Source of the DNA: Schmidtea polychroa
Taxonomy: Eukaryota
Assembly (NCBI GenBank): GCA_044892525.1
Contig: CM097885.1
Location: 215,884,001-215,948,000, forward strand
Direction: 5' to 3'
Length of the DNA: 64,000 bases
Shown: piece after piece, positions 1 through 64,000 of the stretch
How the letters are laid out: every line of letters starts with the position of its first letter
Position numbering within the stretch: position 1 is the first letter of the stretch
The notes under the pieces: model-generated
Seen by the model: the letters and a program-made list of their open reading frames with translations, nothing else
Told to the model about the DNA's origin: nothing
Databases searched by the model: none
Position numbers and translations under genes: made by a program

Positions 1-199
1 TAAACGGTTCAGTGCCCACCATTCCAGTGTATCAACCAAATCATTTGTTCCCAACCAACAAGGTTATCCATTTTGATTCTTTTGAATAGACCAGTCTTAT
101 TATTTGATATGAAATCATTTGCGCATTGCGGGTTTAGGTATGGATACAGAAATAATATTTTTTTTACTTCTAAAAGTTTTAAATTGTAATACTTCATTT

Positions 200-1010
200 T
201 TTAGTTCTGCTAGGTTTAAGTCTTGTTCATAACATTTTAATTGCTCTATTGAAGAGTCACTAACATCACTATCATGAAAAATTGTTTTGAATTTATTGTT
301 AATAGTTTTATATCCCTCAGACCTTTTTTAATGTTTCTAATTAAAGAATCGCGTGCAACAAAAAAAATATTAACTTTAAAATGTTCTTTGCCACTGAATC
401 TTATTTCATGTTCTGGAATTTCATCATGGAATAGTTTCTGTATTTTCTGCCGTTTTTTATCCTTAGTATATGCAATATCTTTAACTTTGTCTGCTTTTTT
501 TTTAAATTGTCAAAATCAGTTTGTATGAAATCTATCAATGAATCATATATTAAAACTACTGTATTTAGGGATTCGTCTTTTTGTTGAAGAGTCTTGTTTG
601 AAGCATCAATTCTCTCTTAAATCTTTTCCCATATAGTAATTAACAATACATAATCAAATGTATCAAGGGTTTTTGTAAATCTGCAGTTTCTGATTTTTCA
701 TCTTTGTTTGAGAAAAAATGACATAAACAATGTTTAATTTCTTCATAATTTTTCTTTAAGGATTTCACAGCATCGGAACGAGCAGATCACCTGGTGTTAC
801 AAATAGTTTTGATACTCAAGTGTTTGCTCTTATAAAATGTTTGTAATGCATTCCACCTATGTGTAAAACATGAAAAAAATACGTACAATTGCTGAAAGAT
901 ATTGAAAAAAGTGGTCATTTCCATGCAACTTTTGTCAGTAGCGTTTCCAATTAAATTTAATGAATGATTTGGGCACAAATATAGCATAGACATAAGTAGT
1001 CAAATTCGAA
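200..1010 (-). mobile_element. hAT transposase remnant (ZMYM1/DUF4371-like group), frameshifted
   Basis: Minus-strand translation gives CPNHSLNLIG, TR*SARSDAVKSLK and ELKNEVLQFKTF, matching hAT motifs (CxxHxLNL, TRWSARxDA) and the hAT copy at 33.8-35.1 kb. Confidence 0.8.
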
Positions 1011-1519
1011 TTCATGGCAATTAAAACTAGTATTTAAAAGATTTCATCAAAAAATAGCCTAAAGAATAGTTTAGGAATTAAAACTATAATAAAAATGATA
1101 AAAAAACCTAGAATATTCAATGAAAATGATGAAATCCGACACAGTCCCCACATGTTTTTATTTCCATATATAATAATTTTACATGTTTACAAAATAATAG
1201 TACATAAAAATAAAATATTACATTATCATATAAAATTAAATTGTCACATAATATATTAAATTGTCACATAATATATTAAATTGTCACAATAGAATTGAAT
1301 TGTTATGATATAATTAAGTCACAAAAGATAATTAAGCCACATAGATTGTTGATGGGATTTGGTTGATGTGTTAGGCTCTCAGTTGGATTTTATGATTTTA
1401 TTTGATAATTCAACTGGCTTTTATTGACTCTCATTGTACACATTCATTCTAAATTTATTCTGTCCAGTCCTATAATTGCTTGTTAGGACAAATCTCCTGA
1501 TGGGCCTCCGCTGTCATCT

Positions 1520-1670
1520 AACAGAATTAGGCAAGAGATATGAACAAGCGCATCCCGTGCGCAGAATTACCATATCTCTATCATGTAACATGTCATGTTG
1601 TAAGTTAATTTTCTTCTTTATCCAATGCTACAACTCATGGAAAAAATGCGCGAAGCTCGATCACGGGCGC
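1520..1670 (+). pseudogene. Truncated N-terminus of the LEGTWFSP coiled-coil gene family
   Basis: MLQLMEKMREARSRA (1625-1670) aligns with VLKLLEEMRADRERA (23167 ORF) and YKLLENLRKDREQA (8700 ORF). It is preceded by an intron-like gtaag...ctttatccaa segment. Confidence 0.55.
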
Positions 1671-2889
1671 ATCACTATGTTAGAAGATGGACGAACATTA
1701 AAGATTTTGAAATTAAAACATTACATAATAGGAACAAATAAATATAGAATAAATATACATGTGGACAATAATCAATAGTATTTATGTGATTAATGAGATA
1801 AACATTATTATATTGTGATAATAACTTATATTTGATTATTAACAATTTGGATGGGATTAATCAACTTATTTATTTACGTTATTAAGCTGTAATTATATAT
1901 TTTATTTTTATTGATTAATTGGTTCTTGGTGATATCTTATTTTAAAAATAAAAACCCATTTACAATTTTATTTAAAGTTATGAATAATACTAATATATTC
2001 TTATATTAATTTCCTGATCATTATTATTNNNNNNNNNNNNNNNNNNNNNNNNNNNNNNNNNNNNNNNNNNNNNNNNNNNNNNNNNNNNNNNNNNNNNNNN
2101 NNNNNNNNNNNNNNNNNNNNNNNNNNNNNNNNNNNNNNNNNNNNNNNNNNNNNNNNNNNNNNNNNNNNNNNNNNNNNNNNNNNNNNNNNNNNNNNNNNNN
2201 NNNNNNNNNNNNNNNNNNNNNNNNNNNNNNNNNNNNNNNNNNNNNNNNNNNNNNNNNNNNNNNNNNNNNNNNNNNNNNNNNNNNNNNNNNNNNNNNNNNN
2301 NNNNNNTATTATTGCACATTTGCACAATTCGACAGACAGACACATTCAAAAATTATAGAATTGAAAATAGAGAGAGAGTTTAATTGTCAATTGATTTTTC
2401 TTTATTGACCAACAGTAAACGGCAAATTTCTGCTAAATGAAATCAATGTGCTTTATTTGTTTTTCTTCTGCAGGATTGTTTATTTTGTTTTTATTGCAAT
2501 ATATGCACATTATTTTTAAAACAGAAATTTTATTTTAACAGAAGAGTGTATTGACATTCGAAATGGAGTGTCAACAGAGATTTTATATATAAGTTGACTG
2601 ATTTCTCAGTCAAACCACCCAAAAAATAAAAGCTTCAGAAATTCAGAAATTGATATTGCAATATAATTTAGAGCATACCTATTTACACATCCGAGCTCAG
2701 GAAGCTGCAAGCATTCACATACACATACACACGCATTTACACACGCACGCATATATACAACACAAATTGAAATATATTTGAGGTGATTGCTAACTTTATA
2801 TTTTTAACTTTATATTTTACAAAATTTGTAATTGTGATAATTAAATAAATTTAGTGAATTTATTGAAATTTATTATTGTTTGTGATCTT

Positions 2890-3792
2890 ATTTATAAAAG
2901 AACCATCAAGTTGAGATTTGAGAACCTCAACAAACTAGTAGAAAATCTACAACGAAGGATCACCGAATGCAAGGGGTGGTGCTGGGAACTCGAAGCAGTG
3001 GCGTAGCAATAGGTTGTGAAGGTTGTGCACGGCACAAGGGCCCAGGACGAAAAATTAGTAAAATTTATACGTTCGAGCATTATAAATTCCCTGATTGTCA
3101 TCAAACCAAGCATCGCTTTGGCGTTTGTTTTGTTTTTATTAAGACAGCAACCACAGTTTGGACGGTTTATAAATTTAATATTATTAGGAATCTATATTGG
3201 ATATAGTTGTAAACCACATATGTCACATTTGTTCTTTCTTTTTATCATGTGATTCAATTTTATATTATGGTGAAATAAGCGTATGATCTGAGTTTTTTCT
3301 AAGAATTATGTTTCAATAAATTAGTGACAATAACAACAATTATTGTTCATTATATCATGATGGTACCTGGCATGTGCCCATTCTATATACAGAGAATACC
3401 GAGAAGTAACAAAATATCCTTTCAACCCAACCCGAAACGCTACTATTTCTGTTTTAAAATGCGCAAATTTACTCAGAGAGTTGCTAATCACCTTCCCCCA
3501 AGCCTGCCTATGGTTTGGTTCCTCGGATCACTTCGTTCGACAAATATTTTGTGCGTCCCAAAATCTGCACAAGGGCCCCAGAAATCCTTGGTACGCCACT
3601 GACTCGAAGGCACCTGGTTTAGCCCTTAGGAGTGCAGAAGCGCTTGAAGCTGATCCAACAGCTGCAACTTCAGAGCCCGCAGGACCAAATCGAAATCAAG
3701 GCCCTCCGGCTATATGTCCGGAAACTAGAGACCCAGCTCCACCAAAAGGACATCAATTAAGATTTGACAGAACGAATTCGCCCAGTTGCTAT
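2890..3792 (+). pseudogene. Degraded older copy of the LTR-borne coiled-coil gene, cut by the insertion at 3793
   Basis: LEGTWFSP at 3603-3625, then (after a frameshift) QKRLKLIQQLQLQSPQDQIEIKALRLYVRKLETQLHQKD, nearly collinear with the 23167 ORF. It ends in RIRPVA exactly at the TG of the 3793 element. Confidence 0.75.
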
Positions 3793-4379
3793 TGTTGGGC
3801 TAGAACTGATTTCTAAACCCAAAGTTAGAAAGGGGACGAAATATGTCAGTACACAAGACGCATACCCAGCATTAAGTTTACTTAAATAAAAATATATAAA
3901 AACACCAAGTAAACAATGATAACAGAGAGATAATATACCCAAAAATAAAACATCTGAATTAAAAATAAAATAAAACACGAGCAAGAAGTAGCACACGAAA
4001 ACTTACTCAAATATAACCGAAAGACATAAAACAACATAAACAAATTCGAATAAAGGCGATCAGTAAAAATTAAAAATAAAATTAAAGAAAATATCCATAA
4101 AATCTTACGTAAAAAAATTATATCAAAATTTTGTATAAAAATCCAGAATAATCCATAAAAAATTGCAAAATCCATCATGGCCGCCAAACGACCCAATAAA
4201 ATTTATAAAAAATAAATATTTTAGTTTAAAATATAAAAATTTTAGAAAAGAATTCACAAAAAATAATTTAAAAATAAGAAATAGATTAAATTTAGCATGG
4301 AATGTTCTGGAAATGCCCAAATCCATCATGGAGGTAAATTTAATAAAAATAATTCAAAAATAAAAACTAAAATTCTTAC

Positions 4380-5500
4380 GGAAAAATCGCCCTCTAAATT
4401 GATTAAAATTAAAAATCGAATGTTCTAGAATTAAAATAATTCGAATTTGTTATATTACATCAATGCACGCATGCATACTAGCACACCAAAATTAGGGTGA
4501 TAAACTAACACATTTCGTCACTTTTCAATTTTTACTCTTATGCCAAAATTTTGATTTTGATTTTTCTGAGATTGTAAGTAAGAACAATTTCATGGTGAAT
4601 TATAAATTATTATTATTTAAACCTCGTTTTCATTTTTTTCATTTAGTTACAAAAGTGTTGGAGTGAGATCGTCGGTTATCATTGATTTTGAAGCGAGATC
4701 CCACTCAATCCTAAACCTGTGCACCTTTTTCGTCGTTGGATCCAAAACCCTCGACGCTGCAGGTCCATGACCTGGCTAATATGCAAGATTGAATTGGGGT
4801 AGTTGGAGGTCGTACTGACTTCATGATATAAGCCACGGAGTTCATCGATAAATTTTCTCTGGAGCGGCGGGGCTCGATGAGCTCAATGGAACTAGGTAAT
4901 TTAGTCAAAGTTACGGTGCTTAAAAAATAAAAATTTAAAAATAAAAACAAAAATTATGGCACAAAAATTGCCATTAAAAATATCAAAATCGCGAAATAGA
5001 AAATTTTGGAATAAAAAGAATTCGAGTTTGTTTTAACGCATCACGTGTACAAAATAGGTATATATACCGACACGTTTCAGTCACAATTTAATCACTTTAT
5101 GCCAAATTTATTTTTCTGGTGAAATTCTTTGAATTATTAGTAGGAACTATTTTATTTGCCTTATAATATATTTTTTGTTGGGTTGTATATTTCATATTAT
5201 TTTTAACATTTTGTTTATTTTATTTCTTTTGAATCGTTGGATGTAAGAGTGATTAGAGTCGTACCGATTGTCTACGCCTCTGATCAGCCTTGCATTCAAC
5301 CAAGCTATAAATCTACAACAACATGCGGACATGCACTATCCTTATTATAGTTTTTTTTGTTCGGTCATCGGAGGTCGTCCACTTCATGGTTCTGCCATGG
5401 AGTTGTGTCGATAAAACCCTTCTGCTATGGCTCCAGCTATTTATTATCGGTCGACAACGGTATGTTTTGACTCCACATCACAGTAACGCTTGTCGTAGCG
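4380..5500 (+). repeat. Diverged tandem duplication of a ~550-bp module inside element A1
   Basis: GGAGGTCGT-ACTTCATG-GCCAYGGAGTT-TCGATAAA occurs at ~4806 and ~5370, and ATGCCAAA-ending blocks at ~4540 and ~5100. Copy A2 has only one such module. Confidence 0.65.
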
Positions 5501-6373
5501 GTCACAGTGGGGCCGTGTAAGCAAGCACTCTTCCCGACTTCAAATGCAGTACACAATTAAAATCAACACTAAAAATTTCACACACTACTTAACACTAGGA
5601 TCATAATTGAGTAGATCTCAGACCCAAACTGAACACATGTAGTCGGTTGAACATCATTGAACAGCTCGGTTATACCTATACGTTTGTCGAACCTCATTGA
5701 TATATATAATTCTTAATGTTAATATAAAAATTTTCTCAGAAGTAAACGCCATAATCCTCGTAAAGAAGTTCGACAAGCGAACATAATAAAATGAAAATGC
5801 TCAATTATTTTCTAAATATACAACCTTAATTCGCAAAACGGAAATCATTATTTCTGAATAACTAACAGTTCTGAAAGTAACATATATTACCCTTAAACAT
5901 AAAAATTGTTAATATGTAGGATCCCTGAATCACAAAGTACAACAAAAAATTCAAAACTATGATTTGTAAATACGTATTGTCATTAAATCATAAAATATGT
6001 CTTAATATTATATTTATAATTGTGAACTATTCATAAATCATAACTTAAAATTTTTCTTTTGAAAATTATTCTATAAATATTAAATTATAAACTATAATTT
6101 CGTATTGCACTGAAAAATCTAATTTTTGTCTTATATAAGATATAATGTATAAAAGTATTGTAATACTCAAGAACAAATATAATTTCATATTACACTTAAA
6201 TTATCATCTATGAATATTAAATTATAAAATACATCTCAGTATTACCCTTAAAAAATAAGGTGTTATGGTATAGTAGTATTAAATGATAACTTTATTAAAA
6301 TATGGAATACATCTTTAGAAGTATAATGTACAAATGTACCATCGTTCGGAATTATAGGAGAATTTTATAATTT

Positions 6374-6780
6374 ACATAAATGCCTAAATTAGGAATTAAA
6401 AGTTTTATACTAAAAATACCAATTATAATTTATAATTTTATACTACCTCAATGTATAATTTATTTATCACGCATAAATGCCTAAATTGGAAATTAAAAAT
6501 TTTGTATTAAGAATATAAACTCTAAATCCTAACTTTATATTACCCCAACGTATAATTCATAAGTTTCTAGACTGATTGTAATACATAAATGCCTAAATTA
6601 GAAATTAAAAGTTTTATATTAAAAATACAAATTATAATTTATAATTTTATACTACCTCAATGCATAATTTATTTATAATACATAAATGCCTAAATTAGGA
6701 ATTAACAATTTCATATCAGGAATATAAAATATAAACTATAACCTTATATTGCCTCAACGTGTAGTTTATAAATACCTAGA
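6374..6780 (+). repeat. Four ~100-110 bp tandem units in alternating A/B order (a ~210-bp dimer twice)
   Basis: CATAAATGCCTAAATT recurs at ~6374, 6472, 6583 and 6680. Units 1 and 3 share TATACTACCTCAATG; units 2 and 4 share TATATT-CC-CAACG. Confidence 0.85.
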
Positions 6781-8039
6781 TTATCAGGTAGAATTATACC
6801 CTTCACTTCAATTAGTAATTTAGCCTAAGCGATAATTTGGTTAATATGTGACTTATAAAGGCCCAAAGCATCACTGTAATTGATATATTACCTAAATGTA
6901 CAAATCCAGAAAAGCCTAGATCATAAACTATAAATTATATTTTCCCTAAATTCTGAACTATAAACTATAATTTTATAATTTATATATAAAAGCTATAAAC
7001 TATAATGTTACATTTTGTAAATAACCTATAATTATAAACCGTAAATTTTTGCACTTTGCTGGGATGTATGACTTATAGACATCTACATCTTAAACTATGA
7101 TTTCATATTCCATATAGTTATCTAATTGGCAAAGGACCAAATTCTAAATCCTAAGTTTATATTTCGTATATAACTGATAAATGACGAATGTATAAAATGT
7201 AAAGTTGCGCATGCGAAAATAGCTAGGTTATAAATAACCCATGCGCCAAAATTATGGAGTATAATGACAAACATAAAGAAGCGCGCCCAACCTTTAGATT
7301 GGAAACCGCAGCGGCATGAAGCTTGACGATAATTTAATTGAAACTAATTTAACCTCCAGTCGAAAGAGAAGATAATATTTAACATTTATTTAATCACATC
7401 GAAGTTCTAGTGGGCTGAGTCAGGATTGCCGAGAGAAGTTCATTGTAGATTTGAGTCTTGCGTGCTCCAGCTATTGCCGCTCGTTGCTGGGAATTGCCAA
7501 TCAGATTGGCAGCAGTGGATGAATTCCTGAACTTACGAATTTACTAATTTGGAATTTACAGTCTAACTTACTTCGAAGGATCCAGATGGATTGCAACACA
7601 GAGGTGTTGGGTCTGAAAGTCTAATATACCAGAATAAACTAAATTTATCAGAAAAAGTTTTTGATATTTAAAAGCATTACAATTAAATGTATTTAAAATT
7701 TAATATTCAAAACCATTGTAGTTTACTTTAAATTTGACCTTAAAATTTTAATCATAATTATTACAGTAAAACACCGTAAAATAGGCTGAGGACATTAATT
7801 AAGGTAGTTAATTGTTTATCCCCGGTTAAGTTTAATTTAAAGTACAGCATAAATTTGAGTTTGTCATTCAAGTGTAATTTAATTTAACCCAATTAGAATT
7901 AAGAATATTTGGAGTTTGATTTACGTTTTAAAGAATTTCCCTTTGTGCAGTCGTATATTTGACTGAGAGCAGTCGAATAGGAATAAACATTTTCTTTTGA
8001 ATTGTGTCAACCTTATTGACTATTATTACCCAATTAGAT

Positions 8040-8404
8040 ATGTCACACTCGGAAATTTTTAGCGATGAGGAAGCCGATAGACAGCTGATCACGCGGCTCC
8101 GGACCCGGTACATCTGGTACCGAATTCATGATTGGAACCGGGGGTTGGACCTAGATAATTATGGACCGGTCATCCGAAGTGGCCCAGAGCCCGATGCCCG
8201 GCGTGGGTGAAAGCAGAGCCCACTAACAATTTGCTACGAGAAGCCCGCGATCGAGCGGCTATCGAGGTAGAAGCTGCCCAGATGCGGCTGAAGAGAATCG
8301 AGCTCCAGCTCAGAGCCGAGGCAGAGGGAGTAAACCTCGAAGAGCTGGAAGAGACAGATGCCCCTCCACGAAAACGAGGGAGGCCCCGTAAGAACCCTGC
8401 CTAA
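8040..8404 (+). CDS. Small LTR-borne ORF with WYRIHDW motif, coiled coil and C-terminal AT-hook (one probable frameshift near 8172)
   Basis: ORFs 8004-8210 and 8207-8404 join if 1 nt is restored (the homologue at 22684 reads GTG ATC CCG AAG where this copy has GTC ATC CGA AG). The C-terminus PRKRGRPRK is a canonical AT-hook. Confidence 0.65.
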
Positions 8405-8699
8405 CTCGTCGGCAGTGGTAACTTGACCAAAACTATTTGACTAATCTGATCTAATGATATTGTGTTGCGTTTGACTTCATTAGTAGCTAGTATGACAAAT
8501 TGTAGAAATTTTTTTTTATTATAATTTTTATATTATAGTTTGTCGTGTGTCTTCATCATATAATAAATTATCTTTCTGTTATTACATTTAAGCCTTATAG
8601 CTTATGGGGTGTCTTCAGGGTTGAGGTGACCCTCCCTATCTTTCATCTATTAATTTTATGCAATTAATCGAATCACCTTTACGCTCATGAAAGCTGGCT

Positions 8700-9167
8700 A
8701 TGGAATTTTATTATTGTCTTCATTCAGTGTACAAATTACTCGAAAATCTACGCAAGGACCGCGAACAGGCCCAGCAACAAGTCGAAGACCTTCGAAGTCG
8801 GGTCGAGAAGCTCAAAGTCAAGTGCCGAGAACTCGAAGGTACTTGGTTCAGTCCGGCTGAGATGAAGAAACGAACAACACACATCTCACAACTCCAGACC
8901 CAGGCGGAGCAGAATCAACTCGAAATCCGAACACTGAAGATACAAGTGCACTCGCTCGAGAGCAAACTGAAAGAAAGGTTCATCCAGGACACTCTCCGAG
9001 AGCAGATTCGCCCACTTCCCGTGGAGCTGGCCAAGATATACCCACCAGCCCAGGCAAGCAAGCCGAAACGCAAACGGCTAGGGCGGAATACACGAGAAAA
9101 ATTGAAAAGGGCCTGGCTGGCCGAGCAAGCAAAAGCGAAAGAGCCTGAAGCCACTCCACAATCCTGA
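8700..9167 (+). CDS. LEGTWFSP coiled-coil protein, subtype A, open frame
   Basis: 155-aa ORF with heptad-rich KLLENLRKDREQAQQQ...LEGTWFSPAEMKKR...QLQTQ and a basic tail KPKRKRLGR. An AG acceptor near 8727 suggests an upstream exon; AATAAA at ~9228. Confidence 0.75.
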   Translation: MEFYYCLHSVYKLLENLRKDREQAQQQVEDLRSRVEKLKVKCRELEGTWFSPAEMKKRTTHISQLQTQAEQNQLEIRTLKIQVHSLESKLKERFIQDTLREQIRPLPVELAKIYPPAQASKPKRKRLGRNTREKLKRAWLAEQAKAKEPEATPQS

Positions 9168-9344
9168 GGAATGTTTGAGAGTGCGACCCCTCCTGGGTAA
9201 AACAGACATTGTAATAGTGTAGTGTTTAAATAAATGATTTTCATTGTCTGATGGATAGGTGATTAAACTTTATGATTGTCCAGAACAAGACGGTCGACAG
9301 AAAAGCGTTTGGGAAAACAATCTCGATAAGGGACCGAAATAAAT

Positions 9345-9550
9345 CGGACACATGCCTTCTATCGGCCGTCCGTGAACCCATAGAGTACTCGACAATTACA
9401 GTGCCTTGGCGCGCTCACTTTTTGCGAGTACTCAACCCCTTGGTACAGTACCAACGTTGATTACTCAACGGGTACCAAGCGGAAAATAACGTTGTATTCT
9501 GGGTTACGCTGGTAACAGCACTTAAACATTCAACCACCAGTAACCCACCA
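9345..9550 (+). ncRNA. Structured RNA/cis element at the 3' end of element A1 (four helices)
   Basis: Helices CGGAC/GTCCG, GAGTACTCG/CGAGTACTC, CTTGGTAC/GTACCAAG and GGGTTAC/GTAACCC with a GCTG-GTAA-CAGC hairpin. Compensatory changes are seen in copies at 23732-23949 and 15270-15530. Confidence 0.7.
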
Positions 9551-9570
9551 GTATTCTGAAAACGGCAACA

Positions 9571-10990
9571 TTGGTGTCAGCATTGTGGATCATAAAAGTA
9601 GTCACATTCAGATGAAGATACCGATTTTCTTCGACAGCGTGGTAGCGTGGTTCCAACAAGTTGATGCTGCACTCGAGCTGTCATCAATGAAAAATGAAAA
9701 TATTTTCATCTCCTCACCAGTCTACCACCAAGAATCCTCGAAGAATACTCGGATATATTGGACCCACAAATCAAACTGCCGTATTCGACGTTAAATAATC
9801 AGGGAATCAAAAGAATCGACAACAGAGGCTGCCAAAACATTGCTGCAGAAACAAGAAATTGGTGACTGAAAACCAAGTCAATTGCTCAGGGAACTCAAGC
9901 GCAGTTACAATCAAATGGAACCGAACGGAAACCCACGAACGAGCCAGATCCTGAGATTTCAATTTATAAATTGCATGCCAGTTCACATATAACACTTATT
10001 AGTGTCAAAGGAAGCGGATATTGATGAGCTGGCAAACATCGCAAAACACATGGGCATCAAAAATCATGTTATATCTCAGGTGGAAAATCGACAACAAGCC
10101 GAAATCCAGTATCAACAGACAATAAAAAATCTCCAAAATCAAATCAATGCTATAAAATCAAATAACAAATCCAGTCAATACCACAACCTGTCAACAATGA
10201 ATCCTATATGCTATTTCCACAGAAGATTTGGAAAAAATGCCGGAAAATGCGAACAGCTATGTCATTGGACTGAGTCATCATATGGGGGAAAAGACCAAGG
10301 ATCTCTTTGATGTCGACTACAGAGATCCGGGACAATACTCAGCAGTCGACAAAAATCCAAGTCATATTCACTGTGCTAATTTTTTAGGGCGACAGAACAT
10401 ACAATTTCCTTGTGGATTCTGGAGAGGATGTCAGCGTCATCCAAGCGAATGCATTTACTCCTGATTTTAGAGATGTGCCTATTAAACTTGTTTCAGCCAA
10501 TAGCTGCAACATCAAAACGTATAGTTCGAAGACTCCAAATTTTAGGATTTCAAACATAGAGCAGAACTTTACATAGAGCTGAATGGTGGCAGATGTAAAC
10601 CACCCGATTCTAGAAGAAGACTTTCTAGAAAGTCATAAGTTTGTGATTGACTGTAGAAATGCTAAGATCTACATTTCTGAAAATACGACAGAAGTCAGAG
10701 AAAGGACTGCTCCTGAAAAAATCAACTCAGTTCTTCTTGAGCACGCATTGGAGATAGAGACAGCATGCCCACCAATTGCACAATCAGCTAGACGCCTAAG
10801 CGGGAAGTATTTAGAAATGGTTGAAAAGAAATTTAATTTAATAAGTCAGACAAATACCCATTACCGAGAATAACTGATATGCTTGATCAACTGGGAAGGA
10901 ACCAAATATTGTCAACCATCGACTTAGAGAAGGTATATCATCAAATCCCCATCTCAAAAACTGATATACCAAAAACGGCAATAATCAGCA
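9571..10990 (+). mobile_element. Decayed Ty3/Gypsy internal fragment: PBS, gag, protease, partial RT
   Basis: PBS-like TTGGTGTCAG at 9571; gag MKIPIFFDSVVAWFQQVDAALEL and CYFHRRFGKNAGKCEQLC; protease FLVDSGEDVSVI; RT STIDLEKVYHQIPISKTDIPKTAII. Confidence 0.9.
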
Positions 10991-11145
10991 ATAATAGAAT
11001 GACGCATGAAATAACGAAAAATGCAATAAATAATCAGGAAATTAATAAAACAAATAAAAAATATAATAAAAATAAAGAAAATTAAGGAAAATAACCAAAA
11101 AACAGGAAAAAGTAAACTAAATTAGAAAATAAGCGGTACTCAATT

Positions 11146-11281
11146 CTGATTGGTCTGCATAAACGAAAAATTCATATATAAGCAGACAGTAAACTTATTA
11201 TGGTTACTGTTAAAACTAAAAATTCACAGGTAGGAAAATGATAAAAATTCTCTACTGTTAAAACTAAAAATTCACAGGTAC
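11146..11281 (+). promoter_or_regulatory. Pol II promoter-like module: inverted CCAAT box, TATA box, 28-bp direct repeats
   Basis: CTGATTGGTC (11146), TATATAAGC (11175), then TACTGTTAAAACTAAAAATTCACAGGTA twice. The same arrangement occurs on the minus strand at 23980-24108. Confidence 0.6.
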
Positions 11282-14160
11282 TCAACCATCAAGACACCAG
11301 GACAAAATCAGACTATTAGGAAGCAGAAGATATTCAGAGACAATTCCAGATTTAAAGTCATAGCCATTAATTTAACTTTTCGACTCAGCCTTTGGAATCA
11401 CTAGTTCAAGATAGTTGGTAAGAGCGTGTTTTAGTTTTATAGATTGTATTAATGGATAATAATGTTAGAATATTTATTATATTAAATTAAAAGGTTTTAA
11501 TACGATTTTCTTCATTTGATCTCCTCTCAATAATACTGAATAGTAATGTTTAAATTTAAACATGAATGATAACTAAATATTTGTAATGTACAATTATATT
11601 TTGAATTTTTATTTTATTATAAATTTACAATGAGGAACGTGGAGTTGAGAAGATCCATACCATGGTGTGAGGAGCCTTCGGGAGCTCAGCCGATGGGTGT
11701 GGACCTTTTCAATCACGCAGCTGACGTGGGCCGTAATGTGGGGGCTTCCTCACGGGTCCGTCGCTGAAGGTCAGAAAATGCTGCAACGAACTGTCGAGAG
11801 TGAGGTGGAAGGTAATTCGAATTCTAGAAGGTGGGAATAATCGTAATTTGACAAGTGACTGAGGTGGCTACAAACTTTCTTCCTACTAGAGATCCATAAT
11901 TCTCAGACGCTACACTTTGAAACTGCTCGTTTGTCACCTTAAGAAATCTAAGTCGTTCACCAATATCGACAACTTCACCATCATCTATCCACAAATCACT
12001 TTTACGTCAAAATTTAGTCCACTTTGGTCTTAGATAATGGATTAGCTATTAAGATACTTACTCTTGCATCTTACGACAGCATAGTAAATATGAAAGAAAA
12101 ATTATTAACTGTATTTAATTAATGAGACAAAAATTTCGTAAAATTCCTTTATTTTCCTTTTTTAAATAATTTTGAATTGCCATTGGCTGGAACATGAAAG
12201 ATCATTTGCTTGAATCCACCCCCGATAAATTGTCGCCTTTGCATAGTTCGATAGAACCATCCATAAAGTGATACATTCCAACATGAGAAACGAGAGAGGT
12301 TGCATACCATACCAAAAAAATCCAATTTCCAAGGTTGATGAGAATAAACATGAGGCAGCATAATGGCTGAATAACCTAACTCCAAACATCAGAATAATCC
12401 ATGTTTTAGTGACAGAGACAGATATGAGCATACACCGTCCAAACGTGCGTAATCGGGTCATGGATAGACAGCAAATCTAGATAACGTAATAACGCTCATG
12501 ACAAATCACATATAGCAATACACACTGGAACCTACGCATGCCTCGTTTCACGTCTGTTAGTACACCTAACCGCGAAATATAACATTATCTATAATCTAAA
12601 AAAAAAATCAATAAATATATATTATAGGAACACACAAACTTACCTGTGTGTAGAAATTTAATGCCGCGAAATTTAACATATTTATTATAGGAATCTAAAA
12701 AGTGAGAGAAAATAATTAAGCATACAAGCACAGCACACATAATGAAAAATACATACAAAATTAAGTAAAGTGTTTTTCATGCGAAATTCAGATTGATTAA
12801 CATATAATTAACATATCAATATTTTAAAATTATTTAAAAAATTATGTACAAAAAAACTTTTGAATCAGATTCCGACTGCTCTACGTTGAGCTTTAGGGAA
12901 AAAGAAGTAAATACATCGTAAGATTTAATTATAAAATAATTTAGAATATAAAATTTCTTTAGATTTACAGATATTGAAGAAGATCCTTCGACATCTTTGA
13001 ATTTGCAGGAAAAACATCGCAAATCGTAAATTTTAATAAATTATTTTAACAAATTAATATTTTCATAGAATTACAGAAATAGACAAAATTCGAAAGAAGA
13101 TTACAAAAACTTAAAAAATATTTTATCCATTCTTTACTAAATGTCTTTAAAAAATAAATGTTTAGTGATTACTTTACATATTTATAATTATAAAAATATC
13201 TAACTTACATTTTTACGAAATAAATCCAAATAAATCCAAATAAATCCAAATAAAATACCATAAAATTCCTAAAAAACACCTGAAATTTAATTATCAATGT
13301 TATATATTATCAATATTATAAATGCTGACTAACAGTAATATTTAAGAACTTGAATAATGATCTCATAATTATATAAAATCAAAATTCAAGTCCTAAAAAT
13401 TACTTCAATGCAAAAACTTACCTTTAAACGATTTTTGGAAAATTAAATAAATGAAATTAAGTTAGCATTGTCATATAATTGGTGACTCACCTCAGGTGGT
13501 GTGCACACCAACTTATATTATAGACAATGTTAACTTTCGCGGTTAGGTGTATCATCCTCTATTCGACACTGCAGTAGACGAACTCGCTGGTTGATAACTG
13601 TAGTGAGAAAATTAATTCTGGTGCATGCACCTGGCGATTCCGAATTTTCTAATCAGATTGCTGATAGCTAAGCCGGCAGAGATATCAATGCAGCTGATGG
13701 TCTATAAGATAGATCCACATACATCAAGCACGAATTTTAGATTTCTCAACATGAATCCTGATGAATTTTAACTAAGATCAGTTAGATTGCGCTAGTGATT
13801 AGCCTTGTGTAATATATAATGCTGAACAGTAAAATAAAGGATTATAGTTTTCAGTAATTTCAATTTATTAAACTAATTTGTTAGTTTTGCTCATTCTCAA
13901 ATGCGACGGATATTCCTGAGGAAAATTAGAACACTACCACAATCATATAACCATAAGATTTGTTTTCAGCGACGAGTTATCACATCAAGTTAAGGGGACG
14001 TCATATATGACCAACCAGTCTTATAAGTAAATGATGTACAGATGGTTATCGTACACTGGGGAATTCCTACGGCCGCCGACCTATTTGGTAGCTAAACTCA
14101 TGAATGTAAAGTAAGAGAATTGTGGTGACTGATAAATGGTTATGCCGAACGTACGGCTGA

Positions 14161-14961
14161 ATGGATTTAGTCGAATTATGTTTACCTTTATTTTTCTTTA
14201 CAGTCACCAATATGTTACCACGCACGAAATCGCCCCTCAAACCCTGCTTCTCCTGTGCAGACAAAAACGTCGTAATCAAAGATTTACAGACCCAGATCGG
14301 TCGATACAAAAAGAGAATCGACGATCTGGAAGGTACATGGTTTAGCCCAGTACAAATGAAAGAGGTACAGAAGAAGCTGTACCGTAGTGAGCATTGCCGT
14401 GATGTCCTGATCAATGAAAGCAGATCCCAACGCAGTTTGATAAAAGAGCAGTCAGAGGCTCTTCATAAAGTTTATTTACAGGCGGCTACCACCCGGAAGA
14501 TCGTGAGTATCCCTATTAGTGAAGCGGACAATATCTTTCCCGTCCACCATGTCCCTTCGTTCAGTTCACCGCCTTCATCCAAGAAGACTTGTCGTGAGTG
14601 CGTGGAAGCCGACCTCTCTCTCAGGCCATCTAATATGCCTATTACCGGAACTAGTAAGGTGTTACCATCGTCTACGACCACCTCTGTAGCGTCATCGAAT
14701 ACTATGATCATCTCGAAACCCAAGCGTCGCCAACTGTCGAGGGAGGAACGCAAAAAGAAGCAACGTGAACGGGCAGTTGCTAAACAAAATAAACCAGCTT
14801 CGGACAACACAACTACTCTCGACGATCCCCCGGTAACGATCGATCTGACAGTAGGGATCCCAGGGCGAATCATCTCTGCCGCTGGTGTGACTTGGGAGGA
14901 AAATGCCTCCGAGTTCTTCGATTTAGACGAATTGCTGGCTGACACGGAATGGGAGAAATGA
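14161..14961 (+). CDS. LEGTWFSP coiled-coil protein, subtype B (CxxC N-terminus, Ser/Thr/Pro-rich and basic region, acidic tail)
   Basis: 266-aa ORF. The likely true start is the ATG at 14212 just after a ttacag acceptor. Motifs KPCFSCADKN, LEGTWFSPVQMK, KPKRRQLSREERKKKQR and FFDLDELLADTEWEK. Confidence 0.75.
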   Translation: MDLVELCLPLFFFTVTNMLPRTKSPLKPCFSCADKNVVIKDLQTQIGRYKKRIDDLEGTWFSPVQMKEVQKKLYRSEHCRDVLINESRSQRSLIKEQSEALHKVYLQAATTRKIVSIPISEADNIFPVHHVPSFSSPPSSKKTCRECVEADLSLRPSNMPITGTSKVLPSSTTTSVASSNTMIISKPKRRQLSREERKKKQRERAVAKQNKPASDNTTTLDDPPVTIDLTVGIPGRIISAAGVTWEENASEFFDLDELLADTEWEK

Positions 14962-15269
14962 AAGTCTCGCCGTGGAATAATCTTGCTGTGTGTGAATTGT
15001 CGAACTGAACCCCCTCTACCTTATCTCTTCCTTTGTCTGTTATCTACCAAATGGCGCGTGTTGTATATAATTTATCTGTATATTGTATTATGGTGAGAGA
15101 ATAAATCCAATGTTTGATTGTCAATTTTGTTTTTGAATCAATTATTTCTTTCGGTAAGAAGCTCGGTGTAGATTTTATGAATAGAGTAAACGTTTTTGGA
15201 AGTCCAACAAGTAATAGTCGATTAGCATCCAATTCAAAGAAATGCGGGGTTTGATGATGCGGTCAGGCG

Positions 15270-15530
15270 TAAGTCCTTCCATCGGCAGTCAGGGAAAGGA
15301 AGTCGAGGCCTCAGTAAGGAGTAGTCCTAAGGCAGGGGCTCACCTACTTACTGGCGTCTCGCCGACACAGTACAGTTCCAACGTGAAGAAATTCGCGGGT
15401 GCTGTGTTGAAGTATAGGTTGTGCGGGGTTCTGCTCAGGGTTGAGGTCATATCTAACGTAAATGAAATGGACACCCATCTCCTAGGCGAAAGTGCGAAAT
15501 AGTTGGAATCAACCGAGCACTACCCCAGCA
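15270..15530 (+). ncRNA. Third, highly diverged copy of the structured 3' module
   Basis: CCTTCCATCGGCAGTC loop motif; CAGTAAG/CTTACTG enclosing GCTCAC; ACACAGTAC/GTGCTGTGT enclosing AGTTCCAAC plus a GAAA hairpin; GGGGT..TGCTC/GAGCA..ACCCC at the terminus. Confidence 0.6.
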
Positions 15531-18500
15531 AGATTATTTAAATATATTTATTTATTTTAAAACAAAATTATTGATTTGGGAATTCCCCTATCTCTAAATT
15601 TTGCTTCAACGGCTCTAGACTCCAATAAAATTACAGAAAAACACTAAAATCTATTTTTAGTAAAAATACACCCTTACTTCAACGAGGGAATGTCGATATA
15701 AAATTATAGAACAAAACGAACTCCTATAGTACCGACCAATCACCATCGTCGGCATGATTACGCTGGATAAGTTGTATACCCCCCCCCCCTTTCAATATCA
15801 AAAGGAAACAGAACAATAGTCACTAATTTAAGCCCCTCCCTTTTCTGGATCTGCTTCTCTCACGATGATATCACCTTCCTTTTTCTACAAACCTTATTAG
15901 TCATATTATTAAACCTGAGTAAAATGAGTGATTGGGCTGTAGGAATAAAAAAAACCCTTGAATGGACATAATCTTGCATGATCGACGGTAAATCAAACAC
16001 AGGATAAACAGCACATAAATAAACTTTTAAAAACCATAAATTGGAAAAATTCAAAGTCAAATACAAATCTTTATTGGCACCGCAGGAGTTGACTACTTTT
16101 TGCTCAGCTCGTTGAGTTTGGGGTGGAAAGATCATCAGATTTGATCATTACTGCAAGGACAGGCTGCCTGGAATCACCTACTACGCTTATACTCACCTGC
16201 AAAACGAAAATAATCAATATGAAACATATGAAACATACTTTCACATATAAGATTAACGACGTCAATGAGAGGGTGACCTCCTTCTTCTTTTGGGGGTGGT
16301 TTGTAGAACAAACCAGACACTTAATATCAGAATTTGCGATCACCATTTATTAACAATCGTGCCAATTTTTTTTGCTAGAACCATTAAACTGCCGCTAATC
16401 ATAGTAGCATGAATCCGAAAGATCATAATAATTCCCCTTCTGTTTAGTGGAACCCTGTAAAATTTTGGTTCATAGTCTGCATCTAAAACTGAATTAATGA
16501 AATTTTTCTATTTATTTTATTTATATAATATAAATGATTTAATAATATATTACACCAAACACCACTGAGAACCATTTCCTATAGTATAACAAAAAAAATC
16601 AATAATCTTACATTATAGAAACATACATACTTACTTTGATTTCACGTTGATGTTCTCATTTATAGCTCAATGAGATACATCTTATATTATAGAAATCTGA
16701 AAAGTGTAAGAAAGATTAAAAACTGAACACAAACGCTACACATATTAAAAAACACATACAAACCTTTGATTCGTAGAAATGTAACGATGAGATACGTTTC
16801 TATAATAATTCTATTTTAGACAATTTTTAGAAAAAAAGATCGTTGAAAATTTTTAAAATTATATTTTAATGATGTAATACACTAGAATTAATACCGGCAA
16901 CGCGTGTAGTTATGGTTATTTTCGTCATGGCAATTCTGACTTCAGATTTTGGATCTGTACATCTGGCAATTATTTTCGGATTTATCTGTCGGAGCGATAA
17001 ATCTTCCTCATTTACAGTTACACTACCTAATCCATATTAGAGAGTATTGGCCTTCTAACTGCTGGATTTTCTTACTGGAATTGTTTACCGGTTTCTAGTC
17101 GTGATAAAATCATCAAATGCCAAGGTACGACATCGATTAATATCAGAAGTGGTGTGTGTGAGGTATCGTTGATATTCGTGTAATGACGGCTTATCGTATC
17201 CTAGACAGTAAATATTTATGATTTGTTTACTAGGAAATCAGATTTTTTGACAGACAAGACAATATCTACGGAGACTGTCTGGATTGATCGGTCGAATTTT
17301 CCATCGATTAAACGAAAATTATCTGATGTGGGAAATTCCCGTGGACTTTGCCTTATCAAGATAAATCGATTTGCTGGAACAAAGTAAGTCGACGCTACTT
17401 TTATACGTGACGAATTTAAAGGTGCTCCTCTTTTGCAGGACTATTGAAGTGAAAGGTGGTCTGCTGATGACGCTGTGAATATACAACTACGGGTTTCCTG
17501 ACGATGGCGAGTAGAGAAGGCGAAGCTTCGCTCCTGGCGATTAACGATAATTGAACTTGATGGAATTATGATTATCATCATGGAATTTCACCTAAATCTC
17601 TCATCCGATCACGACTAAATGAGGACCTCTGGGTTCTCACCTCCCTCTTACTATTCCGACTCGGAGTTTATCCGCTCCCCACGACACACCCGAGGATCAT
17701 AGGTATTGCTACCCACCATCCTCGCATCATCATAAGGGACAGATCAACTCAAATGAATATGACAAAAATTGGAAATATCAAAAAAAAAATTTCATACCAC
17801 AAATGATCGATCAACACAATTAAATATAAATAAATTACCTGGCAACCATGCCATTTGGATTTTCAATCATGATACCCTTGGCCAACTTCCCATCCATCCA
17901 TCAAACCAAACATAATTATTTCATATTCAAGTCCGGCGAGAGTTCTAACTCCTGTTACGTTCGATAACCGCCAACACCACCCAATCATCGTTTTCATACT
18001 CTCGGTTGCTAAACATTCTCCGCAACATTGTGATTGTCATTCATTCCATGTTTCTATTCTTCATTGGATCTTTCCCATGTCTTCCAAATAATGTTGGCAT
18101 TCCTCGGTATCACGATTGAACTCCCAGAAATAAGTCCTTGGTATATAAAATATAAAAATTTATTAAATTAAATATTCAAATTTCTACTATATATCTTCGT
18201 TATATCAAATAAATCTACCATGACAAATAATTACAAATCATACCCAAAGTCTCGAAATCGATTTAGTAGAGCTGAATTGGCTATGAGTTATTTCGTAATA
18301 TTCCCGTAATCGTTTGGATTTCCAAAAACAAATCTTTTCTTCGTAATTGATTCTGATGAACAGGTAGTTATTTCTTTTAGTTATTTCTTTCTAGTCGAGT
18401 GAGTTTACAGTGTCGTGATATCAGTTGTTGGGCTAGAACTGATTTCTAGACCCAAACTTCTAATTGTGACTGAAATGTGTAGGTACACAACACGCAAAAA

Positions 18501-21500
18501 GCAAAAAGTATAGTTAAATATTAAAAAAAAATATAAATAAACAATAATAATTAAAAGAGAAACAACAAAAAATGTAAACACAGAAATTAAATAAAATTAT
18601 ACAAAAGCAAGAAGTTATGCAAAATCTAACTCAAAAATAACCAAATAAACATAGAGTTACAAAAAACAAACTCGAATAACTTAAAAGACGGTAAAAACAG
18701 TAAGAAATTCCAGAAAAACCCAGAACATTCCATAAAAATGGCGATGACCATCATAAAAGCTACCTTGAACAATGAAAGTTAGAAAAATAAATAAATTAGT
18801 ATTAAAAATAAAAAAATCTTAAAAAGAAATTCATAAAACATCAGTTAAAATAAAAATTAAATTAAAAGTAATATGGAATGTTCTGGAACCGTTCCAAATC
18901 CATCATGGACGTGAAATTAACGAAAAATAATTAAAAAATAAAAATTTAAAAATAAAAATTATGACGCAAAAATCGCCATTAAAAATATCAAAATTACAAA
19001 ATAGAAAATTCTGGAATAAAAAGAATTCGAGTTTGTTTTAATGCATCAATACATACACGTGTACAAAATAGGTATATATACCGACGCATTTTAGTCACAA
19101 TTTAATCTTTTTGTATGCCAAAAATTTTCATCGAAAATTCAAGTGAAACCAAAAGTAAGGACCGTTGATTATATTATTTTAATTGACATTGTGTTATTAT
19201 GTCCATTATATTAATTAATTTTTGTCTTTTTGTCACATTTTATTTTGCTATTATGTAACAAAAGTGACCAGCGTCGTCGTGAACGGGTTGTATCCACGAC
19301 GCTGATCAGCCTTGTTTCTAACTAACTGCATAAATTCGGGTCTACGACCCTACATGCATAAAAATTTCAATTTTTTTTTAACCGGAGGTCGCCACGAACA
19401 AATGGTTTCTAACCAGGAGTAGGGCGGGTAAATCCATCCCGGTAGTTGGCATAGTCATAGGGACTATGCGGACGAAATAAAATTTGGGATAGTAATCGCG
19501 GGAAACATAGTACAATAAGGCCTATCGTACCGTATTCAGTTGAGTCGGGAAAGTAGGAAAATTTTAATTAATTGACTTTTCGGTAAATGACATATCCAAA
19601 ATAAACACTCAACTATTCTATAGGAAATATATCACTAGGAATACCTAAACGGGAAATATCCCAGACTTAAATTATCACAAAAGTTCTCAAGTTGTCGGTT
19701 AATTGCACCAAATTATTCAAATGTTTAATACTTTGGATATCGAATATTATTAATATACTCTAATTGGTATTACCTGTAATTATATTTAATCAGAAATTTA
19801 ATAATCAAGAACCCGAATCTAGTGTAATTACCCAGTTTATGATACCTTAATTTTGACGAAATTGATTCCCTTAAAAGTACTTTGAATGAGTACTCTACAA
19901 TGTAGCTTCATAAAAATATTGATATCATGAAAGCCCTTTTATCTCTGGTAAACAAAATTCTTCAATTTTTCTAAAATGAAAATCTCTATCATATTGTATA
20001 GTACCTTATCGATCATGTCGTAGAAGAATCTGAAACTGTTATGCTTTTAAATCATCTCTTAATGAATATGAAAAGATTGAGTCCAAACCCACCCACGATT
20101 TTACATATTAATGTCTAGACTATTGGGTCAATGAATACAAATTTTTTAGGCTAGATTGTCGAAAATATATTTTATAAAGTTATTGGTGCCTATATTATTT
20201 GATAATGATTTTAAATCTATACGAACCAAACTTGTGCTTCATATAATTATAAATTAACATTGATATTATGTAGTTAGCATATTTCGAATCGATATTATTT
20301 AAAAATGTATTTCAGGAATTTATGTCTATACCAATTGTTAACCTTGTATTAGATAAAAGATTTTCTACATATACCTACTAATATCAACATCATCTGATTA
20401 TTTTAGAAATGTATATATTAGTTGATTAAAAAGAATCTGCCCCATCCAAAGGACGTTCTATAAATGTATACCCGGGTGGCCATATTGTTTAGTTAATAGA
20501 GATTAATTATTAAACCATACCATCTAGAATTAGGTTATAGGAATTTATATATTAACATCTATATTAATTTGACTAATTATAAAATGACTTCTTGAATTAT
20601 TTCATGAAAATTTTATGTTTACTTGCATATATCTATATTAAAGTCAAGCTTATATAAAAACTTCGAAATTTTTATGCCATAACATGCCGTACCTTCTCAA
20701 ATTAATATTTGACTATCCTGTAAATATATTCAACTTATATTATTTCTATGAAATAAATTTAGAGAATTTTTCTCAATTGACCCCCTTCAAACCATGTGGT
20801 CATTACTAGTTACTCACAGATTCTAGTTTAGCTTGTTTTTTTAAATATATTGTATTTCATGTTAAAGAGAAATTTTTTTTTATAATTTTCACCAATGACC
20901 CCCCCTTCTCCCGGTTCATACCGTCGTTAATGACTGCCTAGTCATGCTAATTTGGGTTATATTCAGAAAAATCACTCATAATTCATTTCATAATAATTTC
21001 ACCATTTTTATGATTGACCCCAGGCTCTAATCTTTATAATTATAAATCTACATTAACATTTAATCCTCATTTAATACTATTTAGATTTTATTCATGAATA
21101 ATTAACACAATTAAATTTATTTAATAAAGAAAATTGGATCACAGGATATTACAGAGAACTCAATTAATTTCTTCCTATTTTTATCCCTTAATGACATCAT
21201 CGATCTAACATCCCCTTCTACCCTACTTATTAACTATATAACTTACTCCAACCAATTTATCGATTTCTTAAAACGTTACTATTAATAGAAAATTTCAAAA
21301 CCGATATTATCGATTTCCTTTTCCTCATAGTAAAATTTGACCAATAACACCGCTTCTATTAACAACCCTGCAAATCCCGGGTTACCCTCATCGAACCGAC
21401 TCTAGTTGACCGAATGGACGACACATACTCTCTCGCAAACGAGCCAATCGCTATCGACCATGTCAGTAGGAACTCCAACCCTCCTAGAAAACTTATCTCA

Positions 21501-22683
21501 CTCGTGCGCATTCAACCCCTGTCCCAGAAGTAGATCCAAAGTATGTCGGAAAAGGCAAAGGACCTTTCCCCAGGTTTGACGGCCCAACCTAAGATAGGTA
21601 CCCACATGATCATGGACGAGGGATAATAAGCAACAAAATGTATTATACTTCAAAGCGTTAGTTACTTAAATTCAAATGAAATGAGGGTAGAATCACTTAA
21701 TAATTATTACTAGTTAATTAAATTCAACAGAAACTAAACCATTATATTCAACCAAAATTATAAACCTGATTGGAAAAATTCAGTCCAGCCACTGTACAAG
21801 TCTTACCGAGGAGAGCAGAGCCTCTCTAAAAACTCCCCTCGGGTTCAAATTATTAACCTAAATTTCCCCTGCATGTACAAACATAGATCCAAAATATTGA
21901 GATAATTGCAAATTTCCAACTGGATACCGGACAAATTAAGTAGTAAGTTCTGGATTCCCATCAGACAGCCGAAGTTTTTGAAAAATTGTCCAAACAAATT
22001 TTGTGATTAGTTAAAATTCACGAGGAATATATTTCTGAAATTAAACGAATTTAGAAATCTGAAGATTAATTACCCATCCCATTGAAATGACGATGAAGCT
22101 GCTTACAACCCCCACGGATGAGAATTGCTAGGGGCCGAATATACTATTGGCACGTAGTAATATCCCTCCCGTGGTGGATCCTAGCAGCATAGTTTTCCTT
22201 TTGTAATGATTTTTTTTTAAATAAATTATTTTTAAATAATGGTTAAACATTACATCAACAATTTAATATTTTTGACTCAGTTAAACAACAGTAAATTGAG
22301 AATAAAAAATTAAAGATAGAAATTTTGTAGTTCATTTACTAATTTTAATTTATCAACTCTTAACGTATCAAATCTAAACTTAGTAGTACTTAAATTACAT
22401 ATATATGAATTTAGCTAAGTTAACAATTATATATGGTCAAATTCTTAAACTGCTAATTATCGAATAAATCCCCTTGAGTTCATTCGAAGAGTCAAATCGG
22501 GTAACTGATTCGCAACTTAAACCCATCTTAATCACAAAGGGCATTGTCTGTTGACTTGATGTGTGTTACATTTGAGGTTGGAATATAATATTACGTATGA
22601 ACGTCCCTGGTTAATACGAACCCAAATGGGTGAACGAAGGTCAGTTATGAAATATTTTAATATTTCTCTTCATCATTACAATC

Positions 22684-22947
22684 ATGTCCAACACCGAACC
22701 AAGGAGCGTACAGGAAGATCACTCGGCAACCGACTCAAGCCTCGGAATTACCTGCAAGGAGGCAGACGAAGCCGTTCGATTGAGGTAGGACGCAGAACTC
22801 GCCCGGCTAAGGTCTAGATGGATCTGGTATAAGATCCATGGTTGGACCTACCAGAACGTAGTACCGGTGATCCCGAAGGTGGAACTGTACATCAATTATA
22901 CCTCATTGGCTTTGAGCGACGCATTCGACGATGCGTGTATTGATTGA
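22684..22947 (+). pseudogene. Homologue of the 8040 ORF (WYKIHGW motif), one in-frame stop
   Basis: MSNTEP...RLR*DAELARLRSRWIWYKIHGWTYQNVVPVIPKV aligns with LITRLRTRYIWYRIHDW...PVI. Confidence 0.7.
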
Positions 22948-23166
22948 TTTTTGATAATGTTCTGTAGCGTTGACTATTATTACTATTGACTATAATTTTC
23001 CTTAACGTTGACAGTCCCATAAGGTTTGGTATGATTCATAGAACTCGGTTTAGGTGCGCGTAGAGGAGGGCTGCGACGAGGAGATCACATTCATTTAGTA
23101 TTGATGCTCATAATAATGCTCGACACTCGATGCTGACGTGAAAATTACTAATGTTGTCTTGTTTTA

Positions 23167-23649
23167 GTGCTAAAACTCCTGGAAGAGATGCGAGCAGATA
23201 GAGAGCGGGCGCAGCAACAGGCAGAGGAATACCGGGCCAAACTAGCACGAGTCAAGGCCCATTGCCGGAATTTCGAATGTACCTGGTTCCCGCCAGCAGA
23301 AATGAAAAAACGGATGAAGCTGATCACTCAACTGCAACTCCAGAGTGCACAGGATCAGGTTGAGTTACGGGCCCTCCGCCTGAAAGTGAAGGAGCTAGAG
23401 ATCAAGGTACACCAACAGGACCTTGATCGAGAGGTCATTTCCAAGATCCGACCCATGAGTGAGCTACTCCACATACCGAAGGAGTGCACCCCACCAATAA
23501 TTCCGAGGAAGAAGATCCGGCCGGGTAAAGCGGCGCGGGCGAGAATAAGACAAGCCAGCCAGGCCCAATTAACGCTTCATTCTGCTGGGTCAGAGTCTAC
23601 TCCGAAAGAATCGACTAGGACACTATATATTCTGATCATGTTTTCCTAA
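23167..23649 (+). CDS. LEGTWFSP-family coiled-coil protein, subtype A, open frame
   Basis: 160-aa ORF with FECTWFPPAEMKKR, QLQLQSAQDQVELRALRLKVKELE and a basic tail PRKKIRPGK. AATAAA overlaps the stop codon. Confidence 0.75.
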   Translation: MLKLLEEMRADRERAQQQAEEYRAKLARVKAHCRNFECTWFPPAEMKKRMKLITQLQLQSAQDQVELRALRLKVKELEIKVHQQDLDREVISKIRPMSELLHIPKECTPPIIPRKKIRPGKAARARIRQASQAQLTLHSAGSESTPKESTRTLYILIMFS

Positions 23650-23731
23650 TAAATTTTTACTGGTACGTCCATATCTGGGCATTTTGATTTTTCCCATAAC
23701 GTTAACTGTCGCAACGGGGACGAAAAGAAAC

Positions 23732-23949
23732 CGGACATAGGCCTTCTATCGGCAGTCCGTGAACCCCAGTGGGTGCTAGACAATTATAGTATGTTAAAAA
23801 TGCTCACTTTTTGCTAGTACCCAAACCCTTGATACAGTACCAACGTTGATTGCTCAACGGGTATCAAGTGGTCAGCTATAAATTGTATTCTGGGTTACGC
23901 TGGAAACAGCATGAGGAGGTAGAGATTTCGCGGTACCTGTAACCCACCA
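23732..23949 (+). ncRNA. Structured 3' module of element A2
   Basis: GGGTGCTAG/CTAGTACCC, CTTGATAC/GTATCAAG, GGGTTAC/GTAACCC and GCTG-GAAA-CAGC; paired positions co-vary relative to copy A1. Confidence 0.7.
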
Positions 23950-24826
23950 CAGTATTGAGTCTGTGGATATTCCTGTGGTGATCTGTAGTGATTTTTGCAG
24001 AGTGGTCAAATGATTATGAACTAAAAAATTTTTACCTGTAGTGATTTTTGCAGAATGGTAATTAAATGAATTGTGAGTTTGCTTATATATTAATTTTGGT
24101 CCAATCAGGACGGAGTTGTGGTGATTTTTAATTAATTATTGTTTTAATAAATTTTATTTATCATTGCTTTATTATTATTGTTATTTTATTGTTTTATTAC
24201 AGATTTATATTTTCTATATTTTTTTTCGTAGATTTTCATTGTCTCTTATAGGTGTAGTAGTTTGTTTTAATTCTTCGTACAAGTTTTGTTAAAAATTTAT
24301 TTATTTTAAGTTTGGATTTGGTTTTTTCGTTTCATTTTCCTAAATTTGATTTTATTACATTATTTTCCCCTTTTGTTAGTTACACGTAGTTAATACCCTA
24401 TTTCCTATAACTATTTTTATTTCCAATGATTTTTAAATTTCAATTGTTTTGTTTTTCTTTTATTGTTTATTTCGGTTTCCCCTGATGAATTTTTCTTTAA
24501 TTTATAGTTATTTTGATTTAATTCGGCTAGGGTTTCCTTTACTTGTCTATTTTACTTTTACTTGGGTTTTTTTCTCATACCCGATTCAGCTCCATCTTGT
24601 ATTGCAACTTCGAGGTTTAGCCCAACGGCATTATGGTCATTATCCATCTTATTAGTACGCGAATTATAGTCAGTAGGGTCACTATCATCATCACTGATCT
24701 TGGTTAACTCCTCCTGTAATCACCTTCCTATATAAATTTTTCTTCTCGCAAGGAAATTGTTATTTCTGACTATTTGAAATGGGCTATTACTTTTCTTTCA
24801 GCCTCATTTTTATATTTATAGCAAAC

Positions 24827-25217
24827 ATGGCCCATAAAAGTAATTATATAAAACCCTGCTTCTCGTGTTCAGACAAGAACATGGTCATACGAACACAACA
24901 AGAAGAAATCGCACTGTTAAAGAAGAAGCTCGATCTTCTGGAGGGCACCTGATTCATCCTCGTCCAGAATGAATCCAACCAGAAAGCGGTGAAATTGGAG
25001 CCCTGCTGTAACAATCTCCTCGAAGAAAATCAACCCCAACGTACCTAGATACGGGAGCAGTCCCAGGCTCTGTTTCATGCGTACACCAAGAACTAGCTCG
25101 AGGCTCGGATCACGAGGCTGCCTTAGGCCGAAAAATGTCAAATCACTTTTTCACCCGTCTATCGCCAACATTACTAATACGGTAAAACAAATCAAAATAT
25201 TCCAGATAAACCCAACA
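24827..25217 (+). pseudogene. Degenerate subtype-B LEGTWF gene followed by family terminus AAACCCAACA
   Basis: MAHKSNYIKPCFSCSDKNMVI...LDLLEGT*F...IREQSQALFHAY aligns with the 14212 ORF; terminal motif at 25208-25217. Confidence 0.75.
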
Positions 25218-25607
25218 AAGGTAATATATTTTTGACAAAAATCTTCTTTTAGATGGAGCTCATATAATAGATCATTTAAAATTATTTTAGTATTTACCAA
25301 AAAACAATCTTAATACCAATGAAGCGAGTTCTTTTGCTTAAATCACTTATAACAAAATTTCTTATAACAAAATTTATATTACTAAAAACATCAATAATTA
25401 ATTCTAAGAAAAATTTTCAGATTTGAAATAAAATATTATTCCAAATTATTACATTTTTGATTATTTGTTTAAACCTAATATTTTAATTTCAAATTTTATT
25501 AAGAGTTAAAAATTAATAAATTATAGAAATATTGTTTACTGTATTATTAAACTATTTTTGTAAATAAATTATTAAATAATTATTAAAATATACTACAATT
25601 TTAGATA

Positions 25608-26456
25608 ATGTTGACAATATCATCAAAGGTTTCTTTAATCGGCATGTTATGTGGAATTTTCCAAATTGCTATTGTGAAATTTTTTTATGTTTTCGGAGTT
25701 CAAAATTACATTCCAATTGCAGTACCTGTAATGTTTATTATATCATCGTATTATTTTATTTCTCACTTTCAAAGCAACACTGACAATTTTCAGAAATTGA
25801 ACTTTTTCTGTGCATTTTTACTAGGAAGCATAACATCAATGGCTATTTTTCTTATGCTCAATCTGCCAAATCATTCTATTTTTGCGATATATATCATACA
25901 GTTGTGTTTTTTCCACTGGTCCGAGTTTTTTTTGTCGTCTCTGAGTAATCCTAATGGACTTAAAATCGATCTTTATATGCTTAATCATTCTACAGAATAT
26001 AAAATTGCTTTATTATTAAGTGTTTTTGAATATTGGACAGAAAAAATTTATTTTCCGGAGGCTTTTGAAAAGCTCAGATGGCTGTCTTATTCAGGCTTGC
26101 TTATTAGTATCCTTGGTGAATTGTTGAGGAAAATATCTTTATGGACAGCTGGTCAAAATTTCAATCATTACGTGGAATTTAGAAAACGTGATGACCATGT
26201 ATTAGTTCGAAATGGAGTTTATAATTGGTTTCGACATCCTTCTTATGTTGGATGGTTCTACTTCAGCGTAGGAACTCAAGTGGCCTTATTAAATCCAATC
26301 TGCTTGATTGGTTATACCGTAGCTTCATGGTCATTTTTTTACAGTCGAATTTATGAAGAAGAGCAATGTTTACTTCGTTTTTTTGGTGAAGATTATTTGA
26401 ATTACCAAGAAGAAGTTGGTACAGGATTGCCTTTTATTCGAGGTTTTCGTAAATGA
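25608..26456 (+). CDS. ICMT: Protein-S-isoprenylcysteine O-methyltransferase (Ste14/ICMT), intronless
   Basis: 282-aa multi-TM ORF with FFHWSEF, LLNHS-like MLNHSTEY, TAGQNFNH, HVLVRNGVYNWFRHPSYVGWFY and RIYEEE..L..FFGEDY...TGLPFI. Confidence 0.97.
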   Translation: MLTISSKVSLIGMLCGIFQIAIVKFFYVFGVQNYIPIAVPVMFIISSYYFISHFQSNTDNFQKLNFFCAFLLGSITSMAIFLMLNLPNHSIFAIYIIQLCFFHWSEFFLSSLSNPNGLKIDLYMLNHSTEYKIALLLSVFEYWTEKIYFPEAFEKLRWLSYSGLLISILGELLRKISLWTAGQNFNHYVEFRKRDDHVLVRNGVYNWFRHPSYVGWFYFSVGTQVALLNPICLIGYTVASWSFFYSRIYEEEQCLLRFFGEDYLNYQEEVGTGLPFIRGFRK

Positions 26457-26611
26457 TTACATTATTTAACGATCTAACAATGATGGCTTTTTCTCGGCTG
26501 TCGTGAACTGATATTTTCTATATTTTTCAATAAATAATTTGTTAAAAACTTATTTTTTATTTAAAAACATTTTTGTGATTTTGTTTAAATATTTACTGAG
26601 TTAATTTCAAA

Positions 26612-29513
26612 ATGGTCGGTGAATGTGTATGTTTATTAATTATCTTAATTGATATATTAGGCTGTTACTCTTCATACTGATTTGGGAGATATTAAATTAG
26701 AATTGTTTTGTACTGAGGTTCCTCTGGCAACAGAAGTAAGTTTTATCAAAACAATTTCACCGTAGGTTATTGATAAATATATACAGAATTTCTTGGCATT
26801 ATGTGGAAGTGGTTATTATGATAATTGCATTTTCCATAGAAATGTTAAGGGATTTATTATTCAAACTGGTGATCCAACAGGAACTGGAAAAGGAGGTCAG
26901 AGTATTTGGAAGAAACCGTTCAAAGATGAATTTCATGAAGATTTAAAAGTAAATTCAATATTTTAATATACTTTCAGATTTACTAAAATTTATATTAATC
27001 ACTTAAAGTGATTTAAATATATTTAAGATTTTGGTGATAGTTGTAATATAATCAATTTTAAATGTAATTAAATTGTTATCTACTTTAAGAAATACCGAAT
27101 ACAACCATTTTTGATAACACTAAGCATAATATATAATAAATATACTTCAAATGCACAATAGTTTATTTGCATAATCAAGATTTTACAAAATACTATTTTG
27201 AAATAATTAATTCAAATTTTGGATCTAGGATTTTTAATTTGTACAAAGATACTTAATTTTATTTTTTGAAAATTAATTCATTTTAAAATCGATAGTTTGA
27301 CATTAGGTGTCTAATAATCGGTAATATGCTTCTTCTTTATCATCGTCAAAAAATTATTTGTTATTTTAAATTATTTGAAAATTTCCCTATAATTTTCTAA
27401 TAAAAAGGAGATAATAATATTATTTTTTAATGTTTGAAATCTTTTATATTTGTCCTATATTTTTATTTGTTAACTTCAGTGCAACCTTTTGAATTTTTTG
27501 TAACATCAAAATTTCTAACAAAAATGATTAATTCGGTAAATATTTGTTTCATTGAGATTTTTAGTCTACCTTTCAACCTTAATGGAGGAAATCCATTTTT
27601 AATTAGTTCAGAAAGGAGTTTTTAACCCGTCAAAATGACGGATTTTTTTCATGTTTGAATTTCAATTTTAGATAATTAGTCATATTTATGTCAGCAGTTT
27701 ATAAATCAAAACATAATTATTTTCTAGAAATCTATTTTAATATTCCAAATATATCAATAACTAATAAATAATTAGTATTGATTTTAAACATTTAAATAGC
27801 TTCGAATAGTTTGTAAATACGATTTTAATAGTTTATATTTGATATATAAAATAATACAAAATATCATCTAACACGAATACAATTTCAGTTTTATGAAAAT
27901 TTCCTGTCAAGAAGAAATTCAATTTTTGACGTTAAAAGGTAACTGGAACTCTGTCTCTATCGAAATTAAGCTTTCTAATTTTCATCTTCATAGATTTTTA
28001 GTTATGCATTCTAAAAATTTCATGTCTTTCCAGCTATTATATTTCGCGGTACTTCTGTGTTATCTTACCCCCAAAAATTAAATTAAAAAAGAACACAATT
28101 ATTATATTTATTTTCTAAATCACAATTACAAACTCAGCAAATGTTTGTAAAGAGTTTGTAAATGGTCATCCAGGTGGCTAGCAAACCACAATGTCGTTGA
28201 GAATAGTGTCGAACACATCGGCACTGTTGCTTAGAACACGTTTGCGCCACATAAACTCGCACATGTACGAGTCAATCATCTGTCTATGAGTTCCATTTTG
28301 TCGTTTGTTCCTTTCCTTTGCCGCCCTCCACGTTCTCTCAATTGTTTGTGCGTGGGCACCGGTAACAGGGTTTACAAAATTTTGTGAATGGTTAACGGTG
28401 CTGTGTGTGTAACCTTGTCCTGGTATCTCAGCAATTCCAGCGTACGCACTCCACTCGTCCAATACGATGTTACTCCCTGGTGCAATAGACTGAGTTATTA
28501 TTGGCGTCAAAGTAGCTGCAGTGGGACAGTGCACAAAAAACAATCACCAGTTTCTTTACAGATACCACCAAAAACCCATTGTTGGGGAAACACACGACCA
28601 ACTTGTTTTTTGCGCCGTGAAAATAAACTTTCATCTATTTCAACTGTTGTGTTAGGATCTCCAATTATCATTGGATTAACCAGTAATGTATTTGCACGGA
28701 GATACATGTTCCAGTCAACGACACTGCTTTCGCCAATATCTAGTTCATTTTCGCAGAAATTAATACTTGTCAACTGCTTTGACCAACAATAAAATTTGTC
28801 TAAAAGCCAAATTGGAGCCTTGTAACCAAGTTCCTCGTCGAACTTGTACATCTTTCCGGCATTCACATTTCTTACAACGCCAGCGGTCGTGATGATCATT
28901 AAGTGACAAAGTCATGGCGTGATTATTGCTACAAATATGCGGGTTGTGCAAAATTCTATGTTGCTGCAAAAACTGCACAGCACTGGCTTTTTCATTTACT
29001 AAAGCTGATAGCCTTAATAAATTCATGCTCAATAATGTTCAATAACGTCATTAATAATGTATTCTTTCATTTTTTATATTGTTATTTTAATTGTATTTTA
29101 TAATTTAATTTTTGGGGGTAAGATAACACGGAAGTACCTATTTCGCTTTTTGGGTAATGTTCAAATATAATCCGTGAATGGGCTGTAGTTATTTTATTAT
29201 TTAGCACAATACTCGAGGCATTGTATCGATGGCGAATTCCGGTACTAATATCAACAGTTCCCAGTTTTTTATCACTTATTGCAAGCAATCGATGCTGGAT
29301 ATGAAATACACTGTTTTTGGAAAGTATTCGAAGTTCTTCAGTTAACGGAATATTTGTTACGTAATTTTCCCTAGAGTAATCGATGGGTTTGAAGTTTTGG
29401 ACGAATTGGAAAAATTACCGGTTGAAGAAAAAACTTATCGTCCATTGACAAACGTGAAGATAATAAATGTGACAATGCATGCCAATCCGTTTGCTGAAGG
29501 AACGGTGGAATAG
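26612..29513 (+). CDS. PPIL3: Peptidyl-prolyl cis-trans isomerase-like 3 (cyclophilin); exons 26612-26614, 26661-26735, 26787-26948, 29205-29323, 29375-29513
   Basis: GT-AG splicing gives [18 protein letters not shown]...[37 protein letters not shown]...[11 protein letters not shown]...SQFFITY...[24 protein letters not shown]...MHANPFAE. Confidence 0.96.
28048..29138 (-). mobile_element. Merlin (IS1016/ISXO2-like) DNA transposon in PPIL3 intron 3, with frameshifted transposase
   Basis: ~38-bp TIRs GGTACTTC(T/C)GTGTTATCTTACCCCCAAAAATTAAATTA and an 8-bp TSD TATTTCGC on both sides. Transposase motifs [12 protein letters not shown]...QWVFGG, DEWSAY and [23 protein letters not shown]. Confidence 0.95.
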
Positions 29514-29888
29514 AACTTTTTGATGTAAATATATTAATTTTTGTCCATTTAAATTTTTACGAGAAAATAAACTAGTAAATAAGTGTTCCGTTTTTGAGCG
29601 CAATGTTTCGATATTTTCAAAATTGCCTTTTCCAGCTTATTTAGTCAGGGGTTTTTATTATCAATCTGGATTCATCCGACTTCCAGAAAAATTAGCTAAT
29701 GAATTTCCAATTAGCGTGACCAGATGTTCCGTTTTTTAGCACAATGTTTTGAGAATTGTTTTTGGTTGCTTTTTTGCTCAATTTTTTTAATAAATTCAAA
29801 TACTACAGTGTTGTTTCCTTAATTTTCCTATTAGACATTTTGGCTATTAAATGAACTTATAAATGGCATTATTGGAGTTTGTTTAGAC

Positions 29889-29960
29889 CAGCGTTTCCAA
29901 AAGTTTTTTCACCGCGGCACCCTTTTTGATTTCAAATTTTTGGCGGAACCCTATTTACAA
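29889..29960. mobile_element. hAT-type terminus / MITE end
   Basis: CAGCGTTTCCAAAAGTTTTTTCACCGCGGCACCC...GGCGGAACCC resembles Buster/Charlie termini; the partner end was not found. Confidence 0.45.
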
Positions 29961-30627
29961 AAATCTTAGAATTTTAATATCGGGAATATTAATATGAGCT
30001 ATAGTAAAAAAAATTACAAAAAATAAAATAAATTTATTCGATTGTTGATTAATAATATAAAAAAAATTAAACTTATGAATGTTATTAGTGTGAACAGTGT
30101 TGTTGTTTGTTTTCCTTGTTATATCTGGATTTATTGTTGTTAATTGGATGTGCTGTTACCTTACAACTACTTCCCCTTAAGTTTCTGCCGGGTCCTTGAA
30201 TGATTTTAGAACGTCTTACGTCCACGTATTTGAATTTCTTTTAGGACGGAAAATCTAAACCTGAAGAAGAACAGTTTTCTGCCAATAACCATGTGTCTAC
30301 TCCTTTTATTTTTCTCTAACAACAAAAAAGAAATTCTCAAGATGAAAAATAAATAACAAAGAAATTTTATTGTATTAGTACTATAACGTTAAATTCAGAA
30401 AATATAAGTCAGATCACGCGTAGGTACAATATCTGCCAACAGGGAATCCATATTAACTCGTCCTATGATGCTTGCAATAAAAGGCTTCTCCACAGTCAGG
30501 TCTGGAGTATCGATAGAGTCGTGAAGCTGTATGAAGGCGGAGTTTTATTTCCGTCTTACAAAGATTTTGCCTCTTCGGCTTGAGAACTACTGACACTGGG
30601 GTAGACGTGCTTAAATCAATGAGTGTA

Positions 30628-31600
30628 TGTTGGGTTTAACCGGGGTTAGAACATGAGAAGAAGTCGCCAACGATGAACATCCGACACAAGATGTTGGGAG
30701 TGAGAGTTACGACTGGAACCAAATCGTTTTGCTCGACAGCCATGAATCCAGGTATGTGAGTCACGAGCTCGCGAGCTGTTTAGACATGATACAGAGCTTG
30801 AGATTTCTCTTATACCAAGGCGCTTGGGCTCTGCGTTCCGTGATCACGACATTGCTCCAGGCGATGTACTCTTTTTTGGCTCTTCACATGGATGGGAGTG
30901 AACCAAGTTCCTTCAAGACGATCAATTTTTGCTCTTGGCAGTCGACTTTTTTATCTCAGGCGAGTATTCATTGCATTCTTCTCAACTTTAGAGCATTGGA
31001 TTTGTTTGCCATTATGTCTGCAAAATAAAGGAAGAAAGGAATCAAATTAATATGATTGGATTTTTTGATGCAGTTGTCAGATATATCTTATCACATTTAT
31101 CGGGATGTTGAACTCGACGCCTTTCGGGAGGGGTATCTGAGTTAACTGATGATTATCTGGGGTTAATACTAATATGTTTTTTTCGCGTATGATATTTCCT
31201 ACATTAGGCATTATTAGTGTTTACAAAATATGTAACCATACAAAATAAATTATATACTAAATTTAGTAATTGTATTGGTCTTACAAAATGGAAAATTCGT
31301 TGAAGTTCGTCCGTCGAGAAATCATGAAGGGGGTACTCCCCAAAAATTGCTGTCTTCCGCCTCCGCCATTCTATACTCCATATTTTCTATGTTCTATATG
31401 GTTTTTTACTATACTAAAACTAATAACTACCTTACCACAACTTTTCCAATCAAACTTGATCGAACAAATCCCAAATCCAATGTCTCTTGATAATGTGAAC
31501 CGTTTGTGTCTTCAATTTTTATTTGTTGCAAATCAACCACCTGATAAAGGTACTATTATTTTGGACTATTAATTTTTAACCTATCCTCCATCTAGAATAT
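30628..31600 (-). mobile_element. Minus-strand remnant of the giant LTR-like family with a degenerate LEGTWFTP gene (~30760-31012)
   Basis: Minus strand reads MANKSNALK...KIDRLEGTWFTPIHVKSQKRVHRLEQCRD...EKSQALYHV and ends TTAAACCCAACA at 30628. The 5' limit is uncertain. Confidence 0.7.
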
Positions 31601-32722
31601 GACTCAGCATGGAGAATATACTGATGATTATTTGCAACAATACCTACATGTGCTCAATTAGAAAACCTGTTCATACTAATTTCCAGCTCATCAATACCCT
31701 AATTCAATATCAATACATAATTAAACCTCTATAACAATCGTAATTAATACCAATTTAAACAAGTACAACTATGAATCCAATCAAACATCGATATCCAATC
31801 CAGTCCAAGTTTATCCCATTTTGCCTTGATGAAACCATATAACAACTGATGAATCCAATCAAACATCAATATTCCTGTCTAATCTACTCCAAACAACATT
31901 GCTCTATACCATACATAGCAAGTCTATGTGTATATCAATTTTACAGATCAATTCAATGTTCTAAGACTTGAGCTCCAGCTTAGTGTTCATAGATTACAGA
32001 AAAAAAACTTTAGGAACCTGAATAATTGAGAACTTTTCCTTGTTATTATTAAAATTTTTCTGTAAAATCAATAAATCACGAAGGCAGGCAGACGATGTAG
32101 AATTTTACTATTGGAGCAAGGTCGGTGCATATTTTAAGGCTTTGTTTTAAGCTAGTGAGCAGTGACTCAGATTCGAAGTCAAATTATAATCGCCAGATGA
32201 CGTTGGAATTTGCAGTTAATTCAATTAATTGGTTTAATATCTTATCTTTGATCTATGCTGACGTCATTAGTCTCATTGTCAAGTTTCTGTCTGTCATCGT
32301 TGTTGATATTATGTTGAGATTTTTCGAATAGATTAAAAAAAAGTTTTTTATAATAAGAACTTAAAATTATTGTCTATCAGATTTTCAATGGTTCTATGAA
32401 AGTTTATTTTGAAAATCTAGCAGATGGGCCCAGAATTTGAAGTTGCGCCACTTATGGTATGACTGCGTTTTTTAACACACTAAAACAAATTGAAACTCAA
32501 TTGTCGATTTCTACATTTTATTCTGAATTTTTGATCTGAATTTATAGAAATTAAAGATTTTAATGATAATATTTAAAGTATAATTATTTATATTAAAAAT
32601 TTTATCTATAAAATTTTTCATTTCTAAAATAGATTACAATATATTTATTTTATTTTATTATTTATATTTAAATAATATGAATTTGTTTTACTTATTGCTA
32701 CCTAGTTAAAAGTAACTGTAAA

Positions 32723-36345
<3,623 letters not shown>

Positions 36346-37094
36346 TTAACAATTTCGGACTGATTCGCAATGTTTCAGTAAACCAGCCATCGAAAGTCGA
36401 AGCAAGATAACAAATCGTGTTTCAGCCGTGAATTTTTATGTTTTCTGTGAACATTGTGATTTATAAAAAAATAAAAATCTTTACTCTTATTATTAGAAAT
36501 GTAATAAATATTGAAACTTCATTTTTCGTCAACTTTAAATGAGTTAATTCGGATTTATATATACTTTTGAAGAACTATGAATGTAGTGCTTCTGACTTTC
36601 AAATTAATAAATATATTAATTTAATAATTAAATTTCAAATACATTATTAAATTATTAAAATTAAAATACATTATTTTAATATTCTTATAAACACACTTTG
36701 TTTCAAACATCTTCATCTTTTTAATCAAAAAAAATGTGCTCAAAACTCTCGAATTGGAACAATTTGTTGATCAACGGAATGCTTAACTTATACATCAAAT
36801 ATACATTGTAAATAAGAAATCTCTTAAAGCTGCTGCTGATACTTCTACTCGTCGTCAGATCACAGGACATGCAGTCAATGGATAAATCAAGTTCAAATTA
36901 AGAATTACGTTTGGATAATGGAAACCACCATCACAATTGAATTTCTAAACAATCAGAAATCGTGAGTCATATTCAATGAAATGTAATGCGATTCCTAAAT
37001 TCGAAAATACCCGATGCGTTTTGGACAAAGATGTAGAATCCAATAAATATGTTGGGTTTTAGATTAATTCAAGTCGGTTCTCTCTGACTCCTAG

Positions 37095-38143
37095 TGTTCT
37101 TTAAATCAAAACAATGAACGACCCAACGTATATTGAAACAACAGGTTCACAATTTATTATCACCACTTTACAATTACTAACCAAAATTTTATACGATTCG
37201 CCGCTCGGCGTTGATGCTTTGCAAACAAATAATATTCACATTTTATTCCTTTAGATTCTCTTGACCCACGTTTTCCTCGGTTTCTGTTTGATTTGATTCC
37301 TTTTTCACCTTTCCGTATTCCTAATTCTATTTCTTCTTTTCCCTACTTTCCCTAATTCGTTTCCGCCTTTCCCTAAGCTCTGTTTCTTCGAACCTTAGCT
37401 GAGGCAAAATGCCGATCTTCTCTGATTTTCCCTTTCCTTATATACTCCTCGAAATCAGGATGACAAATGGTTATTGCCGAGCCAATCTTTCATTTGACAT
37501 TTGCTCCTACGTATTTGCTTCGGCTGTCATCCATAATGGTCCAACGAATCCAGATAATTAATAACCCTTCCGGTCTTCCTACGCGCGCTATCTTCTCCTT
37601 GCTCTTTTCCCATTAATCATTGTGTCAAGCTAATGGGCCCAAATCTTCCTTCTGTTTGCTTTTCTTCTTGTTTACCCAGCTCGGGTTTCCTTTATCTCTC
37701 GGGTTCTCCATTGGCTCGGGTTTCCCATTAGCTCGGGTTTTCCATTAGCCAATTAATTAATTAATTAACGTTTTCTGTTTTCATACATTTGAATGTTTTT
37801 CGACCATTCCTAACCATTTTCTGATAAATCCCTAATCATCATCTTGTTGACCATTAGCTAATCTATACCTGTATCGTTTTTCCCATTCGATTTCGATGAT
37901 TTTTCCATTTATTGATTTTTCTCGGATTTCCGGATTCTTGCCTTTCGTAATTGCTTTTGGCATTTTCTAATACTGTTTCCATCACACTTTCCTTTACTAT
38001 TGATTCTGTGCGTGATCCCGCTTTTATTTGTCTTTTTTCTTCGCTTACTTTCTATTTGAATTATTATCCTAAATTTTATTTAAATTTTAATTTTAATTTA
38101 CAGACCTCAACAAATACATTATTCCGATTATTATGTTTCTACA
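37095..38143 (+). mobile_element. Probable ~1.05-kb 5' LTR of the downstream Gypsy element
   Basis: TGT...ACA bounded segment immediately followed by PBS-like TTGGTGTCA (38145); contains CTCGGGTTT triplet repeats. No matching 3' LTR was seen. Confidence 0.5.
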
Positions 38144-38144
38144 A

Positions 38145-40780
38145 TTGGTGTCAAAATTGATAAAGGTAAATCTTTTTTTTAGCATAAAAAGTTTAAATTA
38201 TATCTATAATTTGCACATTTTCCATGACTAAAATTTATATATAATGTATTCGCGACGTTTGATTATCATTTTATCTCCTCCTTTCCAAAACCCAAAAAAG
38301 CCAACCTTAATTAATAACAAAACGGTAAACATCACTATCCGCCACAACAACCTTTTGTATCAAGTCTGTGTAACCTCAGATTTCACGAAAGACCTATCAA
38401 AACATTTTTTAATAAACAACGAATTTTTCGTCTTAAATAACGGAGCTCCATCATTGACCATTTTTTAATCCCGGAACATTTCTTAGTAACACTTTTTATC
38501 AGGACAAGAGGTGGTGGCAAAACAAACATTGACCATCACTCATCCATATCCATCCTTAGACCCAGTTGCACTCTATCATCTTGGTTCCGCATTTTTGAAT
38601 CGCGCACAAACGCCAACCCAAAAACAAGGCGACCTCCTGTTTGACGCAATACCTGACGAGTTAATGTCAGAATTAAGTTCACAAATAGCCGACACATTAG
38701 ACTCAGAAAGTTCATATGTGTCCATCAAAATAGTGATACAAAAGAATATTCATCCACACGCACTTCCGCAATCGAAAAACTATCAGAACCCCTCCATAAG
38801 CAGGCCCCATCATCATTTTCATCCCAATTTGTACAAGAACTTGAAAACGCTGGACTATCGAAGAACACTGCTCTTCTATGTTACTATTTTTTAACAGCGA
38901 CCCCACGTCACGTCCAAACGTCACTTCTCGTCGTCAATTCAGACGATCCTTTCCACTTGGAAAAATTGCAGATAAACTGGTCACCAGACCACCTATTCGA
39001 AACACACCCACTTCCATCTCATTCGTTTCTGATCCTTCACTGCAAGAACAGATATCTTCCTTGACAAGAGCTATTGATGCGATAATTAATCCTTGTCGAT
39101 AATCTTCACACTCAGGCCGCCTGGCGACAACCGTCAACTCAATCAAGTGACTGCTCACGACACATATCCAATGCCACTTATCAAAAATCTAATAACATGC
39201 TTTACACAATTCACAATATTTTCAACTAAAGACCTCTCGATAGCCTATCATCAGGTTCTCAAAACTAACGTCACCAGATCATTTGAAAATTTCGAATACA
39301 CGTGCATGCCTTTCAGTCTAAGAAACGCAGCTCAGTCCTTACAACGCTTCATGGACACAATTTTCAATGACATTTCCCGTGCTTTTGCATACATTTAGCC
39401 TCACCTGACCGCGACACTCACACCAAAGATCTGCACAAGGTTCTTCACATATCATATAGAAATAATTTACAGATCAACGTAAATACATAAAAATTCTTAT
39501 AAAAATGCATCCGATTCCTTGGCCACATACTTTCATATACGGGTTGACAGATTTTCCCGAACGCCTTGACTTAATCAGCTGCTTTCCACTACCCATCACT
39601 GTCACACTACTACGTAGCCTTTTTGGGTATTGTCAATTTCTGTCACAGATTCATAAAAAAACGAATCACACAACCGCACCTCTTTCAGCACTGAACAAAG
39701 GAAAGAAAAATTCCACCATTAACTGGTCTGACACAACACGGTCAAAGACGCTCTAGCCAAGATTAGAACTCTTCACTACCCTTTCCATTCACTTTCACAA
39801 CTGATACATCAAATATTGCCACTGGCACTTCTTCATCAAATTAAAGATAATATTTCATTCCAAATAGAATTTTTCTCTAGAAAATTTTCATCAGCGAGTC
39901 AAAGTATAGCGCATTTGACAGGGAATTACTTGCTACTTTTCTAGCTGTTAAGAACCTTGTTCACATTCACAATTCACAATCTTCACTGATCATAAGAGTC
40001 TTATCCACTGCCTCACCACAAAAGACCCATTAAACAGGTTACACCTTCAGAAAACATAGCTATCATCTTTGGACATTAGGTTCGTTCATGTCTGCGGTGA
40101 GGATAATGTGTTCGCTGATTATCTTTCTAGAAACATTTCACCATCTATCTCATCAACCCCAGTCCTTACTCAAGATATTCTCTGTTAAACCTCGCCTATC
40201 TCAGAAGATCTCGACTACTTCAAAGACTCGCTACAGACAATAGACGGTATACATTATGATACAATGTATAAAACACTCAGAAACCAATCCTACACTCTAC
40301 GCGTCATACAGAAAGATTTCTTGCTATTCACAAATTTAGCCCTTAAGAATTAGGGCCATATACCACCTCCTACGCCAAAATTTCACATGGTTCTCATTTT
40401 CAAAGGTGTAAAACAATGGGTGTCCGAATGTTAAGGCTGCCAACAACAAAAAGCGAACCGACACACTAAATCACAGCTCACCACTTTCTCAACGGGTTCA
40501 AGATTCAACACACTTCACATTGACCTAGTCGGCAAACTCCCAGTATTCGATGATTGATAATGACTGATCAGAAAACACGCTGGTTTAAGGCCGTTTTTGT
40601 CCGTGACATCATCACTCTATCGGTCGCACATGCTTAAGTATCCACTTAGTTCTTACGTTATGGAATCCCAACCTTTATCATCACAAACCATGGAGCCCAA
40701 TTCGAATCAGATCTTTTTGAACATCTTACATCCAGCCTCGGCATCAAACACTTAAAAACTAATTCCTATCATCCACAATA
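38145..40780 (+). mobile_element. Decayed Ty3/Gypsy internal region (gag, RT, RNase H, integrase)
   Basis: RT DTYPMPLI...FSTKDLSIAYHQV and MPFSLRNAAQSLQRFMD; RNase H FSRKFS..QKYSAFDRELLA..AVK and FTDHKSL; integrase HIDLVGKLP, ITNHGAQFES and TNSYHPQ. Confidence 0.92.
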
Positions 40781-42135
40781 TATACACATATACTTTTCAA
40801 GGCAATATCTCATGGGTCATAGTCCTACTGTAATTATGTCTTAATTTTTACTAGATTCTGTTCCAATATTTTCTTTTGAAACTATATTTTCTGCATTTGA
40901 ATCATCTGAATCTTGCGATTTCTCAATTTTATCTGGTGCGTTGGAATTAAAGTCTGAAATACTATAGGAAGAAGCTAGATATTGGGTTGATTTGGTGTTT
41001 GTTCGTCTGTTCTCGAATTGAACTCTGGAGAGTTGAATGGTGATTGTTTCTATAAGTTTTATCATGCCCACTAAAAAATCGTTTTAAAAATCGATTTTAA
41101 AGTGACTTTGGTACCCGCAACTCAACCTTAACTTGCTAATTTTGAAAACATTCTTATCTCAACTAAGAGAGTATGTGGACGAGAGTCATCATATTACACT
41201 AATAATTTCGAAATAAACAAAATTAATTCCATCTGAAATTAAATTAATTAGAAGTATGTCAACAATGCCAGTTTGAAAATTCACAAAATTAAATGCAGAA
41301 TACTTTCATAGAGTGGCATAGAATGCGTGGCCTGGGCACATTATTTAGTACAATAATGTCATTTTTTGTTTATTAATTACGACTGGTCGAAGTATGTGCA
41401 TTTTGTTAAACTAGCTCTACAAGTTTATACAATCATATAGTCATATGGTTCTAAATTCAGTGAATCACCAGCAACTTAAAATATTACACGAAGTTAAAGG
41501 AAAGATGATTCTTATTTGAGGCCGAATAACTATTGCCATCGAGTTCCTAAGTTGACCAATGGACTCAGATAAATAAAATCTGTCGAGGGAAATAAAAATT
41601 TTCTAATGAATTTCTTTCAAAGAAATGCTCTACATCAAATGAGAATCATAAAGTAAAGTGATTGAAAATCAGTTATATCCCAGAAAGTATAAATAAGTAA
41701 ATACATCAAATCCTGTAGAAAAACTACCTAAATTTTCCAGATACCACAAACCTAGACGAAAAGTTGAAAAAAAAGCTGGAAAAAAGCTGAAATATCATAA
41801 TAAGAAGCAAGAGCAGATATCTGTTCAAATTTTTGAAAGAAACTGACACAGAAAAGTGAGATATACTGTTAGGAAATAACTAGAAAATAATCCGTTTGTT
41901 ATAAAGATAGCACAACGCTAGATTAAGAAAGAATAGCAAACTTCATTAGATTATAATTTTTAAACGTGTTAAAAAATCTGAAATCTAAATTTATATTTGA
42001 TAAATTCTCTTAAAATAAATATTTTCGTATAGTCGATTCAGAAATAAAATTCTAAAGGAAATTAAAACTATTTAATGAAACCTTGTTTTAATAATTCTTT
42101 AAAGATTTATTTAAAATCAGTTTCAAAACTATTAT

Positions 42136-45100
42136 ATGGTTATGAGTTTCAAAACTGATTTACCAAATATATTTCCAGATTTTGTCACTTGCAGGAATTT
42201 TTTATACTTTCTTCTGTGTAGGGAATATGTTGAATATACATCCAGCTTGAAATTCTCTTATGATTTCATTGACGAAGAAACGAAATGTCATTTTTATATG
42301 TTTCTGTTTAAAGCAAATAAGGTAATTCTATTTTTAAAATATCTGTATAATTAAAAAATTAGGATGAATCTATTGATTTATTTAAATATATTAAAGAAAA
42401 TGATTCTGCCTTCAAAACCAAACTTAATAATTTAGTTATTAAAAGGTTTATTTTAAAATTTGAAATATTTTATAATTTAAATTAAACAATTTAGAATTGA
42501 AATTTTATTAAGCAATTTAAATGAAATAATTGCTTACAATGATGTATTAGATTTAGTGAATAGCGTCATGAGCACCTTTCATGAAAAAAGCGACGTTATT
42601 GGAAACGACGGAAAAGGAAAAATTTGTAAATATAGTCTGATAGGGATTTTTCTTAGAAAATTCTGCCTGAGTTTTCAATCGTTATCTATTGAAAAAGTGC
42701 TCTCATTTATGAAATCATTTCGCGAAGTTTGTGAGAATTGTTATATTATTACAAAAATGGAAAATAAAATGTTAGTTAACAAAGTTTAATTTAAAATTAT
42801 AATGTTTTCCGATTAGTTTGAGTGAAATCGGTGAATTAATGAAAAATAGATCCTTAACATTGAAACAAGAGCGCCTCAGTAAAGATCAAGTTCTTTGGGA
42901 ATTAGAAAAGATTTACAATGAACTAGAAAAAGTTTTATATGCCCCTAATCTCAAAGACCATGAAAACAATATTGTCATTTCTAAATTGCGACAGAATTTG
43001 CAAAAATATAAAGAAATGTATCCTGATATTTATGAATCGTTTTTCTTGGACAGTTTATTGACAATTCACAATCGCGATTTTGAAGTAATCGAAAAAGACA
43101 TTCAAATGAAATACCCCACGAAATTTTTGGGTTTCGATTGTGAAACTGAAGCGGGTTTGTTACAAGATACTAGCAGGGATACCAATAAGGATAATATGAA
43201 AAAGTTGATGCTGAAAAGGAAAATCGAATTGCATCAAAAGTTGAGTGAGGTCAGTTTGAATTGCGTCGTCACGTTCTCATCGATGGATTTCAAGTGAGTT
43301 AATAATTATAGATTGTCTTTTGTGCAAGATGGAACGGAAGGAGGGGGTTAAATGGGGTTTATTCTTTCAATAACTTGTTTTCATATATCAATAGATGAGA
43401 AAAGATTTTGTAATGCTCACCAATTTTTGACTATTTAGATGTCCAATTATAAGGGCTGCATACTTATTTTCATCAATTTTAAGGGCCAAAAGGTATAAAG
43501 TGAATTAATTAATATTGATGATAGCTATAAAATAGAAGGTTTTTGAAGTGAAAAAACGATGTTTCCCATTTACTATTTTAATTATACATATTTGCTTAAA
43601 AAATAAAGAAACTATTTTGAAACTTTAGCAAATTGATTTGAATAACAATGTAACTTATATTAATTAAAAGCTTAAAGTATAAATTCACATGAATATCAAA
43701 TATTGGAAATACAAAACAATGTCAATGAGAATGATATAGCTTAGTGAAGTCATTCACCAGTTTTGCCCAATTAGCTGTCAAGTTGCTTGTGCTGACCTTT
43801 AACTCTGACTGAAGGTTTGAGTCTGTGAGATGTGATCTGATTTTTGACTTATTAATTAACAGTTTGCTGTTGCTTCAAACTTTTTATCAAATCAGTTGCT
43901 TTCTTTCGCATTCTTCTTTTGATAAATTGTGTCCGAAGTTAGCGTGCCGTGTTTGAAAATTCCGTTTCAAATTGAATTCTTTGTAACTGTTTCATGACAA
44001 ATCAAACACACAGATTTAACTCCAACGTTGGTAAATAAATACCTTTCAGTCCACTCTTTGTTAAAACAGGGCATTCATCTTCAATTTTTCGCTTTTTAGA
44101 TCGCTTCGAACAACTCATTTTTTAGATAATAAAACTAGTATAAATTAAATTGACCCGCTCTTGTATCAGAGAAGCTTATCACGCACAGACACGAGTCAGT
44201 TGCCAGATTAGCCATTTTCGGGTAACATTTTAATAGATAATATTATTTGGTGGCTCGTTATGTTATTGGTTATTTTGTATTTTTTAAAAATAAATCTAAC
44301 TTGACCTTAGCGGGCCGTAGTTTGCCCATCCCTGTCTTATAAGCATATAAAAGGGTGAGGTTAATTACGCAATTGGTGCGTCAAGGGATTATTGATAATT
44401 AGTATGTTGTGTTGATCTTCGCCTGAAAGATGTAATATCTGGGTTATACATGCTATTCTTCCCAGGTCAAATTGAGGATGTTTTCCTATTGTGGTTTTCT
44501 TTCAGTGTGTGGTTTGGTTTTAACAGATAGCCCCTCCATTAGCGACCAGTAATGATCAACTACGGATCAATGAGACATGTAATTCATTTCGTTGCTGCAA
44601 TCATTATGTTTGAATTGATGAATTCCTAGCCCACTCAACTTCAGACTGTTTGCAGCCCGGGAGCAATAATGATCAAATAAGTAAAAAAAATTTTTCTAAG
44701 GGGATTTATTTAATCAAACATTTAACATGGGTTAGTCAGTACAATTGGTCAGTTAGTTATTGATTAATATTANNNNNNNNNNNNNNNNNNNNNNNNNNNN
44801 NNNNNNNNNNNNNNNNNNNNNNNNNNNNNNNNNNNNNNNNNNNNNNNNNNNNNNNNNNNNNNNNNNNNNNNNNNNNNNNNNNNNNNNNNNNNNNNNNNNN
44901 NNNNNNNNNNNNNNNNNNNNNNNNNNNNNNNNNNNNNNNNNNNNNNNNNNNNNNNNGCAGGCATGAGCAATTTGTTTTTGTTAGGGGCCAGTTCAGTCTT
45001 TGAAAATGTTTCGGGGCCGGATGTGTCTGTTGCCCTAGAAGTGCTTTTCGGAGAGATTCGATCCTATCTTTCCTTAATTGTCCCTGTATCTGATCGAACT

Positions 45101-48100
45101 TTTCTGCATGCTGAGTCTGGTAATGCCGTCTTACATTAAATTCCTTTTTAACGGAAATTGATTGCAAGCAAACAAAACAAACGAGCATATTGTTTGATTC
45201 TACAAACAGATAATCCGATGTCCACTTATCATTAAATACTCGGTGTTCACTGTCAACTTTTCGTTTTTTTGTAATAGTGCTCATCCTCAACTGTGGTTGA
45301 AATTGCGTATTTTTTTTTATAATATAAACATAAAATTATAAGTTTTAATCATAGAGGTAGTGAACATAATTTTTGATAATTGAACTGTTGGCTAAAGGAG
45401 TTTTATTGTACAACCTCACCTGCCTAATAATATGACAACAAGGGCATTAATGCATTCATTCCAGTCACACTCATCCTCACAGTTAAGAGAGAGCTACTAG
45501 TACATCCTAACCTCTCCTACAGGATTGAATAAAGGCCAGCTATTAGAGTAGCAGTAGCACACCAACGAACTTGGGATCATCTTCAGCCCTGCACAATTAT
45601 ACGCTCTACATGAAAGTTGGAAGTTTCCTTAATAGAATATAACTAAATACTTCACAGTGAGGTGTAAATGTGGAGAGGTGACCGGAAGTTTACTGCTGCA
45701 CCACCACGCTTATATTAAATGCGTATTTGTACTAATGGTGTAGCTCTAATGTCAACTGCATACATTCCTGAAAGCTTATCAAGGGCCTGGTTATATGGCG
45801 TGGATCAATGAACACTGGGGGCCGGTCAAAAGAGGCTCGCTGGCCGTATGTTGCCCATGCCTGGTATAAAGTGATGATTTCTTGGTAACAGCATTAATTA
45901 AATGTTAAACAATTACCATATATACTCGTGTATAAGCCGAGAAATTTTGGGCAATTTTTTAAGCTAATTTTTAAGCTAACATGTCAAAAACAAGATTTTG
46001 TGATTATTTAAATAATTCGTCAGATTTTAGCTATTTTTTTTACCTCGGCTTATATACGGGTACTTGATTTTGGACAAAAAATTGACTATAAAAACTCACT
46101 TCGGCTTATATACGGATCGGCTTATACACGAGTATATACGGTAAATGATAATTTTGAAAAATTAAAGTATTTTCAACTATAAAAATAGTTCTTTTCAAAT
46201 TGAAATGTGTATATTGTTTAACATTTAATTAATGCTGCTAGCAAGAAATCATCACTTTATATTTATACATTCAATTTAAAATTTCTTTAATTATATTTTG
46301 AATTTTATTCCAAAGTTTACTTCTCTAAAATTTGATCTAGTTATTTTATAATTTTTTTAAAAGAAAATATCCTCAAGGTCAATGACAAATAATCAGACTG
46401 ATGATTTCATTGATCTCTTTTTTAGTGTTAGTTGTTGAATGTTTTTTTATGATGAGAATTGCCTCTTTAAATCTGACATTTTTCTTTTGGATGCTGGCTG
46501 ATTTCAATTGAAATATATTTTCTTTTCTTCCATGGTTGACATTTTTGGAGATGTCTGTATACCGAGGATTTTCCACCAGGATCTAGATGTTCTCTAACTC
46601 TTTGGTTCAAGTTCTTAAGCATACTTCCAATGTATATTTCTTTGCATACATTGTATGTGATGCAGTATACAACTTTCTTTCGTAAGCACATATCTTTCGA
46701 TGCCTAGCAGTTTTCTTTTGTGCAAATAGTTTCTTTTTTATGCTATTTGCCAGAGCTTACCTCAATGTCCAAGACATATGCGCTAAACGAACTGGAAGGT
46801 CAGCGCAATTAAATAGTTTTAGGATCTTGAAGTTGAGTATGTTTCTGATGAATGGAATATTCATATAAACATTTTTTTTGTGTTGGCTCCCTTGATCTTT
46901 TTCTGGTTGAATTCATTATTTCAATATTCTTATTGTGATATATTTATTGGAGTCGTGCCTTGCAATCTTTATAATGGTATATTATGTCTGTTTAGAACAA
47001 AAGTCTTAAAAACCATTTTTCAATGATCTCGAGATCTTTTCCTTCAAATTCGTAAAGAAATATGTGCATATCATATTTATATTTATTTGCTGAACTCAAG
47101 TTTGTCAATTGAAAAATCAATGAACTTTGAAATAACAGTTTATAGTATATACACTATTATGTATAACAAAGTTAAAACCTCGATTGCAATCGGGCAGTGA
47201 TGTCTTGTTACTATGGTTATATTTATTTTTCAAACAGACGGTGGGGTTAAGAATACATTAGGAGATAGACCCAAAATATATCAGGTGCGGCAAAAGAGTA
47301 TAAAAATGTGACTTTTGCGTACTTATTGATGGCTTATCGTACTTATTCTTACCATTCTAATTCCAGCATGTCATATAAATATGAGAAAGAGTAATAATTT
47401 TTCTACCCGATAAATGCCATCAATATAATAACTGAACAATTGACATAGTAAAAAGTCCAATGATTCCACGAAAACTGAAACTTTATTACTATTCAATTAT
47501 TATTCAATTCAATTTCTAATGGTATGCTAGGTCTGAGGTTATTTTTGCCCATTGGTGCCATATAAGAAACTCAATTCAACTCGGGATCGAACCCAACTAT
47601 TTTGTAACCAGACTCAAAAAGCTGACCCCTCAGTCACAAGACCACATCAAATATCAAAATATATTACATATAACTCTTATCCAATGTATATAAATACATT
47701 TAATATCTTACAAACTCATCTGCATTGAGTCATCAAATAGGTGTAAACACTTAAATAATTGTGAAATTTAATGCAAAATGATCAGACAAAGTTCTTGGAT
47801 TCAATCCAAAATACATAATACCACTGAAAATCAAAAAACTCAAAATTAGTTTGACATTAAAAATCAATTTGAATATTTCTTTAAAACTTTCACTTTAGTC
47901 TTCCGAGAACTAATTGATTTAATATTAAAAGTTTAAGTTTCATTATTTCATTTTGATAATTACACTGGGCACTGTTCTTTATGCTTCGCCTATGAATTTT
48001 ATATCAAGTACAGTTTATTTAATAAAAGGAAATTAATTCAGAAATGAAGCACTACTTTATTATAAAGACGGAATTCTCAATGCTAAATTGTCTAAACAAA

Positions 48101-51100
48101 AAGATTTGGTAGCCGAAGTTGGAGTTAGTGTTTTGATGTTGATTAATTATATGTATACTCTAAATTGTTCTCAACCTGATCAGGTTTAAAATTTTGTTTT
48201 TTATTATCTCTAGAAGTTTTTCACAATAACTTTAAGAAACCTTTAGACCAGCAGCTTAAAATAAAAATCGTGTAGCAAACAATTTAAATTTACCATTGAA
48301 AAGACTAGAACGAAACTATAAAATATATTTTATAATAAATATATGAAAATTTATATTTTCTTGGTTTAAAATATAGAAAAATCATTTAAAATTGTATTTT
48401 ATTTCTTATACAAACATATACTTTTTAATAATTTACAATTATTTCGAAAATTATTTTTCTGGTTCTGTAGTTAAGACTGCCTTAAAATAAATTTTACCCG
48501 CGGGCCTTAAATCGCTTGGAATCGCTTGCTGTTTAATAAACATAATTTAAGTCTTAAAATTAATATTAAAATTAATATTAAAATTAATATTAAAATTAAT
48601 ATTAAAATTAATATTAAAATTAATATTAAAATTAATTTTAAAATTAATATTAAAATTAATATTAAAATTAATATTAAAATTAATATTAAAATTAATATTA
48701 AAATTAATATTAAAATTAATATTAAAATTAATATTAAAATTAATATTAAAATTAATTTTAAAATTAATTAAGTTCAATATTTGATATTGTATTGGCGATA
48801 TTTCATTTATTTTCATTCTAATGAAAGATCAAAATTAATCCAAATCAACAAAAACTTTCGGTTTTGGATTTATCAAATGTTATTGCGCTTGATAAAGACA
48901 AAGTCGAAAATTTGAGTTGCTTAGAATTAATTTTTAATCTTTTGTTAGATTGAAAATAACTGAAATATCATCAAAAAAAGAAAACCGATCAAAAGTGACA
49001 ACTTAGAAGTTTAGTAGTTTACTGATATAAAACATAACAATTATTTTACGCTCCATTGCTGTTAGGTTTCCTAATAAAACTTATTCTTGAAAAAATAACA
49101 TTCTAATATTAAAAAGTAGAAGGAAAATTCAGAATTTGATTTTCAGTTTCGGTTTTTATCGACATTACTTTCATATTCAAAAGGTTATTCTTTCTCTAGA
49201 GCGTTGGAAATTCTTTAATGCCTATCAATGACAATCCAAATGGAACATTTTACTCTGTGATCGATGCAGCAATGAATGATGTGAGAATTATTATTTCATT
49301 GGAATATCATATTCCTATATTTTGTTTGGCATTATAGAAAACTGCACTGGGAAGTATTAGAGATTTCTTGTTGCAATCTCTACACAACAATCGCAGCACT
49401 CTTGCTGAGTGAGCTCCAATAATCAGTTTATCAATTATTAATTTTTACCTAATAGATTGTTGCATCATTTTTTCTGTTCTTCTGCGCCCCAAAGACGAGA
49501 ACTGACGCCGATTTGTTTAATTTATCTCTCGATCATATTCAGATATTTCGGATTTCAGTAAGAACTGCATATAAAATGAGGGTTTTTGTTTAACAATAAT
49601 CCATCTAGTATTATAGCCAATACATATCTCATGATTGCCGGGCATTTAGAAGCCATCAAACCCACTAAAAGTCACCAGGAAGTCCTAGTTGAGGTTTTTT
49701 CCCAGTTCATATCGTCATATTCGAATTTGGTGAGACCTTATTGATTAAATTAAAAATTTATAAAATCAATAAAAAAATTTCAATTTTTTTAGTATGTTAT
49801 TGAATATTAAATATAATTTTTTAATTATTGATATTTTAACAGAAAATTTTTTTGAGAAATATTTTTTTATAATCGATTATTAGAAATTTAAATAAATTAT
49901 TCAACACATTTTCGATAGTTTATTGAATTTTTGTATTTTCTAAAAATTACAGTTCTTACGACCATAATAATAATAATTATTATTATTATTATAAATACAA
50001 TGTCAATTATAAATAAATCAGGGGAGAAAATTGAAAAAAGTGCTTATAATAATAAATTAATTAATTATAAAAAGAAATAAAAGAAATAATGAATGAAAAT
50101 AATATATAATAATAATTAAATATAATAATTGATAAATTCATTTCTAATAATAATAATTCTAATAAATAATAATAATAATAAAATTATAAGAACTTTTTTC
50201 AAATTTTACCACTGATTTTTTTTTCAATTGACATTGTATTTACTAAATATTGATTATGAATCAGTAAATATATCGATGTTTGATATTCACAAATTTTCGG
50301 CACTGCCTTTTTCCAAGTGACTTTGATAATAAAATTATTATTAATAATAACAAATAATATTAATATTAATAATAAAAAAATAAAATGAANNNNNNNNNNN
50401 NNNNNNNNNNNNNNNNNNNNNNNNNNNNNNNNNNNNNNNNNNNNNNNNNNNNNNNNNNNNNNNNNNNNNNNNNNNNNNNNNNNNNNNNNNNNNNNNNNNN
50501 NNNNNNNNNNNNNNNNNNNNNNNNNNNNNNNNNNNNNNAATAATTAATAAATTCATTCATAATAATAAGAATTCTAATAAAATATAATAATAATAAAAAT
50601 AAAATTAATATTAAAAATAACAAATAATATTAATTATAATAAATTATAAAAATATTAATAATTATAATAATGAATGAATTAATAATATTAATAATAAATT
50701 AATAATAAAAAATAGATAATAATTAAATAATTATATCAATATCAAATAATATTAATGATAATAATAACAAAAACAAAAAATAAAATTAATAATAATAAAT
50801 TATAAAAATATTAATAATTTCAATAATGACTTAAAAAAATTATAAAAAAAATAAATTATTAAATAGATAAAAATTAATAACAATATCAATTAATAATAAT
50901 AATAATAAAAAAAAGAAAATGAAAAACTTTACAAAATTTTTAATTTTTCATAATTTGAATTGGTTATTATTTCCATATTTAATAGTGAGTAAATCGGAAT
51001 GAAAATTTATTTACAGGGTCGATTTGATAAAGCATTTAATCTTTATAAGAATCTGAAAGTATTTGGCAATGGAATGTTATGCTCGAATCGCCAATTGAAA

Positions 51101-52126
51101 TCTAGTATGCTTCAATCTTCATTCAGCCATTCTCTTATGAGATCAAATTTCTCCAAGTCCTATAAATGCTTAGAAAATCTCCGACGAATATCATTGGCTG
51201 AATATGGTTTAAGGTAGATTGTCAAAGGAATTTTTAAATTTGACGTAATAATAAACCGAAATAGAAAAGTTCAAATGCTATTCATGGAGAGTAATGATGA
51301 TTCACCTATCGCATTAGGGAACCACATAATTTCATTTGCCGTAAAGAAACGAGAAATACTGATATATAATCACGTGAGTATCAGTAAGGGTTGTGCCACA
51401 ATATCATCCAAGGTCAGTCAACATAAATCCAGCGGTATTGTAGACAACACGAGTGAGATCGCTAATTTTAAGGATTTACCTTCTTTGGATGATGCTAACA
51501 GTCAAAACTGGGGAAGTAGAGATTGGGCAATTTACGAATGCCGATGTCGTTGGTTAATGGTATGATTATAAAGCTATTATTTAATGTCATTAACGGGTTT
51601 CTTTCCTTTTCAAAAGACTCCTTAAATAATAAATTTAAAATAAATCAAAAACAAATCGATAATAGAAATTTCTGATCAATTTGAGATTTCTTAGTAATGA
51701 TTGTTGGTCGGTATCTCATCCAATCATTCAACGCAACCTTGTGGTTTTTATATATTTATTATTATTATTTAATTTTTTTATGAAAGCACTAACGATATTT
51801 ACTTCTAAATTCATTTATTATCATTTAAAATTCTACTTAATATATAATTTTTTAAATCTTCATCTATTAATATTTTTCAGATTCATTATTTTAAAATTTA
51901 AAAACTCACTTCCAAATGTTTATTTCAGATTCGTTCCACTAATAATTTTCGGTTGTATTTCTTTGGAAATTTAAAACTGAATTTCTTTTCTCTGTTATTC
52001 CATGAAATTTATCTTTTAATTTCTACATTCGATTATTAACCTTTACACTTCCCATCGCATCCTATCTTATAATAGCATCTGTTTTGTTTATTGCAGCGAA
52101 TGTTACATTATTTCTGTACTTTTGTG

Positions 52127-52162
<36 letters not shown>

Positions 52163-55100
52163 TGTTTACATTTCAGCTATTATAGATGTACAGAATGTAG
52201 AAGACAAAAAATAGCAAAAAAGGTAATTGTTTTTGAGAGAGATTTGTTTTTAAAAAAACGAAATATATAATAACTGATAATAACTTTATTGAAGAATGCT
52301 ATACTGCCCGACACTATTTTTAGCACAGTAAGAAATTTCGTTACAAAATCATGAATAATGTAATAAATGAAATAAATTTTGTATGATTGTAATTAATATA
52401 GTAATACTTTTAATAATTATCACTACTTAGACATATATTATTTTTTGCATAAATAATATTTGAATTCTTAGGTTTTTTAAAAATTAAAATACGACACAAT
52501 TTTTAGCACACTTTAAAGATTTTTAAGTATTAATAATTTAAACCTATTTTTTTATACTACTTTATATGATTTTAATGTTTATAATAATTTTAGAATTGAT
52601 TATGAGATCTCCAGATTTAAAGAAAGTTGCTATAAAGATGAAACAGGAAGGTAACAGTTATGGTGTAATTGGCACCATTTTGGGCATGTCTAGATATGCT
52701 GTTAAGAATTTAGTCACCTACAAATATGTGTTGCATAAACGCAAACGTGGAAACAGAAGAAAAATAAGTAAAGCAGACGCGTTATCCATCAAAAGAGAAA
52801 CTGCACGGATAACGAGAGCACAGGAAAAAGTTAATTCGCCCAAGATCAAGAGAAATTGTGGGCTAGCTGTATCAACAAGGACAGTACAAAGGTATATGCA
52901 GCTTGCTGGTATGAAATACGCAAAAAGTTATCACGAAATCATCCTATCTAAGAAACACAAGGAAGAAAGAATGAAAGTGATAACAGAATGGATTTCGACC
53001 AATCACATTTGGGAGAATACTATGTTCTCAGACGAAAAAAGGTTCACACTTGATGGACCAGATTGTTGGATGACATATATTCCGAAAACATCAAAATATG
53101 TGCGTAATATTCGGCAATGTCATGGAGGTGGAATTATGGTCTGGCTGATGATCCTTCCTAACGGACTTCTATCTTTCCACATGATAACTGGCAAATTTAA
53201 GTCGACCGATTACATTACCCTGTTGAAGACCTTTGCTGTGCCAATAATGAAAGTTAACGTAAAGAGGAATTTTTACTTCCAGCAAGACAATTGCACAGTA
53301 CACAAAGCACGGATTGTCCAAGATTATCTGAAATCAAGTAATATATCAACGATTACATGGCCGTCACGAAGTCCAGACTTGAACATAGTTGAGGATGTCT
53401 GGAAGATGATTTCAGATATGGTTTATGACGGACCGCAGTTCTTAAACATAGCTGTTTTAGAAAAAAAAATTACGGATGTCATATCTCTTATCAACTGTAC
53501 CAGGAGACATAAAATTTTGGATTTCTATGCATCAATAAGATTGAGACTGTGTAAAGTTCTGAGTAATCACGGAAATTTGTATAATTGTTAAGTATTAGTG
53601 TGTATAAATAAAGTGTGCTAAAAATTGTGTCGATTTTAATTTTTAAAAAACCTAAGAATTCAAATATTATTTATGCAAAAAATAATATATGTCTAAGTAG
53701 TGATAATTATTAAAAGTATTACTATATTAATTACAATCATACAAAATTTATTTCATTTATTACATTATTCATGATTTTGTAACGAAATTTCTTACTGTGC
53801 TAAAAATAGTGTCGGACAGTATATAAGGGTACAAATAGATCTATGCGAGATCGAAACCTACCTTATGCTCGACTTAAATGACCTTGATTCATATTGAGCA
53901 ATGATATTGACTATGAAGGCTTTTATAAAACCTGTACTATTATAGTTTTTTAGGGGATCCATTTTAAATCTGATTAAATGATTTTATCTAGTTTTTTCTG
54001 AAATAATTGTCTCTCTCATCATATCAGACTGATTGTTTCACGGACAACATTTCTGATTGTTCCTTCCATGTACATTTATTAGCAAATGAAATCATTGGTT
54101 TAATAGGTATATCCACAATTTGCTAGATGATGTTTAGAATGTTTGGAAGGTAATGTCTTCTACGCTTTGATATTGAGGATAAGTTTTCAGCTTCTGTCTC
54201 TAACTCCTTACGAACTTTATGGGCGAAAGATCTGACAATTTCAACATGCCCTTTCATTTCTTGAGTATTTTGAGTGTCTGCCATTATTATTGTACTTCTC
54301 TAAAATATACTAAATTTAATAAAATACAGAATAAACAAGAAAAAGGCATGCCCCAAAATATCTTACGCATCCTGTGTTATTTATTTATCGTACAAAATTT
54401 ATAATAAGGATCTATGCATTTGAGAATATTAAAATTGAAAATTAATTCGTTTTAAGAATTTCTGTATCATTCGTTTCGTTAATAAATTAAAATGGTTCAA
54501 ATAAAAATAAACACTCTCCCAACAATAACTGTCTATCTGTCTATTTTTCATTGGGACTTTGTCAAATTTTCATGACATTTGGATAGTAAGAAGTTGAGTT
54601 GTGAAACATTAAGCGACACTGTTTTGCAAATAATTGCTATAAAATGACAGCTAGTTTGTGCTTCAAGATTTTCTGAATACATTTCTGAATCTTTTTGATA
54701 TAAGATTCCGCTTCATCCATTTTTCTATAAATTAATCAATTCTGTAGTTCCTTAGCTAACTATTGATTTTCTTCAAAAGCCAATTTTAGTTTTCATATAA
54801 ATCTTCTTTGGGAATTTTGTAATATTTGTTAGGACTATTTTCAAATATGCTAGTCTGCTGTTGTCCAATTGAATATATCTTTATCTGGGGAAATGTGGAT
54901 TAAGTAACAATACGCGAAGGATATATTAATGTAAAGCAGAATATATATTATTTAATTTTTTGTTCGAAATATATGTGCTCGTTCAGTAATGATTGCGTGA
55001 TCAGTGGATGCTTCTTGTACCATGCTTCGAGCCAAATGTATCGTTGTTAATTAGGAAATATATTTAGGTCTTATAAAGTGGATAAAACAATTTCAGACGA

Positions 55101-55493
55101 TTATGTACTGGATTAAAAATTTCCTACTAGAGGGATTAAAAAATATCCGTATATTTAAAAATTTTGATAATTGTTTTGAGCGTGTGATATGCGAATAATT
55201 ATTGATAAGAACTTTTAATCCTAAAATCAATGTGCAGAATGCAGTGAATACGTGTGCCTTGAATGTTTTTAATTAAGTTTTTGTATGTTGATGTATATTA
55301 ATAATAGTTATGTTAAATAATTAAAATAATATTTTTAAATAATTTTAAAAGTTTAAAATTGATTGTTGAAAATTATTTTAAAAAAAATTGTTTAAAATTG
55401 GTATTTATAATTTAAAAAAATTTATTGATTTTATTATTTGTTTATATATTATCAATATAGTATAGTTATTCATCCTTCGTATGATGATAGTGA

Positions 55494-55571
<78 letters not shown>

Positions 55572-57043
55572 TATTAATATTGAATTTTTAATAATTTTAA
55601 ATAGTCGATCATATAAAAATTTATTAAATAATAGTTTTCGAAGGGGGTTAAATTATGATAAATATAATAATTAGTAGAACAATCATGCATTCAATCACAA
55701 TTATCATAAGGGTTTACATAGTATAAAATAGAGATAAGTGCACTTTTACTACAATTACATCACAATGAATTTAAAAAAGAGTAAACTCTAAATTTTGTGT
55801 AAAAATGCTACAGAAACGCTTGAAAGGCTGTGAAATATTTATGGTGATAATTGATTATTAAAAACACGTTTTGAGTTGCATAAACGATCTAAGGGATATC
55901 ATGAAGACCTTAATGAGGATGAAAGTCTAGGTCGTCAAAAAATGAAGTTATTGAAAAAGACACTGAGTGTAAATTTGAATTTTATGTAAATTTGTGGAAA
56001 TGGAATTACATACATAACGAAAACAATAATTCAAAGAATTTTTACTCAAAATACACCAGTTAGCTCCTTTTATATGACAACCAACCAACTCATCATTAAT
56101 CGATTATTACTGATTTTTTAACAAAAAATTCAAAATTTTGCATCATCATTCACCATATTTACCGAATTTGGCTTGTTGAAATTATTTTATTTCCCCAAAA
56201 CGTCATTTGACAAAGCTCATTTTGAATAAACATATTTCTTTTCTATTCGTTCTGCTTTTGTCTTTGTGACAGGCTGTATGTAAGATAACTTTTCCTCTTT
56301 AAGGGATTTTACTATAGAGCTTGTTCTACAAATGAGTTACAAGAAAATAAAGTAATATTTTTTTGCGATTTTACATTACTCGATCCATTTCAAATACTTC
56401 ATGCTCTGGAAATAAATTATTGACAACCAATTCATTTATATCCGAGTGTACTGCATTTAACCTATTGCCATTTTCGGATAATTATTCAACTTTTAGTTTG
56501 CTTTTCATTACCTTCTAGTGTACTCAACTCATCAATCGTCATGATATCAAAAATGCAAAAATACATTTAAATTGCCTTCAAGAACTCGCTTCGAAGTTTT
56601 TTTTCTACCAATTTCTACGGCTTTGCCAAGTGGTTGAATTGGCTATAACAAATGTCGAGAGAGAATCTCAAAATTTACCATTAATAAGTCCACTGTTAGT
56701 CAATTCGAATTTGAATCAATTTCAAAACATTTTACTATGTAAACTGGGTTTGTCGTGTCGGGATCACATGCTGTTTGTTAATCTTCTCGTTAATCTTTAT
56801 GTCAGTCAGTCTAATTCCATTCGAAACCTCTATGTGGAAAAACTTCTTACAGAATTATTAGAATATTGTGAAAAATGTTTTGACAGAATGGGACAAGCGC
56901 GCTGTTGGAATTTGATCTATTGTTATAATAATGCTATTGGAAACGATGAGGCAAAATCGCGAGCTTTAAACGAGTTGGAATTATTGCTGGAAAACAAGTT
57001 GACCAGTGGTCCAAATTTGGATTTTTTATCATATGTTATGTAA
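42136..57043 (+). CDS. ANAPC5: Anaphase-promoting complex subunit 5, multi-exon and divergent (exons near 42136-42320, 42363-42445, ~42497-43250, 43311, 47960-48107, 49200-49410, 51017-51540, ~56630-57043)
   Basis: KYSLIGIFLRKFCLSFQSLSIEKV resembles the APC5 KTSVVGLFLRHMILAYSKLSF motif. Other exons (FVTCRNFLYFLL, GRFDKAFNLYKNLK, ARCWNLIYCYNNAIGNDEAKSRA) follow APC5 order. Several exon boundaries are approximate. Confidence 0.72.
43750..44334 (-). mobile_element. hAT (SPIN/GTF2IRD2-like) 5' fragment
   Basis: Minus-strand terminus CAGGGATGGGCAAACTACGGCCCGC; frameshifted KKRKIEDEC...KATDLIKSLKQQQ N-terminal zinc-finger region. Confidence 0.8.
44958..45863 (-). mobile_element. Internally deleted hAT (SPIN/Charlie-like) element with both TIRs
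   Basis: CAGGCATGAGCAA at 44958 and TTGCCCATGCCTG ending at 45863; ORF KKRKVDSEHRVFNDKWTSDYLF...CFVC...KEFNVRRHYQTQH. The left TSD is hidden by the gap. Confidence 0.85.
45916..46141. mobile_element. Tc1/mariner-superfamily MITE (226 bp) with TA TSD
   Basis: TA-CC(A/G)TATATACTCGTGTATAAGCCGA...TCGGCTTATACACGAGTATATACGG-TA. Confidence 0.9.
46390..47100 (-). mobile_element. Penelope-like retroelement 3' fragment (GIY-YIG endonuclease)
   Basis: VVYCITYNVCKEIYIGSMLKNLNQRVREH is a Penelope-type GIY-YIG motif; upstream NIPFI...LPVRLA resembles the RT-EN linker. Confidence 0.85.
47570..47645 (-). mobile_element. tRNA-derived SINE head or tRNA pseudogene
   Basis: Minus strand GTGGTCTTGTGACTGAGGGGTCAG...GTTGGGTTCGATCCCGAG contains A-box-like and B-box (GGTTCGATCCC) motifs but no clean cloverleaf. 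Confidence 0.55.
48554..48769. repeat. 12-bp pure-AT minisatellite (TTAAAATTAATA), about 18 copies
   Basis: Directly visible; it produces the spurious KINI/NINF ORFs. Confidence 0.95.
49993..50241. repeat. Foldback-like element: ~60-bp imperfect inverted arms around an AT microsatellite core
   Basis: AAATACAATGTCAATT pairs with AATTGACATTGTATTT, and ATCAGGGGAGAAAATTGAAAAAAGTGCTTATAA with TTATAAGAACTTTTTTCAAATTTTACCACTGAT. Confidence 0.7.
52129..52155. repeat. (CT)n microsatellite
   Basis: Directly visible. Confidence 0.9.
52302..53821 (+). mobile_element. Full-length Tc1 (DD34E) transposon with ~214-bp IR/DR terminal repeats and TA TSD, in an ANAPC5 intron
   Basis: TIRs 52302-52515 and 53609-53821 differ at about two positions. 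Each carries an outer and an inner CGACAC(T/A)ATTTTTAGCACA direct repeat. TA on both flanks. Confidence 0.96.
52566..53591 (+). CDS. Tc1 transposase, intact
   Basis: 341-aa ORF with MFSDEKRF, FQQDNCTVH and WPSRSPDLNIVEDVW; 34 residues lie between the second D and the E. Confidence 0.95.
   Translation: MILMFIIILELIMRSPDLKKVAIKMKQEGNSYGVIGTILGMSRYAVKNLVTYKYVLHKRKRGNRRKISKADALSIKRETARITRAQEKVNSPKIKRNCGLAVSTRTVQRYMQLAGMKYAKSYHEIILSKKHKEERMKVITEWISTNHIWENTMFSDEKRFTLDGPDCWMTYIPKTSKYVRNIRQCHGGGIMVWLMILPNGLLSFHMITGKFKSTDYITLLKTFAVPIMKVNVKRNFYFQQDNCTVHKARIVQDYLKSSNISTITWPSRSPDLNIVEDVWKMISDMVYDGPQFLNIAVLEKKITDVISLINCTRRHKILDFYASIRLRLCKVLSNHGNLYNC
55497..55567. repeat. (TA)n microsatellite
   Basis: Directly visible. 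Confidence 0.95.
55765..55980 (+). mobile_element. mariner transposase N-terminal (HTH) remnant
   Basis: KNATETLERL*NIYGDN*LLKTRFELHKRSKGYHEDLNEDESLGRQ resembles the Mos1-type KNATET...YGD...VFEWHKRF...DDERSGRP motif. Confidence 0.75.
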
Positions 57044-57781
57044 TTTGCTAAAATAAATGTTTAAATGAATTTGGTCTTTTACAATAATATTTTGTAATCA
57101 ATTATAGAATTTGCACAATTATGAAATTTTATTAATCGAAGTTTTAGTGAAAATTCCGTTTTTTATATTTTGACTATTGATCAATGTTTTGATTTATATT
57201 TATCAATGATATTTAGCAGTGTTTGAAAGAATAAATGGTAACAACCTTAATTGGTAATAAACATACTGAACTTGTCGGTTATTTAAGATTTCAACATATT
57301 TTGATCTGAATCCTTGGGTGTTCTAATATCGATTGTAATGAATAAGCCTCAGCAAAAGTACTGGAAAAGTAAAGGGAAAAATATAATATTCCAGTACAAA
57401 GTACTGTAAATTACAGATAATATATAAAAACCCATAATTTCCAGTACTTTTCTAGTATTTTATTGTTTTTTAACCCATTAGTAGATATGTATTTGATTTT
57501 ATCAATTAAGAAAGCATAATTATGGCATTTTTGTATCTGCCTTTCAAAATCCACCGCTTAAAGCGCTTAAAAAGTTTCCTATTTCAGCATAATTGTTCCA
57601 AATGTATTCAGTAAAACCAAGCTAAGTTCCCCACCTAATCAATATTGGAAACCCTGGTAAGGTATTAAATACATATTCAAAGAATAAATTCTGGTTGCTA
57701 TTATTCGTTAACAAATTCTTTTCATAAGCACAACATAAAAATCCACCAACTCGCACATGTTACGCAATTGTTCACTTATAT

Positions 57782-58710
57782 CAGTGGTTTCCAACCCGGG
57801 AGGCGCGGCCTATGGCTAGGGGAGGCGCCAAAACTTTTGGGTAAAAAATAATTTTCATACCATAATATCCACAAATAAATAAAACTTCATATTGTAACGA
57901 AACTGTAAAAATTCAGTGAATAAATACTTATTTTTATTACATTTTGATACATACATTTAATTCGTGTATAAAAATTATCCGAAGAGGAAGATTTTAAAAT
58001 TGGCGCCTTTGCAACGCTCTGTTTCGGTTTTTTTAGTAAAGAAGTTTTAATTATTACAATAGACTAAAACCCAGTTAAGCCGGGGAAAACCTTTTGTTTT
58101 TAAGACTTTACTTTCGACCATACCCATCAAGGGCTTTGGTTCTGGGTGGTATTACTTTGTTAGATGAGCCCACATTAAGTCACCAGTGTGACGGCACCAT
58201 CATACGCGCGTGACTAACGAATCACGATTCGCTCCCCATCTAAGAGCACCCAACCGCTTACCGCTTTCGTGGGGATTTTATTTACTCCTTCCTGTCGCCC
58301 AACCAACTCCCCCCGCTCTGTTTCGGCAATGCACAAAACGCCCGCTAGTTGCACGAAACAATAACCTCAAATTTATACGTCACTCGTCGCAAAAGTGTCA
58401 ACTGAAGAGAATTGGCGGGGTGTGATATTGTTATTATCGTGATTTCTTTCTGAAAATAATCATTAGTATATTTTCATATTTATATAAATATCAATATAAC
58501 ATTTTTGGACAAATGGATAAATTTTTGAGTGGGTATAAGAGAAAAGTCGACAATAATGAAGATAATGATACTGATACAAGTGGAAATAATATGAAAAAAG
58601 AAGGATGTAAAACTCCCAAGAAAAGACAATACTGTTCATCATATTTATCGTTAGGATTTACAAGTGTTGTTATAGATGGCTCGGAAAAACCAATGTGTTT
58701 GTAATGTTTG
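57782..58710 (+). mobile_element. hAT Buster-like 5' fragment
   Basis: Terminus CAGTGGTTTCCAACC; ORF MDKFLSGYKRK...KKRQYCSSYLSLGFT...KPMCL is typical of ZBED5/SCAND3-type N-termini. Confidence 0.8.
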
Positions 58711-58769
58711 TAATGCTAGTAAGACATACAGATTCTCAACAATTGAAAAGGAATGTTACTCCATAATTT

Positions 58770-59242
58770 TCGCACTAAAATAATTCAAACCATACATATA
58801 TGAGACTAAATTTGTAATTAGAACAAATCATAAACAGTTAGAAGTGCTATGGAAACATAAAGATAAATTAAGTAGATTATTAAAATGGGCAATGACGATA
58901 GAAGATATGCACATTAAGATAGTATACAAACCATGTAGAATAAACAGAAATGCAGATGCGTTGTCATGAATTCCTGAGTTATGAGTGCTTGAAGTTTTTG
59001 CACTATTAACCATAAATCCAATTGAAATATATCAGGAACATAAGAAAGACCCAGAACTTTTAAAAATAAAAAAATTAAAAAGTTAAAAATATGTAAAAAA
59101 TAATTATTATTGAATAGTAGTGCCACAAAAATTGAGACATATTCTTCTTCTGCAATACCATGACGATGTTTTAGGAGGTTGCCTGTTAAGCAGAAAAACA
59201 GCAAGTAGACTGTTACAAAAATATTATTAGGTTGATCTAAGG
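58770..59242 (+). mobile_element. Gypsy pol fragment (end of RNase H, start of integrase)
   Basis: FVIRTNHKQL..L...SRLLKWAM..IVYKPCRINRNADALS and IVVPQKLRH.LL.QYHDDVLGG...YY; interrupted by a hAT end at 59243. Confidence 0.85.
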
Positions 59243-59340
59243 CAGTGGTTCCCAAACTTTTCCGTCTGGCGGACCGGTATAAAACTTTCAGATAGCACCA
59301 GGGACCGGTGCGACATTTACCAATTATTTTTTTATTTAAC
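59243..59340. mobile_element. hAT terminus / MITE end
   Basis: CAGTGGTTCCCAAACTTTTCC...GCGGACCGG...GGGACCGG. Confidence 0.6.
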
Positions 59341-59639
59341 CTTAAATATGCCATTTTATTTGTTCAAAGCATAATTCGAAAATTCTATAATCTTGACTCC
59401 ATCAACCATTACCGTTTAATACTAATCGTTATATAAGCTTTGTTTGTTATGTCTGTTTTAAAATTAAACACAATAGTAGTAGTTTTTTTAAAATTTTTAG
59501 TTATGCTTAGAAGTTAAACCTTAATAAAGAATATAAAGAAAAACTTGAAAATTTTACTAAATTGCATGCTTACATTTGAAGGTACAGAAATTGTTTGGAA
59601 ATATCACAGATTTAATCACAGTTCTCATATCAAAACATA

Positions 59640-60849
59640 CTGTAAATTACCTCCCCTACGACTCTAGCAAATGCGCCTCGTTCTGAAAAGAGCATTGGGG
59701 CCATTAAGTCTGGATTCGTGATAGCTAATGCCATTTTTGTTCTTAGGATTTCTCGATTGAGTTTGCAGTCATTGATGACAGTTTCCTGGTAGACTTTGTC
59801 TAGTTGCATTAGTTGATGATGATAGAAGTAATCTATCTTATTATTAAAATATGATGAAAGTTTAATATCGTATTTATTAATTTTTATCTTTGGATCTCTT
59901 ATTCATCTTTGCTTAAATATATATCCTTGTAGTTGGTCTGTATTATTGATTTCCCACATTTAACACTTTCTCCTTTACTAACAAATCTCATTGCTTCTCC
60001 TGAAGGTTCTGTCATATATGTCGTTGGTGTGTATCTTTTTCTTGAATTACGATTGTTTTTCGTTTTTTGTCTCTTGCTTTCATGGATTCTGAATTTGTGA
60101 ATTGTTTACCTTTTATTGTCATGAATTTTAACGATTTTAATTTGGTCAAGGGACATTCATATGCATCAACTTTATATATTACCATTGATTCTACCGTATC
60201 ACAACTTATGTCTTTTGCTGTACAAAATGGGTAAGTCATCATCTTCTGTGTCACACTATAGAACAATGCCTTGAACTTTCTGAGTTCGACTATATATTCA
60301 CGTCTTACTATACCGTTTTCTATAGTATGTCTCCATATCTTGTATTTTCAACCTTGACAATATCCGCCAAGCAAAGACCATCCGACAAGATCAACTCGCT
60401 GTTTTACACATGCATCAATCTGTGCTTTTAATTCGATATCGTGTATTTTTATCTTTTTTGATTGAAATGCATTTTCGCATTCCTGTGGGGTTATCGTAAT
60501 GGTATCAGGTGTGAATATCGGGTCTTAATATCGTCCGTGCTATATTATGGCACACAAAAGTCTCCTCTGAATATTTTATTATGCATTCTCTCGCTTCGGA
60601 GTGTTTAAAATCTGATTCTTGATACACATGAAATAATTTTGGTTTGGTTGTAATTAAATTAATTGGATTCGCTTCTGGACAGTTTTCAATATCTAATAGT
60701 GAGTATTTTTGTCCCCATTTTGGGTTTTGACAGTCATATGCTATCATGCCTGTACATCCTTTTATCATACCTAATAATATTGCCATTATTATTATTATTA
60801 TTATTATAGACATTAACGATCTCCGGTAAGTTTTCCCTGATTTTTTCAT
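59640..60849 (-). pseudogene. Class III fusion glycoprotein (chuvirus-G-like env), frameshifted and 3'-truncated
   Basis: Hydrophobic signal (SIIIIIIIMAILLGM) then IAYDC..KYSLLDIENC, ECII...FVC, TITPQECENA, GGYCQG, and NNKIDYFYHHQ...DCKLNREIL...NPDLMAPML...GAFARVVGEVIY. This cysteine/motif order matches chuvirus-type glycoproteins. Confidence 0.85.
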
Positions 60850-61400
60850 TGTTTATTTATTATATTCTTCAGTTTCCTTTCAATTTCTTTGTCATCAATA
60901 TATTGTTTCTCTGTGTTTACTTCTGTCAAAGTATTTTCATCACATAAGATTTTCCACCCTCCATTTTTATGTATCCAAGGTATCGCATTCTTTTACAGTT
61001 TCGTAAGTATCCTTTCAGCTATTTTACTTAGTTCTATTGGCTTTGTCTTTAAAATATTCTCTGATCTATAAATAAGATATGCAATTGCTGTTATGACTCG
61101 ATTCTAATCAATTCAGCTTCCTGTTTCATTAATTCTCTAATCTCCGGCTCTAGAAATTTTAATTTCTCATGTATACTAATAATAAATGTTGGAGATTTTA
61201 CATCTACATACAATTTTGGGTACATGATTTTGATTAACTCTATTAGAATATCAGCATCTTTATCTTTTAATGACGACTTATTAGCTATTTTTTTCAGTTT
61301 CTCGGCAACGTTATTATTCTTTGATCTCTTTTCGTCTAATATTGTGGGCATTATGCCTCCTATGGCTTCTCTTGAAGTTTCTTTTAAACTTAGTTTTGAA
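60846..61400 (-). pseudogene. Bcl-2-family domain (BH1 and BH2), one frameshift and two stops
   Basis: After EAEL the shifted frame reads (N)*NRVITAIAY (BH1-like; TAG at the W position), then helical ELSKIAERILTKL*KNAIP and WIHKNGGW (BH2, 60954-60977). Confidence 0.8.
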
Positions 61401-61444
61401 ATTTCTCTATTAATTACTCCTTCATCTGAAGTTACTTCTACATG

Positions 61445-61693
61445 TCTTTTTACTAAACTGTTATCACATTATTTTCACTTGAGTTTATTCCATAATCCAT
61501 TAAACAATCTTCATTTTCCATCCTCATCCCATAAAAATATAATATTATTTCACCATGTATTCCTAATTTATTATGCCACTTGGCTCTTGCTATTTGTTTT
61601 AATTTTTTTTACTTTTGTACAAGCGTGTATTCCTTTTCCATGAATAATTATTCTAGATTTATCTCTTTCATCTGTCTTTAGAGAGATCTCTAG
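61445..61693 (-). pseudogene. Ubiquitin-like domain, frameshifted
   Basis: Reconstructed LEISLKT...SRIIIHG...TKVKKLKQIARAKW..KLGIHGEIILYFYGMRMENEDCLMDYGINSSENNVITVLVKR parallels ubiquitin [40 protein letters not shown]. Confidence 0.7.
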
Positions 61694-61730
61694 TGGTCTA
61701 TGTAATCTTTCGTTTTTTCGAATATATTCA

Positions 61731-62885
61731 CTATAACATCTCCTTTATCTCGATTTCAAGTTCAAACAATTGAGTTTCTTGTTGTTTCTTCGCTAAAAGC
61801 GGTATTAAATTTCCCAGACTCTCAAGGTCCGTTACTTCCATTTGAATTTTATTTATTATTCGTAATGTCTCACTATCACCTACTAGATAATTTTTCAAAG
61901 ATTCCTCTAATTCTTGTCTCAAAATATTCTGTCTATCTAACTCTGCTAATAATTTTTCATCTCTTTCTCTTTGCTCTCTTAATTCTTCATTGTCTAATCT
62001 AACTTCATTTGTATACGCTTTAAATTCGCTTATTGATACATCAATTTTATTTCTTTCAATCAATCTCTCATATTTTGTCTTAAATTCGTTTAATTCATCT
62101 CTCAAAATTTCAATTTCCATACTATTTATTTGTTTTATTTCAGGGTCATTTTTAAATTGAACTCTATTCGGAGATTCGACTCGTATATTTCTACATGTTT
62201 TCACCATATGACCATATTTATGACAGTTAAAACACCTTATTTCCCCTCGAAAATCAACTCTATCTCTTCCATTATTACTAAATGGACTAGGTCGTCTATT
62301 TCTATTGAAAATCTGTTGATTGGGACTCATTCTTCCTCAAAAATTGTTTCTATTTGACTCAACATCATTTCTGTTATCTCCTTTTCTATTTCTATCAAAT
62401 CGATTTGTTCGCGTATATTCGAAATAATTATTCCTATTATTCTGATTATCACTGAAACGATTATTTCGATTATTCGATTTATCCCTTGGACTATTAAATT
62501 TATTACTGTTATCAAAATTACGACTTGGACTTGGACTAGACTTTCTTCTATTCTTAACATAATTAAGATACAACTGTTTCATTTCCTCCCAAGGAATGTC
62601 GTCATCTTTATCAATTGACTTTGTTTTATCTTTTTAAACCTAAATTTCTACTGCTTCCATCGCAGAATTAAATCTATCTTTTTGTATCGCTTCAATTCTT
62701 CGTGCCTTTTGTACTAACTCATTTAGGTTTCCATATTCTACCCTTATCAAAGATTTATATAAATGTTTTTGAGTATCATTCATAATTGGTCCTCTATTAA
62801 TCTTGTAGTGTGTTCTCCAACACCAAAGGCTTTTCGAGCTCACTCAGTTAAATTAAAAACATATTCACCAATTATTTCTCTACTA
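61731..62885 (-). pseudogene. Retroelement Gag (capsid C-terminus, Arg/Asn/Ser-rich region, CCHC knuckle) followed by a long coiled coil
   Basis: EYVFNL..ARKAFG...LNELVQKARRIEA (capsid CTD-like) and CFNCHKYGHMVKTC (CX2CX4HX4C). No protease DTG/DSG motif follows. The 5' part is cut by the hAT at 62886. Confidence 0.85.
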
Positions 62886-64000
62886 CAGGGGTGGCGAACC
62901 TTTTTTAGATTGCGTGCCAATATTTTAAAATTGAAAAATAAAAACACGCTGGCGTGCCAAGTACATTTTTTAGCATTTTAATTGATTCCATTACATACCA
63001 TGTGTTCACATTAAATGTTTCAAGTCTAGTTTAGTCAAAAAGAATAGTTATAACTACAATTTTAACAAAACTACAATTACTATAATAGTATAACTTTACT
63101 ATAAGAATATATTTAACGTGATTTAGTGACTTAGTAAAATCAATGTGACTTTTGCTGTTGTGTGGTGGATGATAGAAGTTTTATATCTGGAGAATATTTT
63201 GTATTCTTCAAAGCCACACAAGCTGCACTCAAGTTGTCAGTCAAACTGTTTCTGGTATCTGATTTTATAAAGTTCATCGATGAAAACAATGATTCGCACG
63301 AGTAAAAAAGAAAATTGACAAAATCGCAATCGCTACTTTTTTCAGAGAGTTGAAAGTTTCAGGAAGACAATTCCAGACTCTGAACACCTCGTTTCAGCTG
63401 GTATCTGCGGTTCTGATCCATTGCAGCGCTCTCATTCAATTCTATCTAGTCGCACTCGTAAGTCAACAAACCTTTGCTTCCAAATTGAGCTGGACTGTAG
63501 CTCAACTAACTGCATTTCAAAAACTTGTAATTCCATCCAGTCGATCATTGTTAAATCCAAATTTTTAAACTCGACTGTTTTTTAAAAATTTTGTTGTGTC
63601 TTCAAACTTTCTAAACTGAACAAAACGCACTGAAAATTGTTCGAGGGTTGCGTCGATTGTCTCTAAAAATAACAAAATCTGAGCTTCTTTGACAACGGTT
63701 TAATGGATTTCTATTTCAGTATAAAATCTTTTAAGTCTTTGAAAATATTGAAACTCTTGTTTTCCAAATCACATTTGAAATTTTCAACTTCTTTTCAAAT
63801 GCTTTTATAACGCCAAAAGCCTCGTCAACGGTTTTTCCAAAACCTTGTTATGTTAATTTAGATGTGAAGTAAAATCTGTAAAGAACATTAGTCTGCTGAG
63901 CCACTCAACATCAGTTAACTCTGAATACTTCTGTTTGTTGTCTTCCATAAACATTCGAATTTCATCAAGGCATTCCACGAAACGTTCCAGCACATGACCT
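62886..64000 (-). mobile_element. hAT (GTF2IRD2/EPM2AIP1-like) element, 3' portion, continuing beyond the window
   Basis: Terminus CAGGGGTGGCGAACC at 62886; minus-strand LERFVECLDEIRMF, WLSRLMFFTDFTSHLN and CESLFSSMNFIKSDTRNSLTD. Confidence 0.88.

Follow-up and report, generated by a model that had tools for sequence, protein, structure and literature searches.

A selected gene family within the long terminal repeats of Burro-type giant Ty3/Gypsy elements of Schmidtea polychroa

The open reading frame (ORF) at positions 8700 to 9167 of a 64,000-nucleotide stretch of the Schmidtea polychroa genome (the window, meaning the whole stretch that was analysed) recurs along the same DNA, which raises the question of whether it belongs to a host gene family or to a mobile element, and of what its product does. 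An earlier note had listed seven copies. A scan of the window with profiles built from natural copies of the ORF detected six places above background (32-167 bits, compared with a best score of 9.5 bits for shuffled sequence in 10 control scans). These six hold the core of the gene, whereas the seventh place, at 1625, is a 49-nt fragment in which both the motif and a profile match are absent:

1625..1673, + strand: short piece similar to the beginning of the A2 exon (49 nt, 78%, E 9e-4)
3603..3792, + strand: older A-type copy, frameshifted and truncated by the LTR that begins at 3793 (46 bits over 3603-3754)
8691-9167, + strand: open frame of 158 codons from stop to stop (140 bits at 8745)
14161-14961, + strand: open frame of 266 codons from stop to stop (167 bits at 14239)
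23152-23649, + strand: open frame of 165 codons from stop to stop (151 bits at 23185)
24827..25132, + strand: decayed B-type copy with stops (73 bits at 24851)
30543..31012, - strand: decayed B-type copy with stops and a frameshift (32 bits at 30986, minus strand)

Three of the seven copies thus keep open frames, as the earlier note had stated, and four are broken. The EGTWFSP motif, which had been described as seemingly invariant, varies among copies (EGTWFSP, ESTWFSP, QGTWFSP, ECTWFPP, EGTWFCP, and EGTWYSP), and the residues fixed across 22 aligned copies are K, T, W, P, M, and K. Seven copies within 31 kb do not constitute a cluster but correspond to ordinary repeat density.

The repeated ORF is a real gene of an element and not a host gene family: it lies within the LTRs of Burro-type giant Ty3/Gypsy elements, near the LTR 3' end. 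In the AT-rich genome of 781 Mb, four scans returned 6,051, 5,717, 5,511, and 6,988 subtype candidates, 150 of which were scored in each scan; the candidate sets overlap and are not copy numbers. The flanks of the A copies reveal a repeat of ~5.5 kb with TG...CA ends, both of which were located in 14 of 20 loci. Exact 4-bp target duplications occur at 9 independent informative solo copies, a count that leaves out two 3' LTRs (L038/L039), the duplicate L028 (of L021), and the AT-microsatellite loci L027/L035; the TTTA 'duplication' at L038/L039 was dropped as a coincidence, both being 3' LTRs. The terminal 14-mer occurs 2,225 times in comparison with zero occurrences of a control, frequently in same-strand pairs ~30 kb apart. 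Among the candidate pairs fetched, three of four A-type pairs are true LTR pairs with target duplications (99.98, 99.68, and 100% identical), and two of three B-type pairs are true as well (99.92% identical), with an LTR of 3.9 kb in a sister family of ~30 kb; L066/L067 and L104/L105 proved not to be LTR pairs. By their end coordinates, complete elements span 35,061 bp (A) and 29,846 bp (B). Overall, the carrier LTRs measure 3.9-5.8 kb and the whole elements 30-35 kb, and there are thousands of them genome-wide. The ORF is present in both LTRs of three A-type and two B-type complete elements, 750-860 nt upstream of the LTR end. Paired LTRs around gag-pol rule out a DNA transposon or non-autonomous unit, and all copies with located ends lie in LTRs rather than outside mobile elements. 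Together, the complete elements and genomic LTR copies confirm the suggestion of the earlier note that the gene is LTR-encoded. The corresponding features of the window are as follows:

3793..9550, + strand: subtype A1 LTR of 5,758 bp (TG...CA), whose ends agree with those of genomic copies and of LTR pairs in full elements
6373..6771, no strand assigned: AT-rich tandem array with a period of ~97, in the presumably exchangeable middle of the LTR
8040..8404, + strand: ORF-U, a second LTR gene, frameshifted near 8196, with its ATG behind an acceptor
8726..8727, + strand: AG of the phase-1 splice acceptor that precedes the subtype A exon
8728..9167, + strand: subtype A exon (helix, TWxxPxxMK kink, helix, basic helix)
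9229..9234, + strand: AATAAA, a presumed poly(A) signal, 322 nt upstream of the A1 LTR end
9310..9550, + strand: strongly conserved LTR end of ~240 bp, probably R-U5
10993..15530, + strand: subtype B1 LTR without its first ~170 bp, interrupted by another, inserted repeat at ~12560-13550
14212..14961, + strand: subtype B ORF, 249 aa from its ATG, with an acceptor 8 nt upstream
18426..23949, + strand: subtype A2 solo LTR of 5,524 bp with an exact 4-bp target duplication, CAGT
22732..22930, + strand: broken and shortened A2-type ORF-U (approximate limits)
23168..23649, + strand: subtype A2 exon, open, with the same phase-1 acceptor

The window holds LTR remnants only. The A1 LTR at 3793..9550 has no internal region on either side and is flanked by CTAT and GTAT, which differ by one mismatch, and the companion gene ORF-U is broken in both open A copies; the 8700 locus itself is only a dead remnant. 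The repeat at 12560-13550 inside the B LTR is very abundant, and is inverted in L107. Directly behind the A1 LTR, at 9551-10900, there is a decayed stretch that resembles gag-protease and contains a PBS-like site as well as a C-x2-H-x9-C-x3-C motif; it has no Pfam match and is unrelated to the internal region of the A1 LTR's own element, and we take it to be CsRN1-like.

Membership of the carriers in Ty3/Gypsy follows from the TG...CA termini, the 4-bp target duplications, the paired LTRs around gag-pol, and the PR-RT-RH-IN order. The internal region of the A element contains a RING gene, a frame of 4,791 codons (stop to stop), and then TRAF and BIR-RING genes. The large frame encodes CCHC, MATH, fusion glycoprotein, protease, RT, RNase H, integrase, and ankyrin domains (PF00098, PF22486, PF24664, PF00077, PF00078, PF17917, PF00665, and PF12796). 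The B element has the same domain order, although its frame is broken and an in-frame MATH match is absent; TRAF and RING genes are present, and Pfam gave no BIR match. Many accessory ORFs lie behind pol, and their expression needs splicing. A and B have an identical primer binding site (PBS), situated 7-8 nt past the 5' LTR (L056:6765-6790, L098:8232-8256). It resembles a tRNA-Pro site; a search for a matching tRNA gene found none. The start of the B LTR holds the complement of part of this PBS. A canonical PBS abutting the LTR was considered and rejected, since its 15 matches share no downstream sequence except for one duplicate. A polypurine tract is absent before the 3' LTR in five of five elements, with 9-10 purines in the last 20 nt; instead, a conserved non-purine sequence occupies this place in both families, in which a short hairpin-like motif precedes one of the GGG-CCCCGAGTG type (L059:3776-3815, L101:4315-4354), and plus-strand priming may be non-canonical in these elements.

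This organization agrees with that described for planarian Burro/GYPSM1 elements, namely a length of ~30-35 kb, multi-kb LTRs, a polyprotein of ~4,800 codons, and BIR, RING, and TRAF genes (PMC6431247). The polyprotein likewise matches in its CCHC Gag, MATH, the fusion glycoprotein between Gag and Pol, PR-RT-RH-IN, and ankyrin. The assignment to Burro is made by this architecture, the comparison being with the published description rather than with the numbered references Burro-1 to -4. No Pfam match at E 0.001 was obtained for BCL2-like, SMC, SUMO-like, or dUTPase-like motifs in the A element, some of which came from HHpred in the Burro review (PMC6431247, available text). That description concerns domains of the internal region, and its text describes no LTR ORF. 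Our literature search found no ORF described inside Burro LTRs, although Grohme 2018, Jurka 2007, Lee 2026, Repbase, or figures and supplements may annotate one. Thus, the carrier giant retrotransposon is already known, and the LTR gene family is apparently undescribed.

The two LTR families differ in their gene content: A-family LTRs carry the ORF together with a second selected gene, and B-family LTRs carry one longer version. Of 63 distinct subtype A copies, 57 have an AG at the same phase-1 position, though the DNA upstream of it diverges; upstream of this acceptor, an in-frame stop occurs within 20 codons in 46 of the 63 copies and an in-frame ATG in 20. Since the acceptor is conserved and the upstream DNA is not, the exon is predicted to begin at 8728, and the ATG at 8700, from which the protein had been thought to start, lies upstream of the conserved acceptor and is probably incidental. 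This conservation pattern bears out the splice acceptors of the earlier note and indicates that subtype A is a second coding exon. Inspection by eye of ORF-U, the spacer, and the LTR end revealed no conserved ATG with a phase-1 donor that could mark its first exon. In contrast to the A exon, subtype B contains an ATG of its own, which follows an acceptor by 0-10 nt in 25 of 29 copies. Contigs from three presumed-RNA runs (a guessed run type) and from one other run overlap the ORFs; among the 15 matches listed, out of 93, none contains a joint, and the contigs gave no transcription start site.

The second gene of the A family, ORF-U, had been overlooked. Its sequence retains between A1 and A2 an RLRxRxIWxxIHxW block, a hydrophobic-K-x-E-P motif, and a terminal KRGRPRK, as well as a helix; we take the hydrophobic-K-x-E-P motif to be SUMO-site-like and KRGRPRK to be AT-hook-like. 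ORF-U has no Pfam match, sequence searches found no homologue of it (Atlas matches were below 0.9 or lacking), and it is absent from the B loci scanned. Its acceptor-to-ATG spacing varies (2 nt in 34 copies, 1 nt in 20), so that a coding leader shared with the exon is unsupported. An AWTAAA between both genes in 75 of 76 copies was discarded as a signal, because it is expected by chance in AT-rich DNA.

The ORF lies upstream of both AATAAA and the conserved LTR end. The putative polyA signals of the earlier note hold for five of six LTRs, in which AATAAA is located 300-441 nt upstream of the LTR end; none is present in L056. The LTR end is 92-96% identical between L056 and L060, as compared with 59-78% for the ORFs at these loci, and the conserved terminal segment is also present in LTR ends that lack the ORF. 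Among 35 loci chosen by LTR end, eight (L143, L145, L146, L153, L154, L158, L161, and L162) share the terminal ~240 bp and have no A, B, or ORF-U gene within 1.5 kb; these appear to be related LTR families with other, lost, or more distant cargo. A GTAAGT donor-like site, absent in A, is located ~260 nt upstream of the B1 and B2 LTR ends (L098, L208; ~15270 in the window) and is a candidate for a major splice donor inside the LTR.

The encoded proteins are 146-250 aa long, consist of helix and linker, and have no hydrophobic stretch. In AlphaFold models, the motif separates two long helices from each other, and a linker and a basic helix follow (pLDDT 83 and pTM 0.35 for A); in subtype B (pLDDT 62, pTM 0.34), the linker is long and disordered, and there is a short terminal helix. 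The models agree with the predicted kink and basic tail. Heptad positions are 50-80% hydrophobic, which would be consistent with oligomerization via a kinked coiled coil. The basic segments are Arg/Lys-rich with a net charge of +7/+9, and we take this tail to be NLS-like. The B ORF comprises a CxxC, the helix-kink-helix, a variable linker, the basic helix, and a conserved acidic-aromatic C-terminus, the last 25 residues of which have a charge of -8 and which remains recognizable in the diverged B2 family. Its acidic and aromatic/leucine composition we regard as an activation-domain-like pattern. The CxxC that the earlier note assigned to subtype B is indeed there, the first in both B families and a second in B1 alone. 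Amino-acid motifs common to A and B persist where DNA identity is 34-38%.

The absence of any known domain was upheld in both sequence and structure searches. No Pfam match was found in 15 members and no PDB sequence match under E 0.05, so that homology to Sag or Nef is not indicated either; sequence searches gave no homologue of established function (Atlas matches below 0.9 or none), and fold searches retrieved nothing more specific than generic coiled coils (best Z 7.0, rmsd 9.4), with no retroviral accessory protein among the fold matches. Two unannotated relatives were found among 1.84 billion representatives (P0001, 42%; P0002, 30%), one of which was refound by a profile. P0002 is fused to a calponin-homology domain at the acceptor position and is probably a gene-model chimera from another genome.

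The ORF is under strong purifying selection in replicating lineages and decays once inserted. An initial dN/dS estimate of 0.04-0.10 was derived from matches ranked by protein score and was therefore biased; it was replaced by samples chosen by LTR end or by non-coding DNA. The first of these consists of 35 loci selected solely by their LTR end, irrespective of the ORF, among which 27 match the ORF profile, 23 have the full ungapped 80-codon core, and 20 are stop-free. In these copies, pairwise pN/pS is 0.15-0.30 in all six identity bins, in comparison with 1.0-6.9 in shifted frames and 0.26-0.52 in the in-register antisense frame, and the pairwise counts contain no sign of positive selection. 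The second sample consists of 30 loci chosen by non-coding DNA, of which 28 were aligned and 26 are distinct relatives of the window copy. Variants shared by at least four copies comprise 8 non-synonymous and 24 synonymous changes, and private variants 57 non-synonymous (5 stops) and 33 synonymous changes (Fisher p 3.5e-4), with 10 unclassified variants left out of these counts. The neutral expectation from the non-coding mutation spectrum is an N:S ratio of 2.63, which is rejected for the shared variants (p 3e-8), whereas the private ratio of 1.73 is close to it (p 0.06). As the shared variants are constrained and the private ones near neutral, selection acts during the replication of lineages, and inserted copies decay: 6 of the 26 close relatives have stops, and 2 have frameshifts. 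The claim of purifying selection is thus correct for the ORF; however, with private changes near neutral, the open frames at three loci of the window are no proof of local selection. For ORF-U, pN is 0.14 and pS 0.74 between L056 and L060; shared variants (non-synonymous to synonymous) are 0:13 in its 5' part and 10:13 in its 3' part, the latter not significantly different from private variants. In the B protein, the last 36 residues have a dN of 0.00-0.09 at a dS of at least 0.66, a constraint equal to that on the core, and the linker, with a dN of 0.15-0.34, is much less constrained.

Divergence of the LTR genes is out of proportion to that of their carriers. Five A elements are 96-99% identical in RT-RNase H (pS 0.13-0.31), yet their ORF cores are 43-90% identical and synonymously saturated (pS 0.45-0.98); here the A2 ORF is represented by a proxy from another A2 copy, and no RT was obtained for two further elements. 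Identity between A and B amounts to 88-90% in RT and to 22-28% in the ORF, and between B1 and B2 these values are 99% and 63%. The RING gene also diverges fast between families (25%). The elements e056 and e155 (L056/L058 vs L065/L211) have a mosaic backbone, with a pS of 0.01 in RING, 0.22 in RT-RH, and 0.83 in the LTR gene. In A LTRs, the middle 2.5-3 kb (5100-8080 in the window; L021-L040) exists in at least four unalignable types with AT-rich tandem arrays, flanked by a common 5' end and a common gene cassette, and one ORF subtype (core 93-100% alike) is found on four of these types. Because the LTR cassettes greatly exceed their backbones in age, the simplest inference is that elements exchange them and that recombination places old LTR modules on a backbone common to all; the gene would then follow U3 rather than the backbone. 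L031 has two copies of the first 1.1 kb of its LTR, which lie 2.2 kb apart and are 97% identical.

As to what the protein does, we tentatively favor a nuclear regulator, encoded in U3, of the element's own transcription, to which we give somewhat less than an even chance. The ORFs presumably sit in U3 and would be read as 3'-terminal exons of spliced RNAs; the protein would oligomerize by its kinked coiled coil, enter the nucleus by the basic helix, and act in trans on the LTR of its own element, raising or protecting transcription. In B, the conserved acidic-aromatic tail could serve as the activating module; in A, chromatin contact could be made through the AT-hook partner ORF-U. An activator is favored by the basic helix, the acidic tail, the AT-hook-type partner, and the tracking of the gene with the variable LTR and not with the backbone. 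However, neither module is universal, as A lacks the acidic tail and ORF-U was not found in B, and the occurrence of one ORF subtype on at least four mid-LTR segments speaks against a strict lock-and-key relation with the arrays, although a target could lie nearer to the ORF. In addition, no ORF was detected within 1.5 kb of 8 of the 35 related LTR ends, escape from RNA silencing could yield cassette diversity whatever the protein does, the activation-domain, AT-hook, SUMO, and NLS labels are pattern likenesses and not tool matches, and there is no homologue with an established function. With protein and target presumably co-located in U3, whole cassettes could be swapped. The wider proposal that Burro LTRs are exchangeable cassettes of one or two spliced nuclear genes acting on their own U3, ancient alleles being shuffled on a near-uniform Gag-Env-Pol, appears rather doubtful as a whole. 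If true, it would amount to a trans-activation or anti-silencing system of an animal LTR element's own, with thousands of solo LTRs as potential responders across the genome.

A Rev/Rec/CERV-like factor is an unlikely alternative, in which the basic helix would bind unspliced RNA and the coiled coil would multimerize, the intron-rich genome of ~30 kb being exported or processed. The many accessory ORFs behind pol that need splicing would suit such a factor, as would the Arg/Lys-rich helix and the position of subtype A as a second coding exon with its start elsewhere, and CERV of Cer1, a spliced nuclear protein needed for export, offers a precedent (PMC10309623, available text). Its response element would be expected in the backbone or the LTR end, yet these are 92-99% identical while the ORFs are 43-65% identical; moreover, no sequence or fold likeness to CERV or Rev was found, the B tail by eye misfits the leucine-rich export pattern, and the AT-hook partner is left unexplained.

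We judge equally improbable a coiled-coil decoy or adaptor that would act on a host nuclear protein of silencing, apoptosis, or ubiquitin pathways in an arms race. The same elements do carry BIR-RING, TRAF, and RING genes, and the ORF diverges between families about as fast as the RING gene. Burro1 is a PIWI target (PMC8532177), and according to a second-hand report its IAP protects stem cells (PMC13465017), both in the available text of these sources. Nevertheless, the other cargo consists of recognizable host domains, whereas the LTR ORF matches nothing, and the pairwise counts show no sign of positive selection.

Selection by the animal on a domesticated family expressed from solo LTRs is very unlikely. 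Thousands of solo LTRs retain the acceptor, the ORF, and AATAAA, the 80-codon core is intact in 20 of the 27 ORF-bearing copies chosen by LTR end, and private changes fall slightly under the neutral ratio; against this stand the stops and frameshifts of close relatives, the four broken copies among the seven in the window, the lack of a conserved start codon in the A exon, and the concentration of constraint in shared variants. Finally, it is scarcely credible that there is no protein function and that codon-like conservation stems from an antisense frame or RNA structure: a 220-codon antisense frame overlaps the ORF in L060 and the in-register antisense ratio is also below 1, but in every bin the ratio is lowest for the sense frame, neither L056 nor the window retains an intact antisense frame, the A/B amino-acid motifs survive extensive DNA divergence, and the acceptor marks the edge of conservation.

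Several known systems resemble the LTR gene in part. Selected protein genes wholly inside an LTR are familiar from a few retroviruses; MMTV sag, HIV nef, and foamy virus bel2 are retroviral genes in or over U3, and Tas and Tax are retroviral trans-activators. The likeness to sag and nef drawn by the earlier note, which extends to bel2, holds for position, each being an accessory gene at the 3' end of the genome that is copied into both LTRs and reached by splicing, but the anatomy points to a nuclear regulator rather than to a membrane or signalling protein. Unlike sag, nef, bel2, Tas, and Tax, the A family has two genes wholly inside a Ty3/Gypsy LTR, and the protein is soluble and helical. 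Our literature search found no selected gene wholly inside the LTR described for Burro or Ty3/Gypsy.

CERV of the C. elegans element Cer1 is described as a spliced, fast-diverging nuclear protein with a leucine-zipper hairpin, a KRKK signal, and a Cys loop (PMC10309623). It shares with the LTR protein a Ty3/Gypsy-type carrier, fast divergence, leucine-zipper helices, a basic signal, and cysteines, and presumably also splicing and a nuclear location; however, it has 517 aa, exons in common with gag, and two globular domains. VANC proteins of Arabidopsis VANDAL transposons are family-specific anti-silencing factors that co-evolve with their own non-coding tandem repeats (PMC5735166, available text). 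Both systems combine element-encoded factors with variable tandem repeats in the element's non-coding DNA, but VANC belongs to plant DNA transposons, targets DNA methylation, and has no homology to the LTR protein, and here an ORF subtype is not tied to one array. The additional ORFs of plant LTR retrotransposons of the Grande GENE23 type are conserved, some are nuclear, and a regulatory role has been proposed for them (PMC7264820, available text). They are likewise conserved family-wide and of obscure origin, but are internal and often antisense, whereas the Burro-type ORFs are in sense orientation and inside the LTR.

Burro elements are very abundant in planarians, are PIWI targets, and reportedly aid stem-cell survival (PMC8532177, PMC13465017, available text). 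If the element encodes a nuclear regulator, then how Burro stays expressed under piRNA control becomes testable, and the saturated cassettes on a near-identical backbone provide a clean system for LTR recombination and balancing selection.

Several features of the window are independent of the LTR gene. A host gene for ICMT lies in a single frame at 25605-26456, among the LTR remnants (PF04140, E 4.5e-27). A remnant of an ISXO2-like transposase is located at 28178-28911 (minus strand) and a Spin-doc zinc-finger fragment at 44757-45335 (minus strand). A young Tc1/mariner-type element occupies 52300-53823, with a DDE_3 frame of 349 codons and 216-bp inverted repeats that are 99% identical. Two frames at 61091-62336 (minus strand), with a weak zinc-knuckle match and a coiled coil, are 65% alike to L110:9281-9770 and probably represent another retroelement fragment.

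Follow-up and report, generated by a model that had tools for sequence, protein, structure and literature searches.

The LTRs of giant retrotransposons in the Schmidtea polychroa genome end in a structured RNA composed of a three-hairpin core (~140 nt) and a terminal helix. Three diverged copies lie in the window, the 64,000-nt stretch of DNA analyzed here, and each of them forms the 3' end of an LTR belonging to a giant gypsy element of the Burro/GYPSM1 type. With a probability of roughly 0.55, the fold is a U5-PBS platform that starts reverse transcription, like the U5 stems of HIV and avian retroviruses but larger. Structured U5-PBS regions are already known; new here are the larger size, the modular build and the lack of a match in Rfam. 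No description of the fold, or of the missing polypurine tract (PPT) reported below, was found in the literature searched, primary Burro papers aside.

The window is AT-rich animal DNA, and the genome searched comprises 781 Mb. The first copy ends a solo LTR of family 1 (Burro1/GYPSM1-like; 3793..9550, plus strand) that has TG...CA ends, is flanked by CTAT/GTAT, a 4-bp duplication with one mismatch, and shares 72% identity across 4.9 kb with the LTR of L091-L094, a whole element. The second (15266..15530, plus strand) has the same core with a longer terminal helix and ends a family-2 LTR for which no 5' start is recognizable within the window. The third (23733-23949) ends a family-3 solo LTR (18426..23949, plus strand) with a perfect 4-bp target duplication, CAGT. 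The initial annotation had placed the structure at the 3' terminus of giant elements; it does end LTRs, but those in the window are solo or partial LTRs, not whole elements. With copy 1 as the query, 2,633 candidate matches were found genome-wide, of which 40 were scored; many matches were paired at a spacing of 30.5 kb.

The Burro/GYPSM1 assignment follows size and domain order as published. According to the accessible text of that description, planarian Burro/GYPSM1 elements exceed 30 kb, have LTRs of ~5 kb and encode Gag, MATH, fusion protein, protease, RT, RNase H, integrase and ankyrin, in this order, along with BIR and RING accessory ORFs (PMC6431247). A whole element of 35.8 kb, corresponding to one of the match pairs noted above, agrees with the published size (>30 kb, ~5-kb LTRs): its 5.17-kb LTRs are 99.8% alike, it is bounded by a 4-bp target duplication, and its Pfam matches follow this entire order from Gag to ankyrin, the fusion protein being a viral one. 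Its Gag has zinc knuckles, Pfam matches indicate that RING, TRAF and BIR proteins are also encoded, and a stop codon lies, in that copy, between the Gag frame and a 4,250-codon frame. Compared with the described Burro elements, several families here are shorter (LTRs of 1.65 to 4.2 kb) and one is Gag-only. LTR RNA structure, PBS type, the spacer and a missing PPT go unmentioned in the accessible text of the published description (PMC6431247).

The core begins with P1 (9346..9371, plus strand), a short irregular hairpin with a T-loop-like cap (9357-9363), in which the two top C-G pairs are invariant and the loop reads UUCYA followed by 1 or 2 variable nucleotides. The pyrimidine at position 4 differs from the tRNA-type T-loop, given as UUCRA in the accessible part of the source (10.1101/2022.12.26.521914). 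The UUCYA letters are forced by the search pattern and hold in 16/16 LTR ends found through the PBS; the T-loop call is made at the level of sequence. The linker J1/2 (9372..9382, plus strand) holds GAACCC, a PAS-like complement of the tRNA-Pro T arm that is present in 13/36 representatives and absent from the family of copy 2. P2 (9383..9433, plus strand; 15305-15360 and 23771-23822, plus strand, in copies 2 and 3) is a long helix with covariation, in which CAC (9416-9418) forms a C-loop-like bulge beneath the AGT/GCT pairs. The motif GCTCAC had been described as conserved and unpaired; GCT pairs with AGT (in 36, 35 and 36 of the 36 aligned rows), so only CAC is left unpaired. The bulge conforms, as a matter of sequence pattern, to a C-loop (U-CAC-Y opposite R-Y-A, with one bulged pyrimidine), a motif that the accessible text of PMC4551918 gives as N-C-A-(A/C)-N opposite N-(0-2 bulged nt)-N. 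Unlike the examples listed there, which have A, most families carry G at the corresponding position (PMC4551918).

P3 (9437..9481, plus strand; 15364-15408 and 23826-23870, plus strand, in copies 2 and 3) contains an 8x1 internal loop (9447-9454 facing G9471) with a covarying helix on either side. The first half of this loop varies and its end is a near-invariant CCAA. In the motif AGT(A/T)CCAAC, initially listed as conserved and unpaired, the first letters vary, and the last C pairs with G in 32/36 rows. A three-motif pattern built on the core yielded 5,363 genome matches, which are pattern matches, not copy numbers, against 0 for the reversed control. CC of the P3 loop is intact in ~96% of these 5,363 matches, with the first C missing in 114 and the second in 88. 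Among 30 loci read out of the 114, a loop variant that recurred in 7 had a single shared flank and represents one duplicated solo LTR; the 88 second-position variants are known as listed matches. The apical loops of P2 and P3 vary freely. P4 (9491..9550, plus strand) is the terminal helix, with family-specific inserts; in copy 1, its strands are 9500-9507/9540-9547 (plus strand). A GNRA hairpin noted at the outset is present in the families of copies 1 and 3 and absent from copy 2 and other families.

That three diverged copies share one fold was borne out: all the helices named in the initial annotation were found in their places, the sequence confirmed two compensatory pairs with a G-U and the GTAA/GAAA swap, and a covariance model recovered exactly the three copies in the window (107 to 141 bits). 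When single copies were folded, the z-scores were -3.6 and -2.9, and only -1.5 for copy 2, where 11/200 shuffles did as well. For comparative analysis, 168 cores (109 distinct) were reduced to 36 representatives of <90% identity and aligned with MAFFT on sequence only. RNAalifold predicted 29 pairs from this alignment, 25 of them with changes on both sides. A 45-pair structure, which combines the RNAalifold prediction with hand additions and derives from the same alignment on which it was later tested, pairs in 88.5% of 1,577 cells across the 36 rows, compared with 68.7% in shuffles and 37 to 42% when partners are slid, and double-change cells number 322 versus 118.6 in shuffles. The motif columns are forced by the search pattern; the same motifs occur in 16/16 LTR ends found through the PBS.

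A 66-row set (mean identity, 63%) was then formed from the 36 rows and 30 more, taken from 75 further cores that were mostly loci chosen as loop variants. Across 33 tree-independent tip pairs drawn from these rows and at least 6 families, pairing is preserved in 68/113 double changes, where the null gives 8.3 +/- 2.7 and reached this value in 0/2000 trials; P2a, P2b, P3a and P3b each give 0/1000, and P1, with only 3 events (91/1000), does not show significant covariation in these tip pairs. The covariation that had been claimed is well supported on independent tip pairs and barely significant in a strict, tree-aware all-against-all test, in which a single pair reached E<0.05 with 36 rows and none did with 66. 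In that test on 66 rows, the top five pairs all fall within the structure, and 14/45 proposed pairs pass when tested alone. The bare significance of the strict test, together with the fact that the last 6 to 7 nt are the integrase end, could be taken to mean that selection acts on minus-strand DNA or on DNA sites for integrase or transcription factors, or that the pairing is due to chance. We regard this as very improbable, given the 68 compensatory events where 8.3 are expected, the better folding of the plus strand than of the minus strand in 16/18 rows, and the far greater number of G-U than A-C appositions (199 versus 60).

An Rfam search at E up to 10, covering positions 8000-25000 of the window, one family-5 stretch and 11 divergent loci, placed nothing over the fold, in line with the initial failure to match it to hammerhead, twister or HDV. 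Invariant unpaired residues and tertiary modules are what a new self-cleaving ribozyme would display, and P1 has what we take to be a superficial resemblance to HDV P3/L3. A ribozyme, which had been suggested at first, is nevertheless extremely unlikely: no Rfam ribozyme model scores (hammerhead, HDV-like, twister or others), there is no space for an HDV P2 strand or P1.1, no covarying pseudoknot appears among the top pairs, and a cut at this place would presumably part the PBS from the upstream repeat and so prevent strand transfer. A hammerhead-like sequence, CTGATGAG, upstream of some family-2 copies is not conserved. When viral and metagenome contigs were scanned with the pattern, 1 and 15 matches, respectively, came up, all 16 without the fold; the best reached 14.4 bits, compared with 99 to 141 for true copies, and they look like chance matches in prokaryotic DNA. 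No true relatives outside the S. polychroa genome were found among these viral and metagenome contigs.

The fold makes up the last 200 to 270 nt of every LTR and is present at the end of both LTRs of the 35.8-kb element. At 5' LTRs, a 7- to 8-nt spacer (e.g., L091:7138-7145) separates the terminal CA from the PBS, which matches the tRNA-Pro(UGG) genes of the same genome over 18 to 23 nt in 7/7 whole elements; the match to tRNA-Pro(CGG), the other isoacceptor compared, is 17 nt in these 7/7 elements. Collecting LTR ends by the PBS alone gave the same association: 16/16 distinct ends carry the core motifs, and among distinct 300-mers 5' of the PBS, the core is found in 26/26 and the CCAAC loop in 23/26. 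For 5' LTRs, pairing between the base of P4 and the spacer is predicted with a mean probability of 0.90 (at least 0.8 in 17/20), compared with 0.53 (at least 0.8 in 31/144) for the genomic flanks of solo and 3' LTRs. The P4 partner strand and the spacer change together between families, and their helix leaves 2 to 3 U before the PBS. Because the spacer exists only there, this pairing can form only in RNA that reads through the 5' LTR. As in a retroviral-type U5-PBS region, the fold adjoins a host-tRNA PBS, and a predicted helix closes a few nucleotides before it. The early suggestion of an R-U5 leader is supported, with RT initiation as the likely role: the fold ends every LTR 5' of a tRNA-Pro PBS, and its last helix needs a spacer found only at the 5' LTR.

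A candidate poly(A) signal, AATAAA, lies 5' of the fold at 9229..9234 (plus strand), with counterparts at 15100 and 23648. The three window copies have AATAAA 85 to 170 nt upstream of the core, two further families at 152 and 167 nt, and three elements at 485 to 664 nt; in one element, none occurs within 700 nt. As the signal is mostly upstream but at a variable distance, a location of the fold in U5, that is, 3' of the poly(A) site and not in R, is likely only. The shorter distances would also suit a role in RNA processing or export, with the fold, possibly in R, controlling poly(A) read-through at the 5' LTR or the export or translation of unspliced RNA. The HTLV-1 Rex element and the R-U5 post-transcriptional control elements are parallels, a read-through of ~30 kb would need some control, and a splice-donor-like GTAAG is found within P1 in 25/36 representatives. 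We consider such a role rather unlikely, since the families of copies 1 and 3 lack GTAAG and the AATAAA of several elements is distant or lacking, as given above. Moreover, the core cannot itself discriminate between the 5' and 3' LTRs, because it is identical in both.

Several further observations concern the LTR ends and the PBS. The usual LTR-PBS spacer is 0 to 3 nt, and integrase processing would need to remove one of 7 to 8 nt. In three loci (L109, L126 and L132), an LTR and PBS are followed immediately by unrelated DNA, possibly representing integrated plus-strand intermediates; two of the three carry an A at position 18 of the PBS, the base expected from tRNA-Pro(CGG). Four PBS sites at a 15.8-kb spacing (G000:C1:39424153-39471581) form a tandem array of element pieces. 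Long tandem arrays of tRNA genes were found at 130.9 Mb of G000:C1 and 142.5 Mb of C3, comprising tRNA-Pro(UGG), with 1,555 pattern matches genome-wide, and tRNA-Pro(CGG) alternating with tRNA-Arg(CCU). Contigs of run X2 end in poly(A) at L091:7447-7510, an A-rich stretch 300 to 370 nt 3' of the PBS, where internal priming and a real site are indistinguishable. In one family-3 copy (L083, near 1470), telomere-type repeats are joined ~15 nt upstream of P1.

What follows the LTR bears on translation. Upstream LTR ORFs would hinder scanning, and compact viral IRESs are of similar size with similar loop modules, so that an IRES for Gag or for the first internal ORF, as initially entertained, might be envisaged. 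It is a very unlikely function for this fold, with no open frame or conserved start directly 3' of it: frames running from the LTR end close within 0 to 44 codons in 7/7 elements, the first ATGs open frames of 1 to 32 codons, and the first long ORF comes 330 to 720 nt later, after at least 4 short upstream ATG frames in those elements that have such an ORF in the sequence examined. In a Gag-only element, the sole long plus-strand ORF is 8.6 kb away, and no Rfam IRES matches.

This Gag-only derivative (L273-L295-L274; G000:C1:5.73-5.75 Mb) is 15.6 kb long with 1.65-kb LTRs that are 99.9% alike, which marks it as young. It has one 877-codon Gag frame and no match to Pol or accessory proteins, and its LTR type is among the commonest in the pattern match lists. 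It retains the fold, the spacer and the PBS, which fits a cis signal served by helper proteins. Retention would be explained equally well by packaging, with P1-P3 forming a Gag- or nucleocapsid-binding domain that selects 5'-LTR read-through RNA and P4 alone involved in priming. Packaging is the foremost alternative, with the odds against it. If the fold is in U5, it would be 5'-only in read-through RNA, and its conserved letters lie in internal loops, as in protein-binding modules. It is also continuous with the spacer and PBS, which packaging leaves unexplained, and retroviral packaging signals are mostly 3' of the PBS. Dimerization, another function raised at first, finds no support, since none of the loops tested has a 6-nt palindrome in more than 1/36 rows and the apical loops are variable; packaging likewise lacks a conserved palindromic loop for this purpose. 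In Ty1, the 5' pseudoknot is a main Gag site, according to the accessible text of PMC4974528. The distance of P1-P3 from the PBS (100 to 270 nt) is greater than that of the HIV loops, which counts against an initiation platform, and these hairpins could serve packaging.

The preferred reading, an initiation platform, draws on comparison with characterized systems. HIV initiation complexes, as described in the accessible text, involve contacts of an A-rich loop with the anticodon and of the PAS with the T arm, with three unpaired nucleotides beside the PBS helix (PMC3185550). Like the U5-PBS regions of HIV-1 and HIV-2, as far as the accessible sources describe them, the fold has a helix that ends about three unpaired nucleotides before the PBS (PMC3185550; PMC5689005) and, as candidate contacts, a loop complementary to the anticodon and an upstream complement of the T arm. 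It differs from HIV in that the candidate anticodon partner is an internal loop on a separate hairpin 100 to 200 nt upstream, beside T-loop-like and C-loop-like modules, and there is no likeness in sequence or in Rfam. In Ty1 and Ty3, the joining of the RNA ends is needed for initiation, as reported in the accessible parts of the sources (PMC4974528, PMC5371799). A structured 5' end needed for initiation is likewise described, in the accessible text of PMC3681743, PMC4974528 and PMC5371799, for Ty1 (CYC5/CYC3 and the 5' pseudoknot) and Ty3 (bipartite PBS). The U5-IR stem of Tf1 and avian retroviruses is a further parallel. In contrast to Ty1 and Ty3, the PBS here is one 18- to 23-nt block, and the candidate end-joining duplex is loop-based and 7 to 9 bp long. 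The HIV-like features, the end-joining of Ty1 and Ty3 and the retention of the fold in the Gag-only element are the grounds on which the fold is read as an initiation platform.

On such a platform, P4 would close 2 to 3 unpaired U before the PBS in full-length genomic RNA and thereby fix the primer-template junction used by RT, as the U5 stem of HIV-1 does. P1-P3 would be compacted through the T-loop-like and C-loop-like modules, leaving short invariant surfaces for the replication machinery to contact. The CCAA loop could pair with UUGG of the primer anticodon loop or, alternatively, with the invariant first bases of U3, in which case the two ends of an RNA genome as long as ~32 kb would be joined. 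In some families, the GAACCC linker may additionally pair with the primer T arm.

The CCAA partner may be the primer anticodon, the U3 start or an internal contact. CCA is the codon of the primer tRNA-Pro(UGG), and CCAA complements its anticodon loop (UUGG). The energies of the candidate primer contacts were compared with those of shuffles and of a control panel of three other tRNA types and variants. For the P3 loop, 127/200 shuffles were as good, for the T-loop 157/200 and for the C-loop 192/200; for J1/2 with the T arm, only 5/200 were, with four segments tried and tRNA-Arg(CCU) scoring equally. Between the P3 loop and the U3 start, predicted pairing energies are -8.4 to -11.1 kcal/mol in 7/7 whole elements, stronger than for the PBS start (-4.2 to -6.8); within 32.7 kb, 11 sites, the U3 match among them, score equally well, and local pairing may occupy part of the U3 start. 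In the genome, 1,119 3'-LTR junctions begin with TGTTGGG, none with another base at position 3, and this start is invariant though the U5 ends vary from family to family. Many LTRs in general begin with TGTTG. No family with another primer or another loop triplet came to light, the second-position variants being covered as listed matches. Covariation cannot decide among the partners, because all families share the primer and the U3 start. Pairings between the T-loop and the linker (a pseudoknot), the T-loop and the tRNA D loop, and the C-loop and the pre-U3 motif gained no consistent support. HTLV-1 also primes with a UGG proline tRNA, a choice left unexplained in the accessible text of PMC11251516.

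T-box riboswitch-like recognition is a related idea. T-box Stem I displays the cognate codon in an internal loop, and T-boxes combine T-loop and C-loop modules, a K-turn, a double T-loop and an antiterminator. The likeness here consists of an internal loop with a codon followed by A, stacked on a helix, and of T-loop and C-loop modules in one RNA. The differences are that this is a eukaryotic retroelement, that the modules are spread over three hairpins with one T-loop, and that there is no K-turn and no antiterminator; nor did Rfam at E up to 10 place a T-box over the fold. The specifier codon of a T-box changes with the cognate tRNA, and in all families here both codon and primer are invariant. 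We put forward only tentatively that the 140-nt core is a tRNA-docking domain in which the CCA-A loop reads the anticodon and the PAS-like linker reads the T arm, and/or the loop clamps a U3 sequence ~30 kb away, such that only full-length genomes would initiate, the second strand being primed without a PPT.

The PPT is indeed missing: the last 15 nt before U3 contain 5 to 8 purines in 7/7 whole elements. Its place is taken by a conserved 7-bp hairpin 38 to 39 nt upstream and a GC-rich block (e.g., L094:2598-2632), an arrangement present at all 1,119 of the junctions noted above and without a match (0) in viral sequences. Ty3, by contrast, has a PPT. Pairing of this pre-U3 tail with the PBS, the core or the tRNA did not exceed that of shuffles (best, 16/200).

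Together, the fold and the missing PPT suggest replication signals unlike those of a textbook gypsy element at both priming steps. RNA structure models are available for very few LTR retrotransposons, and a radiation of thousands of copies offers a natural source of covariation for a compact fold absent from Rfam. It also lends itself to in vitro work, as a small system in which to ask how a ~30-kb genome positions its primer and coordinates its ends. Burro-type elements are expressed and PIWI-controlled in planarians, according to the accessible text of PMC8532177, and they are reported, second-hand, to aid regeneration (PMC13465017, accessible text).

The window and the LTRs hold additional features. 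The family-1 solo LTR encodes a basic coiled-coil ORF of 158 codons from stop to stop (8691..9167, plus strand), with relatives at 14161-14961 and 23152-23649; its Pfam coiled-coil matches are all sub-threshold. More generally, the LTRs code for one or two small proteins without a Pfam family (the window ORFs; L091:5635-6036), which are preceded by splice-acceptor-like tracts and followed by AATAAA, such that solo LTRs could express them. A mir-753-like hairpin (13339-13401) scores 61.8 bits against a cut-off of 62 and lies inside the span of the second LTR, in a region without homology to a related LTR. Transposase-like fragments occur at 28178-28911 (minus strand). A 283-codon ORF at 25605-26456 (plus strand) is membrane-enzyme-like and presumably resembles isoprenylcysteine methyltransferase. 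Finally, an element at 52300-53823 has 191-nt inverted ends around a 349-codon ORF.

Follow-up and report, generated by a model that had tools for sequence, protein, structure and literature searches.

A 5.5-kb gene-bearing, solo-LTR-like element in the planarian Schmidtea polychroa, probably derived from a giant Gypsy retrotransposon

Complex retroviruses possess accessory genes that are encoded in the LTR or expressed by splicing, such as sag and rem of MMTV, nef and rev of HIV, and rex of HTLV, and antisense ORFs are also known in HTLV. The Tat-clade plant Gypsy elements Ogre and Retand generate 5-bp target site duplications (TSDs). They contain extra ORFs that are thought to be regulatory and, in the accounts available, lie in the interior rather than in the LTR; the LTRs of Ogre range from 1.9 to 6.5 kb (PMC6431247). 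For Burro, the total lengths given point to LTRs of about 2.5 kb or more, and an env of the mononegavirus fusion protein type has been described for these elements (PMC6431247). The accessory domains of Burro (BIR, RING, MATH, BCL2, and ankyrin) are located in the interior, and the available part of the account mentions no LTR-borne genes. In Schmidtea mediterranea, GLT and GLT2 are Repbase-derived names of repeats, and GLT2 RNA was observed in neurons upon removal of the PIWI protein SMEDWI-2 (PMC8532177); the accessible parts of the two papers naming GLT2 give no anatomy for it. Finally, the DNA transposons Ginger1, Ginger2/Tdd, and GingerRoot have TG...CA ends but own terminal inverted repeats (TIRs) of 40–270 bp and an integrase-like transposase.

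We analyzed a stretch of 64,000 nt from S. polychroa (GCA_044892525.1 CM097885.1:215884001-215948000; hereafter, the window), which contains an element of 5524 bp at 18426..23949 on the plus strand (element A). Element A probably represents a solo LTR that stems from a giant GLT-type Gypsy element and carries an accessory, possibly Rev-like gene. It resembles Burro, to which it can be compared by description only, in the probable host group, the implied multi-kb LTRs, the accessory ORFs, and the presence in the window of a Burro-like gag/env remnant (59600–62900), in which a decayed gag zinc knuckle is accompanied by a mononegavirus-type fusion protein (Pfam PF24664, E 2.6e-8); none of the Burro accessory domains was found in A. 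The length of A, which the initial annotation placed at the extreme known for Ogre/Burro-type elements, falls inside the Ogre LTR range; the suggested link to Burro and Ogre is an analogy of size only. With Ogre and Retand, A shares extra, putatively regulatory ORFs and, for Ogre, LTR length; the hosts and the location of the ORFs differ. With complex retroviruses, it shares an LTR-like unit with a spliced gene, an Arg-rich stretch, and structured RNA near the poly(A) site, which is an analogy of design, given that sequence and fold searches showed no homology. With the Ginger group, it shares the TG...CA ends, the 4-bp TSD (Ginger), and a similar size, but it has neither long TIRs nor a transposase. 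The anatomy of A, listed below, was not described in the literature searched, which lacked the Repbase reports, Grohme 2018 with its supplements, and Lee 2026, so that it may already be on record.

18422..18425, no strand: left TSD copy, CAGT
18426..18455: left terminus, TG followed by a hairpin; 27 of 28 nt identical in element B
18426..19070, plus: A-rich block, 53% A; 68% identity to B 3793–4552
18931..19122, plus: best-conserved promoter block, 85% identity to B 4920–5106; TATATATA at 19073–19080
19255..19444, plus: leader-like region; hairpin at 19260–19310 with a counterpart in B
19450..22600: variable middle, 30% GC; unalignable with the middle of B (score 82 vs a shuffled maximum of 97)
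22684..22947, plus: small ORF, in-frame TAG at 22786
23168..23649, plus: main coding exon, directly preceded by a splice acceptor; its first ATG is at 23188
23648..23653, plus: AATAAA, aligned with AATAAA at 9229 in B
23717..23949, plus: structured terminal block, 81% identity to B; series of hairpins with compensatory changes
23950..23953, no strand: right TSD copy, CAGT

The TG (18426) and CA (23949) ends, the imperfect inverted repeat of about 11 bp, and the CAGT duplication reported in the initial annotation were all seen (...ATATCAGT/TGTTGGG ... CCCACCA/CAGTATTG); in the inverted repeat, 8 of the 11 positions match, and the first 40 nt give no longer match. By themselves, these features are not diagnostic: among all TG..CA pairs 0.3–8 kb apart within the window (n = 1,491,169), a perfect 4-bp duplication is present at 10,327, and 209 pairs combine it with an inverted match of at least 8/11. 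The boundaries of A hold, however, because the collinear sister element B (3793–9550) shares both termini. Inside the ends, A and B are identical at 27/28 nt on the left and 11/11 nt on the right, compared with 6/20 and 7/20 nt just outside, and this stop of the homology at the same bases bears out the earlier claim of exact boundaries. With the ends fixed by homology, the chance of a 4/4 TSD match is 0.3–0.65%, and no CA other than the one at 23949 directly precedes a CAGT at a distance of 0.3–8 kb from 18426. Some residual doubt attaches to the right junction, where CAGTATT lies across or next to it in both A and B, with a 2-nt offset. When each flank of A was aligned to 10900–11900, the two were collinear, at scores not above those of shuffles (93 vs 92; 52 vs 60). 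The insertion of 5.5 kb at 18426–23949 is real. No direct repeat was found between its two ends, so that A is one LTR-sized unit and not a two-LTR element; a TRIM or LARD was rejected, the direct repeats with PBS and PPT inside being absent in A. That A encodes no enzyme was confirmed: the longest stop-to-stop frame has 165 aa, only three frames reach 60 aa, and Pfam gave no significant match.

The initial annotation recognized the element itself but overlooked B, another four copies of its ORF family, and the splice acceptors; it also missed the covariation in the RNA block and the likely relationship to planarian GLT2. Altogether, the ORF family has six occurrences in the window, including A and B:

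3604..3790, plus: broken ORF-family fragment, abutting the left end of B
3793..9550, plus: element B, 5758 bp, collinear sister family of A, about 15 kb away and diverged
8041..8403, plus: small ORF of B, frameshifted near 8205, with a C-terminal AT-hook-like RKRGRPRK
8728..9167, plus: main coding exon of B, with 40% aa identity to A; its acceptor corresponds to that of A in position and phase
9330..9550, plus: structured terminal block of B, folding z −3.6
14204..15480, plus: third and more distant relative, with an acceptor at 14204, an ORF that is open to 14961, and AATAAA at 15100
24822..25132, plus: decayed ORF-family copy with stops, acceptor present
30543..31017, minus: decayed ORF-family copy with stops, acceptor present

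The termini of B likewise form an inverted repeat matching at 8/11 positions. Its flanks, CTAT and GTAT, give a TSD of 3/4 (7% by chance) and are otherwise unrelated, with the ORF-family fragment on the left and, on the right, a small Gypsy LTR that ends there. The promoter-leader module is duplicated in B (4348–4470 and 4929–5043), and the RKRGRPRK stretch of its small ORF matched Pfam AT_hook at E 0.078, below the cut-off. The third relative includes a hairpin block (15262–15450) similar to the terminal block of A; its left end was looked for in the window and not found. For none of these three relatives (A, B, and the third) does the window contain a second matching LTR or an adjoining interior. 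The window also contains a 1063-bp element (37050–38112) with TGTTG...CAACA ends, AATA on both sides, an A-rich start, TATATAA, and AATAAA; this shows that the window does harbor solo LTRs having ends of this kind and 4-bp TSDs. B was considered as the 5' LTR of an adjoining gag-protease remnant. This was rejected, as the PBS-like TGGTGTCAG lies at a distance of 22 nt, behind a CAACA end of its own, the same arrangement as 3' of the 1-kb solo LTR.

Along A, the A-rich block is followed by the TATA, the variable 3-kb middle, the small ORF, the main ORF, AATAAA, and the hairpin array. The A-rich block would correspond to the U3 or an enhancer. The leader-like region may be exon 1; a donor-like G/GTAAAT lies at 19428, near the end of the A/B homology. 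The variable middle could then be an intron or a variable part of U3. The small ORFs of A and B have the motif RLR.R.IWY.IH.W in common, and a Pfam search with the piece from A gave no match at E 0.1. Just 5' of the AATAAA, at 23624, A has a TATATA that B does not have.

In the main ORF of A, a coiled coil is followed by TW..P, a second coiled coil, a Pro-rich linker, and a basic Arg/Lys stretch. The splice acceptor is present in all five copies with an intact 5' side, against a background of 2.5% per 10 nt. A stretch read at one point as a frameshift before the ORF, relative to the protein P0001, is the pyrimidine tract of the acceptor, and the frameshift was dropped. The codon-position identities (57, 73, and 36 of 101; pS 0.80 vs pN 0.35) indicate that the main ORF is under purifying selection. 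A homolog search with the ORF of A yielded one match among 38 candidates (P0001, 83%), and the pattern [TS]W..P is kept in 15 of 16 remote matches. Thirteen of those 15 are fused to host domains, 13 different ones, a pattern that suggests a dispersed repeat swept into gene models. None of the 15 protein matches scanned contained gag, RT, integrase, or transposase domains; no longer form of the ORF was present among 7999 scored, which is weak evidence; and none of 74 pattern matches in prokaryotic genomes was confirmed. A Pfam search with the main ORF returned nothing below E 0.15, and an exact look-up of nine window proteins in a protein collection returned none. The AlphaFold model (pLDDT 76, pTM 0.35) consists of two long helices and a basic helix; a fold search with it against viral structures gave no match at E 0.001, searching the PDB by sequence returned nothing beyond coiled-coil noise (best E 0.049), and the ESM Atlas gave generic coiled coils with low recognition. 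The basic stretch is conserved in the ORF family, and one of 15 proteins matched Pfam REV below the cut-off (E 0.0013). Judged by composition and this one match, the protein is possibly Rev-like.

The same ORF family is likely present in the published GLT2 probe, as read by eye. On its reverse strand, the probe shows a pyrimidine tract, an AG/TG acceptor in the phase of A and B, and an open frame; in the core, 7 of 12 residues are identical to B and 6 of 12 to A, and the Thr codon is 122 nt 3' of the acceptor, vs 113. At the DNA level, A/B and GLT2 do not appear to be the same family, as judged from two primers: the one 20-nt primer each of GLT and GLT2 had no match with up to three mismatches. 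The GLT probe, by eye, encodes a short frame different from the ORF family.

The last ~230 nt of A form a conserved hairpin array, as shown by covariation: five pairs are double-compensated, compared with 0.6–1.0 expected (P 0.0002–0.0007), and 0–8 pairs are broken vs 12–18 expected. A 7-bp stem plus ACCA closes the block exactly at the element end, and the block would represent U5. Located 3' of the poly(A) signal, the array would be carried only by RNA that runs on towards an internal region. In the third relative, folding of the terminal block is confined to the plus strand (−63 vs −42 kcal/mol). Orientation signals conflict, in that the left hairpin of B and the leader hairpin of A fold better on minus. 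An Rfam search of 23600–24000 at E up to 5 returned only a 14.8-bit chance miRNA match and no ribozyme, and ARAGORN found no tRNA gene in the window; a retrozyme or other known structured RNA was discarded, as no Rfam ribozyme or tRNA match was found in the block.

The TG..CA ends, the short imperfect inverted repeat, and the 4-bp TSD at homology-defined ends are among the reasons for reading A as a solo LTR. A retroviral-type integrase would have inserted the full element, creating the CAGT duplication, and recombination between its two LTRs would then have removed gag-pol, leaving a single 5.5-kb LTR. This LTR would hold a complete plus-strand gene, from TATA to AATAAA, as far as anatomy rather than expression can tell, comprising a leader, a variable and probably intronic middle, the small ORF, and a coiled-coil exon that follows the splice acceptor and has an Arg-rich tail. 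The terminal array might act as a U5 leader, packaging, or priming signal, and the protein, speculatively, as a dimeric nuclear RNA-binding regulator of the Rev/Rex type or an LTR-encoded transactivator. The solo-LTR-like character proposed earlier is partly supported: it fits best with the ends, the TSD, the order of promoter, poly(A) signal, and structured block, and the lack of an internal repeat pair, but no paired copy, PBS, or PPT was seen in the window. Counting against a solo LTR, neither a PBS nor a PPT was found adjoining either end of A or B. B itself, with its TSD of 3/4 and unrelated flanks, also counts against it. So does the length of R plus U5, which would be about 4.85 kb if the TATA at 19073 starts the genomic RNA, far longer than R regions are known to be. 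A second start near 23624 is proposed as a rescue, on the basis of the TATATA, which occurs in 2 of 3 copies (background 12/321). A tblastx comparison of A and B with the decayed gag, pol, env, and transposase pieces of the window gave nothing below E 0.16, a weak negative, since the positive control failed too, at a best E of 0.15.

If the solo-LTR reading is true, the solo LTRs left by giant Gypsy elements in planarians are complete genes whose transcripts are spliced and polyadenylated. This would account for the strength and tissue specificity of GLT2 as a read-out of PIWI loss in work on planarian stem cells, and for the contamination of gene models by the main exon. The LTR-encoded regulators of complex retroviruses would also gain an invertebrate counterpart among Gypsy elements, one that offers a defined protein and a defined RNA element.

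Alternatively, although we consider this unlikely, A could be the whole mobile unit, that is, an enzyme-less and LTR-less satellite with a regulatory gene of its own and with short att-like ends that a trans-acting integrase or transposase cuts and joins. This is consistent with three relatives within 25 kb that all lack an adjoining interior or second LTR, with the lack of a PBS, a PPT, and any protein match tied to pol, with a terminal hairpin directly after TG(T/G)TGGG at both ends, and with selection on the ORF that persists across families saturated at synonymous sites. However, according to established LTR biology, an RNA route without a direct repeat cannot rebuild both ends, whereas a DNA route leaves the plus-strand-biased covarying block with its G-U pairs unexplained, and the known integrase-type DNA transposons carry TIRs of 40–270 bp or 100–150 bp. 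Moreover, the window contains four N gaps, typical of assemblies that collapse paired LTRs, which makes the absence of LTR pairs weak evidence. Similarly doubtful is a planarian class of enzyme-less gene cassettes, in which single 5.5-kb units with integrase-type ends and a spliced Rev-like gene maintained by selection would be trans-mobilized satellites of giant Gypsy elements; the terminal RNA domain would then end in a tRNA-acceptor-like 7-bp stem plus ACCA. A cassette moving on its own would be a new kind of element.

A variant of the solo-LTR reading, which we regard as very unlikely, takes the LTR in the opposite orientation (minus, TGGTGGG...CCCAACA), so that the gene would be an antisense unit inside U3. 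CCCAACA is the more canonical 3' end and TATATATA is palindromic; on minus, the left hairpin of B gains a G-U pair (−10.4 vs −8.1) and the leader hairpin of A folds better (z −6.5 vs −2.6); and antisense accessory ORFs are common in Retand, according to the accessible text (PMC11963269). Against this orientation, neither A nor B has a minus-strand AATAAA downstream of that TATA, the A-rich part of the 1-kb solo LTR lies upstream of the TATA on the same strand, as in A on plus, and only the plus strand of the third copy's terminal block folds.

The Ginger-like alternative raised in the initial annotation fails the defining test of TIR length. A non-autonomous Ginger1/Ginger2 or GingerRoot transposon would fit the 4-bp TSD, the TGTNR left end, and the size, since Ginger elements reach up to 7 kb in the portion of the account available, but the TIRs given there are ~40–270 bp, vs just 8/11 matching positions in A and B (PMC2836005). 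In both A and B, the left end is TGTTG but the right end TGGTG, not TGTNR at both, and an integrase-like ORF is absent; CAGT differs from the CCGG/CCGT of Ginger1, and GingerRoot TSDs have 6 bp. This origin is highly improbable. That the boundaries are a chance pairing in a patchwork of decayed repeats is hardly tenable: the 209 comparable pairs, the unalignable 3-kb middle, and the CAGTATT at both right junctions would allow it, but an independent copy has the two ends and five internal modules in collinear order, and homology stops at the same bases.

Two observations from other parts of the window bear on the host group. The ICMT at 25608–26456 groups with two flatworms at 91/96 in a tree of 28 named proteins of 120, with a long-branch warning. 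A match to mir-753, presumably a family of planarian origin, reached 61.8 of 62 bits.

Element A, the solo-LTR-like stretch at 18426–23949, is a real insertion with exact ends. Its junctions read ATATCAGT / TGTTGGG ... CCCACCA / CAGTATTG, its length is 5,524 bp, and its termini form an inverted repeat matching at 8 of 11 bases, in agreement with the TG...CA ends, imperfect ~11-bp inverted repeat and 4-bp target-site duplication (TSD) of the initial annotation. Alone, these three end marks are weak, because 209 of 1,491,169 TG..CA pairs in the window also carry them. At the sequence level, it is the sister element B (3793–9550), collinear with A in a self-comparison of the window, that supports the ends and fixes the boundaries: A and B agree at 27 of 28 nt inside the left end and 6 of 20 just outside, and at 11 of 11 inside the right end and 7 of 20 just outside. 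At ends defined by homology, a perfect 4-bp duplication is expected by chance in 0.3–0.65% of cases. Two observations count against this boundary reading, namely the motif CAGTATT, present at the right junction of both elements with an offset of two bases, and the flanks of B (CTAT/GTAT, chance 7%); the TSD, whose reproducibility across copies was called for initially, is complete in A (4/4) and incomplete in the sister copy (3/4). The same flanks of B are also unrelated to each other, and the left one is a broken piece of the ORF family described below. Directly to the right of B, the stretch 9551–10800 consists of a small Gypsy LTR end (CAACA), a PBS-like TGGTGTCAG and a decayed gag with a Cys/His knuckle plus a protease (RVP, E 0.035); it adjoins B but is not the interior of B. 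The flanks of A (18128–18379 and 24028–24245) show a weak collinear likeness to the reverse strand of 11008–11517, with scores within those of shuffles, which may mean that a further LTR-like repeat was the insertion site of A.

The anatomy of A, all on the plus strand, is as follows.

A start, +: A-rich block, 53% A (base composition)
19073, +: TATATATA (TATA), read in the sequence
19260–19310, +: hairpin (folding)
19428, +: donor-like site, where the A/B homology fades
After 19428, +: variable middle, unalignable with B
Before the main ORF, +: small ORF, interrupted in frame by a stop at 22786
23168–23649, +: main ORF (coiled-coil/Arg-rich)
23648, +: AATAAA
Last 230 nt, to the end of A, +: structured block (folding)

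As the initial annotation held, no enzyme is encoded: only three frames of A reach at least 60 aa, and none of them contains a credible Pfam domain. A and B are 68% identical in their first 700 nt, 85% in the TATA block and 81% in the last block; for the main ORF, the amino-acid identity is 40%. The small ORFs have a motif in common, and the ~3-kb middles are unalignable (score 82 vs. a shuffled maximum of 97). In B, two successive promoter-leader modules (4348–4920 and 4929–5460) have different hairpins, which suggests recombination between LTR variants; its middle also includes a 97/209-nt tandem array (6373–6780) and a second TGTTGGG start (7605–7640) that may be a nested LTR end.

The main ORF belongs to a family with six occurrences in the window.

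3604–3790, +: ORF-family copy
8728–9167, +: copy in B
14212–14961, +: ORF-family copy
23168–23649, +: copy in A
24822–25132, +: ORF-family copy
30543–31017, −: ORF-family copy

All five copies whose 5' side is intact are immediately preceded by a YAG acceptor with pyrimidines at 10 or more of 14 positions (background 2.5% per 10 nt). This test was chosen after the sites were seen, and since the copies form two related groups, the five cases are not independent of each other. In the comparison of A with B, the first, second and third codon positions are identical in 57, 73 and 36 of 101 codons, with pS 0.80 and pN 0.35; on this codon evidence, the protein is under purifying selection. Its predicted structure comprises two long helices, hinged at an invariant TW..P, and a linker that leads to a basic helix; structure and PDB searches found no relative. 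Among 1.84 billion proteins searched with a profile, 17 matched: P0001 (83% to the main ORF of A) and 16 remote proteins, 15 of which align across the core, all 15 keeping [TS]W..P. Because 13 of these 15 carry a host domain, a different one each, and none a gag, RT, integrase or transposase domain, we infer that this exon belongs to a dispersed repeat and has been taken up into gene models by automatic annotation. An Arg-rich stretch follows the core in all 12 protein sequences examined (shortened in one), and Pfam REV matched one family protein at E 0.0013, below the cut-off. A Rev-like role is our guess from composition. A short coiled-coil-like frame at 2863–2994, ending in CKGWCWELE and weakly like the ORF of B (E 0.33), is possibly another repeat-borne ORF.

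The terminal blocks of A (23725–23915) and B (9338–9524) fold into the same hairpin series with 40 shared pairs (z −3.5 and −3.8). Against random (uniform) placement of the same substitutions in these two sequences, 5 doubly compensated pairs were seen vs. 0.6–1.0 expected (P 0.0002–0.0007), and 0–8 broken pairs vs. 12–18 expected. A third version (15262–15450), 3' of the 14212 ORF and its AATAAA, has a local score of 39 vs. a shuffled maximum of 30–31 and folds on the plus strand only (−63 vs. −42 kcal/mol), with a non-significant z of −1.2. In A and B, the last stem has 7 bp, and the ACCA after it forms the exact end of the element, an arrangement that has the geometry of the acceptor arm in a tRNA. 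Rfam gave no match for the block.

Probably, A is a solo LTR of giant size from the GLT-type group of planarians. An integrase would have inserted a giant Gypsy element, and LTR–LTR recombination would then have left a single LTR; we consider this course of events fairly likely. The LTR would carry a spliced accessory gene and, downstream of the poly(A) signal, a U5-like RNA domain; their anatomy is visible, their expression presumed. The solo-LTR-like reading of the initial annotation is thus probable, yet no PBS or polypurine tract was seen next to the termini of A or of B. The two ends of A share no direct repeat. A difficulty for the LTR model is that, with transcription starting at the TATA at 19073, R and U5 together would measure ~4.85 kb. 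A second start near 23624 would solve this, as everything upstream would be a gene-bearing U3, presumably as in MMTV. TATATA lies 24 and 36 nt 5' of AATAAA in 2 of 3 copies, B lacking it, vs. 12 of 321 in the window. The main rival, a self-contained unit moved in trans, would account for A with a rather low probability. Very improbable is the Ginger-type DNA transposon entertained initially, as the inverted repeat of A is too short and its right terminus misfits the Ginger features in the consulted part of PMC2836005.

Table S1 of PMC8532177 prints a GLT2 probe sequence, ~400 of whose 485 nt were compared here. By eye, its reverse strand has a pyrimidine tract and an AG/TG acceptor in the same phase as in A and B; in the open-frame core, 7 of 12 residues are identical to B and 6 of 12 to A, and the invariant Thr follows the acceptor by 122 nt vs. 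113 in A and B. One GLT2 and one GLT primer had no match in the window even when 3 mismatches were allowed, which implies that the families of A and B are more distant ones. The portion of PMC8532177 consulted takes its transposon names from Repbase and reports GLT2 RNA in neurons upon SMEDWI-2 loss; element anatomy of GLT2 is absent from that portion. Probably, A is a further member of this catalogued kind, with the LTR-borne gene and the covarying RNA block as extras. In the literature searched, we found no description of such an anatomy, which the Grohme 2018 and Lee 2026 supplements or Repbase reports may contain.

The neighborhood of A and B includes the following features.

13339–13399, −: mir-753 (Rfam 61.8 bits, gathering 62)
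25608–26456: intronless host ICMT gene (Pfam PF04140)
28048–29138: 1.09-kb element with 43-nt terminal inverted repeats (TIRs) and a decayed transposase-like frame
37050–38112, −: 1,063-bp solo-LTR-like TGTTG...CAACA element, AATA on both sides
52300–53823: young Tc1/mariner, 191-nt TIRs, 99% complementary
59600–62900, −: decayed Burro-like stretch with gag (CCHC knuckle), coiled coil and mononegavirus-type fusion glycoprotein

The fusion glycoprotein (PF24664, E 2.6e-8; many stops and frameshifts) is alike in type to the mononegavirus-type env reported for Burro in the consulted part of PMC6431247; a hAT-like remnant (62900–64000) flanks this stretch. On the minus strand, the element at 37050–38112 reads TGTTGAGG...CCCAACA, with TATATAA at 37444 and AATAAA at 37247 and 37158. 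It appears to be nested within the LTR (~100 bp) of a small Gypsy element, which at 38140–40800 has a PBS-like site and a decayed pol (RVT_1, E 0.005). The ICMT protein shows only ~50% identity to named animal proteins and groups with one cestode and one trematode sequence at 91/96, with a long-branch warning, in a tree of 28 named proteins of 120 listed. The match to mir-753, presumably a planarian miRNA family, lies in a ~990-bp element with 39-nt inverted repeats (12561–12599 and 13513–13551), and a MITE may be the source of the family; similar sequence recurs at 16548–16762. From this context, the host is likely to be a planarian. The Tc1/mariner transposase is an open 341-aa DDE frame (52566–53591). 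The element at 28048–29138 interrupts an intron of a host gene at about 26612–29510 that is cyclophilin-like (identity by eye). At 33720–35050 and 48495–48816 lie a decayed hAT-like transposase (by eye) and ~18 near-perfect tandem copies of a 12-nt unit.

Follow-up and report, generated by a model that had tools for sequence, protein, structure and literature searches.

The window, by which we mean the whole stretch of 64,000 nucleotides of Schmidtea polychroa DNA that was analysed, has on its minus strand, at 59646-62885, a degraded piece of a Ty3/gypsy element that bears an env; this is almost certainly a dead Burro-like copy with a domain of the Bcl-2 type. On the reading that we favour by a modest degree, the window holds a broken remnant, and in unbroken Burro-like Ty3/gypsy copies the domain lies between Gag and Env, is likely tethered to a cell membrane through the signal stretch of Env and likely serves to dampen the death of the host cell. 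The preliminary description had presented the domain as hidden; it is instead a decayed copy of a polyprotein domain that the published account of Burro elements, as far as its relevant sections go, had already noted (PMC6431247). The window copy is itself a fossil, and its family is of modest importance.

Layout and decay of the window copy

Six-frame reading recovers the minus-strand frame from which the preliminary description started (61468-61091, ending in LIRIES and a stop) and, in another frame, the TAG, the NRVITAIAY that follows it and, 34 residues past the Y, WIHKNGGW (Table 1). Alignments also bear out the proposed register, as the TAG falls in the Trp column of BH1. The nature of the break differs from the one-base shift that had been suggested: compared with L002, the closest natural copy (89% identity; a genome DNA search gave 32 matches from 30 scored candidates), 37 bases are missing at the break point, a loss that puts the sequence out of frame and takes with it predicted helix 4 and the first part of BH1. 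Between BH1 and BH2 lies a second stop that had been overlooked, and many further indels separate the two copies besides the 37-base loss, this second stop and a one-base loss in the linker. The apparent lack of a transmembrane anchor is probably an artefact of decay, because that one-base loss parts the domain from a hydrophobic stretch at 60816-60763 which is present in the window and in-frame in unbroken copies; in L002 the domain, the hydrophobic stretch and Env read through without a stop.

Table 1. Coordinates of the element fragment, its damage and neighbouring features in the window
Feature	Position	Strand	Basis or remark
Inverted RNase H-integrase fragment of a related element	58715..59245	+	Pfam RT_RNaseH E 1.3e-6; 75% DNA identity to young subfamily
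Broken N-terminal half of Env, Monjiviricetes-type fusion glycoprotein, cut off at 59646	59646..60747	-	Pfam PF24664; border by blastn
Hydrophobic stretch; likely both the signal sequence of Env and a tail anchor for the Bcl-2-like domain	60748..60816	-	hydropathy; in-frame in unbroken copies
Charged linker from BH2 to hydrophobic stretch	60817..60926	-	one-base loss near 60851 ends frame
Bcl-2-like remnant, C-terminal part (damaged BH1, helices 5-8, BH2)	60927..61112	-	six-frame reading; Pfam Bcl-2 E 0.0028; 90% identity to L002
BH2, WIHKNGGW	60977-60954	-	six-frame reading
Stop codons in C-terminal part of Bcl-2-like remnant	61106-61104 (TAG), 60995-60993	-	
Break point, 37 bases fewer than L002	61104..61112	-	comparison with L002
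Bcl-2-like remnant, N-terminal part (predicted helices 1-3)	61112..61339	-	tblastn against unbroken natural copy L002; helix order from L002 model
SUMO/ubiquitin-like domain remnant	61456..61608	-	weak Pfam Rad60-SLD E 0.059, ubiquitin E 0.065; E 0.0074 in unbroken relative
Broken gag: capsid-end region, CCHC zinc knuckle (about 62234-62193), coiled coil	61734..62885	-	Pfam, tblastn, blastn
DNA transposon inside gag, about 1.55 kb, 8-base target duplication	62886..64000	.	gag picks up again about 430 bases beyond window end

Two of the three Env pieces scanned match PF24664 (E 2.7e-8 and 1.4e-14), and the zf-CCHC match, at E 0.065 in the window gag, reaches 4.8e-5 in a relative. No LTR was found beside the window copy, which is an internal fragment. 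The transposon that interrupts gag is presumably hAT-like, judging from its 8-base duplication and a peptide that we take to be transposase-like. Elsewhere in the window, three related coiled-coil frames on the plus strand (8691-9167, 14161-14961 and 23152-23649) have a TWF-P motif in common and occupy higher-GC stretches; a 349-aa open frame at 52542-53591 (+) has what we take to be the look of a Tc1/mariner transposase, and a 283-aa single-exon frame at 25605-26456 (+) presumably resembles isoprenylcysteine carboxyl methyltransferase.

The window copy cannot encode the Bcl-2-like domain. That it might still yield a Bcl-2 protein through frameshifting or readthrough has a negligible probability: one other copy, L012, shares the stop at the BH1 Trp column, but the 37-base loss, two stops within the domain, many indels, the transposon in gag and the truncated env all stand against it, and it is contradicted by the missing predicted helix 4 and half of BH1.

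The Bcl-2-like domain and its unbroken relatives

When a subfamily B protein was used as query, 150 of 1,338 candidates were scored; most of these fall into C, a young group with about 50% identity, and 11 of the 150 scored matches sit in stop-free frames 3,051-3,090 codons long. One C element spans 13.4 kb; its 1,081-base LTRs agree at 99.7% identity, and its target duplication measures 4 bases. The young relative has the features of Ty3/gypsy (Metaviridae), namely LTRs with TG..CA ends, a target duplication and the order PR-RT-RH-IN. A single C frame of 3,056 aa runs through Gag, zinc knuckle, coiled coil, SUMO/ubiquitin-like domain, Bcl-2-like domain, putative hydrophobic anchor, Env, protease, RT, RNase H and integrase, and Pfam recovers zf-CCHC, Bcl-2 (E 2.9e-5), Env, protease, RT, RNase H and integrase in it; the SUMO-like match in an unbroken relative is weak (E 0.0074), and subfamily B shows the same domain order in broken form. 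Across the entire polyprotein and the second frame, Pfam gave no match to MATH, BIR or ankyrin at E up to 1. The young element is a compact, recently active relative of Burro. Contigs from sequencing runs only guessed to be RNA cover its pol and the env end.

Several side observations concern the same elements. The second frame, 722 aa in the young subfamily (L082:2168-4333 (-); L035:7180-8847 (+)), contains an ISG20-like exonuclease region for which a profile of five natural copies matched ISG20L2 (E 5e-4) and ISG20 (E 0.007) and Pfam gave nothing; RNase T-like Atlas matches at 0.88 are a lead only, and the catalytic residues look altered by eye. Ahead of the Bcl-2-like domain, the young subfamily has an RGRGRP motif (L080, polyprotein residue about 707) that we take to be AT-hook-like, with RGRP in the outside protein P0002 (below) and no such motif seen in subfamilies A and B. 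The L082 polyprotein continues for about 300 residues beyond integrase and ends in a third hydrophobic segment (residue about 2997), and at L085-L087 there is a tandem pair of young elements, spaced by 12.55 kb, that seem to have one LTR in common.

The Bcl-2 identity of the domain is supported at the level of sequence by several searches. An 88-residue piece of the window copy, with X at the stops, has Bcl-2 as its sole Pfam match (profile positions 50-100, E 0.0028), so that the profile search suggested earlier did find the family, albeit at 18.6 bits against the curated cut-off of 31.4 bits for PF00452. The BH2-like word occurs once in the window, compared with a mean of 0.01 in 100 base shuffles. 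Unbroken copies match at E 1.6e-6 to 0.013, under the curated cut-off, and the match spans mainly BH1-BH2; single scans of copies gave 13.5-29 bits, and the genome search 32-33 bits for a few of them. A profile of nine natural copies returned 104 PDB sequence matches at E up to 1, the best 60 of the 104 being Bcl-xL or Bcl-2 throughout and the top three aligning free of gaps from BH1 to BH2.

Structure prediction agrees with these matches, and the central proposal of the preliminary description, a Bcl-2-like domain on a mobile element, holds. AlphaFold2, run on L002 in an alignment with 16 more rows made up of element copies, P0001 and P0002, gave a model with pLDDT 75.5 and pTM 0.72, which P0001, a fragment at the Pfam Bcl-2 cut-off, may have aided. 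As anticipated, the model has eight helices, bundled around the central hydrophobic helix 5 as in the Bcl-2 superfamily; the window copy is without predicted helix 4. Foldseek placed Bcl-xL first (E 9.1e-4), and with VIA-align rows 1-35 among the best 50 were all of the Bcl-2 fold (best Z 12.2, rmsd 3.1 over 127 residues) and the first unrelated chain appeared at Z 5.0, although a Z close to 13 can arise by chance among helical bundles. In a viral library, viral Bcl-2 homologs came out on top, none at E < 0.001. An Atlas feature search with the domain gave unrelated matches only, under 0.9, and a single-sequence fold of the UBL-Bcl-2-anchor region had a pLDDT of 35.5. The domain of unbroken copies is predicted to adopt a Bcl-2 fold.

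What the copies do not have is the canonical NWGR form of BH1 that had been assumed for the window. Of 67 loci examined, 49 were readable (about 45 distinct places, with 24 of the loci being top-scoring C copies), and none has either the Trp or the Gly of the NWGR columns; the block reads GINGDRV in subfamily B and GVNRDKV in subfamily C. Nor do other copies restore Trp at the TAG column, from which it is absent in all eight aligned copies of the same subfamily, one of them with the same stop. A basic residue (Arg/Lys) of BH1 is seen in the alignment, having also been part of the search pattern for the locus count. In BH2 (W-x-x-x-x-GGW), the Trp and the Gly-Gly-Trp are invariant in alignments A1, A2 and A4. 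A library-wide profile search found two outside proteins, the distant P0002 having Gag, knuckle, ubiquitin-like, Bcl-2-like and Env regions in that order and having likewise lost the BH1 Trp-Gly; a word-based homolog search with alignment A1, aimed at longer proteins, found 0 among 8,000 candidates.

Between unbroken copies the Bcl-2-like domain is under purifying selection. Its dN/dS is 0.05-0.43 in seven of eight pairs (0.047 within C1, 0.12-0.13 for C1 against C2 and 0.15-0.43 between subfamilies), some of the dS values being close to saturation, and the eighth value, 0.83, comes from a near-identical B pair that is only 1% apart and uninformative. Among the young subfamilies, the domain (0.05-0.13) is more constrained than the adjacent linker (0.18-0.21), whereas Env, at 0.025-0.14, is tighter than the domain, which evolves faster.

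Besides Bcl-2 genes of the host type, the genome also has two multicopy Bcl-2-like genes located in Maverick-type elements. One host-type Bcl-2-like gene is 87% identical to a Schmidtea mediterranea entry, and, as a separate observation, seven near-identical host-type copies with canonical NWGR lie within 0.9 Mb (L098-L104, G000:C4, about 89.9-90.8 Mb). The two multicopy genes are dispersed (L113-L118 with L126-L127, and L120-L125); one combines an intron-like stretch, in-frame, with a hydrophobic tail, and the other has no intron. Both sit among Maverick/Polinton-type genes (ATPase Pox_A32, E 9e-7), next to frames that we take to be polymerase-, integrase- and capsid-like. A comparison with host Bcl-2 genes, which had been proposed as a check, succeeded in part: in a tree of 17 Bcl-2-like domains, the four element copies form one group (96/97), but the tree does not separate a host from a Maverick source (41/79). 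Best BLAST scores for the element domain lean weakly toward a Maverick-borne gene and the host gene L109.

Probable membrane anchor and possible function

In all six unbroken copies tested, a hydrophobic stretch (best 19-residue hydropathy 1.8-2.1) lies directly before the start of Env, 64-69 residues after BH2, and it is in-frame with the Bcl-2-like domain in L002, L027, L029, L057, L066 and L080. It is signal-peptide-like by eye, with basic residues ahead and small residues behind. At 64-69 residues, this linker exceeds the spacing ahead of the tail anchor in cellular Bcl-xL. Along the C polyprotein, hydrophobic segments fall at residues 913, 1482 and 2997. From this arrangement we consider the following topology probable. 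The polyprotein would enter the ER membrane at the first hydrophobic stretch, and signal peptidase would release Env into the ER lumen, between the first two segments; the Gag-coil-UBL-Bcl-2 part would remain on the cytosolic face, tail-anchored like cellular Bcl-2, and the C-terminal helix of Env would bring the chain back to the cytosol for protease, RT and integrase. With Env lumenal and the Gag side and Pol cytosolic, such a topology would explain why env is carried in-frame between gag and pol.

Once anchored, the domain might engage pro-death Bcl-2 proteins by way of a non-canonical groove, in which the BH1 Arg/Lys is kept and the Trp-Gly is lost. We judge an anti-apoptotic role to be evenly poised. 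It is suggested by a fold nearest to pro-survival proteins, by retention of the BH1 basic residue and of BH2, and by the reported protective effect of the BIR region of Burro1. In its favour too, vaccinia F1L keeps the Gly alone from NWGR, and in variola F1L the motif is replaced (PMC2836074, PMC9609553, in the sections concerned). It is opposed by the loss of the BH1 Gly, a residue reported as strongly conserved, and as essential in Bcl-2, KSHV Bcl-2 and F1L. Modelling the domain of the young subfamily together with a Bak-like BH3 stretch from the host, in which the alignment was not used, scored 0.00 and speaks neither for nor against binding.

The loss of Trp-Gly in every readable copy and in P0002 also favours the main rival, in which the Bcl-2 fold serves as a scaffold with no part in apoptosis, either as an Env-leader or matrix-like adaptor tying Gag to the membrane or as a blocker of innate signalling or autophagy. 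Vaccinia A52, B14, K7 and A46 are blockers of this latter sort built on the Bcl-2 fold. The constant position between Gag and the Env signal, across subfamilies that are 37-51% identical and in P0002, is consistent with such a role, as is the presence of poxviral scaffold proteins among the fold matches; those matches reach only Z 5.7-6.4, however, compared with Z 11-12 for pro-survival proteins, and the aligned subfamilies all retain the basic residue of BH1 as well as the Trp and Gly-Gly-Trp of BH2. We regard the scaffold as a possibility, and one we would not ourselves expect. It is improbable that the domain is a passenger, a captured host fragment retained merely as a folded spacer harmless to the polyprotein: it does diverge faster than Env, and stops would be purged from any in-frame polyprotein segment, but its dN/dS among young subfamilies falls below that of the adjacent linker and its BH motifs are kept across deep divergence.

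A fuller and more speculative version of the favoured reading, which we hold to be doubtful as a whole, is that in the compact active Burro relative one hydrophobic helix doubles as the signal peptide of Env and as a tail anchor for a Bcl-2-like protein whose BH1 has been rewired, and that the element would thereby offer a second, IAP-independent route to stem-cell survival beside an ISG20-like accessory.

Comparison with known systems

Arkhipova and Yushenova (2019, PMC6431247) describe the Burro elements (GYPSM1/Burro1-4), giant LTR elements of gypsy-like type found in Schmidtea mediterranea and Dugesia (Girardia) tigrina, as having a SUMO-like domain, a motif resembling BCL2 (for which they cite Grohme 2018) and an env in-frame between BCL2 and protease. 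The present elements share with them a single polyprotein in which Gag, a CCHC knuckle, a coiled coil, SUMO-like and BCL2-like domains and a mononegavirus-type env precede PR-RT-RH-IN. They differ in size: Burro exceeds 30 kb, with 4,873 aa and two to three knuckles (PMC6431247), and the young relative has 13.4 kb, 3,056 aa and a single knuckle. The young relative further shows no MATH, BIR or ankyrin in Pfam and has a downstream second frame with an ISG20-like region. We file the element as Burro-like because it works as Burro does and the signature order is common to both, even though it falls short of the Burro size and lacks Pfam matches to MATH, BIR and ankyrin; the assignment is made by domain order. 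Since the Burro account already has the BCL2-like domain and the in-frame env, our finding is of a known cargo, annotated in 2018-2019, in a known architecture. That a small, recently active relative keeps the Bcl-2 module, with no BIR, MATH or ankyrin matches, suggests that the module is a core part of such elements, and the compact relative makes it testable on its own.

The account of Burro in PMC6431247, in the sections concerned, has no discussion of a degenerate BH1 or of an anchor, and the consulted portions of PMC8532177, PMC13238120 and PMC11410931 add nothing further on the Bcl-2-like domain. Our literature search returned no test of the function of the Burro Bcl-2-like domain and no remark on a degenerate BH1 or shared anchor; Grohme 2018 and Lee 2026 fall outside its reach and may already describe the compact family or test the domain. 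Troyka was considered as an identity for the element and dropped, given its other termini and duplication length, and the relevant part of PMC12440569 leaves Bcl, Burro and flatworms unmentioned.

The GAG-ENV-POL errantiviruses of Platyhelminthes, Nematoda and Bryozoa are likewise Ty3/gypsy elements with env between gag and pol (PMC13524379), and the main text of that paper, to the extent covered, is silent on Burro, Bcl, Schmidtea and planarians. Adintoviruses are known to carry Bcl2 homologs (PMC8502044), and they and Mavericks resemble the present case in having a Bcl-2-like gene on a mobile element; the Maverick-type genes differ in belonging to DNA elements, in standing alone and in keeping the BH1 Trp. 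With Bcl-xL and other pro-survival Bcl-2 proteins (PF00452; PDB 4yj4, 6wgz), the element domain shares the predicted eight-helix fold, BH2, the ungapped BH1-BH2 spacing and a hydrophobic segment downstream, but its BH1 is without Trp and Gly and it lies within a polyprotein and is not a free protein.

A functional parallel is the RING plus BIR module of Burro1 (B-IAP; Lee et al. 2026, Dev Cell), whose BIR region is reported, as relayed in PMC13465017, to protect planarian stem cells from apoptosis. Both cases involve a planarian LTR element with a host-derived regulator of cell death, but the module tested there is RING plus BIR and not Bcl-2 (PMC13465017), and the compact element has no BIR match in Pfam. 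Should the Bcl-2 module indeed block apoptosis, retroelements would have acquired both of the main cell-death brakes, and this in an animal reliant on its adult stem cells.

Follow-up and report, generated by a model that had tools for sequence, protein, structure and literature searches.

A 64,000-nucleotide stretch of Schmidtea polychroa DNA (hereafter, the window) carries a dead copy of a 13.5-kb Ty3/gypsy LTR retrotransposon of gag-env-pol order, in which a stop-start overlap, ATGA, between a Bcl-2-like frame and an envelope (env) frame was produced by the loss of one base. In intact copies of the element, Gag, a Bcl-2-like domain, a chuvirus-G-type Env and Pol are encoded in one frame, and their common product is likely cut by host signal peptidase and by the element's own protease. 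We hold this reading with high confidence. The single frame and the order of its domains can be read directly from the intact copies, and the lesion from an alignment of the window copy with its sisters.

Intact sisters of the window copy contain gag, the Bcl-2-like domain, env and pol in one frame of 3051 codons from stop to stop, with the first Met at position 25. In the copy denoted L050, this frame (ORF1) encodes a zf-CCHC zinc knuckle (residues 352-367), the Bcl-2 match (792-859), the envelope family PF24664 (912-1562) and a protease (1616-1713), followed by RT, RNase H and integrase; a gB-type env is thus placed between zinc knuckle and protease, as in the gag-env-pol order. The LTRs of the intact sister are 1135 nt long, 99.8% identical and end in TG...CA, and the element measures 13.5 kb. 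The family is compact, young and present in high copy number, and its type points to a dugesiid planarian as the likely host. Two full-length copies were seen head to tail at G000:C1:6415000-6441000 (L048-L050, L115-L117), 12.3 kb apart and apparently with one common LTR; in another stretch of the same genome Gag, the Bcl-2-like segment and the start of env are also found in one frame. Past the integrase, ORF1 residues 2761-3051 (L050:8298-9170) comprise a second helix of signal type and a domain with five sites for N-glycosylation, together with a Thr-rich stretch and a transmembrane helix, features by which this segment is classified as a predicted type I membrane protein. By eye, its domain is fibronectin-III-like. 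A 722-codon ORF2 in a different frame lies downstream (L049:6700-8865) and shares ~140 nt with the end of ORF1; its middle part resembles, by eye, what we take to be a degenerate DEDDh exonuclease. A Pfam scan of the post-integrase domain and of ORF2 gave no match.

Hydrophobic helices are located at residues 908-926, 1477-1495, 2777-2795 and 2992-3010 of the intact polyprotein, together with a weak one within the protease. The segment of the window that contains the first of these helices (60748 to 60849) can be aligned to the signal region at the N-terminus of the Tacheng tick virus 4 G protein. In 17/17 relatives examined from outside the genome, a YDC motif within a longer frame is immediately preceded by a hydrophobic helix and small residues; a helix followed by FDC is the N-terminus of chuvirus G. 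The helix that follows the Bcl-2-like domain would serve as an internal signal sequence directing the ectodomain of Env to the ER lumen, and signal peptidase would cleave just ahead of the AYDC motif, freeing the N-terminus of Env. As a tail anchor, the helix would then stay with Gag/Bcl-2, ~50 residues past BH2, which is the place of the tail anchor in Bcl-2 proteins. The C-terminal helix of Env would bring Pol back to the cytosol, and the retroviral protease would release the enzymes there. The resulting topology would place Gag, the Bcl-2-like domain and Pol on the cytosolic side, and the Env ectodomain and the second, small domain rich in glycosylation sites on the lumenal side. Judged from sequence, the env signal peptide inside the polyprotein likely serves release by signal peptidase, and it may anchor the Bcl-2-like domain.

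An alternative is that the junction is in frame, yet Env is also made alone, with initiation at the conserved ATG of an RNA that is spliced or shorter, the helix being an ordinary N-terminal signal peptide. In Drosophila gypsy, Env is made from spliced or shorter RNA, and the Met at the junction, the basic residues and the hydrophobic helix are kept in three subfamilies and resemble a signal-peptide start. However, P0001, a metagenome relative with an env 52% identical, has no Met at the matching place, and the single frame by itself yields a workable topology; we therefore regard a separate Env start as improbable. Contigs from three presumed-RNA runs and one run of undefined type were compared with an intact copy, and those of the presumed-RNA runs contained no joint into env; such contigs are unable to show absence, and this result has no bearing on splicing.

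The subfamily of the window copy is older and decayed, and the copy is ~8% diverged from its nearest sister. Its segments aligned to an intact relative, from 62896 to 59639, contain 13 stops and 7 frame switches, and its zinc knuckle is matched by zf-CCHC with an E value of 0.064. At the gag side, the blastn match breaks at 62886 and picks up again at window-equivalent 64432, and the 5' part of gag resumes past the insertion, outside the window, at window-equivalent 64432-64789; we presume that the end of the inserted element is of hAT type. The window env, with 52-77% identity to intact ORF1 residues 895-1299 (tblastn), breaks off at 59639, ~370 residues into a domain of ~630 residues. All that remains of pol in the window is an RNase H/integrase fragment in the orientation opposite to env, with a DNA identity to sisters of 67-76%. 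This fragment adjoins a hAT-like end at 59243 and represents an inversion or a separate insertion. LTRs were looked for beside the window copy and were not found.

Table. Parts of the decayed element in the window (positions counted from the first letter of the window).
Feature	Position	Strand	Evidence
RNase H / integrase zinc-finger fragment of a related family member	58715..59245	+	63% identity to intact ORF1 residues 2251-2446
N-terminal ~370 residues of chuvirus-G-type env ectodomain, with three frame switches	59639..60747	-	tblastn and Pfam
Putative internal env signal peptide: basic stretch, hydrophobic helix at ~60816-60766, cleavage-like site of small residues	60748..60849	-	
ATGA, internal Met-Lys of the polyprotein	60846..60849	-	Reading of the junction and alignment of copies
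Acidic/basic linker from BH2 to the env signal segment	60850..60953	-	DNA alignment of 12 copies
Bcl-2-like domain with internal stops and one frame switch; contains the BH2-like motif (60977-60954)	60954..61318	-	Pfam Bcl-2, E 0.018
gag and coiled-coil region; zinc knuckle near 62237-62190	61734..62886	-	tblastn with intact ORF1 residues 123-526, 53-61% identity
Later insertion splitting gag, ~1.5 kb, ending just past the window	62886..64000	.	Break in blastn match and terminal motif

Elsewhere in the window, positions 52300-53823 are occupied by a young transposon, of Tc1/mariner type by eye, whose 191-nt inverted repeats are 99% complementary and enclose an open, transposase-like frame of 349 codons. 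A single-exon frame of 283 codons at 25605-26456 (+) looks like a host gene, which we take to encode an isoprenylcysteine carboxyl methyltransferase. Three related, GC-richer ORFs with a common coiled-coil motif (8691-9167, 14161-14961 and 23152-23649, all +) sit in repeats ~14.4 kb apart and represent a repeat family.

The overlap described in the sequence-only reading is present: on the minus strand, TGA at 60848-60846 is overlapped by ATG at 60849-60847. The frame that starts at this ATG encodes 114 residues matched by PF24664 (Monjiviricetes_fusion) with an E value of 2.6e-8 and 32.8 bits, against a cut-off of 27. The BH2-like motif WxxxxGGW at 60977 lies in the frame of the TGA, and a 63-residue piece of the window that includes BH2, with stops read as X, is matched by Pfam Bcl-2 (E 0.018). 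The proposal that a Bcl-2 frame is closed by this TGA is correct to that extent; yet the upstream frame has its own stop ~6 codons ahead of BH2, in the same frame, and because of this it never reaches the overlap. In the alignment of 12 copies, the A-rich stretch directly 5' of the ATG is one base short in the window copy relative to its sisters, and it is only because of this one-base lesion that the TGA falls into the upstream frame. To set a baseline, we counted the base following in-frame ATGs of an intact sister, which is A in 33/74, and simulated one-base losses, 274 of 2990 of which (9.2%) terminate at an ATGA over an in-frame Met. The occurrence of ATGA is not above chance expectation.

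The missing base lies in an A-rich stretch and might be an error of assembly in the run of A rather than a mutation in the genome. We give this only a slim chance: the copy is ~8% diverged from its nearest sister, and 20 further disabling lesions occur in its aligned segments, so that real decay suffices as an explanation. Whether mutation or assembly error, the stop-start overlap reflects decay in one copy and is without function.

The junction was compared among copies in the same genome. A DNA search gave 44 matches, from 40 scored among 172 candidates. A motif scan of 30 loci from that search found both BH2 and the env anchor AYDC in 14, of which 11 are in frame without a stop and 3, including the window copy, are shifted. 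A protein search across the junction found BH2 and AYDC joined in one frame in 135 of the best 150 matches, a figure that favours in-frame copies because the genome search ranks by score and 150 of 1911 candidates were scored. To counter this bias, we aligned the 12 best DNA matches (of 38, the others being short or distant), which represent the window's own subfamily; one of the 12 ends short of the ATG, leaving 10 other sisters for comparison. Six of these 10 have BH2 in frame with the ATG, and the remaining 4/10 are shifted by four different lesions. A sister ~92% identical to the window copy has a frame of 602 codons that spans the junction. Among in-frame copies of three subfamilies, the distance from BH2 to AYDC is 222, 225, 228, 231 or 240 nt; all are multiples of three, as expected of coding sequence.

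The letters ATGA are kept in 9/10 close sisters because the codon after the Met begins with A, ATG plus A being the start of Met-Lys. The expected conservation of ATGA in other copies thus holds for the letters and fails for the stop-start arrangement itself. In one sister, L085, the shifted frame also stops at the same ATGA, by way of a different, larger deletion, and there the ATG is out of frame with env. Termination-reinitiation, in which a ribosome that has terminated at the TGA of the Bcl-2 frame would begin again at the overlapping ATG and yield a reduced amount of Env, and for which an upstream ribosome-tethering (TURBS-like) motif is a criterion, has in its favour the overlap, its kept letters and the stop in L085; it is contradicted by the in-frame sisters, the one-frame intact copies, the lack of an intact upstream ORF running up to the stop, the many further lesions and the chance baseline, and its probability is close to nil. 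Coupling of the two frames by reinitiation, as advanced in the sequence-only reading, was accordingly rejected.

The env of the intact sister is matched by PF24664 with an E value of 8.5e-90 and 302 bits over positions 4-636 of the 653-position profile. In the Atlas it matches PF24664 clusters, mostly viral, at 0.95-0.96, and an hhalign comparison of the env alignment with Tacheng tick virus 4 G gave a probability of 100 over 576 columns at 20% identity. The alignable part includes the signal region and the membrane-proximal end; the signal peptide forms the N-terminus of the viral protein, whereas here it lies ~900 residues into a polyprotein. A profile search with env yielded 2100 proteins at an E value of 0.001. 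Among the 150 matches listed, the top places are taken by further long polyproteins in which env precedes a retroviral protease in the same frame; next come glycoproteins of ~650 residues, with Tacheng tick virus 4 and Wufeng shrew chuvirus 2 represented among them. Thirty proteins were looked up: 2 are named chuvirus glycoproteins, 3 have insect-genome members and 1 is a polyprotein in a bacterial MAG record. A PDB sequence search with env gave no match at an E value below 0.5, and word-index protein searches returned 4-5 relatives each, with no named virus among them. A cellular origin of env was rejected, as each of the three comparisons (Pfam, Atlas, profile search) indicates viral-type fusogens. 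By these profile matches, env is assigned to the chuvirus-G/class III (gB-type) fusogens, in agreement with the type first proposed from sequence.

The polyprotein in the bacterial record, P0011 (HBK71150.1), is an env-pol polyprotein of 2627 residues from the retroelement env clade, filed under a Flavobacteriaceae MAG; it is likely a eukaryotic contig within a bacterial bin. P0007, P0009 and P0019 have two or three aspartic-protease-like domains after env.

To place the envelope among its relatives, 129 env-length rows were analyzed by FastTree; 28 of 157 proteins were left out as too short or as cluster duplicates. In this unrooted tree, 18 retroelement envs form one clade with a support of 99, and the 11 of them included in a quick, likewise unrooted IQ-TREE tree of 29 rows stay together (99). 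A grouping of the retroelement clade with P0103 was rejected with a p-AU of 4.9e-7, in a test chosen after the first tree and across long branches. P0103 is a G protein fused to DUF5641, which we take to be a marker of BEL/Pao elements; it is the stand-in for Anakin in a tree that contains no named Anakin sequence. The retroelement env clade is placed outside the chuvirus and insect-genome proteins that were sampled, in trees that are unrooted and include only 2 named chuviruses. These trees support an origin of the env separate from Bel/Pao-linked chuvirus G. The suggestion of an independent capture next to a Bcl-2 gene is supported with respect to Bel/Pao. For planarian elements, the available text of PMC6431247 already describes the capture of an env beside Bcl-2.

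The Bcl-2-like domain of the intact sister is matched by Pfam PF00452 (Bcl-2) with an E value of 1.9e-6 and 28.8 bits, below the cut-off of 31.4. Its BH2-like WxxxxGGW motif is clear and its BH1 degenerate; Bcl-2 proteins in the PDB (Mcl-1, Bcl-xL) are matched only weakly (E 1.4-2.6), and an Atlas search with the domain gave no match. The assignment of this domain to the Bcl-2 family is of moderate strength and is drawn from these profile and motif matches. Among relatives outside the genome, 7/17 have a Bcl-2-like segment in frame upstream of env (E below 0.001), and 10/17, some of them short at the N-terminus, are without one. As judged from these relatives, the capture of env is not tied to Bcl-2.

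This type of element is already known in print. For the planarian Burro elements, the available text of Arkhipova and Yushenova (2019, PMC6431247) identifies the stretch that separates BCL2 from protease as env, in frame between gag and pol, with matches to glycoproteins of arthropod and fish mononegaviruses; Burro, or GYPSM1, is a giant gypsy-like planarian element, for which that text cites Jurka (2007) and Grohme et al. (2018). As in Burro, a BCL2-like motif is followed in frame by env and pol in the family described here. The two differ in size (13.5 kb and 3051 codons, against over 30 kb and 4873 aa for Burro as given in that text), and a Pfam scan of our family gave no BIR, ankyrin, MATH or RING match. 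The family thus works like Burro at the BCL2/env junction without being a giant. An anti-apoptotic role of the Burro1 IAP domain is attributed to a cited study in the accessible part of PMC13465017.

Six GAG-ENV-POL elements of Schmidtea mediterranea with a gB-type env are reported in the portion available to us of Chary and Hayashi (eLife 2026, PMC13524379), where an ancient origin of such envs is argued and ectodomains flanked by two transmembrane segments are described. Our family shares the gag-env-pol order and the gB-type env with Smed_errantivirus_3 and other Platyhelminthes HSV/gB-type errantiviruses of that study. The listed interval of Smed_errantivirus_3 is 14.5 kb, compared with 13.5 kb here, and its env segment (supplement file 2) is, by eye, ~85% identical to L050 over the first ~155 residues; the window copy differs from L050, the copy so matched, in its older, decayed subfamily (env 52-77% amino-acid identity). 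The words 'bcl', 'burro', 'in-frame' and 'polyprotein' are absent from the main text of PMC13524379, which thus does not describe a Bcl-2-like domain or a single frame.

Anakin, a BEL/Pao element of mosquitoes, has captured a chuvirus G (Dezordi et al. 2020, PMC7642597, as cited in the available parts of PMC10084718, PMC12440569 and PMC13524379); it is named as the chuvirus capture in the part seen of PMC12440569, and for Jingchuvirales G in arthropods the corresponding part of PMC10084718 reports no retrotransposon capture beyond this mosquito BEL/Pao case. Like Anakin, the elements studied here have an envelope of family PF24664; unlike Anakin, they belong to another retroelement superfamily and have another gene order, and the stand-in P0103 is far from their env clade. 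Literature on the mechanism of the Bcl-2/env junction was found only in the available text of PMC6431247; Grohme et al. (2018), the functional study of Burro1 and the figures and supplements of PMC13524379 may say more.

A more speculative extension of the single-frame reading, which we consider possible but on the whole doubtful, is that the polyprotein would cross the ER membrane four times in a flavivirus-like manner and that the captured signal peptide would double as the Bcl-2 tail anchor. Each fusogen made would then leave behind a membrane-bound Gag/Bcl-2 that may hold off cell death and seed budding, and the type I glycoprotein past the integrase may be the partner surface protein of the particle. 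This shared use of one helix as anchor and signal was not found in the literature on these elements; the primary Burro papers, known to us as cited, may say more.

The interest of the family lies in the processing of a one-frame gag-Bcl2-env-pol protein and in a possible action of its Bcl-2-like domain on host cell death. For this question, the compact family described here would be an easier object than the giant Burro elements.
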